From the NCBI GenBank assembly GCA_964201555.1, contig CAXNFL010000001.1:1-41767 (forward strand): a DNA stretch of 41,767 nt, in the 5' to 3' direction. The first letter of the stretch is position 1, and the number at the start of each line of letters is the position of its first letter. This DNA is from Kiritimatiellia bacterium. GTDB lineage: Bacteria > Verrucomicrobiota > Kiritimatiellia > CAIKKV01. Under the pieces are notes generated by a model. It was not told where the DNA came from and ran no database searches. It saw only the letters and a program-made list of their open reading frames with translations. Below, piece after piece: positions 1 to 41,767 of this stretch. The translations under genes were made by a program, and so were the position numbers.

Positions 1-494
1 TGATCCGTGAAATCCCACTGGTGTGAATGCTGGGCATTGATGTAACCGAAATCGCTGAAGAACTTGCCGCCTTTGAGTTTGAGGCCCCAAGGCAGACAGG
101 TGGTTTCGATCACGGCTTCCTCCATTTCCGCACTTTCGAGGTCAATGGCGGCAATTGCCCAGCCCTTAAAGTACGGGTCCACGTCCGCGGAGAACTGCAG
201 TTCCAGATGCCGCAAGTTGAATCCCTCGTCTGGCCCATGGTGATGATGCTCCTCGCCGCTGTGCGCGTGACCGAAGCCGGACATCTCCGCCAGAATGTGG
301 CTGATGCCTTCCTTCGAATCGTCAGCGTGGTAAAACACATCCACAATGGCCGACACGTCGGGGTTGAAGGATTGGAAGCTGCGGGGTGCGCCCGAAAGGC
401 CTGTGCCTGGCGAGGTGGGTTGAGCGGCGGCATCTGTCGATGTCAGATAAGCCGCCAAAAGCGGCAGAACGAAAAGCGCGACATAATTGCGCAT
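1..494 (-). CDS. Outer-membrane beta-barrel-type protein with His-rich loop (putative metal-acquisition receptor/porin); first 164 codons only, gene continues past window start
   Basis: Missing from the ORF track because it has no stop in the window. Hand translation of the third minus frame from ATG 494-492 (AGGAGC 6 nt upstream) gives a signal peptide MRNYVALFVLPLLAAYLTSTDAAAQ, then FNPDVSAIVDVFYH, GHAHSGEEHHHHGPDEGFNLRHLELQFSADVDPYFKGWA and GGKFFSDFGYINAQHSHQWDF. I checked every in-frame triplet down to nt 3 and found no stop. The family call is from memory of similar His-loop OM proteins. Confidence 0.55.
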   Translation of the reverse strand, partial: MRNYVALFVLPLLAAYLTSTDAAAQPTSPGTGLSGAPRSFQSFNPDVSAIVDVFYHADDSKEGISHILAEMSGFGHAHSGEEHHHHGPDEGFNLRHLELQFSADVDPYFKGWAIAAIDLESAEMEEAVIETTCLPWGLKLKGGKFFSDFGYINAQHSHQWDFTD

Positions 495-589
495 GAGAAT
501 GCTCCTGTTGGGATTGGTTTTTGAGTCGTATAATCCGGGCAAACGCCCGATTGCTTCGTGACGGTGTCACGAAAAAGATAAGGGACGAC

Positions 590-868
590 TCAAACCGGAG
601 GCGCGCGCGCCTGGGTGACGATACGAGACGAGAATGGCGGAATACACTGAGCCGCGGGAATAAGCGTATCGATCAGGCAAACAGCTCCCGCGGGCACCAG
701 GCTGGCCGGCGAAAACCGAACCGGCGTCTGGGCCGTTTGGCAGATGGCGCAGTTGCCGGATTCGTGAGCGGCATGGCCTTCGGCGCAACGCGCGTGATGA
801 ACGGACGGAATGACGACGACGCCAAGGGCGAATAAAACGACAAGCAAAATGGCGGACAGGCGTTTCAT
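590..868 (-). CDS. Small membrane-anchored Cys/His-rich protein (DUF2946-like; putative metal-handling partner of the downstream OM protein)
   Basis: 92-aa ORF starting at ATG 868. Hydrophobic anchor MKRLSAILLVVLFALGVVVIP is followed by HHARCAEGHAAHESGNCAICQ (3 Cys and 4 His within 20 aa). Third positions are G/C-rich. It lies 95 nt upstream of, and co-directional with, the OM protein gene. The DUF2946 resemblance is from memory. Confidence 0.45.
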   Translation of the reverse strand: MKRLSAILLVVLFALGVVVIPSVHHARCAEGHAAHESGNCAICQTAQTPVRFSPASLVPAGAVCLIDTLIPAAQCIPPFSSRIVTQARAPPV

Positions 869-931
869 GATTTATAGTATCACTAACAATCTCACTTGCC
901 ATTCATGCCGTCAACAAGAAATAGCGCCTCG

Positions 932-977
932 AAAAGGGGACGACGGGTCGGAACGCGAGGAGCGCTCCCCGCCTTCC
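932..977 (-). terminator. Possible intrinsic terminator after the peroxiredoxin gene
   Basis: Minus strand: GGAAGGCGGGGA-GCGC-TCCTCGCGTTCC (12-bp stem with one mismatch and one G-U). A CCCCTTTT run follows only 14 nt later, so the T-tract is not adjacent and the call is weak. Confidence 0.3.
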
Positions 978-992
978 GCACTCTGTGAACGG

Positions 993-1676
993 TTACGGCT
1001 TCGGGCACTTCTTCAGGCACATGAACCAGTCCAGGCACTTCACGTCGGGATCGGGCTTGGTCATACGGTCCTTGGCCACGCCGCACGATCCCGGCGGAGG
1101 CACGATCACATCGTCGCCCGGCTGCCAGTTGGCCGGCGTGGCGATCTTGTACTGGTCGGAATATTGCATGGCGGTCAGCAGCCGCTTAACCTCCTGCATA
1201 TTCCGCCCGTTCGAGAGCGGGTAATACAGGATCGCCCTGACCTTGCCCTCCGGATCGATGATGAACACCGCGCGCACGGCCTGCGTGTTGCTGGCTCCGG
1301 GCTGGAGCATGCCGAACGCCTTGGAAACCTCCATGGTCAGATCACTGATGACAGGGAACATGACTTCGACATTTTTCATGCCCTTGTAATCGATCTTCTC
1401 TTTGATGGTCCGCAGCCACGCAATATGGCTGTAGGTGCTGTCGATCGAGAGCCCCAGCAGCTTGCAGTTCAGGGCCTCGAACTCGGGCTGCATGCTGGCG
1501 AAGGTCATGAATTCAGTCGTGCACACGGGCGTGAAATCCGCCGGGTGCGAGAAGAAGACCACCCACTTTCCCTTGAAATCATCCGGAAAGTTGAGGGGGC
1601 CCTGGGTTGTTTCCGCCTTGAATGAAGGCGCTTTTTCTCCAATCAATGGCAATCTCGTTACGGGTAGCTCGTTCAC
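993..1676 (-). CDS. 1-Cys/Prx6-type peroxiredoxin (archaeal-like, Cys-rich C-terminal tail)
   Basis: ORF 993..1805. Contains FFSHPADFTPVCTTE (peroxidatic Cys motif) and a C-terminal VKCLDWFMCLKKCP resembling the archaeal Prx RCLDWWFC. I moved the start to GTG 1676, which has AGAAGGAGAG about 7 nt upstream and is followed by the typical N-terminus LPLIGEKAPSF. The 43 upstream codons look non-coding. Confidence 0.9.
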   Translation of the reverse strand: MNELPVTRLPLIGEKAPSFKAETTQGPLNFPDDFKGKWVVFFSHPADFTPVCTTEFMTFASMQPEFEALNCKLLGLSIDSTYSHIAWLRTIKEKIDYKGMKNVEVMFPVISDLTMEVSKAFGMLQPGASNTQAVRAVFIIDPEGKVRAILYYPLSNGRNMQEVKRLLTAMQYSDQYKIATPANWQPGDDVIVPPPGSCGVAKDRMTKPDPDVKCLDWFMCLKKCPKP

Positions 1677-1716
1677 AATGACTCTCCTTCTGTTTGTTGT
1701 CGTTCTACACTTCAGG

Positions 1717-2175
1717 CTAGCCAACGTCGATTTCGGTGCCAACACTCGAATCCGGCATCCGAACTTCCATGAATTTCGCGGATGCCCTTGCCATGAGCTC
1801 TCCATTCTGACGTATTTCGCCCCGCATCTTGAAAAGCGGCGCTAGCGATTCCGCCAGCCGGGCGCTAACCAGAGCGGGCCGATTCACAATTACCGGTTTG
1901 AGGAACCTCACGGCGAGCTCTCCGGTCAATGCAACTCGCCCGTGGGCAAATAGGCAGTTCGTCATGGCGCTGTCCAGGAGCGCGGCAATGACGCCGCCGT
2001 GCAGATATCCCGCGTAGCCTTGGTACTGCCGGTCACAGGGGAACGTCGCCTCCACATGCCCATCCGCGCAGGTGGTGAACACAAGCCGGCATCCGTGCGG
2101 ATGCCCGGCTCCGCAGAGTATGCACTGCGCATGCAGATTTGACTGAAGCACGGCAAGTCCCTCGATGACGGTCAA
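1717..2175 (-). CDS. PaaI-family hotdog-fold thioesterase
   Basis: Contains CILCGAGHPHGCRLVF followed by YAGYLHGGVIAALLDSAM (HGG hotdog signature). The TTG start overlaps the TGA stop of the upstream gene (TTGA). Confidence 0.7.
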   Translation of the reverse strand: MTVIEGLAVLQSNLHAQCILCGAGHPHGCRLVFTTCADGHVEATFPCDRQYQGYAGYLHGGVIAALLDSAMTNCLFAHGRVALTGELAVRFLKPVIVNRPALVSARLAESLAPLFKMRGEIRQNGELMARASAKFMEVRMPDSSVGTEIDVG

Positions 2176-3452
2176 TGATCGCAGACATTCGCCCCGGAAA
2201 CCAGCGTCCCCGCCAGGTACTGGGACACGAGTTTTTCAGGCGTTTCGGCCGGAGCGCCAACCACGACCTTGATGCCGCTCTCGGCAAAGAGCGCCTGGGC
2301 GCGCTGCCCCATGCCCCCTGCGATGATCACCGTGGCGCCCTGCTCGTGCAGCCAGCGCGGGAGAACACCCGGCTCGTGAGGCGGAGGCGTCAACAGTTGC
2401 TTATCCGCGATCTTCTTGGCCTTTTCGTCCACCGCCAACAGGGCGAACTGGGCGCAGTGGCCGAAATGCATGCACAGTTTTCCGTCGGCCAGGGGTATGG
2501 CAATTTTCATGACACGGTCTCCTTCTTTTGTGGTTTGGGATGCGGAAGACTGTTCCCGATGATGATCGGACAGGGCCAGGATGGGCGCGATGACCCGCTC
2601 GAAGGCCTTGGCGGTTTCCGTCTTGTTGTAGTGATAGACAAACGGCGTCCCCGAATCGCACGCCTCGCCAACCTTGGGATCGATCGGGATTCGGCCCAGG
2701 AACGGCACGCCCATCTCGGCGGCCATCCGCTCCCCGCCGCCGCTCTTGAAGATGTCCGTCACCTCGCCGCATTTCGGACAGACGAACCCGCTCATATTTT
2801 CAACTACGCCGAGTACGGGAAGTTCAAGTTGACTGCAGAAATTTAGGGATTTACGCACGTCAGCGGTGGCCACATCCTGAGGCGTGGTCACCACCACGGC
2901 GCCGGCCGGGTTTTTCACCAGTTGGCAAACCGACAACGGTTCGTCGCCCGTTCCGGGGGGTGAATCAATAATGAGATAGTCCAGTTCACCCCACTCCACA
3001 TCCTTGAGAAACTGCTTGATCAGACTCATCTTCAGGGGGCCGCGCCAAATAACCGCATCGTCCCGGCCCCGCAACAGGAACCCGATGGACATCACCTTGA
3101 TGCCGGCGATTTCAACAGGCTGGAGAACGCCTTCCTTTGTCTGTACGGCCGACTCCTCCAGGCGCATCATCTTGGGGATGCTGGGCCCATGGATGTCGAT
3201 ATCCATCAGCCCGACTTTTTTGCCGGCAAGCGCCAGCGAGACGGCCATGTTGGCGGCCACGGTGCTTTTGCCCACGCCGCCCTTGCCAGACATCACCAGG
3301 ATCTTATGACGGATTCGTCCCATCCGTTTTTCGAGTTCCTGCTGTTCCATATCCTCGACGAGTCGCGGCTCAGCCGAATGGTGATTGGCGGAACAGGCTC
3401 CCTGCCCGGCCGATGGATCCTGATTGTGACTGCATTTCCGATTGTTTGCCAT
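2172..3452 (-). CDS. Mrp/NBP35 (ApbC)-family Fe-S carrier ATPase fused to a C-terminal NifX/NifB-C-like (Nitro_FeMo-Co) domain
   Basis: Contains KILVMSGKGGVGKSTVA (deviant Walker A), IIDSPPGTGDE and FVCPKCGE (CPxC). The C-terminal ~110 aa, MKIAIPLADGKLCMHFGHCAQF...VIIAGGMGQRAQ, is the NifX-like signature. AAAGGAAC lies upstream of ATG 3452. Confidence 0.85.
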   Translation of the reverse strand: MANNRKCSHNQDPSAGQGACSANHHSAEPRLVEDMEQQELEKRMGRIRHKILVMSGKGGVGKSTVAANMAVSLALAGKKVGLMDIDIHGPSIPKMMRLEESAVQTKEGVLQPVEIAGIKVMSIGFLLRGRDDAVIWRGPLKMSLIKQFLKDVEWGELDYLIIDSPPGTGDEPLSVCQLVKNPAGAVVVTTPQDVATADVRKSLNFCSQLELPVLGVVENMSGFVCPKCGEVTDIFKSGGGERMAAEMGVPFLGRIPIDPKVGEACDSGTPFVYHYNKTETAKAFERVIAPILALSDHHREQSSASQTTKEGDRVMKIAIPLADGKLCMHFGHCAQFALLAVDEKAKKIADKQLLTPPPHEPGVLPRWLHEQGATVIIAGGMGQRAQALFAESGIKVVVGAPAETPEKLVSQYLAGTLVSGANVCDH

Positions 3453-3464
3453 ACTGTCGTTCCT

Positions 3465-4343
3465 TTAAAATTGAAGTAGCTTCTCCCAGACAGCCCGTAT
3501 ATCGGCGCCAAGCGCACCGGCGTCGGTTTCAACGACCGACAGCCCCTGCAATTGGGCGCGAGTGACGCCCTTGTCATACCTCACGCGCCCCGCGATCGAG
3601 GCCCCGGCCCGGCGGGCCTCGGACTCGATCCGCTCCGTCATCTCCGCGTTCAAATCCCACTTGTTCACGCACACGGCCGCGGGTATAGCGAAGTGGCGTG
3701 CCAATTCCAGCACCCTCCCCAGATCATGAGATCCCGACAGGGTAGGCTCGGTCACAACCAGGACCAGCGAGGCCCCCGTCACCGAGGCGATCACTGCACA
3801 GCCAATACCGGGAGGGCCGTCCACGAGAATCAAGCCGGCCTTCCGCTTCTCGGCAAGTTCGCGCGCGGCTTCCCGAACCTTGCTGACCAGTTTGCCGGAA
3901 TTCTCGCCGCCGGGGATCAGCCGCGCATGAACCATGGGGCCGTGACGGGTGTCGGAAACATACCATTCGCCGCTCAGTCGTTCGGGAAAATCGATCGCCT
4001 TCACGGGACACGACCCCACGCAAACGCCACAACCCTCGCAGGCCGATGGGTCAATGGTGAATACGGAGTCACCTGCGCCGCCATCCGTCCTGTGGACGGC
4101 GTCGAACCGGCACCGGGCCAGGCAGGCTCCGCAACCGATGCAGTCTTTCTGTCGGATCACCGCCTCGTTTCCGCACCGAAAATCCTCGCGTTGCCGGATG
4201 GTGGGCGCCAGCACCAGATGCAGATCCGCGGCGTCCACGTCGCAGTCGGCCAGAACCGCGTTTCCGGCCAACGCCGCGAACGAGGCGGTCAGGCTCGTCT
4301 TGCCCGTGCCTCCTTTGCCGCTGATGACGACGATCTCCCTCAC
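3465..4343 (-). CDS. MinD/CooC-superfamily P-loop ATPase with inserted 2x[4Fe-4S] ferredoxin domain (COG1149-type)
   Basis: Contains VISGKGGTGKTSLT, CIGCGACLARCRFDA, CEGCGVCVGSCPVKA and DGPPGIGCAV. The track ORF extends to 4592, but its first 83 codons overlap the upstream gene. I place the start at GTG 4343, with GAAGGAAG 6 nt upstream and 1 nt after the upstream TGA. Confidence 0.85.
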   Translation of the reverse strand: MREIVVISGKGGTGKTSLTASFAALAGNAVLADCDVDAADLHLVLAPTIRQREDFRCGNEAVIRQKDCIGCGACLARCRFDAVHRTDGGAGDSVFTIDPSACEGCGVCVGSCPVKAIDFPERLSGEWYVSDTRHGPMVHARLIPGGENSGKLVSKVREAARELAEKRKAGLILVDGPPGIGCAVIASVTGASLVLVVTEPTLSGSHDLGRVLELARHFAIPAAVCVNKWDLNAEMTERIESEARRAGASIAGRVRYDKGVTRAQLQGLSVVETDAGALGADIRAVWEKLLQF

Positions 4344-4344
4344 A

Positions 4345-4716
4345 TCACACTTCCTTCGTGTTGTGCGCGTCTGCCGGCCGCGTGACGCCATGGTCGACCA
4401 ACAGGCTGGCGGCGATACGCACGCATTCAACGCAGGGGGTGCGCGTGGTACGCTTGATCTCACGGCACGTGTCCGCGCCTGCGGCCACCACAAACGCCTC
4501 CCGCAAATGCCGGCGCGCTTCCGGTTTGTCGACCAACTGGAGCGCGGCGTGCAAGGCTCCGCACAATCCCGCTTCGGCGCGGCCTCCGCCATGATGCTTG
4601 GCCTTGATGATGTCGTCTTCGGGAATGTTCCGATGCGTTTGAAAGGCGCGCAGGACGCTTTGCGCGCAGTTTAGACGTTCTTTTTGGTAGGCTGACAGGG
4701 CGCGATCAACCGGCAT
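4345..4716 (-). CDS. C_GCAxxG_C_C-family redox-active Cys protein
   Basis: 123 aa with the family's four Cys elements: NCAQSVL, GLCGALHAA, DTCREI and PCVECV. AAGGAGAA lies upstream of ATG 4716, and the gene overlaps the upstream gene by 11 nt. Confidence 0.7.
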   Translation of the reverse strand: MPVDRALSAYQKERLNCAQSVLRAFQTHRNIPEDDIIKAKHHGGGRAEAGLCGALHAALQLVDKPEARRHLREAFVVAAGADTCREIKRTTRTPCVECVRIAASLLVDHGVTRPADAHNTKEV

Positions 4717-5617
4717 ATCTCTTCTCCTTGTTCTTATATCTGTCGGTTAGAGATGTGTCTTTTATCTCCAGCCCGGCGGTCATACGGTTCCAGAGGTGTC
4801 TCATCAGGCCTGTCCATTCCGGCAACACATGAACCGCCATCCGTCCGCGGGAGTAGGCTTCCGCCACGCGCCGGTCATCGGGCAGTTCCAGCAGGAGGGG
4901 TATTTGCGTTTCTCCGCAGTAATCACGCACGCGGCCATCCCCGGAATCGGCCCGATTGATTACCACCCCGTGGGGGATGCCGAGTTGCCGGACCATTTCG
5001 ACGGCCAGTCGCAGATCGTTCAGCCCGAACGGGGTGGGCTCCGTTACCAAGAGCACATAGTCGGCGTCCCGAACCGAGGTCACCACCGGGCACGAGGTTC
5101 CGGGCGGCGCGTCCAGAATGGCAATTCCGTCCGTGATCGCCTTTTTCTTCACGGAACGAATCAGCGGCGGCGCCATGGGCTCGCCCACGTTCAACCGGCC
5201 CTGGACAAAAAGCACACCGGCCGACCTGCCGGTTTCGACCACGCCGATCGGCCGGTTTTGTTCGCGAAGGGCATGTACGGGGCATACGAGTGCGCAGCCG
5301 CCGCATCCATGGCAGAGTTCCGGAAAGACCAGCGGTTTTTTCAACATGGCGATGGCATGGTACCGGCAAACCTCGGAGCATTTGCGGCACCCTGTGCAGA
5401 GTTTTTCGTCAACCACCGGCACGGGAATGCCCACGGGTTCGGACGTCTCCAGGGCCGGCTTAAGAAAGAGGTGGCCGTTCGGTTCCTCGACATCGCAGTC
5501 GAGGTATTGAACCCTTTGGCCGCTGGTTGCCAAGACGCTGGCAAGATTCACCGCGACGGTGGTTTTCCCCGTTCCGCCCTTCCCGCTGGCAATCGAGATT
5601 TTCAAGCTCATGCCCAT
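4706..5617 (-). CDS. MinD/CooC-superfamily P-loop ATPase with inserted 2x[4Fe-4S] ferredoxin domain (COG1149-type), second copy
   Basis: Contains IASGKGGTGKTTVA, CTGCRKCSEVCRYHA, CHGCGGCALVCPVHA and DAPPGTSCPV. It starts 6 nt after the upstream stop. Confidence 0.85.
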   Translation of the reverse strand: MGMSLKISIASGKGGTGKTTVAVNLASVLATSGQRVQYLDCDVEEPNGHLFLKPALETSEPVGIPVPVVDEKLCTGCRKCSEVCRYHAIAMLKKPLVFPELCHGCGGCALVCPVHALREQNRPIGVVETGRSAGVLFVQGRLNVGEPMAPPLIRSVKKKAITDGIAILDAPPGTSCPVVTSVRDADYVLLVTEPTPFGLNDLRLAVEMVRQLGIPHGVVINRADSGDGRVRDYCGETQIPLLLELPDDRRVAEAYSRGRMAVHVLPEWTGLMRHLWNRMTAGLEIKDTSLTDRYKNKEKRYAG

Positions 5618-5623
5618 GCGCCT

Positions 5624-6385
5624 TTACCAATGTCCTTCAACGTTAGCCGCCGGGGCCTCCTTCAACTCACCCGCCTTGAACCGGCCAACGGCTTCTGCGA
5701 CGGTTCCCTCGCCGCACAAATAGACCTTGATCTGCGCCGCATTCAGGAGGCGAAACGCCTTGGGGCCCACATTGCCCGTGATGACGGCGTGCACGCCTAG
5801 TCGCGCGACCGTTTCGCCGGACTGGATGCCCGCGCCTTGCGCCGCATTCAGGTTTTGCTCGTTGTCGTGAGCCTCAGAAGCCCCGGACTCCGCGTCCACA
5901 ACCATGAAACACCTGGCTCTCCCAAAACGCGGATCCACGCTGCTCGACATGCTCGGCCCCGTTGCGGAGATTGCGATTTTCATGACGCCTTCCTTTTTCT
6001 TTCGACCCCCCCGGCCGCCCTGACCCCTGCCTCTTCCACGGCATGGGTTCATCCGGCCGCAACAACCCGGCATGAGAAACTCCATCAAGGTTCCCTCCTG
6101 CCAGGCGAGAATCACATCCTCCACGTCTCCGGCCATGAACGGAACAACCCGGACTCTCGCCCGGGCCAACGCACCTGCCATCTGACCGGATACCGCCCCG
6201 CAAATCAATACCCGCGGCCCCAGCGCCACCAACCGGTCCGCCTGAGCCTGCGGATCCGTTCCCGGCAGGGACTCCACACTCCGGGCATCCACCCGCCCGT
6301 CTTCCACATCAAGGATCTCCACCTGCCTGGCCACATCGAAGACCGGCGAAACCCTTCCATTCCATGTTGCCACCGCCAGTCTCAT
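5624..6385 (-). CDS. Tandem NifX/NifB-C-like (Nitro_FeMo-Co) two-domain protein
   Basis: Domain 1 is MRLAVATWNGRVSPVFDVA...LICGAVSG. The linker is MPGCCGRMNPCRGRGRGQGGRGGRKKKEG. Domain 2 is MKIAISATGPSMSSSVDPRFGRARCFMVVD...VITGNVGPKA. I set the start at ATG 6385, with AAGGAGAGAGAGG upstream. The track start at TTG 6484 lies upstream of the sigma-54 promoter. Confidence 0.8.
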   Translation of the reverse strand: MRLAVATWNGRVSPVFDVARQVEILDVEDGRVDARSVESLPGTDPQAQADRLVALGPRVLICGAVSGQMAGALARARVRVVPFMAGDVEDVILAWQEGTLMEFLMPGCCGRMNPCRGRGRGQGGRGGRKKKEGVMKIAISATGPSMSSSVDPRFGRARCFMVVDAESGASEAHDNEQNLNAAQGAGIQSGETVARLGVHAVITGNVGPKAFRLLNAAQIKVYLCGEGTVAEAVGRFKAGELKEAPAANVEGHW

Positions 6386-6421
6386 GGCCTCTCTCTCCTT
6401 TCGAATGACAAGGATCAGTAC

Positions 6422-6437
6422 TGCATGAACCGTGCCA
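6422..6437 (-). promoter_or_regulatory. Sigma-54 (-24/-12) promoter
   Basis: Minus strand reads TGGCAC-GGTTC-ATGCA against the consensus TGGCAC-N5-TTGCW. It lies 36 nt upstream of ATG 6385, and a sigma-54 activator gene sits directly upstream. Confidence 0.6.
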
Positions 6438-6553
6438 GATACAAGGGCGCCCAAATAGAGACGCAAGTAGTTGCGGCAACGCAAGATGCAGCCGGCAACG
6501 AAATTTGAAACCTATGTTACAGTAGCAGAAATGAATCTGTACGGATGACAAAC

Positions 6554-6571
6554 AGTCGCAAAAATGCGACT
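6554..6571. promoter_or_regulatory. Perfect 18-nt palindrome AGTCGCA-AAAA-TGCGACT (candidate enhancer/UAS or short terminator hairpin)
   Basis: Begins at the first base after the TAG stop of the activator gene, about 117 nt upstream of the -24 element. Confidence 0.3.
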
Positions 6572-7957
6572 CTATTTAGAGTGGGACCGGCCATCCCGAT
6601 CCGGCAGCTCAAGTCCCAAGGCTTTGATTTTTCGAAACAGCGTACTCTTGTGCAGGCCCAGCGCGTGGGCGGCGGCCTGACGGTTGAAACCGCACCCTTC
6701 CAGTGCTGCCCGGATGGCTTGCGCTTCGGCGGCATGAGCCTGGGCGGCCATGCTCTCGCCGGCTGAAGCGGGGACCGGGGGCAATTGACCGGCGAGTTCC
6801 GCCGGCAAATGTCTGCGTTCGATGTTTCCCGCGGCGCACAAGACGAAAGCCCGCTCGATAACATTCTCCAACTCCCGCACGTTGCCAGGATAGTCATGCG
6901 CCATCAGGAGCGCCATGGCCTCGGGAGCGACTCCGGAAATGGCCTTTCCCTGCCGCAGGTTGAATCGCCCGATAAAATGCTCGATGAGCAGGGGGATGTC
7001 CTCCTTGCGCCTCCGCAGAGGCGGCAGGTCCACTTTCACGACATTCAGGCGATAGAACAGGTCTTCGCGAAAAGCGCCTTTGCGGATCTGCTCGGTCAAA
7101 TCACGGTGCGTGGCCGCCACCACCCGCACGTTGGCGTGCAACACACGGGTCCCCCCCAGGGGCTCGTATGTCTTTTCCTGGAGCACGCGAAGAAGGCGGA
7201 CCTGAAGGGCGGGGCTGATGTCGCCGATCTCGTCCAGAAACACCGTGCCGCCCTCGGCCAGCGCAAAGCGGCCCGGTTTATCCCTAGTCGCGCCGGTAAA
7301 GGCGCCCTTCATGTAGCCAAACAGCTCCGATTCCAGCAGGGTGTCGGGCAAGGCGCCGCAGTTGACCGCGATAAACGGCTTGTTTTCCCGCGGGCTCAAG
7401 TTGTGGATGGCACGCGCCAGGAGTTCTTTGCCCGTGCCGGTTTCCCCGAGAATCAGCACCGTCGCATCGCTGGCGGAGACTTGGGGTAAAACATCGAAAA
7501 TACGCCGCATGGCGGCGCTCCGGCTCACAAGGTCCCCCACCTGGACCCGCCCCTCCAACTCCTTGCGCAATTCTTCGACCAGGCTGAGATCCCGAAATGT
7601 CTCCGCCCCTCCGACAATCCGACCCCGTCCATTGCGAAGAATGGCCGTCGACACGGAAATCGGAATCCGGCGGCCATTGGCATCCACGATAAACGCGGAC
7701 TTGTTGACGACAGGCTTGCCGGTCTTGACCGTATGCCGAAGTGCGCAGTCCGTTTCGCACATGCTGGCGCGGAACACATCCGAGCAGGTCTTGCCAATCG
7801 CATCCCGCCGGCGGATGCCCGTGATGATCTCAGCCGCCCGGTTAAAGGAGGTGATACGCCATCCGGCATCGACGGTGAACACACCATCCGAGATGCTTTC
7901 AAGAATGCTTTCGGCGCCGGCCTGCACCCCTGCTTTATCAGCGCGTTCTTTGTTCAT
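6572..7957 (-). CDS. Sigma-54-dependent transcriptional activator (PAS sensor + AAA+ + Fis-type HTH)
   Basis: N-terminal PAS region (ESISDGVFTVDAGWRITSFNRAAEIITG). AAA+ motifs GETGTGKELLARAIH, ESELFGYMKGAFTGA and GTVFLDEIGD. C-terminal HTH AAHALGLHKSTLFRKIK. Confidence 0.9.
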   Translation of the reverse strand: MNKERADKAGVQAGAESILESISDGVFTVDAGWRITSFNRAAEIITGIRRRDAIGKTCSDVFRASMCETDCALRHTVKTGKPVVNKSAFIVDANGRRIPISVSTAILRNGRGRIVGGAETFRDLSLVEELRKELEGRVQVGDLVSRSAAMRRIFDVLPQVSASDATVLILGETGTGKELLARAIHNLSPRENKPFIAVNCGALPDTLLESELFGYMKGAFTGATRDKPGRFALAEGGTVFLDEIGDISPALQVRLLRVLQEKTYEPLGGTRVLHANVRVVAATHRDLTEQIRKGAFREDLFYRLNVVKVDLPPLRRRKEDIPLLIEHFIGRFNLRQGKAISGVAPEAMALLMAHDYPGNVRELENVIERAFVLCAAGNIERRHLPAELAGQLPPVPASAGESMAAQAHAAEAQAIRAALEGCGFNRQAAAHALGLHKSTLFRKIKALGLELPDRDGRSHSK

Positions 7958-7976
7958 GGCCGTTCCCCATCAGGCG

Positions 7977-10900
7977 CTACTGGAGCGTTTTCTTTTCCGT
8001 CTTCCCGCCGTAAATCATCACATACGCGGTGGGGATGACGAGCAGGGTGAAGGCCGTGGAGACGAACAGCCCGAAGATGATGGCCCAGGCGAGCCCGCTG
8101 AAGATCGGGTCAAGCGTGATGGGCCACGTTCCCAGCATTGTGGTGGAGGCCGTCAGGAAGATCGGCCTGAACCGCACGGCCCCCGCCTCGAACACCGCGT
8201 CGCGCACGGTCGCGCCGCGCTCCACCGCGTTTCGGATGAAATCCACCAGAAGGATGCCGTTCCGGACCACGATCCCGGCCAGGGTGATCATGCCGATCAT
8301 GGCCGTGGCCGTAAAGAAGACCGGATTGCCGAATCCGCCCACGGGCTTGTCCACGATCAGGTTGAGCAGCCAGAAGCCGGGCAGGATGCCGATGAGCGTG
8401 AGCGGGATCGACATCATGATGACGCCGGGCAGCGCGTACGATCCCGTCTCATAGACCAACAGGACATAAATGGCCACCAGCGCCGCCGCGAAGGCGATGC
8501 CCAGGTCGCGGAACACGTCGAGCGTGATCTTCCATTCGCCTTCTCCCCGCCAGTCGATGCTCAGCCCTTCGGGCAGCGGGTGTTCCGAAAACTTTTTCTG
8601 AAGATTCAGCACGGCATACGCCGGCCCGCGCCCCGCCATCTCGGCCGTCACATACACCACGCGCTCCAGGTTCTTATGGAAGATCGTCTTCTCGACCGAC
8701 CCGCTTTCGAAGCTTCCCAGCTCGCCCAGCTGAACCGCGCGCCCGCTTCGCCCCTTCACGACAATGTTCTTCAGCAACGCGATATCGGACCGCTTGTCGC
8801 GCGGCAGGCGCAACATGATCGGCACCTCGTTCTGCTGCCCGGGATCGTGAAGCGTGCCTCCGGGCATCCCCTGCAGCGCAAGGGCGAGCGTCTGGGTGAT
8901 ATCCTCCGCGGAAATCCCGTTCAGGCCGGCCTTCTCGCGATCCACGCGGAAGAAGAACTCCGCCTGGTCGGCCTCGACGGTGTCATCCGCATCCACGACG
9001 CCCGGCTCCTTCTCAAGCCAGCCCTTGACCACTCCGGCGGCCGCGATCAGATCCTTGTAGTCGTGATGGGGCTGTCCCCGAATCTCGGCCACCACCGTCG
9101 AAAGAACGGGCGGGCCCGGCGGAATTTCAACCAGCTTGACGAGCGCGTTCCGGCGCCGGGCAATGGCGTCCACCTCGTTCCGGATGCGAAGGATAATGGA
9201 ATGGCTGTCCATTATCCGCTTGCTGCGATGAAGCAGGTTCACCCGGATGTCGGCCACGTGGGGCCCCTGCCGCAAATAATAGTGGCGCACGAGCCCGTTG
9301 AAGTCCATGGGCGACCCGGCGCCCACCAGGGAGGTGAAGTCGGTCACCTCGGGCAGCGTGCGAAGATAGTCCTCCAGCTCGCGCACCACGGCATCCGTGG
9401 TTTCCAGCGTGGCCGATTCGGGCATGTCCACAAGCATCTGGAACTCGTTCTTGTTGTCGAAAGGCAGCATCTTGAGCGGAACCCCGCCGGTCTTTACCAG
9501 CATCAGCGAGAGGACAAACAGCACGCCGGTTCCGGCCAGCAGCAGCACGCCGTTGCGGCGGGAATCCGCGAACGGTCGCATGGCTTTGCTGTAGATCCGG
9601 TATCCCATCGTTCGCTTGACGTCGAACTCCTCGACGACCGCGTCGGTCTTTTCGCGCAGCAGCTTGTCGGAAACCCAGGGCGTGATGGCGAACGACACCA
9701 GCATCGACGCCAGCATGGCAAGCGGCACGTTGAGCGCCATGGGGCGCATATAGGGGCCCATCATGCCCGTGATGAAAAACAGCGGCAGAAACGCGGCGAT
9801 CACGGCCAGCGTCGCCAGGATCACGGGCGGCATCACCTCGTTCATGGCCATCGAGATGGCCTTCAGGCGCGGATACTTCTTCATCGAAAGATGGCGGTAA
9901 ATGTTTTCCACCGCCACGATGGGATCATCCACCAGCAGCCCAAGCGCCAGGATGAGCGCGAACAGCGTCACACGGTTGATCGTGTAACCCGCGAGATAAT
10001 TCACCAGGAGCGTCAAGGAATAGGTAATCGGAATGGCCAGCGCCACGATCAGGCTCACCCGCCAGGTCATGGCGACGGCGATCAGAACGATGACGGTGAT
10101 GATGGCCTCAACCAGGCTCTCGACGAGGCCGTTGACCTTGTCATTCGCGGTTTCGCCGTAATCGCGCGTCACGCGCGTTTGCATTTCATCCGGAATGATC
10201 TTTCCGCGCATCGCGCCCAGGGCGGATTCGACTTCGCGGGAAACCCAGACCGCATTGCTGCCCTTCTTCTTCGCGACGGCGATCGTGACCGCGGGCAGGG
10301 ACGCGCCGCCCGCGAGGTGCGCCGCCTCCGCTCCGGCGGCCGGCCCGAAGCCGATCCGGCTATAGCTCTGCTGCTCGGCCGGGCCGTCCTCCACCCGCGC
10401 CACATCGCGCAGGTACACGGGGCGGTCCGCATGGATCCCCACCATGAGGTTGCGAACCTCGTCGGCGTTCCTTAAAAAGGGGCCCGCCTCGACGCGCACG
10501 GAGGCGTTGCCCTGGTCAAACCCGCCGCTTTCCCCCTTGGCGTTGGAAACCTTCAGCGCGCCCGCCACTTCCATCGGCGAGAGCCCGTAGGCCGAAAGGC
10601 GCTCCATGTCCAGGTACACATGAAGCTGGCGGCTTCGGCCGCCGTGAATCGTGATGTTGCCGGTGTTGGGAATGGTCTGAAGCCGGCCGACCACCTCTTC
10701 GGCAACGCGATAAAGCGCATGCTCGTCGTACCGGTCGCTGTAAAGCGCCACGTTCACGATCGGCACATCGTCAATCTCGATCGGCTTCACCACCCAGCCG
10801 GCGATGCCGGGCGTCGTTTTGTCGATATTCTGGAAGATCTTGTTGTAGAGCTTGATCAGGCTCTTCTCGCGATCCTGCCCGACCGTGAACCGCACCGTGA

Positions 10901-11198
10901 CAACCGCCATGCCGGGGCGGGACATGGAATAGACATACTCCACGCCGTCGATCTGGTAGAGCATCCGCTCGAGCCGGGACGAAACCAGCCGCTCGACCTC
11001 CTGGGCGGAGCCGCCCGGATAGGCCACCATCACATCCGCCAGCGGAACCACGATCTGCGGCTCCTCCTCGCGCGGAGTGAGGAACAGCGCGGCCGCCCCG
11101 GCGACCAGGGAAATGATGATCAGCAGGACGGCCAGGTTCCCCTTCAGGAAGGCCTCGATCACCCCGCCCACCATGGAATGTTTGGGTTCGCTCTCCAT
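7977..11198 (-). CDS. RND efflux transporter permease (AcrB/HAE-like)
   Basis: 1073 aa with a 12-TM architecture. N-terminus is FLTPREEEPQIVVP. The TM4 motif is LGLLVDDPIVAVENIYRH, which by memory resembles AcrB GLLVDDAIVVVEN rather than the CzcA/CusA motifs. Confidence 0.9.
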   Translation of the reverse strand: MESEPKHSMVGGVIEAFLKGNLAVLLIIISLVAGAAALFLTPREEEPQIVVPLADVMVAYPGGSAQEVERLVSSRLERMLYQIDGVEYVYSMSRPGMAVVTVRFTVGQDREKSLIKLYNKIFQNIDKTTPGIAGWVVKPIEIDDVPIVNVALYSDRYDEHALYRVAEEVVGRLQTIPNTGNITIHGGRSRQLHVYLDMERLSAYGLSPMEVAGALKVSNAKGESGGFDQGNASVRVEAGPFLRNADEVRNLMVGIHADRPVYLRDVARVEDGPAEQQSYSRIGFGPAAGAEAAHLAGGASLPAVTIAVAKKKGSNAVWVSREVESALGAMRGKIIPDEMQTRVTRDYGETANDKVNGLVESLVEAIITVIVLIAVAMTWRVSLIVALAIPITYSLTLLVNYLAGYTINRVTLFALILALGLLVDDPIVAVENIYRHLSMKKYPRLKAISMAMNEVMPPVILATLAVIAAFLPLFFITGMMGPYMRPMALNVPLAMLASMLVSFAITPWVSDKLLREKTDAVVEEFDVKRTMGYRIYSKAMRPFADSRRNGVLLLAGTGVLFVLSLMLVKTGGVPLKMLPFDNKNEFQMLVDMPESATLETTDAVVRELEDYLRTLPEVTDFTSLVGAGSPMDFNGLVRHYYLRQGPHVADIRVNLLHRSKRIMDSHSIILRIRNEVDAIARRRNALVKLVEIPPGPPVLSTVVAEIRGQPHHDYKDLIAAAGVVKGWLEKEPGVVDADDTVEADQAEFFFRVDREKAGLNGISAEDITQTLALALQGMPGGTLHDPGQQNEVPIMLRLPRDKRSDIALLKNIVVKGRSGRAVQLGELGSFESGSVEKTIFHKNLERVVYVTAEMAGRGPAYAVLNLQKKFSEHPLPEGLSIDWRGEGEWKITLDVFRDLGIAFAAALVAIYVLLVYETGSYALPGVIMMSIPLTLIGILPGFWLLNLIVDKPVGGFGNPVFFTATAMIGMITLAGIVVRNGILLVDFIRNAVERGATVRDAVFEAGAVRFRPIFLTASTTMLGTWPITLDPIFSGLAWAIIFGLFVSTAFTLLVIPTAYVMIYGGKTEKKTLQ

Positions 11199-11201
11199 GG
11201 C

Positions 11202-12239
11202 CTAGTTCCCCTTCACCGGGTTCACGAGAACCGCGTCGCCAGCGGCAAGCCCCGCCAGCACCTCGACCCGATCGCCGGTGCGCAGGCCCGTCCGCACGGC
11301 GCGCCGGATCGCGCGCCCGTCCTGAACCACCTGGGCCATTTCGATCTGGCCGACCGAATAGACGGCCGACGCCGGAATCATGAACGCCTCGCGGGCGTCG
11401 TCCGCCACCCACAGGCGCCCGAAGGTGCCGGGCAACACCTGCCCGCCGACCCCCTCGATGTGCACCTTCACCATCTGGGTGCGACTCAGCGGATCGATCT
11501 CGCTGACGATCTGGCGCACCTGGCCCTCATACCGCCCGGCCGGCCGATCGAGGGTAACCTCCACCTTCTGGCCGATCGGCAGCTTGTCCAGGAGCCGGAC
11601 GGGAACCGGGACCTCCAGCTGCATGTTCAGCGGATCATAAACGGCCAGCAGCGTCTGCCCCGGGTTGGCCAGATCGCCGGGCTCGACGCGGCGGTCGGTG
11701 ACGAACCCGTTCAGCGGGGAGTCGACCCGCGCATAGGTCAGCATGACCTTCGCGCGATCCAGCTGGGCGCGGGACACCTCGAAAAGCGATTGCGCGGCGG
11801 TGAGGGCCTGCTCGGTGGCGGACTGGGCTTCAAACAGCCGCCGGGTCCGGTTCAGCTCCGTTTCCGCCTGCTTGAACTGCGCCTCCGCCGCCGACACCTG
11901 TTCGCGGATTTCACGATCATCAAGCGTCGCCAGCGGCTGGCCGTTTGTGACCGCGCTTCCCGCGGACACGAAAATTTCCTTCACGTACGCCGACATCCGC
12001 GCGCTGAGGTTGACGCGCCGCTCGGACGAGACGGTGCCCACCACATCCACGCGCGGCGAGAGGGATTCGGCTTTGACCGTGAACGCTTCGGAGCCTTTGG
12101 GAACCTCCACGCCGGGTTTGACTTCCACGCGGCCCGCTTCGACACGGGCGCGGCCCGCGCCCACGCTCCACACGATAACCCCGGCCAGGACAATCAGCCC
12201 TGCCGCCGTCTTCAGATAACCCTGCTGTTTTTCAGTCAC
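11202..12239 (-). CDS. RND efflux periplasmic adaptor (MFP/HlyD family)
   Basis: N-terminal anchor, a coiled-coil region (REQVSAAEAQFKQAETELNRTRRLFE) and beta-barrel/lipoyl-type motifs. The GTG start overlaps the TolC-like stop (GTGA), and the gene ends 3 nt before the RND ATG. Confidence 0.85.
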   Translation of the reverse strand: MTEKQQGYLKTAAGLIVLAGVIVWSVGAGRARVEAGRVEVKPGVEVPKGSEAFTVKAESLSPRVDVVGTVSSERRVNLSARMSAYVKEIFVSAGSAVTNGQPLATLDDREIREQVSAAEAQFKQAETELNRTRRLFEAQSATEQALTAAQSLFEVSRAQLDRAKVMLTYARVDSPLNGFVTDRRVEPGDLANPGQTLLAVYDPLNMQLEVPVPVRLLDKLPIGQKVEVTLDRPAGRYEGQVRQIVSEIDPLSRTQMVKVHIEGVGGQVLPGTFGRLWVADDAREAFMIPASAVYSVGQIEMAQVVQDGRAIRRAVRTGLRTGDRVEVLAGLAAGDAVLVNPVKGN

Positions 12240-13585
12240 GGCATCGACTCCCCGTTAATATTTTTTGCGTATTGTTTCACCAGCGTCCCCCGTGCGCGCT
12301 CCAGGTTCGACAGCGCGGTCAGGCAATCATAAAGCGCGGCCACGTTCCGGGTGCGTGTTCCGGAGAGGCCCACCTGCGCGGTCAGCAGCTCCGGAATATC
12401 GGCCGCGCCCAGCTTGTATTTTTCCCGTGTGATGCGGAGCGCCTCCTCGGCATTCTCGATGCTCTTGCGCGCCACCGCCAGCCGGTCCCAGGCTTCGCCG
12501 GCCTGAAGGGAAGCGGACACGAGGTCCAGCTTGAGGTTATTCGCCGCCTTGTCCACGTCATCCCGGGCGGCCCGCTCCTGCGCTTCGGCGTTCGCCACGC
12601 CGGCGCTTCTCTGGAAGCCGTCGAAAAGCGTCACCTCGGCCTGCACGCCCACCATGTAACTCTGCTCAAACTCGGAGGCGCCGCCGCTGTTCCAATCCAT
12701 GGACCCGAATCCGTTCACGACGGGCGCATACTGCCTCCGGGCTTTCTGCACGCCCGCATTCCGAACAATCGCCATCTGCTCGGCGGCCAGATATTCGGGC
12801 CGCTCGCGGATAACGGCCGGATCTGCGCCCGCCTCGGGCCTCGCGGCCAGCAACTCCCTCTTCACGGGCATGTCGTTCGTGCCCGCAAGATCGGCTCCGA
12901 TCGCGGTGTTCAGCGCGGCCAGGGAAAGCGCCACGCCGTTGCGCGACCGGATCAGCTCGTCGTTCGCCTGGGCCAGCTGCACGTCGAGGTTCAGCACATC
13001 CGTCTTCACGGCTCCGCCGGCGGCCAGCCGCTCGCGGGCTACGCGAAGGCTCTCTTCCAGCGTCTGGACCGTCTCCTCCCGCACGGCGGTAAACGCCTCG
13101 GCCTGCAGCACGGCGTAATACCCCCGGGTCACCTGGTGGATCAATTCGTTCTGAAGGCCCCGCAGCACCAGCCGTGAGATTTCGGAGCCCTCGCGAGCCA
13201 TGCGCGTGTCCAGTTCGCGCCGGCCGAAGTCAAACAGCCGGTACTGCACCCCGAGGCTGAGGGCGAGATTGTCGGTGTCCTCGGGATTGTTGAAGTCGGA
13301 CTGCAGCGAGGCGCTCCGCTGGTTCAGCTGCATCATGAACGCCTGCGGCGGGTTATCCGTCCGGGCGTAGGCGGCGGAGGCGCCCAGCCGCGGATAATAG
13401 GCGGACTGCGCCTCCCGGAGCGACGCCTGAGCGGCCTTCACCCGCTCCGAGGCGGCGCGGACATCGGGATTCTGGCGAAGCGCGGCGGCAATGCAGGCGT
13501 CCAGCGTCACGGCCTGCGCGCTGGCAACCAGCAACAAAACACACAAAACCGGCAGAAGCCGGCTCCATCCCGTCATTCGTTTCAT
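12236..13585 (-). CDS. TolC-family outer-membrane efflux protein
   Basis: Signal peptide MKRMTGWSRLLPVLCVLLLVASAQA, then LDACIAAALRQNPDVRAASERVKAAQASL and duplicated TolC-type repeats. I set the start at ATG 13585 (residue 34 of the track ORF). Confidence 0.85.
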   Translation of the reverse strand: MKRMTGWSRLLPVLCVLLLVASAQAVTLDACIAAALRQNPDVRAASERVKAAQASLREAQSAYYPRLGASAAYARTDNPPQAFMMQLNQRSASLQSDFNNPEDTDNLALSLGVQYRLFDFGRRELDTRMAREGSEISRLVLRGLQNELIHQVTRGYYAVLQAEAFTAVREETVQTLEESLRVARERLAAGGAVKTDVLNLDVQLAQANDELIRSRNGVALSLAALNTAIGADLAGTNDMPVKRELLAARPEAGADPAVIRERPEYLAAEQMAIVRNAGVQKARRQYAPVVNGFGSMDWNSGGASEFEQSYMVGVQAEVTLFDGFQRSAGVANAEAQERAARDDVDKAANNLKLDLVSASLQAGEAWDRLAVARKSIENAEEALRITREKYKLGAADIPELLTAQVGLSGTRTRNVAALYDCLTALSNLERARGTLVKQYAKNINGESMP

Positions 13586-13599
13586 CCCGTTCAATCCTT

Positions 13600-13833
13600 T
13601 CACTTCCCGCAGCCACAGTCGCTGCCACAGCCGCCGGCGGCGGAAGGCACGCCACAGCGCCGGAGAATGATCTCCAGCGGACAAAATCCGGTGAACGCCG
13701 ACTGGAACAGGTTCAAGCCCACAAAGCCGGTGAAGAAAAACCAGCCGGGATGCACCCAGTAGCCCAGCGACACGCTGGTAACCACAAAGACGCCCGCCAC
13801 CATCCGTACAATTCGTTCCGTTGTCATCATCAT
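13600..13833 (-). CDS. DUF2892 (YgaP-like) two-TM membrane protein with Cys-rich C-terminal tail
   Basis: [57 protein letters not shown] matches the DUF2892 pattern. The tail is [27 protein letters not shown] lies immediately upstream of the ATG triplet at 13833-13825. Confidence 0.7.
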
Positions 13834-13841
13834 TTCTCCTA

Positions 13842-14009
13842 TCAACGAAATCCCCGGCCGATCAAGGCCCCCATGACCACGCCCCAGATCGTGCTGATCC
13901 AGGGGTTGCTCGTGATCGGACACGTCCCGGTCGAGCAGCCCACGAAGCGGTAAAGGGCAAAGCCGCCCAGTCCGCCCACCACTCCGCCAATCAGCATTCG
14001 CATCATCAT
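13842..14009 (-). CDS. 55-aa membrane mini-protein with GCxxGxCPI motif (DUF6132-like)
   Basis: Below the ORF-track size cut-off; hand translated as [55 protein letters not shown] followed by a stop. AAGGAGGTG lies 3 nt upstream of ATG 14009. The TGA at 13844-13842 sits 8 nt before the next start. Confidence 0.65.
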
Positions 14010-14030
14010 GGCCACCTCCTTCTATCAGGA

Positions 14031-14059
14031 TTAGACCCTCGAACGATCAAAAAGTTACA
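14031..14059 (-). promoter_or_regulatory. Candidate ECF-type promoter TGTAAC-N17-GTCTAA
   Basis: Minus strand, inside the 63-nt gap between the anti-sigma stop and the mini-protein ATG. The AAC -35 and GTC-type -10 with a 17-nt spacer fit the generic ECF pattern. The SD and ATG follow within 22 nt. Confidence 0.4.
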
Positions 14060-14072
14060 GGAAATCGTCTCC

Positions 14073-14357
14073 TCAGCTCTTTTTTTTCCAATTCTTGCGG
14101 AGAACCTCATGCAGGCGATCCCGGAATTGGATGGGCAATTCGCAGGGCTCGTCCTTCTTATACAGCGTGATGGTCTTCCGCACATTGTCCACCACCACAC
14201 GGCAGGGGTTGCAGCCGGCCAGGTGGGCTTCCAGCTCCTTGCAGGCGGAAAGCTCCACCCCGCCGTCCACATACTGGTTCAACAGGGCGAGCAATTCGTC
14301 GCAGGTCGCGCCCTGTTTGCCGCCGAGGCGATGCGTCGTTTTACGTTTATCAGGCAT
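14073..14357 (-). CDS. Soluble zinc-binding anti-sigma factor (ZAS, RsrA-like)
   Basis: 94 aa with no TM segment. Contains ATCDELLALLNQYVDGG...SACKELEAHLAGCNPC, which includes the HxxxCxxC motif. ATG 14357 overlaps the sigma gene stop by 8 nt. Confidence 0.8.
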   Translation of the reverse strand: MPDKRKTTHRLGGKQGATCDELLALLNQYVDGGVELSACKELEAHLAGCNPCRVVVDNVRKTITLYKKDEPCELPIQFRDRLHEVLRKNWKKKS

Positions 14358-15036
14358 GGATGGCCTCTTTCCTGGCGTGCCCGGACATTCCCGGCGGATG
14401 CTCCACCGGCTCGTACCGGCTCGCCGCATCCCCGAAATCGCGTGTCAGCCGCTCGCGCAACTGCATGCGCGCCCGCAACAAGCGGACCTTCACATTCGCT
14501 TCGCTGATCCGCAGGGCTTTCGCCGTTTCCTTGATGGATAACGACTCCACATCGCGGAGAAGAAAGACCGCGCGGTGCCCAGGATCCAGAAGCGCAATGG
14601 CGTCGTCGAGCAGCCGGCGTGTTTCCGCGTGCTGCGCCAGCCGATCGGGCGTCTCGCGCCAGTCGGCAATATACTCGGGATGCGGAATGCGCCCGTCGGC
14701 CCCCGGATCCACGGCGGCCTCCAGGGATGTGGACGGAAGGCCGCGCCGTTTGCGCACCACCTTGAGGGATGCATTCACGGCAATCGTGGCCAGCCAGGTG
14801 GAGAAGGAGGCCTCTTCCCGGAACCCGCCCAGCCGCCGCATGGCGCTGAGAAAGGTCTGCTGCGTGACATCCTGGGCGTCCTCCTCCGAGCCGGTCACCC
14901 GCCGGGTCAGCCCGTAAATCCGCCGCTCATGCCGGGAGACAAGCGCTTCGAAAGCCGTCAGGCCGCCGTCCTTCGCCAGACGAACCAGCTCCCGGTCCTC
15001 CGCGGAATCAACGGGCTGTGGTTTCGGACTTTGCAT
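14350..15036 (-). CDS. ECF (sigma-70 family group 4) RNA polymerase sigma factor
   Basis: Region 2 is FEALVSRHERRIYGLTRRVTGSEEDAQDVTQQTFLSAMRRLGGFREEASFSTWLATIAVN. Region 4 is RAVFLLRDVESLSIKETAKALRISEANVKVRLLRARMQLRERL. I set the start at ATG 15036 on the basis of the promoter immediately upstream. Confidence 0.85.
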   Translation of the reverse strand: MQSPKPQPVDSAEDRELVRLAKDGGLTAFEALVSRHERRIYGLTRRVTGSEEDAQDVTQQTFLSAMRRLGGFREEASFSTWLATIAVNASLKVVRKRRGLPSTSLEAAVDPGADGRIPHPEYIADWRETPDRLAQHAETRRLLDDAIALLDPGHRAVFLLRDVESLSIKETAKALRISEANVKVRLLRARMQLRERLTRDFGDAASRYEPVEHPPGMSGHARKEAIHA

Positions 15037-15042
15037 CCCGTA

Positions 15043-15071
15043 GTTATATTCTCTACTAACGGGACGGTCAA
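15043..15071 (-). promoter_or_regulatory. Sigma-70-type promoter TTGACC-17-TATAAC, 6 nt from the sigma-factor ATG (leaderless candidate)
   Basis: Minus strand read base by base: TTGACC gtcccgttagtagagaa TATAAC tacggg ATG. Confidence 0.5.
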
Positions 15072-15110
15072 GGTCAGGTATACCCAGCATGCCGCGCGTT
15101 TTTTATTTCC

Positions 15111-15932
15111 ATGACCGCGTCTATGGTTTATATGAATTACATGCAAACCTGTCAGACGTTCATCTATCGGCAAATCGGGGACCTCTCCCTGGAGCTTGAT
15201 CTCTACCGGCCGGAGCCGCAGGCCGGGCTGAGCCCCGCCGTTCTGTTCCTCCACGGCGGCGGCTGGAATGGCGGCAGGCGAACACAATTCTCAAGGCATG
15301 CCCAGCTGTTTGCGGAGGCCGGCTTCGTCGCCGCCACCGCCAGCTACCGGCTTTCCGGCGTGGCGCCCTATCCGGCCGCGCTCGACGACTGCCAGTGCGC
15401 GGTCCGCTGGCTGCGCGCGCACGCGGCGGATTTCCAGCTCGATCCGAATCGCCTCGGGGCCTTCGGCTCCTCGGCGGGCGGCCATCTCGTCGCCTGCCTC
15501 GGCGTGCGCGACACGCGGAGCGATTGCGAGCCCGCGCTCAGCGGATTCTCCAGCCGCGTCCAGGCCGTCGTCGATGTGCACGGCATTCACGACTTCCCCG
15601 CGCTTCTCCCCAGCGGCAAGCTCAGCGAAAGCGCCCCGCTCTTCCTGAACGGCTCTTACGAGGAAAAGCCGGAACTCTGGCGCGACGCCTCGCCCCTGTT
15701 TTTCGTCGACGGTGAAACCGCGCCGATGTTTTTAACCCATGATCCGGACGATCCTACCGTTCCGTATGACCAGACGGTAGCGTTTGCCACGGCCCTGTTG
15801 AAAGCCGCGAGGCCCTTCGAGTTCATGCCGACCCCGGGCTCCGGCCATGGCTTCGTGTATGATCCCGGGCATGTCTGGTCCACGCGCGTCATTCCCCGCG
15901 CCCTCGCCTGGCTCCGCGACCGGTTGTCCTGA
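15111..15932 (+). CDS. Alpha/beta hydrolase (esterase/lipase, HGGG type)
   Basis: Contains VLFLHGGGWNGG (oxyanion HGGG), GAFGSSAGGH (GxSxG nucleophile elbow), then THDPDDPTVP and GSGHGF (candidate Asp and His). Confidence 0.75.
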   Translation: MTASMVYMNYMQTCQTFIYRQIGDLSLELDLYRPEPQAGLSPAVLFLHGGGWNGGRRTQFSRHAQLFAEAGFVAATASYRLSGVAPYPAALDDCQCAVRWLRAHAADFQLDPNRLGAFGSSAGGHLVACLGVRDTRSDCEPALSGFSSRVQAVVDVHGIHDFPALLPSGKLSESAPLFLNGSYEEKPELWRDASPLFFVDGETAPMFLTHDPDDPTVPYDQTVAFATALLKAARPFEFMPTPGSGHGFVYDPGHVWSTRVIPRALAWLRDRLS

Positions 15933-15957
15933 TCGGGGACGGGATCCGGATTATAGT

Positions 15958-15985
15958 TTGATTCTTTCCCGAGTAATGCTAGGCT
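15958..15985 (+). promoter_or_regulatory. Promoter TTGATT-16-TAGGCT, 6 nt from the antitoxin ATG (leaderless candidate)
   Basis: TTGATT cttccc... 16-nt spacer TAGGCT taccac ATG(15992). No SD is present. Confidence 0.45.
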
Positions 15986-15991
15986 TACCAC

Positions 15992-16249
15992 ATGATCGCT
16001 AAAGTATCCACCAAAGGTCAGATGGTCATCCCGGAAGCCCTCCGCGAACAGGCCCACATCCGCGCCGGGGACGAAGTCGATATCGGCTGCGCCAACGGCA
16101 TGATTGTCCTGCGCAAACGCCGCCCCATGACCCCCGCCCGCGTACGGTCCCTGCTTCTGGCGGGAAGCGCGCTGCCCGAAATATCACCCCGTGATGAAGC
16201 CGCCGTGGCCCGGGCCGTCCAGCGGGTGCGCCGCCGGAACGACCCGTGA
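15992..16249 (+). CDS. AbrB/MazE/SpoVT-family antitoxin
   Basis: MIAKVSTKGQMVIPEALREQAHIRAGDEVDI is the swapped-hairpin SpoVT/AbrB signature. The stop overlaps the toxin GTG (GTGA). Confidence 0.8.
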   Translation: MIAKVSTKGQMVIPEALREQAHIRAGDEVDIGCANGMIVLRKRRPMTPARVRSLLLAGSALPEISPRDEAAVARAVQRVRRRNDP

Positions 16250-16668
16250 AGGTCGTCTTCGACACCAACGTCGTCGCGAGCGCTACCTTCTGGCGGGGGG
16301 CCCCCTTTGATTGCCTCGCCGCCTGGGCGCAGGGGCGGCTCGCGGCCGTGGTCAGCCCCTCACTGCTGGCCGAGTACCACGAAACCATCGAGGAGCTGCG
16401 CCAGGAATACCCGGCTCGCCCAAGCGCGGCGTGGGCGGAAGCGTTAACGGATGCGGCCGAGCTCGTTTTCCCCACCGAGCGCGCCCGGGGCGCAACCCCC
16501 GATCCGGACGACGAAATGATCCTCGAATGCGCGCTGGCTGGCGAGGCGGACGTCATCGTCAGCGGCGACAGAAAGCATCTGTTGAGCCTGCGGAAGTTCC
16601 GGGGCATTCCCATTCTCAGCCCTTCGGATTTTCTGCGTTCCCTGCCACCCGCTTTGCGGGGCGATTAA
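16246..16668 (+). CDS. PIN-domain toxin
   Basis: Contains MKVVFDTNVVASA (first acidic residue) and DPDDEMILECALAGEADVIVSGDRKHL. Confidence 0.8.
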   Translation: MKVVFDTNVVASATFWRGAPFDCLAAWAQGRLAAVVSPSLLAEYHETIEELRQEYPARPSAAWAEALTDAAELVFPTERARGATPDPDDEMILECALAGEADVIVSGDRKHLLSLRKFRGIPILSPSDFLRSLPPALRGD

Positions 16669-16688
16669 TACGCCACCTCGTCGAAAGG

Positions 16689-16717
16689 TTGTCTAGGTTG
16701 CCTCAACCTGCTATCGT
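16689..16717 (+). promoter_or_regulatory. Candidate promoter TTGTCT-17-TATCGT for the ABC importer operon
   Basis: The spacer contains the small dyad AGGTTG-CCT-CAACCT. It lies 15-27 nt upstream of the candidate GTG starts. Confidence 0.3.
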
Positions 16718-16744
16718 AGGTGGCTAATCCGAGTGGAGGACTCC

Positions 16745-18097
16745 GTGCGCTCGACCCTGACCGGCATCTTCTTTTTCATCGTGGCGGCACTGCCCTACAT
16801 CGGCATGCTCGGAACCCGCGGCGACTCCGCCGCCGTGCCGCCGCCCGCCTCCGGCTCGCCGCGCCTCACTCTCCTCTCCCCTCACCGGCGCGAGGTGCGC
16901 CTGGAATATTCCCGCGCCTTCCGCGCCTGGATGCAGGCCCGCCACACGCAGGACGTCGAGGTCGTCTGGCTCGACGTGGGCGGCACCTCCAAGATGCTCA
17001 AGGAGATCGAATCCCGCTACGCCGCCAACTCCAACTCCTGCGGCGTGGACCTCATGTTCGGCGGCGGCATCGACCCCTACCTGGGAGCCATCCGCCAGAA
17101 CTGGCTCGTCCCCCCGGCCCCGCCGCCCGCCGCCGCCGCGGGCATTCCCGCCACCGTGGCCGGCTCGCCCGTCAGCGATCCGCGCGGGCTCTGGCACGGC
17201 GTCGCGCTGAGCGGCTTCGGCATCCTCTACAACCGCCCGCTCCTGGAGCGGCTGGGCCTGCCCGAGCCGCGGGACTGGGAGGATCTCGGCCGGCCCGAGT
17301 TCTTCTCCTGGGTCGGCTCCGGCGACCCGCGCTCCTCCGGCTCCGTGCACATGTGCTACGAGATCATCCTCCAGGCCTACGGCTACGAGGCCGGCTGGCC
17401 GCTCATCGCCCGCATCTGCGCCAATGTCCGCTCGTTCGGCGAAAGCGGCGGCACCGTGCCGCGCGAAGTGGCGTCGGGCGACATCGCCGCCGGCATGGCC
17501 ATCGACCAATATGCCCAGACCGTGATCGGGGCCGTGGGCGGCGGCCGGCTGGCCTTCCTCCTCCCGCCCGCCCATACGATCATCAACCCCGACGCCATCG
17601 GCATCCTGCGCGGCGCTCCGAACGGCGAGCTGGCGCGCCAGTTCGTGGAGTTCTCGCTCTCCCCCGAGGGCCAGCGGATCCTCTTCCAGCCGGCCGGCAC
17701 AAACGGCCAGCTCTCCTCCCTCTACCGCATGCCCGTGCGGCCCGAGCTCTACGCCGAGCCCGGGGCGCCCGCCGCCAATCCCTATCACATGCCCGCCGCG
17801 CTGACCTACGACAACGAGAAGGGCTCGCGCCGGTGGAATGTGTTCAACGACCTGGCGGGAGTCTGGCTGATCGACGCGCACCAGGGCCTCCGCCGTGCCT
17901 GGAAGCAGGTGATCGCCCGCGGGTCGCGGCCCGAGGAGGTCGCCCGCCTCTGCGCCCCGCCCCTCACCGAAGCCGAGATGACCGCGCTCACCGCCGTTTG
18001 GAAGGATCCCCGCAAACGCCAGGAAATCATGCGGGACTGGGCCCGGCAGGCCGACGCCCGCTACCAGTCGCTCGCCCAGGAGGAACCCCGCCCGTGA
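16745..18097 (+). CDS. ABC transporter periplasmic substrate-binding protein (Fbp/AfuA/ThiB-like)
   Basis: N-terminal anchor RSTLTGIFFFIVAALPYIGML, followed by an extracellular solute-binding fold (VDLMFGGGIDPY, FGILYNRPLLERLGLPEPRDWEDL). The track start is GTG 16733. I prefer in-frame GTG 16745 because GGAGGA lies 4-5 nt upstream. Confidence 0.7.
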   Translation: MRSTLTGIFFFIVAALPYIGMLGTRGDSAAVPPPASGSPRLTLLSPHRREVRLEYSRAFRAWMQARHTQDVEVVWLDVGGTSKMLKEIESRYAANSNSCGVDLMFGGGIDPYLGAIRQNWLVPPAPPPAAAAGIPATVAGSPVSDPRGLWHGVALSGFGILYNRPLLERLGLPEPRDWEDLGRPEFFSWVGSGDPRSSGSVHMCYEIILQAYGYEAGWPLIARICANVRSFGESGGTVPREVASGDIAAGMAIDQYAQTVIGAVGGGRLAFLLPPAHTIINPDAIGILRGAPNGELARQFVEFSLSPEGQRILFQPAGTNGQLSSLYRMPVRPELYAEPGAPAANPYHMPAALTYDNEKGSRRWNVFNDLAGVWLIDAHQGLRRAWKQVIARGSRPEEVARLCAPPLTEAEMTALTAVWKDPRKRQEIMRDWARQADARYQSLAQEEPRP

Positions 18098-19194
18098 CCC
18101 CCGCCGCCATTACCATCGACTCCCTGACCAAGACCTTCGGCTCCGTGCGCGCGCTCGACGCCGTGTCGCTCGAGATCCAGCCCGGCGAGCTGTTCTTCCT
18201 GCTCGGCCCCTCGGGCTGCGGCAAGACGACGCTGCTGCGCATCCTGGCCGGACTTGAAAAAGCCGACTCCGGCCGTATTCTCTTCGACGGCCGCGACATC
18301 GCCACGCTGCCCCCGCACGAGCGCGGGGCCCCCATGGTCTTCCAGAACTACGCCCTCTGGCCCCATCTCTCCGTGGCCGAGAACATCGCCTTCGGCCTCG
18401 TGGAGCGGAAAGTTCCCAAATCGGAGCGGACCACCCGCGTCGAGGAGGCGCTCCGGAAAGTGGACATGGCGGGACTCGGAAGCCGCACGCCGGGCCAGCT
18501 CTCGGGCGGCCAGCAGCAGCGCGTCGTGCTGGCGCGGGCGCTGGTGCTCAATCCGCGCCTGATCCTGCTGGACGAGCCGCTGTCCAATCTCGACGCCAAG
18601 CTGCGCCACGAAATGCGCGACGAGATCGAATCCCTTCACGCGCGCACGGACATCACCTTCGTCTACGTCACCCACGACCAGGTGGAGGCGCTCTCGCTGG
18701 CCGACCGGATGGCCGTCATGCGCGGCGGCCGCATCCTCGGGCTGGGCGCGCCGGCGGACCTCTATCACCGCCCGCCCAACGCCTTCTGCGCGGGCTTCCT
18801 CGGCGAGGCGAACCTCTTCGAGGCCCAGCTGCCGGCCGGCGCCGCCGCCGGCGCCATCGTCACCATCCCGGGTCCGCTGGGCCCGCTCTCCGCCACGACA
18901 GCTACCTCCGTGCAGGGCGCGGTCATGGTCATGATCCGGCCCGAGCACCTGCGGCCGCTCGGCCTTCCGGGGGCCCCGCCCGCCGCGCCCGACGACAACC
19001 TGTTCGAGGCGAAGGTGCTCAAGGCGCGCATGGTGGGCGCCACCATCGCGGCGCACCTCGACGCCGGCGGCGTGCCGCTGCGCGCCACGCTCCTCAACCG
19101 CGTCGGCGTGACGCCCGCCTCGCTGGAGGGGCGCACGCTGAAATGGGCGGCCGCGCCTTCGGAAACCATTCTCCTGGCCCGGGATCAGCCATGA
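18094..19194 (+). CDS. ABC transporter ATP-binding protein (PotA/FbpC-like with C-terminal TOBE-type domain)
   Basis: Contains [14 protein letters not shown] (Walker A), [15 protein letters not shown] (signature) and [12 protein letters not shown] (Walker B). The GTG start overlaps the upstream TGA, with AGGAGG 9 nt upstream. Only the last 366 codons of the 824-aa track ORF are real. Confidence 0.9.
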
Positions 19195-20912
19195 GCGGAG
19201 GCCGCCGTCTATCCCGCTTCGCCGACTCCCTTTCCGGCCTGCCGCTGATCCTGGGGGCCACGGCCTTTCTGGGCGCCTTCCTGATCTGGCCCCTCGCCCA
19301 CGTGTTCGTGAACGCCGTGCGCGACCCCAACGGCGTGACCGGCATCTACCTGATGTATCTGTTCCGCAATCCGGCGGTTCTCCAGGCCATGGGGAACAGC
19401 TTCCTGATCGCGCTGCTGGTCACGATCGCCTGCACGGCCGTGGCGCTGCCGCTGTCCTGGCTGTTCGCGCGGCGGGAGTTCATGGGAAAGGCCTGGTTCG
19501 GCGGCGCCCTGCTGCTGCCCATGATCCTGCCGCCCTTCGTGAGCGCCGTGGGCATGAAGATCCTCTTTGCGCGGGCGGGCGCCCTGAGCACGCTGGCCAT
19601 GAAGCTCGGCGTGGCGGACGGCCCGGTCGACTGGTTCGGCGCCTTTCCGCTCACGGGCATCGTGCTGCTGGAAACGCTGCACCTGTTCCCGATCCTCTAC
19701 CTGAACCTCGTGGCCGCGCTGGCCAACATCGATCCCTCGCTCGAGGAGGCCGCCGCCAACCTGGGCGCCTCGCCGGCCCGCGTCTTCCGCCGCGTCACCC
19801 TGCCCCTCGCCGCGCCCGGCCTCTTTGCCGGCATGGCGCTGATCTTCGTCTGGTCCTTCACGGAGCTCGGCACGCCGCTCGTCTTCGGCCTGCGGCGCGT
19901 GCTGCCGGTCATGATCTACGACGGAATTGCTGAAATCGGGACGAATCCCGCGGCCTACGCGCAGGTGGTCTTCGTGTTGGTCATCGCGGCGATCGGATTC
20001 TGGATCGGCAAGCGGCTGACGGCGCGCCAGCGGAACGTGGCCACGCTCGGCCGCATGAGTGTGGGGCGGCAGGATCAGCGGCTGGGCAAGATGGGAACCT
20101 TGCTGGCCTGGCTGGCGGTCGGCTCGCTGCTGGCCGTGGCCGTGCTGCCGCACCTGAGCGTGCTGATGCTCGCCGTGAGCCGGCGTTGGTTCCTGACCGT
20201 TCTGCCGGAAGGCTGGACGCTGGAGTTCTTCGGCCGCGCCCTGAACGCCGACCTCACCCGCGGCGCGCTGGTCAACAGCCTGGGCCTTTCCCTGGCGGCC
20301 ACGGCGCTCGACGTGGCGCTGGGCTTCGCCATCGCCTGGCTGTGCGTGCGCCGCCGTGCCTTCGGCAGCGACTGGCTCGACACGCTGGCCATGCTGCCGC
20401 TGGCCGTCCCGGGCCTGGTCATTGCCTTCGGCTACCTGGGCGCGTTCGGCTCGACCTTCCGCGGCACGCTGCTGGACCCCCGGTTCAATCCGCTCCTCCT
20501 GCTGGCGGCGGGCTACTCCATTCGCCGCCTGCCGTACATGGTGCGCGCGGCGCACGCGGGTCTCGAGCAGGTGAGCCGCACCTATGAGGAAGCGGCCGCA
20601 AACCTGGGGGCCTCCCCTTGGCGCGTTATCAAGCGCATCACGCTTCCGCTCATCGCGGCCAATCTGCTGGCGGGCGGCATCCTGTGCTTCTCCTTCTCCA
20701 TGCTGGAGGTGAGCGACAGCCTGATCCTGGCGCAAACCGAGCGGTTCTATCCGCTGACCAAGGCGATCTACGCGCTCATGGACGGGCTCGATAACGGGGT
20801 CAACGTGGCGGCCGCCCTGGGCGCCTGGGCCATGGCCATGCTCGGCGCGGGCCTGCTGTGGGCCGGCTGTATTTTAGGCAAGCGGGTGGGCCAGATGTTC
20901 CGCGCCGGGTGA
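19191..20912 (+). CDS. ABC transporter permease, fused double-domain (FbpB/ThiP-like)
   Basis: 573 aa with two BPD-transporter halves, each carrying an EAA-like loop (LEEAAANLGASPARVFRRVTLPL and YEEAAANLGASPWRVIKRITLPL). ATG 19191 overlaps the ATPase stop (ATGA). Confidence 0.85.
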   Translation: MSGGRRLSRFADSLSGLPLILGATAFLGAFLIWPLAHVFVNAVRDPNGVTGIYLMYLFRNPAVLQAMGNSFLIALLVTIACTAVALPLSWLFARREFMGKAWFGGALLLPMILPPFVSAVGMKILFARAGALSTLAMKLGVADGPVDWFGAFPLTGIVLLETLHLFPILYLNLVAALANIDPSLEEAAANLGASPARVFRRVTLPLAAPGLFAGMALIFVWSFTELGTPLVFGLRRVLPVMIYDGIAEIGTNPAAYAQVVFVLVIAAIGFWIGKRLTARQRNVATLGRMSVGRQDQRLGKMGTLLAWLAVGSLLAVAVLPHLSVLMLAVSRRWFLTVLPEGWTLEFFGRALNADLTRGALVNSLGLSLAATALDVALGFAIAWLCVRRRAFGSDWLDTLAMLPLAVPGLVIAFGYLGAFGSTFRGTLLDPRFNPLLLLAAGYSIRRLPYMVRAAHAGLEQVSRTYEEAAANLGASPWRVIKRITLPLIAANLLAGGILCFSFSMLEVSDSLILAQTERFYPLTKAIYALMDGLDNGVNVAAALGAWAMAMLGAGLLWAGCILGKRVGQMFRAG

Positions 20913-20924
20913 CCAGTCCCTTGC

Positions 20925-23171
20925 TCAGCGTGGACGGCGGGAGGGCTTTGCGACCGGAGCGGGCGGAGGCGGAGGCGGCGGAATCGCGCCGCTGTAGATC
21001 ATCACCGGCCGGAGCAGGCCGCCGAGCATCAGCTCCGAAATGCGCTTGTGCCATAGCCTGATTGAAACCACATACTCCGTATCCGGCTTGAGCTTGCCGG
21101 TCAAATCCAGATCATAAGGCTGGCGCGATTTGATATCGGCCGTTTCCATCACCGGCTCGCCATTCAGCCAGACCTTGAGCTGGTTGCCGTCGGGCTCCAT
21201 GAGCCACAGGGCGAGCGGCCCCTCGGGCAGGGTCTTGGGCGTTTTGATCGTGGTGCGATACCACATCCAGGTGAGCTGCTCCGGAATCTGCTGCTCGTTC
21301 AGCGTGGCGGAATAGGTTTTGACCTTTTTCCAGTCGGCCCCGCCCAGGGCGGCCTTATGCCAGCCGTTGGATTCGCCCATGCCGTCCGCGTCGTACCGGA
21401 ACTCCCACTCGTCCGGAAGCGGCATCACCCTTTTGCGTCCGCCCGTCACGCGCGCATAGCCGGACTCCTGCCCCTTCCCGAGAAAACGGGGCGCCAGGCC
21501 GCGCTTGTACTCGCCCACCGGATGGATTTTGGCGGTGAAAATATCATCCATGTGCGCCATCCACTTGTCATAGACAACCTGTGAGGCCTCGAAATCGCAG
21601 CGGTTCACGGCTTCGCGCCAGGCCGCATAGAACTTGGCGTTGTCCAGGCCCATCTGGAACATGGCCACGCGCTTGCCGATGAGCTCATCCCCGGCCGCCG
21701 CCTTGGCCGCCGCGTCCAGATCCGCCTGGCACGCCTTGATCAGTTCCGGCGTCCAGAAGGCGTGCACGCCGGCAAAGCTGCCCGCGTGAACCGGCGTCTC
21801 GCGATAGGCCTTGTCGATGCGCTCCCAGTAGGCTTTCACAAAGGGGGCGGCCGGTCCGCAGAACGTCGTGTAGAAATCATCCATGATGGCGGCCACATCG
21901 CCGTTCGCATCCCACGCCAGCCGGGCGACCAGGTACGTGTGCGGCCCGTAGATGTGCGGCTGATAGAGGCATTCGATATTCAAGGCGATGCAGCCTTGGG
22001 CTTTGAGCCAGGGAATATCCTCTTTCCAGATGCTCATCTTGGAAAACGGCACCGTCATTTCGGCCAGGTTGTAATTGTACTCGCGCCAGCCGATCTTTGA
22101 TTCCACCTTGGCCCAGTCCTGCACCATCCGGCGGCAGCGCTGGCGGGCTTCGCAAAGCGGATTGGACATGCTGTGCACCCGGCAGAAGCGGATCGGCGCC
22201 AGGAACGCGCAAAGATTATCCGGGACATCTTTCGCCTTCCGGGGCGGCAAGGTGTAGTCGGCATAGCCATAGTGACACAGGATGGCGTCGGGATTGACCT
22301 TCTTCACCTCGTTGCCGATAAACTTATAAAACTCCTCATAGCGGTCGGACATCACCGCGGCTCCGGAGCTGGGCTCCAGGTAGGCGGGATCGTCCAGCGC
22401 CTTGCAGCGGTCGCACGGGCAATACCGGGTTCCATCGGGCGGGGAAATGGAGGTGGACATCGCTCCTTTTCCCTCGACTCGCGCGAGGACATTGGACAGG
22501 TACTCGGCGCGATCCTTGGGGTCGGTTGTGCAGAACCAGCGCGGCCAGTTGTGCCCCGAGTTCAGCACCATGCCTCCCTGCCGGTTATGCCGGAGCCAGC
22601 TCGCGTTTTTGCCCCAATTGGGGCCCCAGATCGAGCGGCTGATGAACGAGGGCTGCTGGGCGTCGTTCATCTCCCCCACCTCCAGCGTCTTGAGCGTCGG
22701 CACCACGGTGCCGATATCGTTGTCGATAAACCACCGGCAGCCGAAATTTTCCAGCAGGTGGGCGGTGGCAAAAAAAGTGGACGCCTCGTTTTCGCCGGCC
22801 AGGAGCAAATGATTGCCCTTCAGTTGAAGGCGATAGCCATCCCCTGAAAGCGTTTTGGGCGGCGCGTCCATCCCGGTCTCGCGTGCCAGTTTTCCAACAA
22901 GCACGGCCGGCGTGGCCTCGCCGGGCTTGCCGTCCTTTTCAACGGTCTTCAGCTCCAGCTGGGCGCCGCTCATCTGCTTGATATAGGTGGCCAAATCTTC
23001 GGCCGCCTCCCGGTCAGAAGGCAGGACGGGCTTGCCGGCCACCACGGCCGCTTCATAAAACCAGACAGCCGTTTTGGGCGCTCCATCCTGAACCAGGGTC
23101 AACCCCGCCGCCATCAGGGGAGCTCCGCCCATTCCAACACCGAGAATTGCCGACAGGATGACAGGTCGCAT
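20925..23171 (-). CDS. Secreted DUF4838-like glycoside-hydrolase-related protein with C-terminal sugar-binding-like domain and poly-Pro tail
   Basis: Signal peptide MRPVILSAILGVGMGGAPLMAA. N-domain DGYRLQLKGNHLLLAGENEASTFFATAHLLENFGCRWF and CPCDRCKAL are typical of DUF4838 proteins as I recall them. The C-terminus is PPPPPPPAPVAKPSRRPR. I set the start at ATG 23171 (GGGAGA 6 nt upstream); the track start is TTG 23177. Confidence 0.55.
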   Translation of the reverse strand: MRPVILSAILGVGMGGAPLMAAGLTLVQDGAPKTAVWFYEAAVVAGKPVLPSDREAAEDLATYIKQMSGAQLELKTVEKDGKPGEATPAVLVGKLARETGMDAPPKTLSGDGYRLQLKGNHLLLAGENEASTFFATAHLLENFGCRWFIDNDIGTVVPTLKTLEVGEMNDAQQPSFISRSIWGPNWGKNASWLRHNRQGGMVLNSGHNWPRWFCTTDPKDRAEYLSNVLARVEGKGAMSTSISPPDGTRYCPCDRCKALDDPAYLEPSSGAAVMSDRYEEFYKFIGNEVKKVNPDAILCHYGYADYTLPPRKAKDVPDNLCAFLAPIRFCRVHSMSNPLCEARQRCRRMVQDWAKVESKIGWREYNYNLAEMTVPFSKMSIWKEDIPWLKAQGCIALNIECLYQPHIYGPHTYLVARLAWDANGDVAAIMDDFYTTFCGPAAPFVKAYWERIDKAYRETPVHAGSFAGVHAFWTPELIKACQADLDAAAKAAAGDELIGKRVAMFQMGLDNAKFYAAWREAVNRCDFEASQVVYDKWMAHMDDIFTAKIHPVGEYKRGLAPRFLGKGQESGYARVTGGRKRVMPLPDEWEFRYDADGMGESNGWHKAALGGADWKKVKTYSATLNEQQIPEQLTWMWYRTTIKTPKTLPEGPLALWLMEPDGNQLKVWLNGEPVMETADIKSRQPYDLDLTGKLKPDTEYVVSIRLWHKRISELMLGGLLRPVMIYSGAIPPPPPPPAPVAKPSRRPR

Positions 23172-23424
23172 GATCAATCTCCCAAAAAATTAGCAAAACG
23201 ATTCACAACGTTCTTATACATTAGGTATTCATCTATTTTCTGACAAGGATAATCAAGTTGTTCCGCAGCCCTATCCGAACAACGAAGACCCTCCTCACAC
23301 AGAGACACCAAAACACAGAGAAGCGTATCGGATAACAAATGAATCATCCGCTCCGTGGCTTTGTGTTTCCGTGTGATATCTTACTACAAAGCGCTCATCG
23401 TTTGAGGTTCTCCGCACATTCAAC

Positions 23425-23453
23425 TTGTCCGGGCACCGCGTTCCGACTACCCT
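23425..23453 (+). promoter_or_regulatory. Candidate promoter TTGTCC-17-TACCCT, 8 nt from ATG 23462 (leaderless candidate, weaker)
   Basis: TTGTCC gggcaccgcgttccgac TACCCT atcccgct ATG. No SD is present. Confidence 0.3.
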
Positions 23454-23461
23454 ATCCCGCT

Positions 23462-25987
23462 ATGCCTCTGAAACGCCTCCTCCTCAAGTCGTTCCTGACC
23501 ACGATGCTGCTCTGGCTGGTCTTCGCCTGGCCCCTGCCGCGCTACGCCGCCGAGGGCATCCCCTCCTCCGCGCACAACATCGAGCGCCACAGCGTGCGGC
23601 GCATGATCGTGGGCGATCACCTGCAGTTCCACTACTTCTACTGGCTCTTCAGCGACATGCTGGCCGGCGACACGCCGCTCTTCGAAAACCGCTATGAGTT
23701 CAACACGGGCAACGACGCCGAGCGCCGCAACCCCGGCGCCTACAACATGCCCCTCTCGCTCGTCTACGCCGCCGTCCGCCCGCTCACCACCCGCGCCTTC
23801 GCCTGGAACGCCGTCCTCTTCCTCTCGCTCTGGCTGACCCTGCTCTGGACCTTCCTGGCGCTGCGGGGCCTCCTCCAATCAGAGCGCCTCACGCTGCTCG
23901 CGGCCGCCGCCTCCATCGCCTTCCCCTTCCGCTGGGTCATGCTGCTGGGCGGCAGCCCCACCGGCCCCGCCATGATGTGGCTGGCCCTGCTCGCCTTCGG
24001 CCTGAGCCGCGCCTTCCGCGAGGACAAGCCCATCGGCGGCCTCTGGGCGGCCCTGGCCCTCTTCGGCGCCTACATCAACGACCGCCACGTCTTCTTCTTC
24101 GGCTTCCTGGCCGCGCCCTTCCTCGTCCTGCTCTTCCTGCTCCTGCGCGAAGAGATTCCCTGGCGCCGGCGCGCCTTCCGCTCGACCCTGCTTCTCGGCG
24201 CGGCTCCGCTCGCCGCCATGGCGCTGATCCTGGGCGCCCTGGCCGCCCACACGGCCCTTACCGGCTTCGCCAACACCTCCCTCGAGGGCGGCCGCTCCAT
24301 CGACGAGGTGCAGAAGTATGCCCCCTTCGCCTCCGGCCTCATCACCTGGGGCGGCCGCGGCCGCGACGCCCACATCTACCTGGGCTGGGGCTTTTTCCTC
24401 CTGGCCGGCCTGTTCCTGGCCGCGATCGCCGGGGGCTGGCGCAACCGCAACGGGCTCGAAAAACGCCGAGCGGCGGCCGGCCTCCTGGCCTGGCTCGCCT
24501 CGGGCGGCGTCATCCTGATGGCCATGGGCCCCAACGGTCCTTTCGACGGCGCCCTCTTCGATCTCTTCCGGGCGCATATCCCCGGCTCCAAGGCGCTGCG
24601 CCAGCCCGCCAAAATCTTCGCCCTCTTCACCCCCCTGCTGCCGCTCGCCATCGCCATCACCCTGGCCGAGCTGAAGCGCCGCGATTACCTCCGCACCGCC
24701 ACCCTGGCGGTGGTCCTGATGCTGGGCGACTTCGCCATGCAGATCCACCCGTCGATCTGCCTGCTCGACAGCTCCCAGCCCGCCTATGCGGCCGTGGCGG
24801 CCGATGCGGCCGCGGACGGCGGTCACCCAGCCCGGGCCGTCATCCTGCCACTCTGGCCCGGCGATTCCGACTGGGCCGCCGTCTACCAGCACTACGTCTC
24901 GCTCTATCACATCCGCATGCTCAACGGCTACCGCCCGGTCGTGCCCAACGCCTACCGAGACCTGGTGCGCCAATTCTCCTCGCTCAACGTCGGCCGGCTG
25001 AACGACGCCCAGGTCGATGCGCTCCGCGCCCGCGGCTTCCGCTACCTCCTTCTCCACGAAGACGCATTCCCCGAAAAAATAAGCCCGTTCCCGATCGTCT
25101 TCACCCGCAACCGGCTGCTGACCCATCCGCGGCTGGAACTGCTCAATCACACCGGCACGGTCTGGGCCTTCAAGATCCTGCCCGCCCCGCGCGCCTGGAT
25201 TCCCGTCGCCCGCCCCGGCCCGCTCGCCCCGGCCCGCCTCTGGGATTTTGAAAAGGTGCCGCGCACGAATGTCATCGAAAAGACCGACTCCAACGCCTGC
25301 AACGGCATCTACTCGGTAATCAGCGGCCTGGGCTCCGTCACCGGCCGCAGCTTCAAGGTCACCGGGATCTCCAAGCCCACCCTTAATCTTCGCCTGAGGG
25401 GGGAAGGCGAGCTGTGGATGGCGCCCGCCTCGAATGAGCCGCCCCGGCTGGCCGCCGCCGTTCACGCCAAGGACTGGACGTGGTTCCGGCTGCCGCTGGA
25501 CCCGGGCCGCGAGGCGGAGCTGCAGCCCGTCTTCACCGCCCGCGCGGGCGCCGTCGACGCGGACTTCGCGATGCTGACCTCGGATGACTGGACGCCGCCC
25601 CGGCCGGGAAATCCGGTGACCATTCCGGCGGAGTTCTTCTTCCACGCGGGCTGGTCCGATCCGGCCACGGGTGAAGTCCATTTGCGGCCGGATTACGAGC
25701 CGGCCGATTTCATCTTTTACGGCCCCCGCCTGCCCATGGGGCCGGGCACCCTCCGGATCGACCTGGACATCGCCAGCGAGGCCGAACCCGGCACGCCCCT
25801 GGGCCGTGTGGTCGTGGATAACATGGGCACCCGGTGGGGGCCTTTTAACGTCACGGCAGGCAAGCCGTTCCATTGCGTGGTGACGCCGGCAACCGACCGG
25901 CCGCTCTCCCTGAGATTCCAGTACCGGCGCCGGGCGCCGCTCACCCTCCGGTCAGCGACCTTCACCTGCCTGGAGCGGGCCGAGTGA
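23462..25987 (+). CDS. Large polytopic membrane protein with C-terminal soluble domain (possible GT-C-type glycosyltransferase)
   Basis: 841 aa. About 12 hydrophobic segments in the first ~480 aa (MPLKRLLLKSFLTTMLLWLVFAW..., DHLQFHYFYWLF), followed by a ~350-aa non-membrane region. The function is inferred only from this architecture. I chose the start at the second ATG because the preceding 41 codons are AT-richer and lack a hydrophobic N-terminus. Confidence 0.5.
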   Translation: MPLKRLLLKSFLTTMLLWLVFAWPLPRYAAEGIPSSAHNIERHSVRRMIVGDHLQFHYFYWLFSDMLAGDTPLFENRYEFNTGNDAERRNPGAYNMPLSLVYAAVRPLTTRAFAWNAVLFLSLWLTLLWTFLALRGLLQSERLTLLAAAASIAFPFRWVMLLGGSPTGPAMMWLALLAFGLSRAFREDKPIGGLWAALALFGAYINDRHVFFFGFLAAPFLVLLFLLLREEIPWRRRAFRSTLLLGAAPLAAMALILGALAAHTALTGFANTSLEGGRSIDEVQKYAPFASGLITWGGRGRDAHIYLGWGFFLLAGLFLAAIAGGWRNRNGLEKRRAAAGLLAWLASGGVILMAMGPNGPFDGALFDLFRAHIPGSKALRQPAKIFALFTPLLPLAIAITLAELKRRDYLRTATLAVVLMLGDFAMQIHPSICLLDSSQPAYAAVAADAAADGGHPARAVILPLWPGDSDWAAVYQHYVSLYHIRMLNGYRPVVPNAYRDLVRQFSSLNVGRLNDAQVDALRARGFRYLLLHEDAFPEKISPFPIVFTRNRLLTHPRLELLNHTGTVWAFKILPAPRAWIPVARPGPLAPARLWDFEKVPRTNVIEKTDSNACNGIYSVISGLGSVTGRSFKVTGISKPTLNLRLRGEGELWMAPASNEPPRLAAAVHAKDWTWFRLPLDPGREAELQPVFTARAGAVDADFAMLTSDDWTPPRPGNPVTIPAEFFFHAGWSDPATGEVHLRPDYEPADFIFYGPRLPMGPGTLRIDLDIASEAEPGTPLGRVVVDNMGTRWGPFNVTAGKPFHCVVTPATDRPLSLRFQYRRRAPLTLRSATFTCLERAE

Positions 25988-26719
25988 CCGGATCACGCGC
26001 GCCGGCACGCCGACGGCCAGGCTGTTGTCCGGAACGGGCTTGACCACCACGGCCCCCGCGCCGATGACGACATGCTCGCCGATGCAGGCCCCGTCCAGGA
26101 CGGTTACGCGGGCCCCGATCCAGCCGTTCGCCCCGATCGTCAGGGGGCCTTTCGTTTCCATGCCCGCCTGGTCCGCGAAGGGAACCGGCGAGGTGAAGTC
26201 GTATTCGCCGCCGCTTAAAAAATAGGAATAGGCGCCCACCACCGTGCCGGCGCCCACGGTCAGCTCGTTGGAGGAGAACACCTGGCAGTTGGAGCCCAGG
26301 TTCACGCGGTCGCCCAGCGTGATGTTGCCGCCCTTGCAGTAAACGATCGTGTTGCGGCCGATGAAGACGCGGCTCCCGATCGCGATGCCGCGATTGCCCG
26401 CGCCCTTGGCGTCGAGCACGCCGTTGTCGTCCACCACCACCCCGTCGCCCAGGCGGATCTTGGAGGGATGGCGGATGACGACGTGGCGGCCGAAGACGAC
26501 GCCCCGGCCGCAGGAGGCGAATAAAGAGGGGTAGAGAAGCTTGCGGCAGGCCAGGCCGGCCGCGCCGGCAAGCCCGCCGAACAGGCCGAAGACGACTTCG
26601 GCATACAGAACGCGGCCGGTTGCGAGCGGGCCATATTGCAGGTCCCGATACTTGCGCCAGGAGGAACGGCTCGGATCCTCCATCATGGCCCCGGCCTTGA
26701 CGGCGGCTTTGTCATTCAT
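25952..26719 (-). CDS. Left-handed beta-helix (hexapeptide-repeat) acyl/acetyltransferase, EPS-locus type
   Basis: Hexapeptide repeats IRLGDGVVVDDNGVLD, IAIGSRVFIGRNTIVY, ITLGDRVNLGSNCQVF, LTIGANGWIGARVTVL and ACIGEHVVIGAGAVVV. I set the start at ATG 26719 (residue 88 of the track ORF), supported by the adjacent promoter. Confidence 0.8.
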   Translation of the reverse strand: MNDKAAVKAGAMMEDPSRSSWRKYRDLQYGPLATGRVLYAEVVFGLFGGLAGAAGLACRKLLYPSLFASCGRGVVFGRHVVIRHPSKIRLGDGVVVDDNGVLDAKGAGNRGIAIGSRVFIGRNTIVYCKGGNITLGDRVNLGSNCQVFSSNELTVGAGTVVGAYSYFLSGGEYDFTSPVPFADQAGMETKGPLTIGANGWIGARVTVLDGACIGEHVVIGAGAVVVKPVPDNSLAVGVPARVIRSLGPLQAGEGR

Positions 26720-26726
26720 GGCGCAC

Positions 26727-26754
26727 AGCCTACCATGCCCCCGCGCCTTGTCAA
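26727..26754 (-). promoter_or_regulatory. Promoter TTGACA-16-TAGGCT, 7 nt from the acyltransferase ATG (leaderless candidate)
   Basis: Minus strand read base by base: TTGACA aggcgcgggggcatgg TAGGCT gtgcgcc ATG(26719). The -35 lies within the dyad CTTGTC-N5-GACAAG (26747..26763). Confidence 0.5.
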
Positions 26755-26951
26755 AGCGACAAGTAACGGCCCGGACCTGGAGACGGCGGTTCCCCGCCGT
26801 TCCGGCGAAATCAACCTGCGGATGAGTCAAACCCTCGATTTTACTTAGGAAAATGGCATTGCCCGCGGGACACCGACTGCTAGTATGAAAGCGGCGAGGA
26901 CGAGTGTCCCCGCGCAAACAGTGGAAGAAAACAGTCTGAAAGGTGTCTATC

Positions 26952-27605
26952 ATGAGAAAGCTGCTGATCGTAGCCATCACTCTGGCGTTATCCGGCCCCC
27001 TCTGGGCCGAGACCGCTTCCTCTACCCTGGACCTGGTCGCCCTGGGAACCTACACCTTCCCCAAGAATGACGATGTGTACGATCATGCCGCAGGCGCCGA
27101 GGTGCAAGCCCGCTTCTGGCTGACCGATGTGGTGGGCCTGGCGCTGGCCGGCGGCTGGTCGAGATGGGACGTGAACGATCAGAACGCGGTCGTCGGGGAC
27201 GGCAAGATCCTGACCGCTTCGGATATCAGTGGCGACATCGACACCGTTCCCGTGGGCGCCTCCGTGCTCTTGCGGGTAATGGACACCGAGCGCCTCACCC
27301 TCGTGCTCGAAGGCGGCGCGCGCTACGTCTTCACGGACGACTCCGGATCCGATGTCCGAATCATCGTCACCGAGCCGGGCCGGCCCACCGCCACCTCCAC
27401 CCATAGGCTCAAAATCGACGACGGCGTGGTGGCGGTCGCGGCGGCCCAGCTCGAACTGAAACTCACGCCCAACGTGTTCCTGCTGGCCGGCGGCGGCTAT
27501 CAGTGGGATCTCGACAAGGGTGACGTGAAGTTCCTGGACGAGAAGGTCTCGAACAACAAGTTCGAATCCGCCCTGGTCCAGGCCGGACTGGGCGTTTCCT
27601 TCTAA
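26952..27605 (+). CDS. Small outer-membrane beta-barrel protein (copy 1)
   Basis: Signal peptide MRKLLIVAITLALSGPLWA, alternating amphipathic strands and a C-terminal aromatic residue (GLGVSF). GAAAGG lies 8 nt upstream of ATG 26952. It is a paralogue of 27726..28379. Confidence 0.65.
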   Translation: MRKLLIVAITLALSGPLWAETASSTLDLVALGTYTFPKNDDVYDHAAGAEVQARFWLTDVVGLALAGGWSRWDVNDQNAVVGDGKILTASDISGDIDTVPVGASVLLRVMDTERLTLVLEGGARYVFTDDSGSDVRIIVTEPGRPTATSTHRLKIDDGVVAVAAAQLELKLTPNVFLLAGGGYQWDLDKGDVKFLDEKVSNNKFESALVQAGLGVSF

Positions 27606-27625
27606 TCGGATACGCGACAGGCTTT

Positions 27626-27669
27626 AAGACCGTCACCCCCGCTTGCCCGCTGGAGGTGGCGGTCTTTTT
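27626..27669 (+). terminator. Rho-independent terminator
   Basis: AAGACCGTCACC - 17-nt loop - GGTGGCGGTCTT followed by TTT (12-bp stem with one G-T pair). It begins 21 nt after the TAA stop. Confidence 0.6.
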
Positions 27670-27725
27670 CAATTGAACCGCCCGCTGACCGGGCCTATGA
27701 TTCCGCCATCCACCCAAGGAGCCTT

Positions 27726-28379
27726 ATGAAAACCCTCGCTCTCCTGTTGGCCGTTCTCCTCGCCTCCGTCTCCTCCACCCGGGCCGCCGATATCCGCGGA
27801 TTGACCCCTGAGCTGGTCGGACTCGGAACCTTGTATGTGCCGGCCGACGATGACACCTACGACCTCGGCGCCGGCATGGAGATCCAGGCGCGCTTCTGGA
27901 TCACCCCCTACCTCGGACTCGCCCTGGCCGCCGGCGGCGCCGACTATGCCATCGACGAGCAGGACATCCGGATCCGCGAGCAGAACCTGGCGGTCGACGC
28001 CAACCTCGACGGCGATGTGGGCCTTTCGCCCGTCGGCGTCTCGCTGCTCCTGCGCCCCCTCCGGACGCCGCGCGTCGCCCTGACGCTGGAAGGCGGCGTC
28101 CGTTATGTGTCCGTGGATTCGAACGCGGAAATCGAACTGGTGTCCCAGGAGCCCGGCCTGCGCACGTATGTCAAGGACACGGTGGATATCGAGGACGGCA
28201 TCGTGGCGGTGGCGGTGGCCACGCTTGAAGTGACGCTCGCCAACCAGGTCTCGCTGATCGGGGGCGCCGGCTATCAATTCGACCTGCAAAAGGGCGATGT
28301 GGAGTTCGTGGACCTGGACCTGGGCAAAAACGAACTGGAAGCGGTCCTCGTTCAAGCCGGCCTCCTGATCCGGTTCTAG
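27726..28379 (+). CDS. Small outer-membrane beta-barrel protein (copy 2)
   Basis: Signal peptide [20 protein letters not shown] and C-terminal LLIRF. AAGGAG lies upstream. It shares blocks with copy 1: [92 protein letters not shown]. Confidence 0.65.
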
Positions 28380-28503
28380 CCTCCCCGGGCCGTCTTTGCG
28401 CTTTCTAAATGCTTTTGCTCCCGATCTTGATTTTTGCTTTTCCCGCTTCCCGCTTATTATGGATGTCTGCTTGAACACAGCCCATCCAGAGCGGAGTTTT
28501 GCC

Positions 28504-29580
28504 ATGTCAAATCCCACCCTCAAAGTAGCCGTCACCGGGGCCGCCGGACAGATCGGCTATGCCCTCTTGTTCCGCATCGCCGCCGGCGATATGTTCGGAC
28601 CCAAAACACACGTTGAGCTGCATCTCCTTGAGCTCGAGCACGCCATGAACGCCCTGAAGGGCATCATGATGGAGCTGGAGGATTGCGCCTTCCCCCTGCT
28701 TCGCAAGGTGACCATTACCACGGACCCGGCCGTTGCCTTCGAGGGAATCGACTGGGCGCTCCTGGTCGGCAGCGTGCCTCGTAAGGCCGGAATGGAGCGG
28801 GGCGACCTCCTGCGCGTCAACGCCAACGTGTTCCTGGCCCAGGGCAAAGCGCTGGCCCGGCACGCCAAGAAGGAGTGCAAGGTGCTGGTGATCGGCAACC
28901 CCTGCAACACGAACGCGCTGATCGCCAAGGAGTGCGCCCGCGGCCTGGATCCGAAGAATTTTGTGGCCATGACCATGCTCGACCAGAATCGCGCCGCGGC
29001 TCAGCTGGCCCGGAAAGCCGGCGTGTCCGTTGAACTCGTGAAGAATGTGGCGATCTGGGGCAACCACTCCACCACCCAATTCCCCGATTTCCATCACGCG
29101 CGAATCAACGGCCGGCCCGCCGAAGAGGTGATCCGGGACGAGGCGTGGCTCCAGGGGGAGTTCCTCGAGACGATCCGGAAGCGCGGCGCCGAAATCATCC
29201 ACGCGCGGGGCTTCTCCTCGGCGGCTTCGGCGGCCAATGCCATCATCGACACCGTCCGCGCCCTGCGGAAGCCCACCCCCCCGGGCGAGTTCTTTTCCGC
29301 GGCCGTGGTCTCCGACGGCCATTACGGCGTGCCAAAAGGCATCGTCTTCAGCTTTCCGCTCACGTCCGACGGAACCTCCTGGAAGATCGTGGAGCATCTG
29401 GAGCACGGCGAGTTCGCCCGGCAGAAGCTTCGCGAAACGCTGGCCGAGCTCCTTGACGAAAAAGCCCAGGTCGACGCCCTCGTGGAAGCGGCCTTGGCCA
29501 GCCAGGAGCCGCGGGCGAACGCTGGAACGGAATCCGCGGGCGACTGGCTCTTCGGCTTCGCCAAAAAAGCCGCCCTGTAA
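28504..29580 (+). CDS. mdh: NAD-dependent malate dehydrogenase (LDH/MDH family, long type) with C-terminal extension
   Basis: Contains [20 protein letters not shown] (Rossmann), [30 protein letters not shown] and [13 protein letters not shown] set the start at ATG 28504, with GGAG 7 nt upstream. Confidence 0.9.
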
Positions 29581-29608
29581 AGCCCGGGCCGACACCCCCC
29601 GCCTAACC

Positions 29609-30022
29609 CTATCCCGAAAAGCCCGAAAGAAATTCGTCGGGCCCGGAAATCCTCAGCATGGCATGCCTGAAATCCTTTTGATTCCGGGTGACCACCACCT
29701 CGGCGCCCGCCAGCCGCCCGGCTTGCTCAAGAACGGCATCTTCGAAGTCCGCAATCCTGCTCTTCAGCGCTTCCTCCAGAACGGAGCGGTTGACAGGCGC
29801 CACCTCGAACAGCCCCAGGATCTTCCTCAGGGCTTGACGCGCCTCGGAACGGGACATGGCTTGTGTGAGCAGGTAGTCCACGGTCGTGAGGGTAGTCGCG
29901 CATAACAGTCCCTCGATTTTCGACTGCTCGGCCAATCCGAACAGCTCGGCGGCCGGACCGACGAACGGATGCCGGGCAAGCAACACGTCGAGAACGATGT
30001 TGGTATCCAGCAGGACCCTCAC
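29609..30022 (-). CDS. vapC: PIN-domain toxin (VapC-like)
   Basis: Begins with RVLLDTNIVLDVLL and has conserved acidic positions (ADFEDAV). The GTG start overlaps the antitoxin TGA (GTGA). Confidence 0.8.
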   Translation of the reverse strand: MRVLLDTNIVLDVLLARHPFVGPAAELFGLAEQSKIEGLLCATTLTTVDYLLTQAMSRSEARQALRKILGLFEVAPVNRSVLEEALKSRIADFEDAVLEQAGRLAGAEVVVTRNQKDFRHAMLRISGPDEFLSGFSG

Positions 30023-30261
30023 GAATGCTTCTCCCTCAAATGCTTTCGATAGTCCGCCTCGGAGATGCCTCGCCCCTTCAAGAGGCCCACCAATGACGCC
30101 GTAATCGGCGGGATCACGGCGCCGGCGGACGGCCGCCGCGGAGTCAGGCCGGCGAAAAAGTCGCTCACCATCTGCGAAACGGATTTGCCCCGCCGGGCCG
30201 CCTCCGCCTTGGCCATCCGAATCCGATCCGCCTTCATGCGCAAGGTCAGTTTTGTTTGCAT
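30019..30261 (-). CDS. Antitoxin (DUF6364-like / RHH-type)
   Basis: MQTKLTLRMKADRIRMAKAEAARRGKSVSQMVSDFF has a beta-strand plus helix pattern. The DUF6364 resemblance (TKLTLRL...) is from memory. I chose ATG 30261 because the promoter -10 lies 7 nt upstream. Confidence 0.6.
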   Translation of the reverse strand: MQTKLTLRMKADRIRMAKAEAARRGKSVSQMVSDFFAGLTPRRPSAGAVIPPITASLVGLLKGRGISEADYRKHLREKHS

Positions 30262-30268
30262 GACGTAC

Positions 30269-30297
30269 ATTCTATTTGACTTTATACGTCTTGTCAA
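30269..30297 (-). promoter_or_regulatory. Consensus-like promoter TTGACA-17-TAGAAT, 7 nt from the antitoxin ATG (leaderless candidate)
   Basis: Minus strand: TTGACA agacgtataaagtcaaa TAGAAT gtacgtc ATG(30261). Confidence 0.55.
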
Positions 30298-30677
30298 ACC
30301 CGCCGCGCGAAGGGCTTCGCGTCGCCAGGTTGGCGCTTCATCAATTGCGCCAACTGTAAAAATCCGCTACTCCTGTTGCTGCCCTTTCGGCATGCAACTG
30401 TTCTCGGGCTGGGCTTGTCGGAAGCCGCCTCGCGCGCCGCCCGAGTGAGCGACAGCGAACAGGGCGCGCGATGGCTTGGTTGTTGCAGCGTTTCGATCAG
30501 CGGAAACGGGCGAGGCGATTTTGAGCCTCAGCCGGCTGACGGCGAGGGGGCGTGGGCTGGTGCCCCGACCCCTCCAGCCGGAAGCCGGATCAGGCCAAAA
30601 GCGCCCGTCCGTTAACGCCGAAACGCTGCAACAAGAACACGCAACCCGCCACCCGCCTCAGAACCGCCTTTTGCCAA

Positions 30678-32543
30678 TCACCGGCGCAAAAACCGGGCAT
30701 CCCAGATGGCGACATTCATAAGCGCCCACAGCACGTGGTTGTGGTTGTGCTTCATGGACAGATGCTCGGCGATCAGGCGGTCCACCTCCGCCTCGCGCAG
30801 GTTCCGCTTCAGCACCGGCGACTCATGGAGCAGCTGAATCATCCAGTCCTTGAACCCCGTGCGCAGCAGGTTCTTCACCGGCAGGCTATACCCCTGCTTC
30901 CCCCGCTCCACGATGCTCTCGGGCAGCATCCCCTTGAGCGCCGCCCGGAACAGGTGCTTGGTCCGGAACCCCTTCAGCTTCCACTCGCCGGGCAGCGACG
31001 CCAGAAACTCCACCAGCACGTGGTCCAGCAGCGGCACGCGGACCTCCAGCGAGCTGGCCATGCTCATCTTGTCCACCTTCATGAGCACGCTGTCCGTCAT
31101 CATGAAGCGCGTGTCGATGTACAGCTCGCGGTTGACCGGGTCCCGGGCGTCGCACCGGGCCGCGTACTCGGCCAGCTGGCGGAACGGCGAGGGGTTGATC
31201 CGCCCCAGGAACTCCGGCGCAAAAAGGCGGCGGTCCTGCTCCGTCCCGCCGAAAAACTGCCAGCGCAGATGGCCGCCCGAATCCGCCAGCCGCGCGCCCT
31301 GCAGGAAGCGCTTCAGCATGTTGACGGCGCCCTTCTTCTGGGGCCGGTCCGGCAGCGCCGCCACCAGCGCGTCAATCATCGCGTGCCTCACCGGGCGCGG
31401 CACGCCCCGGAAATAGCGGTTCAGCCGGCTGGCCTTGAACCGGTCGTAGCCGGCGAAAATTTCATCCCCGCCCTCGCCGCTCAGGCACACCGTCACATCG
31501 CGCCGGGCCTGCTGGCAAACCCGCATCAGCGGCACGCAGGACAAATCGGTCATCGGCTCGTCGAGGTGCCAGAGCGACTTCTCCACATCCGCCGGCGTCA
31601 GGTCGTCCACCATCAGCACCTGGTGGTCGGTGCCGAAGTAATCCGCCACCACCTTGGCGTGTTCCAGCTCGCTGAACGACTTGTCGGCATACCCGATGGT
31701 AAACGTCCGCAGCGGGCCGGAAATGTGCCGGCGCATCATGGCCACCAGCGCGCTCGAGTCGAGCCCGCCCGAGAGGAAGACGCCGAGCGGCACATCGCTC
31801 ATCAGGTGGCTCGCCGTCACCTCGTCGAGCAGCCCCCGCAGCCTCTCCACCGCCTCGTCGAAGGTGATGCCGGCCACGGGCTTGAACGACAGGTCCCACC
31901 ACGGCTCGATGCGAAGGTCGCCGTTTTCCAGCACGATTCGATGGCCGGCCGGCAGCTTGAAGATCCCCTCGAACATCGTCGCCGGCGCCGGGGTGAACTC
32001 GAATCCGATGTAGTCGTAAAGCGCCTGCGCATCCAGCTCGCGCGGCACGGAGGGATCCTCCAGGATCGCCTTGATCTCCGAGGCGAACCGGAGCCGCCCG
32101 TTGTGCCAGTGGTAATACAGCGGCTTGATGCCGATCCGGTCGCGCGCCAGGAACAGGCGCTTCCAGGCCGAATCCCAGATCGCAAAGGCGAACATGCCGC
32201 GCAGGTGGTGCACCACGTCCACGCCCCAGGTCTCATACCCGTGCACGATCACCTCGGAGTCGGCGTTGCCGGAAAAAACGTGCCCCGCAGCCTCCAGCTC
32301 CCGGCGCAGCTCCCTGAAGTTGTAGATCTCGCCGTTGAACACCAGCCACACCGTTCCGGACTCGTTGCCCATGGGCTGGTGGCCGTGGGCCGTGAGGTCG
32401 ATGATGCTCAGCCGCCGGAAGGCCAGGGTCGCGCCGTCCTCCGCATGCAGGCCTTCGTCATCCGGGCCGCGGTGGCGGATGGCGTTCGCCATCCGGGTTC
32501 CCAGCGCCGGATCATGCCAGTTGAATCCGCAGATGCCGCACAT
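30678..32543 (-). CDS. asnB: Asparagine synthase (glutamine-hydrolysing) family amidotransferase
   Basis: MCGICGF (N-terminal nucleophile Cys2), a GATase-II domain, and the synthetase PP-loop VFLSGGLDSS. Confidence 0.9.
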   Translation of the reverse strand: MCGICGFNWHDPALGTRMANAIRHRGPDDEGLHAEDGATLAFRRLSIIDLTAHGHQPMGNESGTVWLVFNGEIYNFRELRRELEAAGHVFSGNADSEVIVHGYETWGVDVVHHLRGMFAFAIWDSAWKRLFLARDRIGIKPLYYHWHNGRLRFASEIKAILEDPSVPRELDAQALYDYIGFEFTPAPATMFEGIFKLPAGHRIVLENGDLRIEPWWDLSFKPVAGITFDEAVERLRGLLDEVTASHLMSDVPLGVFLSGGLDSSALVAMMRRHISGPLRTFTIGYADKSFSELEHAKVVADYFGTDHQVLMVDDLTPADVEKSLWHLDEPMTDLSCVPLMRVCQQARRDVTVCLSGEGGDEIFAGYDRFKASRLNRYFRGVPRPVRHAMIDALVAALPDRPQKKGAVNMLKRFLQGARLADSGGHLRWQFFGGTEQDRRLFAPEFLGRINPSPFRQLAEYAARCDARDPVNRELYIDTRFMMTDSVLMKVDKMSMASSLEVRVPLLDHVLVEFLASLPGEWKLKGFRTKHLFRAALKGMLPESIVERGKQGYSLPVKNLLRTGFKDWMIQLLHESPVLKRNLREAEVDRLIAEHLSMKHNHNHVLWALMNVAIWDARFLRR

Positions 32544-32544
32544 G

Positions 32545-33285
32545 TTAAGCTCCGATCCGGATCATTTTGGAAATGGCCGGCGATCCGGCCCGGGCCGTCA
32601 GGCCCGCCCGCCTCGCCATCGCCTCCAGTTTTTTCGAAAGGCCCGGCCGCCCGAGCGCCCGGTGCAGGACCAGCGGCCAGAAAAACTGGCGGATCACCGC
32701 GGCCTCGCGGAAACCCTCACGCTCAAAGGCCTCCGTGACCTGCCGATGCGTGAACGGAGTCCACCGGCGGGTGTTGCCCTCCATCTTCTTCTTCACCCCG
32801 AAAAACAGGCCGCCCAGCCGGTGCAGCCCCTCGTGCAGCGGATATTCAATGATGACCTCCTCGCGCGCCACCCGGCACAGCTCCGCGATCAGCTCGGGCC
32901 ACCGGACGCAGTGCGTCAGCAGGCGGATGCAGAGGACGGCGTCGAACGCGCGGTCGGGAAAGGGAAGGTCCGTCACCTCGCCGGTGACGAAGCGGCACGT
33001 GCCCGCGGCCAGGAGATCCTCGATCCGCCGGCGGCAGGCCGGATCGGTGCCCAGCACCGTGAAAGGCCGGCCCTCCTCCGACAGGGGCCGCGCCAGCTGG
33101 CCGTGCCCGCCGCCCACGTCCAGGATCGTGCGGCGCCGGTCGGGCCCGAGCAGGGTTCGCACGGCCGCGGCCTGCACGTCCAGGAGCCAGGCGCCGGTGG
33201 GGCCGGCGAAGCGGGCGGCATAGCCGTCCGAAGCCGTCTCCACATCCGCGGTTTCACGAATGGACTCTGGCGTATCCGGTTGCAT
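32545..33285 (-). CDS. Class I SAM-dependent methyltransferase
   Basis: Contains ILDVGGGHGQLA (motif I) and AFDAVLCIRLL. The stop lies 1 nt before the asnB ATG. Confidence 0.8.
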   Translation of the reverse strand: MQPDTPESIRETADVETASDGYAARFAGPTGAWLLDVQAAAVRTLLGPDRRRTILDVGGGHGQLARPLSEEGRPFTVLGTDPACRRRIEDLLAAGTCRFVTGEVTDLPFPDRAFDAVLCIRLLTHCVRWPELIAELCRVAREEVIIEYPLHEGLHRLGGLFFGVKKKMEGNTRRWTPFTHRQVTEAFEREGFREAAVIRQFFWPLVLHRALGRPGLSKKLEAMARRAGLTARAGSPAISKMIRIGA

Positions 33286-33354
33286 AAGTACTCCTCAGAC
33301 TTACCAGAATCCGAAGAGGGTCACAATAGTATTCACCCAGAGACCGTCCGTCCG

Positions 33355-33912
33355 CTACGCCTCTTTTCTGACTCCATTTCGCGGAACATTGACAAAAAGA
33401 AGCTCGGCGGTCGATAACGTCCGCCCGCGCCTCTGGCTGCGGATCACCCCCAGCAGCTCCTTCAACAGGATGCCATCGGGACTGTCGGGCGTTTCATTCA
33501 TCAGCAGGTCCTGCAGCGCCACCTCCAGCACTTCCACCGCCGTCCCCGGCGGAAGCACCAGCAGGAAGCGAAAGGGAACCAATTCGACAAGCCGGAGCCA
33601 CGAAATACGGCGCAGGCTGGCGCAAGGCCCCACGACGATCAGGGCCTTGCCGGGCGTCAACTCAATCAATTCAACCGGCTTTACCGGCCGCCCGCCCTGC
33701 CGCTCCGCCGCCTCGACGCATTTGACGATGGCGCGGGAACGGTCCGGATCCACCGCCGCGAGCCCTTTCAAAATCCGCTCCGGCAGGGTCACGGTAATGG
33801 GCCGCCTCGGCTCGGCATACTTGGGCGGCCGTCCCCCCGGATGCTTGGGCAAACCCGGCTGGCGCTCTTTTTTGGTTGCGCCGTTTAATGATTTAGCGTA
33901 AGATCTATGCAT
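33355..33912 (-). CDS. Hypothetical protein; basic N-terminal arm plus possible ribbon-helix-helix, unknown ~100-aa C-terminal domain
   Basis: 185 aa. Contains GGRPPKYAEPRRPITVTLPERILKGLAAVDPDRSRAIVKCVEAA (a strand-helix-helix pattern). I recognise no family. It is the first gene of the methyltransferase/asnB string. Confidence 0.45.
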   Translation of the reverse strand: MHRSYAKSLNGATKKERQPGLPKHPGGRPPKYAEPRRPITVTLPERILKGLAAVDPDRSRAIVKCVEAAERQGGRPVKPVELIELTPGKALIVVGPCASLRRISWLRLVELVPFRFLLVLPPGTAVEVLEVALQDLLMNETPDSPDGILLKELLGVIRSQRRGRTLSTAELLFVNVPRNGVRKEA

Positions 33913-33978
33913 AATTATGACTTTTAACGTAAAAACTACTTAGTGGCAAGCCCTGAATTCCGGAAAGTGAGCGTCGTT

Positions 33979-36561
33979 ATGTCCCTTCGCCGAACCTTCA
34001 TTCTCCTGGCCGCCCTCGCCGGCGCCGCCTCCACCCAGGGGGCGGAACCCCTTCTCGGCACCCCCACCGTGCCGGAGTTCGTCTCCTCGCAGCCCTTCTA
34101 CCACCCCTCCGTGGCCGCCGATTCCAAGGGGCAGCCGCACTTCGTCTGCGATCCGGGCGGAAACACGCAGTTCGCGAAGTTCCATCGCGTGAACGGCGCC
34201 TGGAAGGGCGGCGTCTTCGCCGTGGGCGCGCACGGGGGCCGCTACGACGCCTCCCGCCTGTACATCGGCCAGATCGAAATCGACGGCAAGGACCGCGCCT
34301 GGGTTTCCTGCAAGTTCGGCTGCAAGGACTTCGGCTCGATGCTCGGCTACGGCGTCTGGCTGTTCGGCAACGTCGCCAACGATTCGACCCCGTCCGAGCT
34401 CTTCTTCAAGTTCCTGAACGCCAAGGGCCACGGCTGCATCTCCACGGACGCCAAATACCCCGACATGGGCGTGGGCATGGCCACCGGCGGCCTCTATGAC
34501 AAGCTGAATGCGGCCGGAAACGAGATCGGCTCGGGCACCATCAACGCCGGGCCCGGCGGCGAAAAGATGCGCTTCCGCATCGCCTCCTACGCGCCCCGCT
34601 ACCCCGAGGGGTCCACCGCCTCCTACCCCGACGGCATCTGGCACACCGCCATGAACGGCTACTCCGGGTTTGCCTCGGCCTACCAGAACTCGGCCCGCTA
34701 TAAGGCCGGAGCCGGACCGATCAACTGGGCCTCCTACAGCGTCTATCCGCAACAGGGCAGCGATTACAGCCACACCGGCGTGGGCGTCGACCTGAGCGAT
34801 CCGCGCGTCGGCTACATGGGCTGCGTGTTCAACGGCAAGGTGGCCATCAATATCTGGGACGGCTCCAAGCTGGTCTTCTCGCCAAGCAGCCTGAAGATCC
34901 TGGATTATGCCGCCACCTACGAGCCCCGCCACACGATCCAGTTCGCCCCCGCCCCCGCGCACATCGGCGGGACCTTCGTGGTCTGGAACTCCGGCGGCCG
35001 CATCAAGCTCTGCTACCTGTCCAAGGCCGGCGTCGCCGGAACCGTCCGCGACATCACCCCCGGCGATTCCCCGGCCGCCTGCTCGGACCGCTACGGCACG
35101 ATCCACATCGTCTACAACCACTCCGGCATCCACTACCTGAAGATTCCCGTGATGTCGGTGGCGCCCCTCGCCCCGGCGGGCCGCCTCGCGACCCGCAGCC
35201 CGCTCTTCCGCTGGGCGGGCGCGCCCGGCGCCACGTCCTACACGATCCAGCTCACCCAGGATGGCGTCACGCTGCCGGCCTTCGCCGTCACCCCCGGCGC
35301 CTCCAACACCTGGCAGCTTTCCTCCAATTATCCCGTCGGCTCCTATAGCTGGCGCCTCAAGCAGGGCGGGGTCGACAGCACCAAGCCCTGGTCCCCCCGG
35401 CTGGCCTTCGTCATCCCGCCCGAGGCGCCGGCGCCCCTGTCGCCCGACGGACGCTCCGATAGCTTCCCCTCCATCCCCTCCTTCACGTGGCAGGACAACG
35501 ATCCGGCCGTCAACCGGTTCGTCCTCCAGCTATTCGAGGGCGCCGATCTGCTGGGCGAGATGGATGTGTATTCGGACGGAACCAAGACCGATTTCTCGGA
35601 AGACTGGACCAACAACCTGCAGGCCGGCAGCTACACCTGGCGCATCAAGGCCTTCCGCGACCGGCCCGACTTCCCCGTGGCCAGCGCCTGGTCCGAGCCT
35701 CGCGCCTTCCAGCTCGGCGTTCCCGAAATTCCCGTCGTCACCACTCCGGCCGATAAAACGGCCTTCGGCCCGGCGACGACAAACATCCCGGTCGCCTGGA
35801 TGGCCGCGAACGGCGCCGACTCCTATGTCATGAAGGTGCTGATGAATGGAAAGGCGTTCGCCACGCATGGCGGGATCCTGATCACGGACGGCGCGCTGGC
35901 CGACACCTTCTCCCCGGGCTACTACTCCGTGATGGTTCGCGGCGTCAGCGCCGGAGCCGGCCCGGGCCCGTGGAGCGACCTGGTCACCTTCATCATCACG
36001 CGCAACATGACCCCCGAGGGCGCCGTCCTGAACCAGACGCCCGCCCTCTTCAAGTGGACCCGCTCCGAGCCGGCCACCCGCTACCTGCTCACGCTGTCGC
36101 AGTATGACGCCGGCTCCGGCAAGTACATCGTCAAACGCGAGGCCTGGGTTGCGCAGCCGGCCTCGGGCCAGCCCCGCTGGACCCCGCCCTACGTCATTCC
36201 GAACGGCCGGTTCCGCTGGGCGATCACGGACTATAACGGCGACACGCGCGGCTATACGCAGTCGGCGCTCTTCCAGATCAAGAACTCCGGCCATGATTCC
36301 TGGAATGATCCCGCCCTCGTCGCGGGCACCTGGCGCGTGCTCACGGACTGGCGCTGGCGCGAAATGACGTTCCAGAAGGACGGCGTCCTGCGCACCGTTC
36401 AAGGGGATGGCTCCGCCTTCACCCGCGCGCGGTGGTCGGCCACCGGCGAAATCCTGACCATGGTCTCGGACGTCACGGAGCGCTGCCCCTACACGGTCAC
36501 CGCCACCTCCCTCACCTTCACCCTGCCCAGCGGCAACGTGAAGGTCCTGGTCCGCAAGTAA
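33979..36561 (+). CDS. Secreted multidomain protein of unknown function (paralogue A)
   Basis: 860 aa with signal peptide MSLRRTFILLAALAGAASTQG. The architecture is a ~370-aa N-domain, four ~90-aa beta-sandwich-like modules (about nt 35160..36285), and a ~90-aa lipocalin-like C-terminal domain. The N-domain contains SKGQPHFVCDPGGNTQF, YDASRLYIGQIEIDGKDRAW, GIWHTAMNGY and INIWDG. The modules each have the pattern F-x-W ... Y ... G-x-Y-x-W-R-x-K ... W-S. The C-terminal domain contains GTWRVLTDWRWREMTFQKDG. Confidence 0.8.
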   Translation: MSLRRTFILLAALAGAASTQGAEPLLGTPTVPEFVSSQPFYHPSVAADSKGQPHFVCDPGGNTQFAKFHRVNGAWKGGVFAVGAHGGRYDASRLYIGQIEIDGKDRAWVSCKFGCKDFGSMLGYGVWLFGNVANDSTPSELFFKFLNAKGHGCISTDAKYPDMGVGMATGGLYDKLNAAGNEIGSGTINAGPGGEKMRFRIASYAPRYPEGSTASYPDGIWHTAMNGYSGFASAYQNSARYKAGAGPINWASYSVYPQQGSDYSHTGVGVDLSDPRVGYMGCVFNGKVAINIWDGSKLVFSPSSLKILDYAATYEPRHTIQFAPAPAHIGGTFVVWNSGGRIKLCYLSKAGVAGTVRDITPGDSPAACSDRYGTIHIVYNHSGIHYLKIPVMSVAPLAPAGRLATRSPLFRWAGAPGATSYTIQLTQDGVTLPAFAVTPGASNTWQLSSNYPVGSYSWRLKQGGVDSTKPWSPRLAFVIPPEAPAPLSPDGRSDSFPSIPSFTWQDNDPAVNRFVLQLFEGADLLGEMDVYSDGTKTDFSEDWTNNLQAGSYTWRIKAFRDRPDFPVASAWSEPRAFQLGVPEIPVVTTPADKTAFGPATTNIPVAWMAANGADSYVMKVLMNGKAFATHGGILITDGALADTFSPGYYSVMVRGVSAGAGPGPWSDLVTFIITRNMTPEGAVLNQTPALFKWTRSEPATRYLLTLSQYDAGSGKYIVKREAWVAQPASGQPRWTPPYVIPNGRFRWAITDYNGDTRGYTQSALFQIKNSGHDSWNDPALVAGTWRVLTDWRWREMTFQKDGVLRTVQGDGSAFTRARWSATGEILTMVSDVTERCPYTVTATSLTFTLPSGNVKVLVRK

Positions 36562-36568
36562 GTCGCAA

Positions 36569-36588
36569 GGCCGGCCTCCGCGCCGGCC
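36569..36588 (+). repeat. Hairpin GGCCGGC-CTCCGC-GCCGGCC, copy 1 (identical 20-mer repeated at 36653..36672)
   Basis: Exact 20-nt direct repeat with 84-nt periodicity. A third hairpin, GGCGCAC-GCGGAG-GTGCGCC (36602..36621), lies between the two copies. Confidence 0.6.
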
Positions 36589-36652
36589 CCCTTCCTCATT
36601 CGGCGCACGCGGAGGTGCGCCCTCCATTCAACGCCTTGCCGGCTCACCGGAG

Positions 36653-36681
36653 GGCCGGCCTCCGCGCCGGCCTTCTTTTTT
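36653..36681 (+). terminator. Rho-independent terminator (hairpin copy 2 plus T-tract)
   Basis: GGCCGGC-CTCCGC-GCCGGCC followed by TTCTTTTTT. Confidence 0.65.
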
Positions 36682-36718
36682 GACACTGTTTGACGATCTG
36701 CCTTTTATTTGTTATCCT
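36680..36718 (+). promoter_or_regulatory. Candidate promoters for paralogue B (TTGACA-17-TTTTAT and TTGACG-17-TATCCT)
   Basis: Two overlapping -35/-10 pairs lie 37-50 nt upstream of ATG 36755. GGAGGG sits 7 nt upstream of the ATG. Confidence 0.4.
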
Positions 36719-36754
36719 ATATGCATCACGCAGGAAACAAATGGAGGGCTGACC

Positions 36755-39028
36755 ATGAACTATCGCCTTTTCTTTCTCTCTCTTCTAACCGCCGCCGGCG
36801 TCGCGCTGGCCGCAGATATCCCGGCTCCTGTCATCGGCGCCATCGGAGATGAAGAGGTTGTCGACAACCTCTACATGGAGCATCCCTCCGTGGCCACCGA
36901 CTCCAAGGGCCAGCCCCACATGGTCTGCGACAACGGCGGGAACACGCAGTTCATGAAATACCACCGGGTAAACGGCCAGTGGAACGGCGGGGTCTTTGCC
37001 GTCGGCGCCCGCGGCGGCCGCTACGACGCCTCGCGCCTCTACATCGGGCAGATCGAGATCGATTCCCGCGACCGCGCCTGGATTTCCTGCAAGTTCGGCG
37101 TCAAGGAATACGGCGCCATGTACGGCCAGGGCATCTGGCTCTTCAAAAATGTCTCCACCACCGCCTCGCCGCCCGAGCAGTTCTTCCGCTTCGTCTGCGT
37201 CTACAAAGGCATGGGCGTGGTGACCACCGACGCGAAATATCCCGACCAGGGCGTCGTCATCGGCACCTTCGGCAACTACGCCATCCTCTACTCCTCCGGC
37301 CAAACCCTGTCCACGGGCTCCCTGAACGGCGGCCCCGGCGGGGAAAAGGTGCGCGCCCGCATCGCCTCCTACGCCCCCCGCTTCGGCGCCGCCCCCGGCG
37401 GGAATTACCCGGACGGCATCTGGCACACCGCCATGAACGGCTACAGCGCCGCCTCCTCGCGCTACCAGAACTCGGCCCGCTACAAGAGCGGCCTCGGGCC
37501 GGTGGAGTGGGCCGCCTACGGCGCCTACCCGCAGCAGGGCTCCGACTTCTCCCACCCCGGCATCGGCATCGACCTCGTCAACCCGCAGATCTGCTACATC
37601 GCCAGCGTCTTCAACAACCGCCTCTGCATCAACATCTGGGACGGCACCCGCCTGCTCTATTCGTCATCCGCCCTGAAAGTGCTCGATTACAACGCGACCT
37701 ATGAAGGGCGGCACGGGATCGCCTTTGCCCCCGCCCCGTCCGGCGGCACCTTCGTGTTCTGGACCTCGGGCGGACGCATCAAGTCGACCTTCCTGTCGCC
37801 CGCCGGCACGGCCTCCGAAACGATCGATATCACCGCCGGCCGCTCGCCCGCCGCCACCACCGACCGCTTCGGCAACCTGCACCTGGCCTATTCCTCCGGC
37901 GGCGCCCGCTACCGCAAGATCATCCTCTCCTCCCTCGACCCCCTCGCCCCGGCGGGCCGCCTCGTCGACACCCGCGCGCCCGCGTTCTCCTGGAGCGACA
38001 CCCTGGCTCCCTCCTACACCCTCGCGCTGAGCCGCGACGGCGCGCTTCTCGAAAGCGCCACCGTGACGACCAACTCCTGGACGCCCGCCTCCAACCTCGA
38101 GGTCGGCGTCTACTCCTGGATCGTCAAGGAAGGCGAAGCCGACAGCGACAAGCCCTGGTCGCGCCCCCTGGCGTTCACCATTCCCCCCCTCATGCCCGTG
38201 CCCGCGGCCCCCGCCAGCCGCCTGCTTGCCTCCGAGGTGGCGGCCGCCGCCTTCTCCTGGAGCAACGCCGACGACCGCGTCACCGGCTTCAAGGTGGAAC
38301 TCTTCAAGAATACCGACTCGCTGGGCGTCCGCATCGCCTCCGCCCCGGCGCTGGCCTGGCCCGAGCCGCTGGCCCCGGGCGCCTATTCCTGGCGCGTGAA
38401 AGCCCTTCGCGTGCTGGCGGGCTACCCCGTCTCGAGCGAGTGGAGCCCCGCCCTGCGCTTCCAGGTGGAGGTGCCCGGCGCCTGCGCCATCCTCACCCCG
38501 GCCGCCCTTGAAACGTTCCCCCCGGGCGCCCTCACGCTGAGCGCCTCCTGGACCCCTGCGGAGGGAGCGGCCTCCTACCGGCTGACCCTTCTTTACAATG
38601 GGTCGCCGCTAAGCTCCGTGTTCGTCAAGGAGACGACGCACGACTTTGCCCTCACGGCCCAGCCGGGCTACCTGACGTTATTGGTGCAGCCCAAGAACGC
38701 CGCCGGAAAAGGAGAGACGAGCCCGGCCCGCACCTTTATCGTCAACCGCGCCATGACCCCGTCGAATGGCGCGGTGCTCGCCACCGCCCCGGCGGGATTC
38801 CGCTGGACCCGCTCCACGGCGGCCACCCAATACCTGTTCAAGCTCGCGCGGTACGACGAGACCGCCAAGCGATTCGTCGTCGTGCTGCAAAACTGGGCGG
38901 CACAGGCCAAGCATGCGCCCGCCTATTCGTTCGGCCCCGGCGCCTACCGCTGGACCCTCACCGATTACGCGGGCACGGCCCCGGGCTTCACCTCCTCCGC
39001 CTATTTCGTCGTGCTGGACCCGGAATAA
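36755..39028 (+). CDS. Secreted multidomain protein of unknown function (paralogue B)
   Basis: 757 aa with signal peptide MNYRLFFLSLLTAAGVALA. The N-domain is collinear with paralogue A (SKGQPHMVCDNGGNTQF, YDASRLYIGQIEIDSRDRAW, GIWHTAMNGY, INIWDG). Four beta-sandwich-like modules follow (about nt 37930..39025), and there is no lipocalin-like tail. Confidence 0.8.
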   Translation: MNYRLFFLSLLTAAGVALAADIPAPVIGAIGDEEVVDNLYMEHPSVATDSKGQPHMVCDNGGNTQFMKYHRVNGQWNGGVFAVGARGGRYDASRLYIGQIEIDSRDRAWISCKFGVKEYGAMYGQGIWLFKNVSTTASPPEQFFRFVCVYKGMGVVTTDAKYPDQGVVIGTFGNYAILYSSGQTLSTGSLNGGPGGEKVRARIASYAPRFGAAPGGNYPDGIWHTAMNGYSAASSRYQNSARYKSGLGPVEWAAYGAYPQQGSDFSHPGIGIDLVNPQICYIASVFNNRLCINIWDGTRLLYSSSALKVLDYNATYEGRHGIAFAPAPSGGTFVFWTSGGRIKSTFLSPAGTASETIDITAGRSPAATTDRFGNLHLAYSSGGARYRKIILSSLDPLAPAGRLVDTRAPAFSWSDTLAPSYTLALSRDGALLESATVTTNSWTPASNLEVGVYSWIVKEGEADSDKPWSRPLAFTIPPLMPVPAAPASRLLASEVAAAAFSWSNADDRVTGFKVELFKNTDSLGVRIASAPALAWPEPLAPGAYSWRVKALRVLAGYPVSSEWSPALRFQVEVPGACAILTPAALETFPPGALTLSASWTPAEGAASYRLTLLYNGSPLSSVFVKETTHDFALTAQPGYLTLLVQPKNAAGKGETSPARTFIVNRAMTPSNGAVLATAPAGFRWTRSTAATQYLFKLARYDETAKRFVVVLQNWAAQAKHAPAYSFGPGAYRWTLTDYAGTAPGFTSSAYFVVLDPE

Positions 39029-39114
39029 GCGGCTCACGTCGGGTATTACCCCATGGGGATTGCCCGCCGTTTACCCCAGAATACCCCCCGGACACACGGA
39101 CCGAAGGGGGTCAC

Positions 39115-41767
39115 TTGTTTATCTGGGAAAAAAACTGGATTCCGGCGGGCGTGGACGAGCCCCCGCTGCGGGATGAGCTGCTCAGCGCCGACCAACTGAA
39201 GCAGCATGGCCGCCATATCGCCGCCCTTCACCAGGTCGTCTCCCGCTGGTCGCGCGAACGGCTGCTTGCCCGCCTCGCCGAAAATGAGACGATCCTGGTG
39301 GACGTCAGCAAGATGCTGATCCGCATCCTCGCCGAAAAACGGCGGATCATGCCCGCCGCGGAGTGGCTGCTCGACAACTTCTACCTGATCGAAGAGCAGA
39401 TCCGCATGGCCCGGCGCCACCTGCCCCGCGGCTACAGCCGCGAGCTGCCCCGCCTGGCCAAGGGCCCCTCGGCCGGCCTCCCGCGCGTCTACAGCATCGC
39501 CCTGGAGGCCATCTCCCACGGCGACGGCAAGCTGGACCCCGACAGCCTCGCCCTCTTCGTCACCGCCTACCAGTCCGTCCAGCCCCTCCAGCTGGGCGAG
39601 CTCTGGGCCATCCCCATCATGCTCCGCCTCGCCCTCATCGAAAACCTGCGCCGCGTGGCCGTCCGCATCGCCGCCGGCAACCAGGACCGCGAGCGGGCCG
39701 CCGCGTGGGCGGCCCAGATGCGCGAGGCGGCCGAGAAGGACCCCAAAACCCTCATCCTCGTCACGGCCGACATGGCCCGCTCCACCCCCGCCATGACCAG
39801 CGCGTTCGTGGCCGAGTTCGTCAACCAATTACAGGGCCAGAACTCCTCGGTGGCGCTGCCCCTCACGTGGATCGAGCAGCGGCTCTCGGAGTTCAACCAG
39901 ACCACCGAGCAGCTCGTACACGCCGAAATCCAGCAGCAGGCCGCCGACCACGTTTCCATCACCAACAGCATCGGCAGCCTGCGCACCCTCGGCACCACGG
40001 ACTGGCGCACCTTCGTCGAAAACCTCAGCATCGTCGAGCACCGGCTGCGGGAAGACCCCGCCGCCGTCTATCTCCAGATGGATTTCCAGACCCGCGACCG
40101 GTACCGCCGCGCCGTCGAAAAGCGCGCCCGCAAAAGCGGGGAAACGGAGGAAGAGGTCGCCCGGCAGGCGGTCGAACGCGCCCGCTCCGCCATCTGCCCG
40201 CCCGGCGACGACCGGCCCCGCCATGTGGGCTTCCACCTCCTCGGCTCCGGCTGCCGCCGCCGCCGCCGCCTGGCGCTCTACCTCGGCTCCGTCGCCCTGC
40301 TCACCCTTCTCTTCGCCGCCGCCCTGCCTCTCCAGCCGCCTTCCCTCCGGCTGAATCCCGACGCCCTGGCCGCCGCCCTGCTGGGCTCGTTCTGCGCGGT
40401 CCACGTGGCGCTCGCGCTCGTCAACTGGCTGATCACCTTCTTCGCCAAACCCCTGCTGCTGCCGAGGCTCGACTATTCGGAAGGCATTCCCGCGGAATCC
40501 CGCACCCTCGTGGTCATTCCCACCCTCCTCACCTCGCCGGAGGCCGTTCAATCCCTGACCGAAATGCTCGAAATCCGCTTCCTCGCCAGCCGCGACAAAA
40601 ACCTGAGCGTCGGGCTGTTGACCGATCTTCCCGATGCCGCCCAGCCCCTGCTTCCCGGCGATGAGGAGCTGGTGGAGCTGGCCAGCCTGAAGATCATGGA
40701 GCTGAACAACAAGTATGCCCAGCCCCACAACGGCTCCTTCTTCCTCTTCCACCGGCCGCGCCGCTACAATCCCCAGGAAGGCGCGTGGATGGGCTATGAG
40801 CGCAAGCGCGGCAAGCTGGGCGCCGTCAACGCCCTCCTGCGCGGGGCCCCCTGGGGCGGCCCCGACGACGCCTTTTCGCACGTGACGGGCCCCCTGGCCG
40901 CCCTCCAGGATATCAAGTACATCATCACGCTCGACACCGACACCCAGCTGCCGCGCGATGCCGCCCGCCTTCTTGTGGGCACCCTGGCCCACCCGCTGAA
41001 TTGCCCCCGCCTCGACCCCCAAACCGGCCGCCTGTTCGCCGGCTACGCCATCCTCCAGCCCCGCGTCACCGAAACCCCCTCCCCCGCCAAGCGGAGCCGC
41101 TACGCGCTGCTCTTCGGGCAGGAGCCCGGCATCGACCCCTACACCCGGGCCAACGCCGAGATCTACCAGGACCTGTTCGACGAGGGCTCCTTCATCGGAA
41201 AAGGCATCTATGAGGTGGACGCGTTCGAAAAAGCCATCGACAACCGCCTGCCCGAAAACCGGATCCTGAGCCACGACCTCATCGAAGGCTGCTACGCCCG
41301 CTCCGGCCACATCAGCGACGTGCAGCTGCTCGAGGCCTATCCGACGCGCTACGAAACCGACGCCTACCGCCGCCACCGCTGGATCCGGGGCGACTGGCAG
41401 ATCGCCGCGTGGATCCGCTCGCGGGTTCCCGGCCGGGGGAACAGCCGCGCCGTTCCCAATCCGCTCGACTGGCTCTCGCAGTGGAAAATTCTCGACAACC
41501 TGCGCCGCAGCCTCGTGCCCCCCGCCGCGCTCCTGCTCCTGCTTCTCGCCTGGCTGCGGCTGCCCAACCCCTCCTTCTGGATCCTCACCGCCCTGGCCCC
41601 CTTCCTGATGCCGCCCCTCTTTGCCTGCCTGCCCGGCTTTCTCCGGAAACAGGAGGATGTTCCCCTTTCCCGCCACCTCGCCGCCGCCGGCCAGGGCTGC
41701 CTGCGGCGCCTCGGCCAGGTGCTCTTCACCCTCGCCTGCCTGCCCGCGGAGGCCGTCTCCAATCTCG
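39115..41767 (+). CDS. ndvB: Cyclic beta-1,2-glucan synthase (NdvB/ChvB/Cgs family), N-terminal 884 codons; continues past window end
   Basis: Not in the ORF track because it has no stop in the window; hand translated. Contains AAEWLLDNFYLIEEQIRMARRHLPRGYSRELPRL, LGELWAIPIMLRLALIENLRR and TM segments. The GT84-type catalytic region contains TLVVIPTLL, YIITLDTDTQLPRDAA, FIGKGIYEVDAF and HDLIEGCYARSG..QLLE. I propose the start at TTG 39115 (GAAGGGGG 6 nt upstream), which is the first in-frame start after the preceding gene. GTG 39151 is an alternative. Confidence 0.85.
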   Translation, partial: MFIWEKNWIPAGVDEPPLRDELLSADQLKQHGRHIAALHQVVSRWSRERLLARLAENETILVDVSKMLIRILAEKRRIMPAAEWLLDNFYLIEEQIRMARRHLPRGYSRELPRLAKGPSAGLPRVYSIALEAISHGDGKLDPDSLALFVTAYQSVQPLQLGELWAIPIMLRLALIENLRRVAVRIAAGNQDRERAAAWAAQMREAAEKDPKTLILVTADMARSTPAMTSAFVAEFVNQLQGQNSSVALPLTWIEQRLSEFNQTTEQLVHAEIQQQAADHVSITNSIGSLRTLGTTDWRTFVENLSIVEHRLREDPAAVYLQMDFQTRDRYRRAVEKRARKSGETEEEVARQAVERARSAICPPGDDRPRHVGFHLLGSGCRRRRRLALYLGSVALLTLLFAAALPLQPPSLRLNPDALAAALLGSFCAVHVALALVNWLITFFAKPLLLPRLDYSEGIPAESRTLVVIPTLLTSPEAVQSLTEMLEIRFLASRDKNLSVGLLTDLPDAAQPLLPGDEELVELASLKIMELNNKYAQPHNGSFFLFHRPRRYNPQEGAWMGYERKRGKLGAVNALLRGAPWGGPDDAFSHVTGPLAALQDIKYIITLDTDTQLPRDAARLLVGTLAHPLNCPRLDPQTGRLFAGYAILQPRVTETPSPAKRSRYALLFGQEPGIDPYTRANAEIYQDLFDEGSFIGKGIYEVDAFEKAIDNRLPENRILSHDLIEGCYARSGHISDVQLLEAYPTRYETDAYRRHRWIRGDWQIAAWIRSRVPGRGNSRAVPNPLDWLSQWKILDNLRRSLVPPAALLLLLLAWLRLPNPSFWILTALAPFLMPPLFACLPGFLRKQEDVPLSRHLAAAGQGCLRRLGQVLFTLACLPAEAVSNL

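Follow-up and report, generated by a model that had tools for sequence, protein, structure and literature searches.

A probable ORange Protein complex (orp) cluster and its regulator OrpR in DNA from a Kiritimatiellia bacterium

Our results suggest, with a probability that we put at about 0.85, that positions 993-7957 of the DNA analysed here (a stretch of 41.8 kb from an uncultured anaerobe, called the window below) hold a cluster of orp genes (for ORange Protein complex) and the gene of the regulator dedicated to it, OrpR, the layout being collinear with a single operon (Table 1). The cluster has reportedly been studied since 2011, and Fievet 2011 is said to be its founding paper. The original prediction, made from this DNA alone, held that such a module has no experimentally defined function; that statement has to be withdrawn, and a functional assignment for exactly this module exists at least in part, namely that of the orp cluster of Desulfovibrio vulgaris Hildenborough (DvH), where characterisation has covered regulation by sigma-54, OrpR and IHF, a five-protein complex, the biochemistry of MrpORP and redox sensing by OrpR (PMC3897727, PMC6345978, PMC8359166). 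In gene content the window corresponds to the published complex (Orp3, Orp4, Orp5, Orp8 and Orp9) plus orp7, and it differs from DvH orp by two extra genes, which encode a hotdog-fold protein and a peroxiredoxin. Identity to the cluster of Desulfobaculum (Desulfovibrionaceae) is 50-58% for OrpR, Orp8, both MinD-ferredoxins and MrpORP. Orthology to DVU2103-2109 is suggested by way of D. gigas ORP, an NCBIfam model and Desulfovibrionaceae loci rather than by the DvH sequences themselves. The closest relatives lie in the PVC group (Lentisphaerota, Verrucomicrobiota, Kiritimatiellia and Planctomycetota), not in the Deltaproteobacteria, and three related loci have the gene order of the window, PaaI and peroxiredoxin genes included. 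New with respect to the known orp cluster are these PVC-group relatives, the Orp7/Orp8 fusion, the recurring PaaI-like hotdog protein and the Prx6-type peroxiredoxin appended in this clade.

Table 1. Features of the probable orp cluster and of the DNA next to it
Feature	Position	Strand	Length	Basis and remarks
Prx6-type ('archaeal-type') peroxiredoxin	993..1676	-	227 aa	Pfam AhpC-TSA + 1-cysPrx_C; GTG start, RBS GAAGGAG
PaaI-like hotdog-fold protein	1717..2175	-	152 aa (144 aa in NCBI call)	Pfam 4HBT + TIGR00369, both above cut-off
mrpORP (orp9), Mrp/NBP35 Fe-S carrier fused to NifX-like 'Di-Nase' domain	2172..3452	-	426 aa	Pfam ParA/NUBPL + Nitro_FeMo-Co
Second orp3/orp4-type MinD-ferredoxin ATPase	3465..4343	-	292 aa	Pfam CbiA + Fer4_21/Fer4; GTG start
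C_GCAxxG_C_C cysteine protein, at orp5 position	4345..4716	-	123 aa	PF09719, 37 bits (cut-off 27)
orp3/orp4-type MinD-like ATPase, inserted 2x[4Fe-4S] ferredoxin domain	4706..5617	-	303 aa	Pfam CbiA, ParA, Fer4 x2
orp7-orp8 fusion	5624..6385	-	253 aa	Pfam Nitro_FeMo-Co x2
Sigma-54 promoter TGGCACGGTTCATGCA	6422..6437	-		-24 GG, -12 GC; 15/16 positions of TGGCACG-N4-TTGCW
Weak candidate IHF core CAA-N4-TTG	6464..6473	-		Between UAS and promoter; matches core of WATCAANNNNTTR only
Degenerate second palindrome copy AGATTCATTTCTGCTACT	6521..6538	-		13/18 positions; 33 bp centre-to-centre from first
Candidate OrpR upstream activating sequence (UAS), AGTCGCA-TTTT-TGCGACT	6554..6571	-		Perfect palindrome
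orpR, sigma-54 enhancer-binding protein, PAS - AAA+ - HTH_8	6572..7957	-	461 aa	Pfam Sigma54_activat 2.9e-70, PAS_9, HTH_8
Complete RND efflux unit	7977-13684			Between orpR and ECF pair
ECF sigma/ZAS anti-sigma pair	14073-15090			Heads RND efflux unit

The seven-gene structure on the minus strand was predicted correctly, as all seven ORFs were confirmed with their spacing (from genes 1/2 to genes 6/7, +6, -11, +1, +12, -4 and +40 nt by coordinates), and independent gene calls on an ENA contig with the same DNA match them apart from a 2-codon shift at the start of gene 2; the NCBI call for the thioesterase gene is 8 codons shorter. A scan between the genes of the operon found no sigma-70-like and no terminator-like site. 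Every domain assignment held up against Pfam, each call for the seven genes and the upstream activator scoring above its gathering cut-off, and the predicted motifs are present in the translations (GKGGTGKT with two CxxCxxCxxxC in each MinD-like protein, CPKC in the Mrp protein).

The fusion protein encoded by the first gene and the Mrp protein both support the identification with orp. In the former, an N-terminal NifX-fold domain with conserved Cys62 and a PGCC motif (Cys108/109) is followed by a disordered Gly/Arg linker and a C-terminal orange-protein (ORP) domain, which matches D. gigas ORP (PDB 2WFB) in sequence at E=4.7e-22; an AF2 model (pLDDT 84) superimposes on the same structure with a target-normalised TM of 0.93, an rmsd of 1.3 A and 45% identity. 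Both halves have stand-alone homologues; orp7 and orp8, fused in the window, stand side by side as distinct genes in 54 of 59 genome loci. The Mrp protein passes the NCBIfam equivalog model NF041136 'iron-sulfur cluster carrier protein MrpORP' (562 bits, cut-off 450); besides its CPKC it has GKGGVGKS, and it carries CMHFGHC, TPPPHEPGVLP and a C-terminal CDH, in line with the Di-Nase signatures CXHFGHC, TPPPHXPGXXP and CDH described for MrpORP (PMC6345978). Its predicted role as an Fe-S carrier agrees with the in vitro hand-over of a [4Fe-4S] cluster from MrpORP to Orp3/Orp4 (PMC6345978). For the two MinD-ferredoxin ATPases, identity to the Desulfobaculum homologues is 50% (4706-5617) and 53% (3465-4343); the best PDB relatives of the former are archaeal MinD proteins, aligned in the ATPase parts flanking the insertion, and the ENA gene call for the latter is identical to ours. 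A relative with a solved structure was sought for the C_GCAxxG_C_C protein and none was found. Homologues of this protein occupy the equivalent position in four related loci, and DvH Orp5 is, we presume, a member of the same family.

The regulatory DNA points in the same direction. OrpR is 52% identical over its full length to the orp-linked activator of Desulfobaculum, and its PAS domain has a predicted [4Fe-4S]-binding motif, CSDVFRASMCETDC, of the form C-x-D-x6-C-x3-C, the spacing of which is that of C52/E54/C61/C65 in DvH OrpR (PMC8359166); the Cys triad is common to both proteins, whereas the window activator has Asp in place of E54 and the loop GAFTGA where DvH has GAFTDA. Among the cluster-linked PAS activators of relatives, 45 of 46 retain the C-x-D-x6-C-x3-C motif. 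As predicted, a single near-consensus sigma-54 promoter precedes the operon, 37 nt upstream of its first gene: besides TGGCACGGTTCATGCA the window contains no match to TGGCAC-N5-WTGCW (0.07 matches expected by chance), TGGCAC stands at the same place in 15 of 15 aligned upstream regions, and a strict regular expression finds such a promoter in 29 of 58 loci. The candidate OrpR site begins a few bases past the orpR stop codon, with the -24 element about 117 bp downstream of it; a search that tolerates up to 3 mismatches brings up no other match in the window. Its arms, AGTCGC...GCGACT, recur at equal distance in 14 relatives with a variable spacer, and the core, CGCA-TTTT-TGCG, is similar to the OrpR site of DvH, GGGCGYRTTTTGCGCCC (PMC8359166). 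The copy at 6521-6538, weak in the window, lines up with a second, well-conserved palindrome in relatives and may be its counterpart. IHF is needed at the DvH orp promoters (PMC3897727); at the candidate IHF site the upstream alignment of relatives has an AA-N4-TTR block, and the best full-length match to WATCAANNNNTTR has 2 mismatches and lies on the opposite strand. A simple scan also flags 6554-6571 as terminator-like, and this site might serve orpR as a terminator as well.

The operon is probably an anaerobiosis-ON, oxidation-OFF unit rather than a stress-induced repair system, because in DvH the homologous OrpR works at low redox potential and a shift of about +140 mV abolishes its activity (PMC8359166). 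The original prediction of induction by redox stress therefore probably had the direction reversed. If the DvH scheme applies, OrpR bearing [4Fe-4S]2+ would sit on the palindrome at low potential and remodel sigma-54 RNA polymerase, so that the operon is transcribed; as the potential rises, the cluster would be oxidised or lost and the PAS domain would block activation, which would halt the synthesis of oxygen-labile metalloproteins. MrpORP would load [4Fe-4S] onto both MinD-ferredoxin ATPases, the NifX-fold domains would carry a metal-sulfur cluster, non-covalent or Cys-bound (D. gigas ORP binds a Mo-Cu-S cluster), and the Orp proteins would form one complex, the loss of which in DvH leads to morphology and division defects.

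An oxidative- or thiol-stress-induced system for Fe-S storage, delivery or repair, whose single stress regulon would include both the peroxiredoxin and the ECF/anti-sigma pair, is an improbable alternative. It would account for the presence of a peroxiredoxin at the end of the operon, a position that it keeps in the closest relatives, and it is in keeping with the Fe-S donor activity of MrpORP in vitro, with PaaI-like partners that adjoin NifU/cysteine desulfurase genes in three loci and with the ECF/zf-HC2 pair that one relative carries no more than 7 kb away. However, the activator has the complete sensor motif of OrpR, which in DvH turns its targets OFF as the potential rises, and the DvH Orp proteins are served by an Fe-S carrier as its clients and do not themselves repair other proteins. 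The tie once proposed between the module and an upstream thiol-switch ECF pair is not supported, since the pair is not adjacent but 6 kb off, beyond a complete RND efflux unit, and no evidence links it to orp. Still more improbable is that the palindrome is a mere intrinsic terminator of orpR and that another, unlinked sigma-54 activator drives the operon. The position immediately past the orpR stop codon and a 7-bp stem followed by GTTTGT would fit a terminator, but the sequence of the arms, not just their pairing, is kept across relatives whose proteins are 59-85% identical, these relatives usually carry the palindrome twice, at a distance of about 33 bp and with no T-tail, and the palindrome resembles an experimentally mapped OrpR site. 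All but one of the 46 cluster-linked PAS activators examined adjoin these clusters and carry the OrpR sensor motif, and DvH activators are usually co-localised with their targets.

We regard it as possible, though doubtful, that the ORP module serves mainly to make or traffic a special metal-sulfur cofactor and not as a structural or division complex, the window holding a minimal version in which NifX-fold proteins are carriers, MinD/Mrp ATPases insertases, and the hotdog protein and the radical-SAM enzymes of relatives chemistry steps. In its favour are the three NifX-fold domains, among the structural neighbours of which are NafY and NifEN-bound NifX, the Mo-Cu-S cluster of D. gigas ORP, the existence of gene strings NifX-like > PaaI > NifU > NifS, and the embedding of radical SAM/BATS (17 loci), ARMT1/DUF89 (29), metallo-beta-lactamase (24) and DsrE in relatives' clusters. 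Yet the window has none of these accessory enzymes, a target enzyme is not identifiable, the Di-Nase cluster of MrpORP is not efficiently transferred, and for DvH no phenotype other than a morphological one has been reported. This proposal concerns physiological output and is compatible with orp identity. By contrast, a remnant or satellite of the nitrogenase (nif) cofactor pathway, with structural genes outside the window, is hardly credible. Nitro_FeMo-Co domains are present and NifA is the best NCBIfam match of the activator, yet at 365 bits, far under the 529-bit cut-off; ORP, not NifX or NafY, is the best structural and sequence match, and the Mrp fusion passes the MrpORP model. That this is not a nitrogenase cluster was foreseen, and a search of the long ORFs in the rest of the window gave no nifHDK, nifEN or nifB domain, a result that in roughly 33-41.7 kb rests on no ORF there having any Pfam match. 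No nif structural gene occurred among the neighbours examined in 88 related loci, a survey limited to phmmer searches with window and accessory proteins and to precomputed Pfam labels.

The peroxiredoxin, with FTPVCTTE as its peroxidatic motif and CLDWFMC in its C-terminal part, passes NCBIfam NF009668 (328 bits, cut-off 211) and has its best PDB matches in 5OVQ (5e-70) and the 2CV4/3W6G peroxiredoxin group. Its predicted link to the module is real and conserved in the closest relatives: the 40-nt gap before the gene contains no promoter-like or terminator-like site, and the gene is found in an equally tight downstream position in six related loci. These neighbourhoods suggest a clade-specific, co-transcribed addition that most plausibly scavenges peroxide around a labile complex. 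It is not obvious why a peroxidase should share a transcript with genes that are predicted to be switched OFF under oxidation. The hotdog protein has a conserved N-terminal H-x2-C-x2-C (17 of 18 sequences), and in 16 of 43 related loci its gene comes after one of NifX type; judged by such neighbourhoods, it appears to be a recurrent accessory of NifX-like/orp clusters, and among distant members of this small subfamily 6 of 8 directly adjoin a Nitro_FeMo-Co gene.

Judged by its sequence, the locus is an orp cluster of the kind characterised in Desulfovibrio vulgaris Hildenborough (DvH), with its own OrpR-type activator. The DvH genes are orp3 and orp4 (DVU2103/4), which encode MinD-like proteins with two [4Fe-4S] motifs each, orp5 (DVU2105), orpR (DVU2106), orp7, orp8 (for the orange protein, ORP) and orp9 (DVU2109, for MrpORP); they are arranged as two divergent operons whose sigma-54 promoters are under the control of OrpR and IHF (PMC3897727, PMC6345978, PMC8359166, PMC4641369). 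Common to both loci are two MinD-like ATPases with two [4Fe-4S] motifs each, two units of the NifX fold, an Mrp-NifX fusion and, at an orp5-like position here, probably also a small Cys protein, as well as control by sigma-54 promoter(s), an adjacent PAS enhancer-binding protein and a palindrome of the CGCA-TTTT-TGCG type. In contrast to DvH, the genes here form one collinear operon downstream of orpR rather than two divergent operons flanking it, orp7 and orp8 are fused, genes for a PaaI-like hotdog protein and a Prx6-type peroxiredoxin are appended, and only a candidate IHF core was found. Those defining features that a sequence can reveal are present, apart from the Orp5 family, whose assignment is presumptive, and the IHF site; the probable orthology to DVU2103-2109 is drawn through the D. 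gigas ORP, the NF041136 model and the Desulfobaculum counterparts. The original prediction that the module has no experimentally defined function does not stand, since the window holds the gene set of the DvH ORP complex, which has already been studied. The NifX fold is also shared with the NifX/NafY/NifB-C FeMo-co carriers and with the archaeal MTH1175/TM1290-type proteins and their COG1149 ATPases, and the pairing with ferredoxin-insert P-loop ATPases, typical of anaerobes, is shared with the MTH1175/TM1290-COG1149 systems. Unlike the NifX/NafY systems, the locus has no nitrogenase context, and the ORP subfamily is nearer to it by both sequence and structure.

The physical description of the operon in the original prediction was borne out. 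All seven proposed minus-strand ORFs were found in place, with gaps of +6, -11, +1, +12, -4 and +40 nt; the gene calls on a public ENA metagenome contig with the same DNA agree, the start of gene 2 differing by two codons, and the NCBI call of the thioesterase gene (gene 6) is 8 codons shorter. Every proposed domain was recovered in the profile-HMM check with Pfam above its gathering threshold. The single sigma-54 promoter that had been claimed, TGGCACGGTTCATGCA, is the sole TGGCAC-N5-WTGCW match in the whole window, where 0.07 matches are expected by chance, and a scan of the intergenic stretches gave no sigma-70-like or terminator-like sites between the seven genes.

Features of the window and of related loci (handles beginning with L), with the basis of each assignment
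Feature	Location	Strand	Basis or content
Gene 1, orp7-orp8 fusion	6385>5624	-	Nitro_FeMo-Co, two stretches (Pfam)
Gene 2, MinD-ferredoxin ATPase	5617>4706	-	CbiA/ParA + two Fer4 motifs (Pfam)
Gene 3, Cys protein	4716>4345	-	C_GCAxxG_C_C (Pfam)
Gene 4, MinD-ferredoxin ATPase	4343>3465	-	CbiA/ParA + two Fer4 motifs (Pfam)
Gene 5, mrpORP	3452>2172	-	ParA/NUBPL + Nitro_FeMo-Co (Pfam)
Gene 6, PaaI-like	2175>1717	-	4HBT (Pfam)
Gene 7, peroxiredoxin	1676>993	-	AhpC-TSA + 1-cysPrx_C (Pfam)
orpR	6572-7957	-	PAS_9, Sigma54_activat, AAA_lid_14, HTH_8 (Pfam)
Sigma-54 promoter	6437-6422		
First palindrome	6571-6554		
Second palindrome	6538-6521		
Candidate IHF core	6473-6464		CAA-N4-TTG
AcrB-type RND protein	7977-11198	-	
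Membrane-fusion ORF	11202-12239	-	by position only
OEP/TolC-type protein	12236-13684	-	
Two small membrane ORFs	13600-13923 and 13842-14015		upstream of RND unit
ZAS-type anti-sigma factor	14073-14429		HLAGCNPC
ECF sigma factor	14350-15090		
Apparent Orp3-Orp4 fusions	L006:11897-13729; L031:4860-6797; L042:12422-14251; L049:14720-16705; L050:11417-13279		
Embedded extra genes	L005:6626-7795 and 9909-11437; L019:11161-12267 and 13720-17516; L085; L087		
NifX-like > PaaI-like > NifU_N > cysteine desulfurase	L084:6540-9327; L086:5568-8534; L088:5626-8230		
Two tandem OrpR-like activators	L022:5143-7960; L037:6588-9821		

Relatives were collected by a scan of species-representative genomes with the two-domain sequences as query alignment, which gave at least 563 relatives, and the best 80 (L002-L081) were kept and annotated by phmmer with the window proteins as queries. 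Because only the best 80 of at least 563 were kept, and DvH, D. gigas and G20 themselves are not included, the locus counts lean toward the relatives of the window. Among these 80, the closest are metagenome-assembled genomes (MAGs) labelled Victivallales/Lentisphaerota, Verrucomicrobiota, Kiritimatiellia and Planctomycetota, whereas the DvH host is a deltaproteobacterium; Hydrogenedentota, Zixibacteria, Ignavibacteria and others come next, and Desulfobacterota are few. The order orpR > orp7 > orp8 > ATPase > (GCAxxG) > ATPase > Mrp/NifX is common among the loci, mostly in a collinear arrangement, and DvH-like divergent layouts occur at L021 and L069. The cultured Desulfovibrionaceae member Desulfobaculum sp. 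(L032) is 58% identical in Orp8 and 54% in MrpORP. Embedded in the orp-like clusters of relatives are genes for radical SAM proteins, some with BATS (17 loci), ARMT1/DUF89-like proteins (29) and metallo-beta-lactamases (24), and also for PS-decarboxylase-like, DsrE-like and CMD proteins; the cluster of the window is a stripped-down version that lacks such accessory genes. An apparent PS-decarboxylase-like match at window positions 3727-4050 was rejected as an artefact, because the query ORF from L019 is over-extended and overlaps a MinD gene in another frame.

The best solved-structure match to the gene 1 sequence is the D. gigas ORP (2WFB, E=4.7e-22), over the C-terminal domain. An AlphaFold2 model (mean pLDDT 84) has two NifX-fold domains with a disordered Gly/Arg linker between them, and its top Foldseek match is again 2WFB, on which the C-terminal domain superposes at 1.3 Å rmsd with 45% identity (target-normalised TM 0.93) and which outranks TM1290, MTH1175, NafY and NifX. 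The ORP domain here differs from the D. gigas protein in sitting behind an Orp7-type domain with a conserved Cys62 and PGCC motif. Stand-alone homologues of that N-terminal domain are ~140 aa long, have the same cysteine and motif, and their genes immediately precede that of ORP in 54 of 59 genome loci, Desulfobaculum included; since they occupy the orp7 position, we infer that gene 1 is an orp7-orp8 fusion and that its N-terminal domain is equivalent to DVU2107. True fusions of this kind occur in only 5 of the 59 loci, and, leaving aside the window's own entry, the nearest of the ~1,500 homologues of the two-domain protein are just ~60% identical. The D. gigas ORP carries a non-covalent [S2MoS2CuS2MoS2]3- cluster; in the gene 1 protein, the conserved cysteines of the Orp7-type domain might permit covalent ligation of a cluster. 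Programmed read-through or selenocysteine insertion between Orp7 and Orp8 was considered because many relatives have in-frame ORF pairs split by one stop codon, and was rejected: there are 22 same-frame and 32 other-frame pairs, with TAA, TGA and TAG stops mixed, so these ORFs are ordinary adjacent genes.

The translations of both MinD-like ATPases contain GKGGTGKT and two CxxCxxCxxxC motifs, and the proteins are 50% and 53% identical to their counterparts in the Desulfobaculum cluster. A sequence search of the PDB gave no solved relative of the whole MinD-ferredoxin protein, its ATPase and ferredoxin parts matching separately. At five related loci, a single ORF of ~610-660 aa matches both ATPases; such apparent Orp3-Orp4 fusions would fit a heterodimer of the two proteins. 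The C_GCAxxG_C_C protein recognised by Pfam is encoded between the two ATPase genes, in an orp5-like position, and the PDB search gave no solved relative of it. DvH Orp5 (DVU2105) is presumably a C_GCAxxG_C_C protein. Orp5 has been likened in the literature to a [2Fe-2S] protein. Gene 5 matches the NCBIfam equivalog NF041136, 'iron-sulfur cluster carrier protein MrpORP', at 562 bits (cut-off 450), and its translation has the Walker A sequence GKGGVGKS, CPKC, and CMHFGHC, TPPPHEPGVLP and a C-terminal CDH, which correspond to the Di-Nase signatures CXHFGHC, TPPPHXPGXXP and CDH of MrpORP (PMC6345978). The Walker A, CPKC and Di-Nase motifs are shared with the MrpORP proteins of DvH (Orp9/DVU2109) and G20 (Dde_3202), whereas the N-terminal extension has 2 Cys here in place of the 4-Cys motif described for DvH and G20. 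The Mrp and NifX-like domains are fused in 10 of 45 loci and are separate genes in most relatives.

By its profile scores, the gene 6 product can be placed in the PaaI/hotdog superfamily, at the superfamily level only (PF03061, 35.9 bits against 20.6; TIGR00369, 42.5 against 36.6). Its subfamily is small, with 234 matches at E<=1e-5 among 5.8 billion proteins, and an N-terminal H-x2-C-x2-C is conserved in 17 of 18 sequences. A PaaI-like gene follows a NifX-type gene in 16 of the 43 loci having enough downstream sequence, and six of eight distant subfamily members (44-51% identical) directly adjoin a Nitro_FeMo-Co gene. The gene string NifX-like > PaaI-like > NifU (NifU_N) > cysteine desulfurase is found at L084, L086 and L088 and ties the hotdog subfamily to Fe-S assembly genes. 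A PAS/sigma-54 activator or DUF364 gene lies alongside in two of these three distant metagenomic loci. L085 and L087 have full orp-like clusters, L087 also with a Prx6-type peroxiredoxin. One homologue of the PaaI subfamily (P0211, 158 aa, ENA) has precomputed Pfam matches to both 1-cysPrx_C and 4HBT, which may reflect an error of gene calling or a frameshift at a PaaI-Prx junction, or else a real fusion.

The gene 7 product, by domains, model and active site, is best regarded as a genuine Prx6-type enzyme: it reaches 328 bits on NF009668 (cut-off 211), the closest PDB entry is 5OVQ (5e-70), followed by the 2CV4/3W6G group, and its motifs are a peroxidatic FTPVCTTE and a C-terminal CLDWFMC. 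It shares PVCTTE, 1-cysPrx_C and the C-terminal C-x5-C with the Prx6 proteins of thermophiles and archaea (5OVQ, 2CV4, 3W6G), and differs from them in being encoded by the last gene of a sigma-54/OrpR-type operon. In 5 of 38 loci a peroxiredoxin gene is found no more than 2 kb downstream, and L002 can be added to them; these loci (L002, L005, L017, L019, L020 and L026) are essentially the clade of the window. The gene is in every case close downstream and on the same strand, and at L017 the gene order is exactly that of the window. Between the window and L005, L017 and L019, identity is 95-96% for the peroxiredoxin but only 52-88% for the other orp-cluster proteins, a sign of either recent transfer or unusually strong conservation. 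At 90% identity the peroxiredoxin falls into a cluster of 239 members, including a Kiritimatiellia MAG protein. Together with the labels of the closest relatives, this makes an uncultured anaerobe of the PVC group the most likely source of the window.

The activator has a PAS - sigma-54 AAA+ - Fis-type HTH architecture (Pfam), and its PAS domain contains CSDVFRASMCETDC, with spacing identical to that of C52, E/D54, C61 and C65 of DvH OrpR, residues on which its redox sensing depends and which are the proposed [4Fe-4S] ligands (PMC8359166). In addition to this Cys/acidic spacing it shares with OrpR (DVU2106) the PAS-AAA+-HTH_8 order and a position adjoining the target promoter, and it is 52% identical to the Desulfobaculum homologue (51% for the PAS domain alone). 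The AAA+ loop reads GAFTGA here and GAFTDA in DvH OrpR, and orpR precedes its target in the same orientation, whereas DvH orpR is flanked by divergent operons. By analogy with DvH, we regard the activator as OrpR-type, predicted to bind a [4Fe-4S] cluster and to respond to redox potential. It was previously suggested that OrpR 'seems' limited to delta-Proteobacteria (PMC8359166). This remark is contradicted by the Cys motif, which is kept in 45 of 46 cluster-linked PAS activators of relatives. Activators with the motif adjoin orp-like clusters in MAGs labelled Lentisphaerota, Verrucomicrobiota, Planctomycetota, Hydrogenedentota, Zixibacteria and Ignavibacteria, and also Krumholzibacteriota, Aminicenantes and Clostridia. 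At L022 and L037, the cluster is preceded by a tandem pair of OrpR-like activators, each with the Cys triad, and the second paralogue has the motif CFDIFRTEVCH..C.

A few bases past the orpR stop lies a perfect palindrome, AGTCGCATTTTTGCGACT, which is unique in the window at up to 3 mismatches and has the CGCA-TTTT-TGCG core in common with the DvH OrpR site GGGCGYRTTTTGCGCCC, an experimentally mapped imperfect palindrome (PMC8359166); the arms differ, being AGTCGCA here and GGGCGYR in DvH. When the 215 nt before the first orp gene were aligned for the window and 14 relatives, two palindromes ~33 bp apart were seen, with conserved AGTCGC...GCGACT arms and variable spacers, and TGGCAC at a fixed distance downstream. 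The second palindrome of the window is degenerate (13 of 18 positions). A simple scan also scored the first palindrome as terminator-like. We favour a protein-binding site because the arm sequence is conserved beyond pairing, the element is duplicated and the relatives lack T-tails; the first palindrome is a candidate OrpR-binding site that could play both roles, and it is very improbable that it is a mere terminator. Between this candidate upstream activating sequence and the promoter, the search for an IHF site gave a candidate core but no convincing full site, the best full-consensus match having 2 mismatches.

In DvH, a rise of potential of ~+140 mV inactivates OrpR, the PAS domain blocking activation without release of the DNA (PMC8359166), and loss of orp expression results in morphological defects. 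Transferred to the window, OrpR whose PAS domain holds a [4Fe-4S]2+ cluster would, at low redox potential, be bound to the palindrome and activate sigma-54 RNA polymerase; as the potential rises, the cluster would be oxidised or destroyed and the PAS domain would block activation with the protein still on the DNA. These DvH experiments lead to the prediction that the operon is ON in anoxia and OFF under oxidation, the reverse of the induction under redox stress that was originally proposed. The OrpR paradigm speaks against a stress-induced Fe-S repair system, an explanation that also leans on a thiol-switch ECF pair lying 6 kb away with a full RND efflux unit between it and orpR. Given this separation, we have rejected that functional link as unsupported; the ECF/ZAS pair more plausibly belongs to the efflux unit than to orp, and the repair explanation seems unlikely. 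That the locus is a satellite of a nif system is scarcely credible, because Pfam found no nifHDK, nifEN or radical-SAM nifB among the long ORFs of the window, in keeping with the earlier view that this is not a nitrogenase cluster. The window also has no radical SAM homologue.

By analogy with DvH, MrpORP would give [4Fe-4S] clusters to the MinD-ferredoxin ATPases, the NifX-fold units would hold a metal-sulfur cluster, and the Orp proteins would assemble as one complex. Complex formation, the Mo-Cu-S cluster in ORP and the morphology change on loss are known for Desulfovibrio only. Judged from the gene neighbourhoods, the NifX-like carriers may have the hotdog protein as an accessory, and a labile complex may be protected by the peroxiredoxin; the simplest idea for a peroxidase under a promoter that is OFF under oxidation is pre-emptive protection while the complex is present. 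The physiological output, rather than the identity, of the cluster is the subject of a further, tentative explanation in terms of cofactor assembly or trafficking. It draws some support from the radical-SAM/BATS, DUF89/ARMT1, metallo-beta-lactamase and DsrE genes within the clusters of relatives, and from the NifX-like > PaaI > NifU > NifS strings, but all of those accessory genes are missing from the window. Taking these points together, we propose, with a probability of roughly 0.3 for the whole, that ORP/OrpR has been widely transferred, as a module, among anaerobes (Lentisphaerota, Verrucomicrobiota, Kiritimatiellia, Planctomycetota, Hydrogenedentota, Zixibacteria and others) with the hotdog protein as an unrecognised core partner, joined by Prx6 in this clade and by radical-SAM, DUF89 and NifU/NifS proteins elsewhere, and that it would serve low-potential metal-sulfur assembly or trafficking rather than act as a cell-division device.

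The ORP complex is a conserved, anaerobe-specific metalloprotein set that has been studied since 2011, almost only in Desulfovibrio. The locus is not a new kind of system; it is a complete regulator and operon unit found well outside the Deltaproteobacteria, with the Fe-S sensor motif intact and the binding-site architecture retained. Proteins that act together are marked by natural fusions, Orp7-Orp8 here and, in relatives, Orp3-Orp4 and Mrp-NifX, and the PaaI-like hotdog protein and, in this clade, the peroxiredoxin are recurrent operon partners. Such comparative clues, above all the strings with NifU and NifS, are testable hints on ORP function. For annotation, the names orpR, orp7-8, orp3/4, orp5-like and mrpORP can replace 'NifX family' and 'hypothetical'.

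Elsewhere in the window, both strands of positions 33300-41767 (63-70% G+C) carry several long ORFs (185-870 aa) with no Pfam match at E<=1e-5. At the related locus L083, an ECF/zf-HC2 pair is found ~7 kb from that locus's own OrpR and PaaI genes.

Follow-up and report, generated by a model that had tools for sequence, protein, structure and literature searches.

A predicted thiol/zinc ECF sigma/anti-sigma switch ahead of an RND pump operon in a Kiritimatiellia bacterium, with reactive sulfur as its putative signal

The window, a 41.7-kb stretch of DNA (41,767 nt) from a Kiritimatiellia bacterium, carries an ECF sigma factor gene that overlaps the gene of a soluble zinc-finger anti-sigma factor, followed by a conserved promoter motif and an operon for a three-component RND efflux pump. 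The reading that we prefer, and to which we give slightly better than even chances, is that the pair forms a cytoplasmic thiol/zinc switch of the ECF sigma/ZAS type, which would answer to reactive sulfur derived from sulfide and drive the pump operon. A literature search found no paper describing a sigma/anti-sigma/pump module of this kind, nor one tying a ZAS anti-sigma to reactive sulfur. The features are as follows.

15043..15071 (-), weak candidate sigma-70-type promoter of the sigma/anti-sigma pair, TTGACC-N17-TATAAC
14350..15036 (-), ECF (group 4) sigma factor gene, 228 aa (Pfam and TIGR02937)
14073..14357 (-), soluble zinc-finger (ZAS-type) anti-sigma gene, 94 aa (Pfam zf-HC2)
14031..14059 (-), predicted ECF-type promoter, TGTAAC-N17-GTCTAA (PWM match and conservation)
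13842..14009 (-), DUF6132 mini membrane protein, 55 aa (PF19628, 28.7 bits, cut-off 23.2)
13600..13830 (-), DUF2892 / YgaP-like_TM protein, 76 aa (PF11127, 53 bits)
12236..13585 (-), TolC-like outer-membrane channel with signal peptide (Pfam OEP, 199.9 bits, two stretches)
11202..12239 (-), periplasmic adaptor, HlyD-type MFP (TIGR01730 RND_mfp; Pfam HlyD_D23)
7977..11198 (-), RND permease of the hydrophobe/amphiphile (multidrug, HAE1-like) type, 1073 aa (ACR_tran, 560.7 bits)
6572..7957 (-), OrpR-like sigma-54 activator, PAS-AAA+-HTH (Pfam domains)
6554..6571 (-), terminator-like hairpin with T-rich tail (hairpin scan)

The sigma/anti-sigma pair and the pump operon

The sigma factor matches Pfam Sigma70_r2 (63 bits) and Sigma70_r4_2 (53 bits) and scores 112.9 bits against TIGR02937 (sigma70-ECF; cut-off 42.9), whilst its closest NCBIfam equivalog, PRK11922, gives 168 bits and falls under the cut-off of 204. 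In the PDB the top matches, at 59-74 bits, are AlgU, SigW (70.9), Mtb SigE and RpoE, whereas SigH reaches 35 bits; this ranking favours AlgU/SigW/RpoE and does not bear out a sigma factor of the SigR/SigH kind. The start codon at 15036 is consistent with the homologues. The anti-sigma ATG (14357..14355) and the sigma stop codon (14352..14350) give an 8-nt overlap (ATGCCTGA), through which the two genes are translationally coupled. Re-reading of the sequence placed C19, C39, H45-x3-C49-x2-C52 and C72 in the anti-sigma and confirmed the gene coordinates, the 94-aa length, the overlap and the Cys/His spacing reported in the earlier note. The protein is essentially an anti-sigma domain alone, without an extracytoplasmic domain, and no membrane or hydrophobic segment was found in it, the maximum over a 19-residue Kyte-Doolittle window being 0.69, just as the earlier note had held. 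An AlphaFold monomer model of the anti-sigma had low confidence (pLDDT 68.8), and no anti-sigma fold matched it.

Alignment of the anti-sigma to RsrA/ZAS profiles, which the earlier note had proposed, gave a divided result: Pfam zf-HC2 was passed (36.2 bits, cut-off 22.2), in line with an ECF sigma partnered by a soluble zinc-finger (HxxxCxxC) anti-sigma, whilst membership of the RsrA family was not supported by the TIGR03988 RsrA equivalog (31.5 bits, cut-off 62.5). A profile of the anti-sigma family found the cytoplasmic domain of RsiW (residues 5-77) as the closest solved relative (E 3.6e-6) and matched RsrA at E 0.04 only. The RsrA-type Cys/His register is upheld by the HMMER alignment to 5frf, in which C19 pairs with RsrA C11 and C52 with C44; the wild-type RsrA residues are C11/C31/H37/C41/C44, which we take to be the counterparts of C19/C39/H45/C49/C52. 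By analogy the anti-sigma would work like RsrA, yet stand outside the RsrA family. In GTDB species genomes at least 407 loci of the anti-sigma's own family were confirmed, and the best 80 of the 407 are almost all labelled PVC (Verrucomicrobiota, Kiritimatiellae, Lentisphaerae, Victivallales). Across 120 anti-sigma homologues C19, C39, H45, C49 and C52 are invariant and C72 is kept in at least 90%, a conservation that, as judged from these homologues, exceeds chance.

The sigma and anti-sigma genes seem to have a promoter of their own that is not autoregulated, and a scan of the related loci found no ECF-type motif upstream of the sigma gene in any relative. An mRNA made from the candidate TTGACC-N17-TATAAC would have little or no leader before the sigma ATG; a sigma-70 consensus scan, which demands T as the sixth base of the -10 hexamer, missed this candidate.

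Downstream of the pair, the 63-nt gap and the five co-directional genes described previously were confirmed from the sequence and Pfam, and the genes are tightly packed (gaps of 11, 14, -4 and 3 nt), the MFP start overlapping the OMP stop by 4 nt. DUF6132 has an AGGAGG ribosome-binding site 7 nt before its ATG and two hydrophobic helices around a GC(S/P)xGxCP(I/L)TSNPW loop, a motif kept in 23 homologues. The DUF2892 protein has a conserved FCPLE motif and, in most of its 27 homologues, a Cys-rich C-terminal tail; its gene adjoins OMP/MFP genes in 23 of the 27, and all 18 pumps in the metagenome sample described below carry DUF2892/DUF6132, so that the pump with its two Cys-motif mini-proteins stands as a recurrent target. 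The channel is closest to TIGR01844 (TolC family; 159 bits, under the cut-off of 225) and the MFP scores 197 bits against TIGR01730 (cut-off 94.9). For the permease, multidrug RND models give 467 bits and CusA/CzcA 294, all under their cut-offs (1250 for the multidrug subfamily); its best PDB matches are MexK and other multidrug pumps, CusA/CzcA is absent among the 60 PDB matches listed, and its TM4 motif GLLVDDPIVAVEN holds an Asp-Asp pair. The pump is therefore predicted to be of the multidrug (HAE1) type and not of the heavy-metal type. It shares with MexJK and AcrAB-TolC the OMP-MFP-RND composition, the ACR_tran match (with MexK as best PDB match) and the TM4 aspartates, but differs from them in the shortfall against the NCBIfam multidrug cut-offs and in the DUF2892 gene (often with DUF6132 and thioredoxin) that always precedes it under an ECF promoter. 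To our knowledge, characterised pumps have no accessory proteins of the DUF2892/DUF6132 type.

The OrpR-like gene begins 19 nt past the RND stop and no terminator lies between the two, so transcription from the ECF promoter may run on into it; the hairpin at 6554..6571 is the first intergenic one downstream of that promoter on the (-) strand. Functionally, the activator belongs to the downstream orp-like cluster. Its C58-x8-C67-x3-C71 and D60 have the same spacing as C52/C61/C65 and D/E54 of OrpR (PMC8359166).

A conserved promoter motif and its targets

The predicted promoter consists of TGTAAC (14059..14054), a 17-nt spacer and GTCTAA (14036..14031), and sits within the 63 nt that separate the anti-sigma stop (14073) from the DUF6132 ATG (14009). 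Its family consensus is TGTAACYTTT-N10-CGG(C/G)TC(A/T/G), a layout with an AAC-containing -35, a constant 17-nt spacer and a short -10. The same motif and spacing occur at the same position in relatives L001-L015. The earlier note had suggested that further sites be sought: a PWM scan of the window found the pump-operon site as its sole match (29.3 bits; none in 10 shuffles), whilst 1.06 Mb of related loci held 115 sites against 0 in shuffled loci, a count that is circular in that the PWM was derived from these same loci, which the metagenome scan and the gene-relative positions mitigate but do not remove. At least one site is present in 73 of the 81 loci with a sigma/anti-sigma pair. The motif always points toward a downstream gene start 20-250 nt away, and in Verrucomicrobiae-type loci it lies directly upstream of the anti-sigma gene. 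An independent scan of metagenomes, run on the DNA pattern alone, gave 128 sites; 77 directly precede the same gene families, and a sigma or anti-sigma gene is nearby at 55. TGTAAC-N17-GTCTAA is thus borne out as a conserved motif and is predicted to be a real ECF-type promoter.

In the related loci the first gene after a site is most often the anti-sigma (56), followed by thioredoxin (19), DUF2892 (13), rhodanese (8), DUF6132 (6), CoADR-rhodanese (4), C_GCAxxG_C_C (3) and type III SQR (2); the motif also precedes MBL(persulfide-dioxygenase-like)-rhodanese/YeeE modules and DUF2892-(OMP)-MFP-RND pumps. Pfam confirms rhodanese, thioredoxin, Lactamase_B with three rhodanese domains and Sulf_transp with three rhodanese domains among the targets. 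The SQR scores 650 bits against NF049943 (cut-off 525), and CoA-disulfide reductase is the top match of the CoADR-rhodanese proteins, at 437 bits under a cut-off of 579. The closest relatives have the same promoter and a thioredoxin-DUF6132 leader with two alternative cargoes behind it: L002, L005 and L011 carry the pump (the thioredoxin missing in L011), whilst L007, L008, L012 and L015 carry MBL(PDO-like)-rhodanese and YeeE. Genes for TauE, a TehB-like protein and an ICMT-family methyltransferase lie farther down such clusters or nearby, and cydAB (cytochrome bd) lies inside one ECF-driven operon, L025.

Two ideas of the earlier note change in this light. The system had been called apparently dedicated to the RND pump, which is not supported across the family given the other genes behind the promoter; and the pump had been contrasted with the classical thioredoxin target, of which its recurrence stands, but the pump operons of L002, L003 and L005 start with thioredoxin, and the 'classical' target therefore belongs to the system. 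Within the window no rhodanese, thioredoxin, CoADR, PDO or YeeE homologue was found at E<=1e-6, so only the pump link is visible for the source genome. Taken together, the motif targets point to sulfide/persulfide stress, and of the signals first proposed (an electrophile, reactive sulfur or a soft metal) comparative genomics favours reactive sulfur; by guilt by association, the signal would be reactive sulfur.

Alternative readings of the switch

The foremost competitor, which we consider unlikely though worth serious attention, is a generic thiol-oxidative switch (disulfide, oxygen, electrophile) like SigR-RsrA, in which the anti-sigma would answer any thiol oxidant, e.g. oxygen exposure of these largely anaerobic bacteria, and the sulfur enzymes would belong to a wide thiol-repair regulon and not speak for a sulfide-specific signal. 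SigR-RsrA of Streptomyces coelicolor (ECF12) likewise has a soluble anti-sigma of ~100 aa with only the anti-sigma domain and a gene coupled to that of its sigma, and thioredoxin is a frequent target, here in the relatives. The systems differ in the failed TIGR03988 match and the closer kinship of the sigma to AlgU/SigW/RpoE than to SigH/SigR, in the promoter (GGAAT-N18-GTT for SigR, TGTAAC-N17-(G/C)TC here), in the lack of sigma autoregulation here, in phylum (PVC, without mycothiol genes, not Actinobacteria) and in a regulon of sulfur enzymes and an RND pump. A generic switch would suit the RsrA-like register, thioredoxin as the commonest non-regulatory first target, the CoA-disulfide-reductase-like enzyme and cydAB in L025, but no Msr (methionine sulfoxide reductase), peroxiredoxin, catalase, SOD or thioredoxin reductase family recurs among the clustered neighbours, and what does recur among the targets is specific to sulfur (rhodaneses, type III SQR, MBL(PDO-like)-rhodanese, YeeE/Sulf_transp, TauE). 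Thioredoxin, the CoADR-like enzyme and cytochrome bd fit disulfide/oxygen stress equally, which counts against a sulfur-specific signal. Sulfane sulfur itself causes disulfide stress (PMC9163753), and the sulfur and disulfide signals therefore overlap chemically.

A response to soft metals or metalloids (Hg, Cd, Cu(I), As, Se, Te), in which the metal would oust the anti-sigma zinc and the Cys-rich mini-proteins and pump would bind the metal, or a thiolate or methylated conjugate of it, and export it, is improbable. The Cys-rich tails (CGC/CC repeats) of DUF2892 and the thioredoxins, the GCxxGxCP loop of DUF6132, the neighbouring TehB-like and ICMT-family methyltransferases and weak matches to selenium-related YedE and rhodanese models could be so explained; the permease is nevertheless of the multidrug type with its TM4 aspartates, the CusA/CzcA model ranks under the multidrug models and well short of its own cut-off, and the 60 best PDB matches listed include no metal pump. 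Moreover, MerR/ArsR regulators, P-type ATPases, MerA/ArsC and metallochaperones do not recur in the loci, and SQR, CoADR-rhodanese and MBL(PDO-like)-rhodanese act on sulfur.

Less probable again is a purely structural zinc site, as in RsiW, with the sigma freed by proteolysis or a partner protein and the cysteines not acting as sensor. Of the systems with a solved structure, SigW-RsiW of Bacillus subtilis (ECF30) is nearest in sequence to both partners, the RsrA equivalog model failed, and the TGTAAC -35 resembles that of SigW (TGAAAC); some ZAS proteins, RsiW among them, are not redox sensors. RsiW, however, spans the membrane, carries an extracytoplasmic domain and is broken down by PrsW/RasP, whereas the anti-sigma here has neither a membrane nor an extracytoplasmic domain for such a protease cascade. 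C39 is invariant though a non-ligand by analogy with RsrA C31, C72 is nearly so, and the regulon is one of thiol and sulfur chemistry; the extra cysteines and the regulon point to direct thiol sensing, unlike RsiW, as far as sequence comparison can tell. Finally, that the motif is an operator for some other regulator or the promoter of another ECF sigma, with the pump transcribed independently and its adjacency coincidental, is very improbable: its absence at the sigma gene itself is atypical for ECF sigmas, but its two-block ECF architecture and constant orientation toward gene starts, its company with the pair in 73/81 loci and at 55/128 pattern-only metagenome sites, and its place directly upstream of the anti-sigma gene in Verrucomicrobiae-type loci all speak against it.

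A model for the switch

Under the preferred reading, a thiol/zinc switch for reactive sulfur, the anti-sigma of an unstressed cell would be folded round zinc (C19/H45/C49/C52) and hold the sigma. Thiol-reactive stress, most likely persulfide or polysulfide from sulfide, would oxidize or persulfidate the zinc-thiolate cysteines, with loss of zinc and release of the sigma; H2S has been shown to persulfidate Zn-Cys sites (PMC11151867). RNA polymerase with the freed sigma would then initiate at TGTAAC-N17-GTCTAA and transcribe DUF6132, DUF2892, the TolC-like OMP, the MFP and the RND permease, with possible read-through to the OrpR-like activator. Our guess is that the HAE1-type pump clears a sulfur-derived or thiol-reactive hydrophobic compound out of the membrane or periplasm, for which the two Cys-motif mini membrane proteins may be accessory or handover components.

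The predicted regulon (rhodaneses, CoADR-rhodanese, SQR, PDO-like-rhodanese, TauE/YeeE) resembles those of the persulfide/polysulfide sensors CstR, SqrR/BigR and FisR, the CoADR-rhodanese being CoA-persulfide-reductase-like; PDO-fused rhodanese domains are typical of sqr-pdo sulfide-oxidation operons (PMC9163753). MarR/MexR regulators of RND pumps sense sulfane sulfur (PMC11211675, PMC8614764), and an RND pump is among the outputs in both cases (PMC11211675, PMC8614764, PMC9163753). All of these regulators are one-component repressors or a sigma-54 activator without homology to the present proteins, and use two cysteines without zinc, in contrast to a sigma/anti-sigma pair with a predicted zinc-thiolate site. 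Judged by its sequence signature, the module is kept in hundreds of genomes of the Verrucomicrobia group. Throughout the PVC superphylum this sigma and promoter would also drive an enzymatic arm of thioredoxin, rhodaneses, CoADR-rhodanese, type III SQR, MBL(persulfide-dioxygenase-like)-rhodanese and YeeE transporters.

The sigma factor, its anti-sigma factor and their relatives

The module lies on the minus strand, and its genes for a sigma factor and an anti-sigma factor overlap by 8 nt (ATGCCTGA). Re-reading the sequence bore out the earlier note in its coordinates, this overlap, the positions of the Cys and His residues, the lack of a membrane segment in the anti-sigma factor, the 63-nt gap that follows and the motif within it; for the five downstream genes, Pfam and NCBIfam agree with each of its assignments.

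Features of the module
14350..15036, minus strand: ECF sigma factor, stop codon TGA 14352..14350
ATG 14357..14355, minus strand: start of the 94-aa anti-sigma factor (C19, C39, H45, C49, C52, and C72)
14304..14357, minus strand: N-terminal extension of the anti-sigma factor, residues 1–18, from alignments
14059..14031, minus strand: ECF-type promoter (TGTAAC 14059..14054, 17-nt spacer, GTCTAA 14036..14031), inside the 63-nt gap after the anti-sigma stop
13842..14009, minus strand: DUF6132 mini-protein (Pfam)
13600..13830, minus strand: DUF2892/YgaP-like transmembrane mini-protein (Pfam)
12236..13585, minus strand: TolC-like outer-membrane channel, OMP (Pfam/NCBIfam)
11202..12239, minus strand: periplasmic adaptor, MFP (Pfam/NCBIfam)
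7977..11198, minus strand: RND permease (Pfam/NCBIfam)

The sigma factor consists of regions 2 and 4 only (Pfam Sigma70_r2 and Sigma70_r4_2) and passes the ECF superfamily model TIGR02937 (112.9 bits, cut-off 42.9), which places it among the ECF (group 4) sigma factors. Its nearest relatives in the PDB are AlgU, SigW, M. tuberculosis SigE and RpoE (59–74 bits), with SigH far off at 35 bits; no SigH/SigR model is found among its 25 best NCBIfam matches, and it is not of the SigR/SigH type (ECF12) that partners RsrA. The nearest NCBIfam equivalog is PRK11922, at 168 bits and under its cut-off of 204, and the text of the ECF classification (Casas-Pastor 2021) mentions neither Verrucomicrobia nor rhodanese nor RND. 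Upstream of the gene, a weak candidate sigma-70-type promoter (TTGACC-N17-TATAAC, 15043..15071, minus strand) ends 6 nt before the start codon at 15036, which suggests, from sequence, a leaderless sigma/anti-sigma mRNA made from a housekeeping-type promoter. A consensus sigma-70 promoter scan of 6400..15400 gave no match; this candidate breaks the scan's rule on the last −10 base and hence went unreported by it. An Rfam scan of the whole window returned no family at gathering score.

The anti-sigma factor contains no hydrophobic stretch or transmembrane segment when scored in 19-residue Kyte–Doolittle windows (maximum mean 0.69, versus ~1.6 in the two mini membrane proteins). It carries the signature of a zinc-binding anti-sigma factor (ZAS), H45-x3-C49-x2-C52, with the upstream C19 reading as fourth ligand, and passes Pfam zf-HC2 (PF13490) over residues 19–53, scoring 36.2 bits where the gathering threshold is 22.2. 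The spacing matches that of wild-type RsrA (a Cys11/His37/Cys41/Cys44-type register), and the protein shares with RsrA the combination of this register and solubility. Of the solved structures, the RsiW cytoplasmic domain of B. subtilis fits the family profile best, in an almost full-length match (E 3.6e-6); the RsrA structure 5frf is a marginal match (E 0.04) that aligns C19 with C11 and C52 with C44. The RsrA equivalog TIGR03988 (mycothiol-system anti-sigma-R factor) is not reached (31.5 bits, cut-off 62.5). Since the anti-sigma passes zf-HC2 and fails TIGR03988, and the sigma factor is far from SigH, the pair is a ZAS/ECF module outside the SigR–RsrA family: it has the same cysteine register and the same ‘soluble, sensor-only’ layout, but is not a family member, and the earlier description of the anti-sigma as RsrA-like stands for register, layout and zf-HC2 domain and is not supported for the family itself. 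The anti-sigma gene is seen to be coupled genetically to that of the sigma factor, and its product is predicted to bind zinc and to sequester its partner. An AlphaFold2 monomer model built on a 24-sequence alignment reached a mean pLDDT of 68.8, and Foldseek found nothing better than E 0.2 for it in the PDB; the low confidence is probably because such domains fold around zinc and sigma.

In the database 181 proteins are related to the anti-sigma, and the best 120 of them are 60–78% identical to it; a pattern-plus-tblastn scan of one genome per GTDB species confirmed 407 loci. Among the best 80 of these 407, nearly all labels are Verrucomicrobiota, Kiritimatiellae, Lentisphaerae/Victivallales or ‘PVC group’, with a few odd labels on metagenome-assembled genomes (MAGs); the closest relatives of the window come from a ‘PVC group’ MAG (83% identity) and a Kiritimatiellae MAG. 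Five contigs with a PVC-type module (L017, L030, L048, L054 and L080) are labelled as Bifidobacteriaceae, Bifidobacterium or Akkermansia muciniphila MAGs from environmental samples, and are probably mis-binned or mis-labelled. Throughout the 120 homologues C19, C39, H45, C49 and C52 are invariant, and C72 is kept in at least 90%, position 72 being Tyr or Phe in many shorter anti-sigmas of the Verrucomicrobiae type. A sigma factor was detected beside the anti-sigma in 68 of 81 related loci. Anti-sigmas of the Kiritimatiellae/Lentisphaerae type have a basic, conserved N-terminal extension just before C19 (M-T-x-K-x3-T-H-x-I-G-G-K-H-G-A-T), which might provide a further metal ligand, act as a degron or touch sigma; those of the Verrucomicrobiae type lack it and start MKCEELL.

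The promoter motif and the genes behind it

The closest relatives of the window keep both the position and the spacing of the motif after the anti-sigma stop (e.g. CCTGTAACCTTTCACCGCCTCGCGGGTCTAATCC in the related locus L005). A broader search of related loci gave the family consensus TGTAACYTTT-N10-CGG(C/G)TC(A/T/G), in which the 17-nt spacing from TGTAAC to (C/G)TC is invariant; the variant of the window, GGGTCTAA, is shared with L001, L003 and L005. A weight matrix of the motif has a single match in the 41.7-kb window (29.3 bits), and none in 10 shuffles. In the related loci, from which the matrix was itself derived, it finds 115 sites in 1.06 Mb, against none in shuffled loci, with at least one site in 73 of 81. 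The reading of TGTAAC-N17-GTCTAA as an ECF promoter, proposed in the earlier note from a single site, is well supported by these counts.

The placement of the site differs between types: it follows the anti-sigma in loci of the window type and falls in the gap between sigma and anti-sigma genes in the Verrucomicrobiae type, as in L064 (sigma 8273..8917, motif ~8947..8975, anti-sigma 8995..9252). This second order holds in most Verrucomicrobiae-type loci (L018–L080), where a membrane-anchored rhodanese is usually the next gene after the anti-sigma. In the 330 nt upstream of the sigma genes of related loci no site was found, even a weak one (best score negative), so that the positive autoregulation from an upstream promoter that is typical of ECF sigma factors, if not defining, is not seen. 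A motif between the two genes puts the anti-sigma in the regulon and leaves sigma without autoregulation; negative feedback through the anti-sigma only is unusual for ECF systems.

To map the targets, ORFs in the loci were taken stop to stop and labelled by homology to family representatives; this replaced greedy longest-ORF calling, which had produced antisense artefacts (e.g. cluster 0) in GC-rich loci.

First gene within 400 nt after the motif, 116 sites in related loci
Anti-sigma factor: 56
Thioredoxin: 19
DUF2892: 13
Membrane-anchored rhodanese: 8
DUF6132: 6
CoADR-rhodanese: 4
C_GCAxxG_C_C: 3
CBM48-like: 2
Sulfide:quinone reductase (SQR): 2
RND permease: 1
Unlabelled: 2

Targets verified with Pfam are Rhodanese, Thioredoxin, Pyr_redox_2 plus Rhodanese, Lactamase_B plus three Rhodanese and Sulf_transp plus three Rhodanese domains, and Pfam likewise bears out the identity of the TehB-like and ICMT/PEMT-family methyltransferases found further down such clusters. 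In L023 (~6872) and L024 (~6873) the motif directly precedes a 421-aa protein that scores 650 bits on NF049943, the model for type III sulfide:quinone reductase (cut-off 525); the CoADR-rhodanese, an oxidoreductase of ~560 aa, has CoA-disulfide reductase as its top match, at 437 bits and under the cut-off of 579. In L025 the motif (~1761) precedes a rhodanese–cydA–cydB–TehB-like–ICMT-like operon, which brings a cytochrome bd oxidase into the predicted regulon. The regulon thioredoxins of L012, L002 and other loci end in Cys-Gly repeats (e.g. ...CGSCGCGCGCG in L012), and fusions of thioredoxin to DUF6132 occur in L031 and L072.

In the clade of the window, one promoter and one leader (thioredoxin–DUF6132) serve two alternative cargoes: either DUF2892–OMP–MFP–RND (L001, L002, L003, L005, L009, L011 and the window) or a persulfide-dioxygenase-like MBL–rhodanese with YeeE transporters (L007, L008, L012 and L015). 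The pump had been proposed as the dedicated target of the sigma factor; it does adjoin the promoter and recurs as cargo in relatives, but across the family the same promoter also precedes thioredoxin, rhodanese, CoADR-rhodanese and SQR genes, and dedication to the pump is not supported. Homology labelling found none of the sulfur enzymes of the family-wide regulon in the window, so only the link to the pump is directly visible for this genome.

Because the matrix had been counted in its own source loci, JGI metagenome contigs were scanned with the DNA pattern alone (TGTAACYTTT-N10-CGGCTCW), which yielded at least 128 sites in at least 120 loci. Among the matches listed, 77 of 128 sites lie directly before families already seen in related loci (anti-sigma 32, thioredoxin 10, DUF2892 9, DUF6132 7, rhodanese 7, C_GCAxxG 5, YeeE 3 and CoADR-rhodanese 2), a sigma or anti-sigma gene is present in the stretch examined around 55 of 128, and DUF2892 or DUF6132 accompanies all 18 of 18 pumps. 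Of the 51 sites without a label, many are at contig ends (9 with <450 nt downstream) or have no downstream ORF (13). The sole new recurring family among them is a secreted protein of ~370 aa with three members (MKSLRL...AAAQDG.GAVFAMTNAASNNQINAY...), found directly after the motif in the metagenome loci L122, L161 and L177, and in the last of these divergent from the sigma and anti-sigma genes; its position makes it a possible additional member of the regulon.

The efflux pump and the neighbouring systems

The five genes of the pump operon are separated by 11, 14, −4 and 3 nt, and of the 27 DUF2892 genes in related loci 23 have an OMP or MFP gene as neighbour. CC/CGC tails close most DUF2892 proteins (13600..13650 in the window), a Cys-rich theme that they share with the regulon thioredoxins. 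The permease has the ACR_tran fold (560.7 bits). Multidrug RND models outscore CusA/CzcA on it (467 versus 294 bits), all under their cut-offs, and it misses the NCBIfam multidrug subfamily cut-off of 1250 with its 467 bits, which makes it a divergent branch. Its best PDB matches are MexK and other multidrug pumps, and neither CusA/CzcA nor any other metal pump appears among the best 60 listed. TM4 reads GLLVDDPIVAVEN in translation and contains an Asp-Asp pair; such a proton-relay pair is typical of exporters of hydrophobes and amphiphiles. By fold, TM4 pair and closeness to characterized multidrug pumps the permease is of the HAE1 type, and with 294 bits on TIGR00914 (cut-off 701) it is not assigned to the HME type. 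A heavy-metal pump of the CzcCBA/CusCBA kind was rejected on the model scores, the PDB matches and the TM4 motif. The same three lines make export of soft metals, one of the options in the earlier note, unlikely. As to the substrate, a reasonable guess is a sulfur species that is hydrophobic, or a compound modified by sulfur.

The gene downstream of the permease begins 19 nt after its stop, with no terminator-like hairpin between the two; the first such hairpin (6571..6554, minus strand) follows this gene, which encodes a sigma-54 activator.

Genes flanking the module
6572..7957, minus strand: OrpR-like sigma-54 activator, PAS–AAA+–HTH (Pfam)
6422..6437, minus strand: sigma-54-type promoter TGGCACGgttcaTGCA, with GG-N10-GC at 6436..6423, 37 nt upstream of ATG 6385
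5624..6385, minus strand: Nitro_FeMo-Co protein, orp-like cluster
4706..5617 and 3465..4592, minus strand: two MinD/CbiA–ferredoxin (Fer4) ATPases, orp-like cluster
~4399..4692, minus strand: C_GCAxxG_C_C protein, orp-like cluster
2172..3452, minus strand: Mrp/NBP35 plus Nitro_FeMo-Co protein, orp-like cluster
1717..2175, minus strand: 4HBT thioesterase, just beyond the orp-like cluster
993..1805, minus strand: 1-Cys/AhpC-type peroxiredoxin (AhpC-TSA plus 1-cysPrx_C), just beyond the orp-like cluster
15111..15932, plus strand: alpha/beta hydrolase (BD-FAE/Abhydrolase_3), divergent from sigma across a 74-nt intergenic region
15992..16249, plus strand: MazE/AbrB-type antitoxin of a type II toxin–antitoxin pair beside the locus
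16246..16668, plus strand: PIN-domain toxin, overlapping the antitoxin gene

Desulfovibrio OrpR binds a [4Fe-4S] cluster through the triad C52/C61/C65 together with D/E54 (PMC8359166), and the PAS domain of the activator has C58-x8-C67-x3-C71 and D60, the same spacing of the triad and of the acidic residue two positions after its first Cys. The activator also has the architecture of OrpR, and next to it a sigma-54 promoter precedes orp-like genes, the first of which starts at ATG 6385 (the start at 6484 in the ORF listing is 99 nt too early); Fe-S binding is predicted. A role for the activator within the module as a FisR-like persulfide sensor was rejected; it is better read as an OrpR-like Fe-S redox regulator that belongs to the cluster beside it. 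Activator and cluster make up a system of their own, into which transcription from the ECF promoter may read through. In Verrucomicrobiae loci, similar sigma-54 activator genes and NifX-like genes are again found close to the module (e.g. L032, L039, L040, L064 and L066). There is no ECF motif near the peroxiredoxin and 4HBT genes of the window, and the alpha/beta hydrolase is not conserved beside the module in any relative.

The candidate signal and its significance

The anatomy of the module, its conservation, the promoter motif and the genes behind it form the observed basis for a proposed mechanism. The Zn(C19/H45/C49/C52) site of the anti-sigma would hold the sigma factor until the zinc-site cysteines, perhaps in partnership with C39 and C72, are modified by reactive sulfur (sulfide-derived persulfide or polysulfide) or, more broadly, by a thiol oxidant; this modification would set zinc and sigma free, and free sigma would initiate at 14059..14031 and bring about expression of the two mini-proteins and the pump. 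Reactive sulfur, one of several signals considered in the earlier note, is favoured because the family-wide regulon is sulfur-specific and because there are precedents: H2S persulfidates Zn-Cys sites (PMC11151867), RND pumps are controlled by sulfane sulfur through MarR/MexR (PMC11211675, PMC8614764), and PDO-fused rhodanese domains are typical of sqr–pdo sulfide-oxidation operons (PMC9163753).

We put forward, tentatively, that this PVC-wide pair of an ECF sigma factor and a soluble zinc-thiolate anti-sigma may sense reactive sulfur (sulfide, persulfide or polysulfide) and represent a new sensor class with no relationship to CstR, SqrR/BigR, FisR or the MarR type. Its regulon would have two arms, enzymatic sulfide detoxification and a dedicated HAE1-type RND pump which, together with the Cys-motif proteins DUF6132 and DUF2892, exports sulfane sulfur or a hydrophobe derived from sulfur; sigma would not be autoregulated, and in Verrucomicrobiae only the anti-sigma would lie behind the target promoter, as pure negative feedback. 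Generic disulfide, oxygen or electrophile stress is a rather unlikely signal given the sulfur-specific regulon. A soft metal or metalloid as signal is improbable, the pump being of multidrug type, and it is quite improbable that the zinc is structural and that sigma is released by another mechanism. That the motif is not the promoter of the module's sigma can be given very little credence.

An ECF sigma factor with a ZAS thiol switch is, as such, well known; what is new here is the family, the promoter, the non-autoregulated wiring, a regulon centred on sulfur, and a pump accompanied by two Cys-motif mini-proteins. In the literature searched nothing was found that describes the module, an ECF/ZAS pair tied to reactive sulfur, or DUF6132, and nothing on this system under persulfide or rhodanese with ECF/anti-sigma, Verrucomicrobia sulfide with anti-sigma, or RsrA with sulfane sulfur. 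For DUF6132 and stand-alone DUF2892, both domains of unknown function, the module offers a context, namely an RND pump together with sulfur enzymes, and it connects to the existing proposal that sulfane sulfur controls efflux pumps. The defined promoter motif, the predicted regulon and the five invariant Cys/His residues supply testable predictions, and the sigma/anti-sigma/promoter triplet could serve as an orthogonal, small-molecule-responsive switch. Anoxic freshwater, peat, sediment and the gut all harbour abundant members of the PVC superphylum, in which regulation is, to our knowledge, almost unstudied. If the signal is indeed reactive sulfur, a sigma/anti-sigma zinc switch would join, in the PVC superphylum, the short list of bacterial sulfide/persulfide sensors.

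Follow-up and report, generated by a model that had tools for sequence, protein, structure and literature searches.

Tandem paralogs with a predicted seven-bladed propeller head represent an unannotated protein domain family of the Kiritimatiellia

Two adjacent genes of a Kiritimatiellia bacterium, here called A and B, encode members of an unannotated domain family that is confined to the class Kiritimatiellia within our phylum-wide genome sample. The genes lie in the window, i.e., the whole 41,767-nucleotide stretch of contig CAXNFL010000001.1 (assembly GCA_964201555.1) that we analyzed; Table 1 gives the coordinates of their parts and neighbors. Both products would be Sec-exported envelope proteins, built from a cleavable signal peptide, a propeller head, and four FN3 modules as a stalk, to which A adds an eight-stranded beta-barrel tail. 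The head would most likely bind, and possibly cleave or modify, a carbohydrate that belongs to the envelope or extracellular matrix of the cell itself, and the stalk would act as a spacer. A glycan is the presumed ligand here, whether the head is catalytic or not. That A and B are envelope-associated proteins whose head binds or processes glycan comes close to being probable, and we put it forward tentatively.

Table 1. Coordinates of genes A and B, their predicted parts, and neighboring features in the window
Feature	Position	Strand	Description	Basis
AsnB-type amidotransferase	30678-32543	-		Pfam
Methyltransferase	32545-33285	-		Pfam
Unknown 185-aa protein	33355..33912	-	RHH-like N-terminal segment; divergent from A across 66-nt AT-rich spacer	ORF
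Gene A (P0001)	33979..36561	+	860 aa; signal peptide, predicted propeller, four FN3-type modules, beta-barrel tail	ORF and translation
Signal peptide of A	33979..34044	+	Residues 1-22, Sec/SPI type, no lipobox	Read from sequence
N-domain of A	34045..35166	+	Residues 23-396, predicted seven-bladed beta-propeller	AF2 and Foldseek
Near-invariant non-repeat polar stretch	34561..34929	+	E195, (H222), Y235, N237, D262, (D271), R317; blades 4-6	Conservation
Four FN3-type modules of A	35161..36288	+	Residues 395-482, 483-582, 583-675, 676-770	AF2, Foldseek, hhalign
C-terminal domain of A	36289..36558	+	~90 aa, eight-stranded beta, GTW motif	AF2 model
Spacer hairpins	36569..36683	+	Identical 20-nt GC hairpin at 36569-36588 and 36653-36672	Sequence and terminator scan
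Promoter-like site before B	36690..36718	+	TTGACG, 17-nt spacer, TATCCT, with TG	Consensus scan only
Gene B (P0002)	36755..39028	+	757 aa; signal peptide (1-19), predicted propeller (24-396), four FN3-type modules (397-757), no tail	
N-domain of B (predicted propeller)	36824..37942	+	Profile match at 36827-37942, E 1.5e-199	
Four FN3-type modules of B	37943..39025	+		Collinear alignment with A
Start of cyclic beta-1,2-glucan synthase (Cgs/NdvB) gene	39115..41766	+	86 nt after B	PDB 8rf9/8rf0, E 1.8e-147

A preliminary description of this DNA had reported a tandem pair of plus-strand genes of 860 and 757 aa, each with its own signal peptide, whose N-domains are collinear and highly similar. Both ORFs are present, and a gene caller predicts products of identical sizes on a sister-strain contig. 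A and B are collinear and 49% identical over 772 aligned positions (BLASTP, E = 0; 60% for the N-domains and 41% for the repeats), and a substitution comparison (dN/dS) between them is saturated at this level of amino-acid identity. The n/h/c pattern of a signal peptide can be read at both N termini, where cleavage, placed by eye, would follow MSLRRTFILLAALAGAASTQG in A (before AE) and MNYRLFFLSLLTAAGVALA in B (before AD); inspection of the two N termini found no lipobox, and a similar hydrophobic leader starts all 45 close homologs. A Sec signal of this kind would account for export across the inner membrane only, and a location in the periplasm or at the surface is something that we infer. 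Orthologs of A form a clade of proteins of 855-860 aa that carry the tail (support, 100/98), and those of B form a clade of 757-772 aa (support, 100/99). By sequence, A and B are anciently diverged paralogs in separate, well-supported ortholog clades, and hence neither copy is decaying. The idea of a decaying duplicate, which had been named as a reading that would count against the pair, is ruled out by the ortholog clade of each copy together with two intact reading frames and high GC3 (0.91 in A).

It had also been suggested that each gene apparently has its own terminator and promoter, which held in part. The terminator scan found a hairpin followed by a T-run at 36649-36676, 3' of A, and the second of the two spacer hairpins, with this T-run, is the predicted terminator of A. 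A promoter-like site precedes B, although about one site of this kind would be expected by chance in the region, and GGAGGG stands 8 nt before the ATG of B. No terminator-like site was detected for B in a scan of the spacer between B and the next gene. On the other side, A is separated from the divergent 185-aa gene by a short AT-rich spacer of 66 nt.

Searches of Pfam and NCBIfam with A and B returned nothing at E <= 1, and searches of PDB sequences with the single protein, a 25-sequence profile, and a 72-sequence profile returned nothing credible; in the literature on Kiritimatiellia and propellers, we found nothing relevant. The N-domain (~374 aa) is thus as unrecognized at the sequence level as the preliminary description had it, and no confident match to a characterized family emerged. 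In contrast, the suggestion of a new fold was not borne out, and the domain is new only as a sequence family. In the AF2 model (pLDDT 93.4, pTM 0.92), the N-domain is a seven-bladed beta-propeller, with 28-29 strands that fit seven four-stranded blades. Foldseek searches with this model returned propellers only (TM 0.5-0.59), and the matches in the PDB and a viral library were generic (TM 0.5-0.6). The best TM and rmsd values belong to seven-bladed propellers (TM 0.53-0.59, rmsd 5.5-6.5 Å), and the best E-values belong to sialidases and propeller lectins; for sialidases, TM is 0.48-0.51 and rmsd is 8-9 Å. When blades were compared with one another by hhalign, blades 1 and 7 were alike (96.7%) and other pairs reached at most 24%. 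With detectable similarity limited to blades 1 and 7, the blades are not equivalent as binding units.

Several known propeller families resemble the head in part. The PLL/PHL lectins (Photorhabdus PLL2, 6rgg) and CV39L (6gxs) are secreted seven-bladed propellers too, with TM 0.55-0.56 to the head of A. These lectins bind glycans through one binding motif repeated in every blade, whereas the head has one non-repeated polar set and no sequence similarity to them. We rejected membership in the PLL-type lectins, as the per-blade motif is absent and only blades 1 and 7 are alike. The PL22 oligogalacturonate lyases (PF14583) share the seven-bladed propeller with A and B; they use a central His/Arg/acidic active site on acidic glycan substrates. 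PL22 membership was likewise rejected, with an hhalign probability of 0.1% against three PF14583 homologs from the class and no Pfam match, and the top 50 Foldseek matches of the A head include no PL22 lyase. The FG-GAP/VCBS-repeat proteins of PVC bacteria also carry a seven-bladed type of propeller on exported proteins. FG-GAP repeats follow the present domain in about a third of distant family members (FG-GAP/VCBS fusions in 26 of 72); A and B have none, and their N-domain does not match the FG-GAP models.

Conservation across the family singles out a small group of polar residues. Weighted over 168 domain sequences, conservation is 0.98 for E195, Y235, and R317, 0.92 for D262, and 0.86 for N237, so that the listed polar residues span 0.86-0.98. 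Residue and codon positions were verified on A, and the equivalents in B are E197, Y237, N239, D264, and R319. All five lie outside the blade repeat and are confined to blades 4-6, with H222 and D271 at positions that recur in other blades. R317 is the sole universal Arg of the family. Subfamilies are only 23-50% identical to one another, yet the Glu/Tyr/Asp/Arg set is kept almost absolutely. Judged from their position relative to the strands of the model, the residues probably share one face of the propeller. The five-residue set suggests one ligand or active site, and the sequence pattern is more in keeping with a single ligand pocket than with a multivalent lectin.

The four repeated beta-sandwich modules that had been described behind each N-domain reappear in the AF2 model as four seven-stranded sandwiches (stalk pLDDT, 91.5). 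In Foldseek, every top match of the stalk is an array of tandem FN3 or Ig domains (E 1e-12 to 1e-9), and as modeled, the modules have the FN3 fold, an assignment made at the level of fold only. Their repetition can also be seen in profile-profile comparisons between modules (hhalign probability, 95-99%; 56% for M3-M4) and in a second, register-shifted HSP between A and B (BLASTP, E 6e-6). The Pfam fn3 model does not match the modules of A or B, there are faint precomputed fn3 matches in some homologs, and single modules and the tail gave only noise against sequence libraries at E <= 10. Seven-stranded FN3 sandwiches in a row also occur in the tandem arrays of LAR/PTP-delta (6tpw) and fibronectin (1fnf), but the sequences of A and B are too divergent for Pfam fn3, and they would form a bacterial stalk, not a receptor ectodomain.

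In the model, the tail of A opens with a short helix, continues with eight strands, and has a GTW (GxW) motif (pLDDT ~80). The earlier statement that only A ends in a lipocalin-like domain stands as far as the tail is concerned, which is conserved only in A and its orthologs. Neither the A tail nor five orthologous tails have a match in Pfam, to lipocalins or otherwise, and "lipocalin-like" is plausible at fold level only. We disregarded hhalign scores between the tail and the modules because the tail columns also hold a fifth FN3 module of other subfamilies.

Clustering at 50% identity divides the family into 318 clusters, of which 143 have E <= 1e-30. It was found in 17 of 201 sampled Kiritimatiellia genomes and in none from other classes of the phylum. 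Members often stand in tandem arrays: this genome has three copies, tandem pairs occur in G132, G019, G070, G118, and G044, and one contig has an array of probably four or more. Besides FG-GAP/VCBS, distant relatives are fused to a CBM32-type F5/8-C domain, BACON, a weak GH32N-like region, or a DUF6298/apiosidase-like domain, and these fusions point to glycans. Some distant relatives also have what looks like a C-terminal membrane anchor, judging by weak matches to small membrane-protein families. Neither sequence nor profile comparisons linked the N-domain itself to a carbohydrate-active family.

The neighbors named in the preliminary description were all recovered, i.e., the AsnB and methyltransferase genes, the unknown 185-aa gene, and a downstream cyclic beta-1,2-glucan synthase gene. 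AsnB appears most similar to EPS-type amidotransferases, its best NCBIfam match being TIGR03108 (XrtA/PEP-CTERM system amidotransferase), below the cutoff; a WcaF-like acetyltransferase is encoded nearby. Synteny is conserved beyond this genome. The AsnB-methyltransferase pair adjoins family members in 5 related MAGs and recurs on one further contig (P0016), and in G118, AsnB without the methyltransferase, together with a hexapeptide acetyltransferase, is found near family members. The 185-aa protein, which has no Pfam or NCBIfam match, is a possible regulator, and its homologs adjoin or lie near family members at two other loci (L023 and L022). A gene for a small outer-membrane beta-barrel (OMP) neighbors the family in 8 genomes; of the 17 genomes with a propeller gene, 15 carry such an OMP gene, as do 57 of the 184 without one (Fisher p = 5e-6, with no correction for phylogeny). 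At 72 of 201 genomes, the OMP family is far more widely distributed than the propeller family. We did not find it in this MAG, whose assembly is 69% complete; at 26943-28379 there are two small OMP_b-brl-like ORFs, whose relationship to it would at best be very distant. Gene contexts vary, with some family copies among housekeeping genes and one next to a sulfatase, and no degradative locus (glycosidases, sulfatase arrays, or sugar transporters) recurs around family members. Paralog arrays, small OMP genes, and EPS-type AsnB-like amidotransferase and methyltransferase genes would together make up a recurrent envelope neighborhood. The envelope and glycan setting proposed at the outset was borne out to this extent, and we keep binding or hydrolysis of an envelope glycan as our best, inferred, reading.

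It is tempting to read the near-invariant Glu/Asp/Tyr/Arg/Asn set, which resembles catalytic sites, as the center of an enzyme. The head could be the catalytic domain of a new secreted polysaccharide-degrading family (glycoside hydrolase or polysaccharide lyase) used for feeding on external polymers, with the FN3 modules as linkers. Kiritimatiellia are known polysaccharide degraders; by Foldseek E-value, sialidases rank first; CBM32, BACON, and GH-like domains occur as fusion partners in distant relatives; and one family copy lies beside a sulfatase. However, the surroundings of family members are not recurrently degradative, the profile probabilities for BNR_2/GH33 and PL22 are very low, and the family is patchy even within its class; we consider such a role unlikely. 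Doubtful, too, is a new carbohydrate-active enzyme family of seven-bladed propeller hydrolases or lyases with a catalytic center of E195/Y235/N237/D262/R317, in which the substrate would be an acidic or otherwise modified polysaccharide (the cell's own amidated/methylated exopolymer or an environmental one) and paralog subfamilies would differ in substrate specificity. The proteins might also be non-catalytic structural proteins or adhesins of the cell surface, for instance as part of a surface layer or matrix; the OMP barrel would tether them to the outer membrane, and the propeller would make protein-protein or cell-matrix contacts. Arrays of several paralogs interleaved with OMP genes, the co-occurrence with OMP, FN3 stalks typical of surface proteins, and the apparent membrane anchor of some distant relatives all favor this, as do the terminator and short AT-rich upstream spacer of A and the promoter-like site of B. 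Yet near-absolute polar conservation across such divergent subfamilies is unusual for a purely structural contact, A and B have no known anchoring signal, and the assembly of this genome lacks the OMP gene, all of which makes a structural role rather improbable.

Two more specific proposals are far less probable. The head could be a very divergent sialidase-superfamily enzyme acting on a nonulosonic or other acidic sugar, with a Glu-Tyr pair, an Asp acid/base, and a carboxylate-binding Arg. The GH33 exo-alpha-sialidases (BNR_2 PF13088; PDB 7lbu, 1eur, and 2ber) also have an extracytoplasmic propeller, often followed by beta-sandwich modules, and they give the best Foldseek E-values for the A head (7lbu, 3.3e-8; 1eur; 2ber). 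The only profile-profile match is one similar blade motif, YPaxxxxxDGxvHitY in BNR_2 and sPAAxTDrxGNiHLvY in the head. A sialidase site consists of an Arg triad, a Tyr/Glu nucleophile pair, and an Asp acid/base at the center of the propeller face, and the E195/Y235/D262/R317 set presumably recalls this chemistry. However, GH33 sialidases have six blades and the head has seven, TM and rmsd are worse against them than against seven-bladed propellers, as given above, and in place of a universal Arg triad the family keeps only R317 beside near-invariant E195, Y235, and D262. The canonical SxDxGxTW Asp-boxes are also lacking. GH33/BNR_2 membership was rejected, with no Pfam match at E <= 1 and hhalign probabilities of 3.7% (A1) and 6.3% (168-sequence profile) against an alignment of BNR_2 domains from Kiritimatiellia genomes, and we regard sialidase descent as very improbable.

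The other proposal gives B, and possibly A, an accessory role in the cyclic beta-1,2-glucan pathway, as a periplasmic protein binding, trimming, or modifying the glucan that Cgs makes. The gene after B does encode a cyclic beta-1,2-glucan synthase, as first described, the interval between the two holds no terminator, and the SPI signal is compatible with the periplasm. The two genes also stand side by side in G132, a genome of the same genus, and in the sister strain, but outside this genus no family member adjoins cgs. Across the class, co-occurrence with cgs (ndvB) is at chance level, at 4 of 17 propeller genomes versus 39 of 201 overall (Fisher p = 0.75), and G129 and G149 carry both genes on different contigs. 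We rejected a general association with cgs on these grounds, and an accessory role in glucan synthesis is highly unlikely. Binding or processing of an envelope glycan is the reading that we retain for A and B.

Kiritimatiellia abound in sediments, lakes, and guts as anaerobes that are mostly uncultured, and to our knowledge, their envelope and polysaccharide biology is poorly understood. What the present analysis yields is a clean domain family annotated by no database, together with a confidently predicted structure and a handful of residues that are candidates for its function. The practical yield is modest: the domain is worth registering, and it brings no new biological principle or kind of system. 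If the head proves to be catalytic, one CAZy family would be added; if it is a binder or a structural domain, it would be a class-specific surface component. As a family that is multiplied in tandem beside an OMP barrel and EPS-type modification genes, it offers a reasonable entry point to the envelope biology of the Kiritimatiellia.

Genes A and B are both intact and stand in tandem as exported-protein paralogues, as the preliminary description had them (see table). Their GC3 values (0.91 for A, 0.88 for B) are those of real genes in a 65% GC genome, and on a contig from a sister strain a gene caller returned products of identical size, 860 and 757 aa, in the same order. BLASTP aligns A and B collinearly from end to end with 49% identity over 772 positions (60% in the N-domain, 41% in the repeat region), which puts figures on a similarity that had been judged by eye. 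Each protein has its own predicted signal peptide, as first described: read from the sequence, both leaders have a basic n-region, a hydrophobic core and a small-residue cleavage motif (STQG↓AE and ALA↓AD), and neither has a lipobox cysteine. All 45 of the 45 close homologues open with a similar leader, and we take A and B to be Sec-exported proteins.

The N-domain (A residues 23-396) had been assigned to no known family, and sequence and profile searches of Pfam, NCBIfam and the PDB all came back empty. An AlphaFold2 model from a 25-sequence alignment is all-beta (pLDDT 93.4, pTM 0.92; 326 of 374 residues at 90 or above). Its 28-29 strands can be read as seven four-stranded blades, with the N-terminal strand closing the ring. 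Foldseek returned beta-propellers exclusively, and a viral fold library gave equally generic propeller matches. The best E-values went to bacterial sialidases (7lbu, 3.3e-8; 1eur; 2ber), with TM 0.48-0.51 and rmsd 8-9 Å, while the better geometric fit was to seven-bladed WD40 and designed seven-bladed propellers and to the lectins PLL2 and CV39L (TM 0.53-0.59, rmsd 5.5-6.5 Å). The suggestion of a possible new fold is therefore not sustained; as modeled, this is an ordinary seven-bladed beta-propeller, and the novelty lies in the sequence family.

It is tempting to take the leading Foldseek E-values as a sign that the head is a divergent sialidase. However, sialidases are six-bladed whereas the modeled N-domain has seven blades, and profile-profile comparison with BNR_2 (sialidase-type) domains from genomes of the same class gave probabilities of only 3.7% (25-sequence profile) and 6.3% (168-sequence profile), so that family membership is unsupported and the idea very improbable. 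PL22 membership failed as well: against homologues of that lyase collected within the class, the probability was 0.1%. The single short BNR_2 match is the blade motif (sPAAxTDrxGNiHLvY vs YPaxxxxxDGxvHitY), for which a very remote shared origin is conceivable.

Conservation across 168 full-length domains, with sequences weighted, is highest among polar residues at E195, Y235 and R317 (each 0.98; A numbering), H222 and D271 (0.95), D262 and N291 (0.92) and N237 (0.86), all of which also occur in B. When blades are compared with one another, only blades 1 and 7 are recognizably alike (96.7%), with the motif G-x-x-P-S-I-A-x-D-x-x-G-x-x-H-I-V-Y. By eye, the first strand closes with an Asp in several blades (D48, D157, D271, D370) and the next likewise opens with a His or aromatic residue (H54, W108, H222, Y279, H376), and these positions are presumably structural. 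What then remains in blades 4-6 is a unique set without repetition: E195, Y235, N237, D262 and R317. In blades 4, 5 and 6, respectively, E195, D262 and R317 precede the presumed innermost strand by 3-5 residues. In propellers, the position just ahead of the innermost strand is typically found around the opening of the central channel, and strand order would place these three residues there. A polar set that is non-repeated and confined to blades 4-6 agrees better with one site, for a ligand or for catalysis, than with a multivalent lectin, and we infer a single conserved polar pocket in the head.

The C-terminal model (AlphaFold2, A residues 391-860, 38 aligned sequences; mean pLDDT 91.5) consists of four seven-stranded sandwiches, a short helix and eight more strands. 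Its best PDB fold matches are tandem FN3/Ig arrays only (LAR, PTP-delta, gp130, fibronectin; E 1e-12 to 1e-9). Profile-profile comparison relates the modules to one another (M1-M2, 99.3%; M1-M3, M1-M4, M2-M3 and M2-M4, 95-97%; M3-M4, 56%), and BLASTP of A against B gives a second, register-shifted alignment (E 6e-6). The four repeated beta-sandwich-like modules are thus borne out. The Pfam fn3-type model matches none of them, and on the structural model we read them as FN3-type domains diverged beyond its reach, probably serving as a spacer. The final ∼90 residues of A start with a GTW motif, are modeled at pLDDT about 80 and are conserved in A orthologues only. That this tail is particular to A therefore holds; no family model matches it, lipocalin included, and the term lipocalin-like would be a fair description of its modeled fold.

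An exhaustive profile search over 1.84 billion cluster representatives recovered 318 family proteins at a threshold of E <= 1e-3, of which 143 reach E <= 1e-30, with the domain N-terminal, C-terminal or alone. In a set of 72 distant members, no propeller has a Pfam match. Elsewhere in these proteins, FG-GAP/VCBS repeats are present in 26 of the 72; a CBM32-type F5/8-C, BACON, weak GH32N-like or DUF6298/apiosidase-like region occurs in single members, and a few end in apparent membrane anchors, judging from weak matches to small membrane-protein families. This set of partners suggests a connection with carbohydrates and the cell surface. Every named record is a MAG assigned to Kiritimatiellia, Verrucomicrobiota or PVC bacteria, and several of them come from lakes. 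Mapping of the distribution, proposed in the preliminary description, places the family in 17 of the 201 class genomes sampled and in 14 of their 102 genera, often as tandem pairs; in a phylum sample of 401 genomes, nine match, all nine of this class. Besides A and B, the window's assembly (1.9 Mb, 69% complete) contains one more copy, a fragment at the beginning of contig C65, which makes three. One contig of 78 kb (L034, CAYPFA010000004.1), which has a 40%-identical propeller homologue at 8001-9122, was binned as “Candidatus Woesearchaeota archaeon”, and the study that produced it also yielded a Verrucomicrobiota MAG with the family; this is probably mis-binning rather than an archaeal copy.

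In a maximum-likelihood tree of 45 N-domains, A falls among 855-860-aa proteins, all with the tail (support 100/98), and B among 757-772-aa proteins (100/99). These separate, well-supported orthologue clades indicate that the duplication is old and both copies are maintained, and they rule out a decaying duplicate.

Features of the A-B locus and outer-membrane beta-barrel (OMP) genes beside family members in other genomes
Feature	Sequence	Position	Strand	Remark
750-aa DUF4838 protein	window	20925-23177	-	weak GH2 sugar-binding-like region; beside 882-aa gene
882-aa protein	window	23339-25987	+	no family match; YfhO match chance-level
WcaF-like acetyltransferase	window	25952-26980	-	upstream
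Two tandem 217-220-aa ORFs	window	26943-28379	+	weak OMP_b-brl matches; upstream
SAM methyltransferase and AsnB-family amidotransferase	window	30678-33285	-	AsnB directly downstream of methyltransferase
185-aa protein	window	33355-33912	-	RHH-like segment (RPITVTLPERILKGL...); divergent from A, 66-nt AT-rich spacer
Gene A (P0001, 860 aa)	window	33979-36561	+	intact ORF
11-bp GC hairpin, then T-run	window	36649-36676	+	88 nt past stop of A
-35/-10-like site, extended TG	window	36690-36718	+	in front of B
Gene B (P0002, 757 aa)	window	36755-39028	+	intact ORF
OMP gene	L014	13870-15647
OMP gene	L027	5960-7825
OMP gene	L022	12970-13944
OMP gene	L029	10873-11886
OMP gene	L031	153-1154

Each gene had been credited with its own terminator and promoter. 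For A the terminator holds, as a hairpin with a T-run, and B has a predicted promoter-like site, with GGAGGG 8 nt 5' of its ATG; the terminator of B falls away, as no terminator-like site occurs in the 86 nt (39029-39114) that separate B from the cyclic beta-1,2-glucan synthase gene (cgs) downstream. B is thus possibly read through into cgs, which has a TTG start, and the two may be co-transcribed. An identical 20-nt GC hairpin, GGCCGGCCTCCGCGCCGGCC, occurs twice in the A-B spacer (36562-36754), at 36653-36672 with a T-run after it and at 36569-36588, directly 3' of A's stop codon, without one.

The identity of cgs was confirmed (8rf9/8rf0, E 1.8e-147), and its adjacency to B is kept within this genus (also in G132) and in a sister strain. 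If the family were an accessory of cyclic-glucan synthesis, the short terminator-free spacer would make sense. However, adjacency is limited to the genus, and the propeller-bearing genomes are not enriched in cgs (4 of 17 vs 39 of 201 in the class; p = 0.75, ancestry ignored), and we give this idea hardly any credence.

The commonest neighbor of propeller-FN3 genes is an unannotated outer-membrane beta-barrel family of ∼230 residues ending in RWTF/RWSF, with a Pro/Ala-rich N-terminal linker in longer copies. It stands beside family members in 8 genomes and occurs, usually as a single copy, in 72 of 201 class genomes: 15 of the 17 with the propeller vs 57 of the 184 others (odds ratio 16.7, Fisher p = 5e-6, uncorrected for shared ancestry). 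This frequency would fit a surface protein or adhesin that has no catalytic role and is docked to the barrel, a reading we nevertheless consider unlikely. The barrel family was not found in the present 69%-complete assembly, and the window's two tandem ORFs are at best very distant from it (best BLAST E 5e-4). The contig of the A-orthologue P0016 again has the AsnB-methyltransferase pair; after it come two small genes and the A-type gene, and then two genes of OMP size and three paralogue-sized genes, one of which (959 aa) encodes family member P0032, while the other two encode 948 and at least 1090 aa.

The AsnB-methyltransferase pair also adjoins family members in five related MAGs, and in the more distant genome G118, AsnB and an acetyltransferase lie near them. 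The best specific model for AsnB, below cut-off, is the amidotransferase of the XrtA/PEP-CTERM (EPS) system. At L023, a locus from another genome, the acetyltransferase is contiguous with this pair; in the window they are parted by an insertion that carries two small OMP-like genes, a malate/lactate dehydrogenase gene and a toxin-antitoxin pair (PIN/DUF6364). A gene for a large membrane protein also lies farther upstream of A in the window. The 882-aa protein is conserved beside the acetyltransferase in L023 and has a 40%-identity homologue in L033. Homologues of the 185-aa protein adjoin an A-type gene in L023 and, in L022, lie at a distance of 7.5 kb from two paralogues in a pair; the protein may therefore be a local regulator. 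Within one family array there are also a glycosyltransferase gene and one that is YdjC-like, and some copies stand among unrelated housekeeping genes.

A and B belong to a class-restricted, unannotated family, prone to arrays in an envelope-type neighborhood. The fusion partners, neighbors, fold relatives and biology of the class together make an envelope or matrix carbohydrate the most likely ligand of the head. The boldest reading, a new carbohydrate-active enzyme family in the N-domain, is doubtful, and an enzyme of a new family that is secreted for catabolism seems to us similarly improbable. We favor an envelope-associated glycan-binding or -processing protein, with somewhat less than even confidence, and the envelope or glycan role first proposed is in that measure partly supported, while the description itself stands. 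The exported propeller head, on its FN3 stalk, would bind or process envelope or matrix carbohydrate via one pocket. The A/B family is new at the sequence level, in a familiar fold and architecture.
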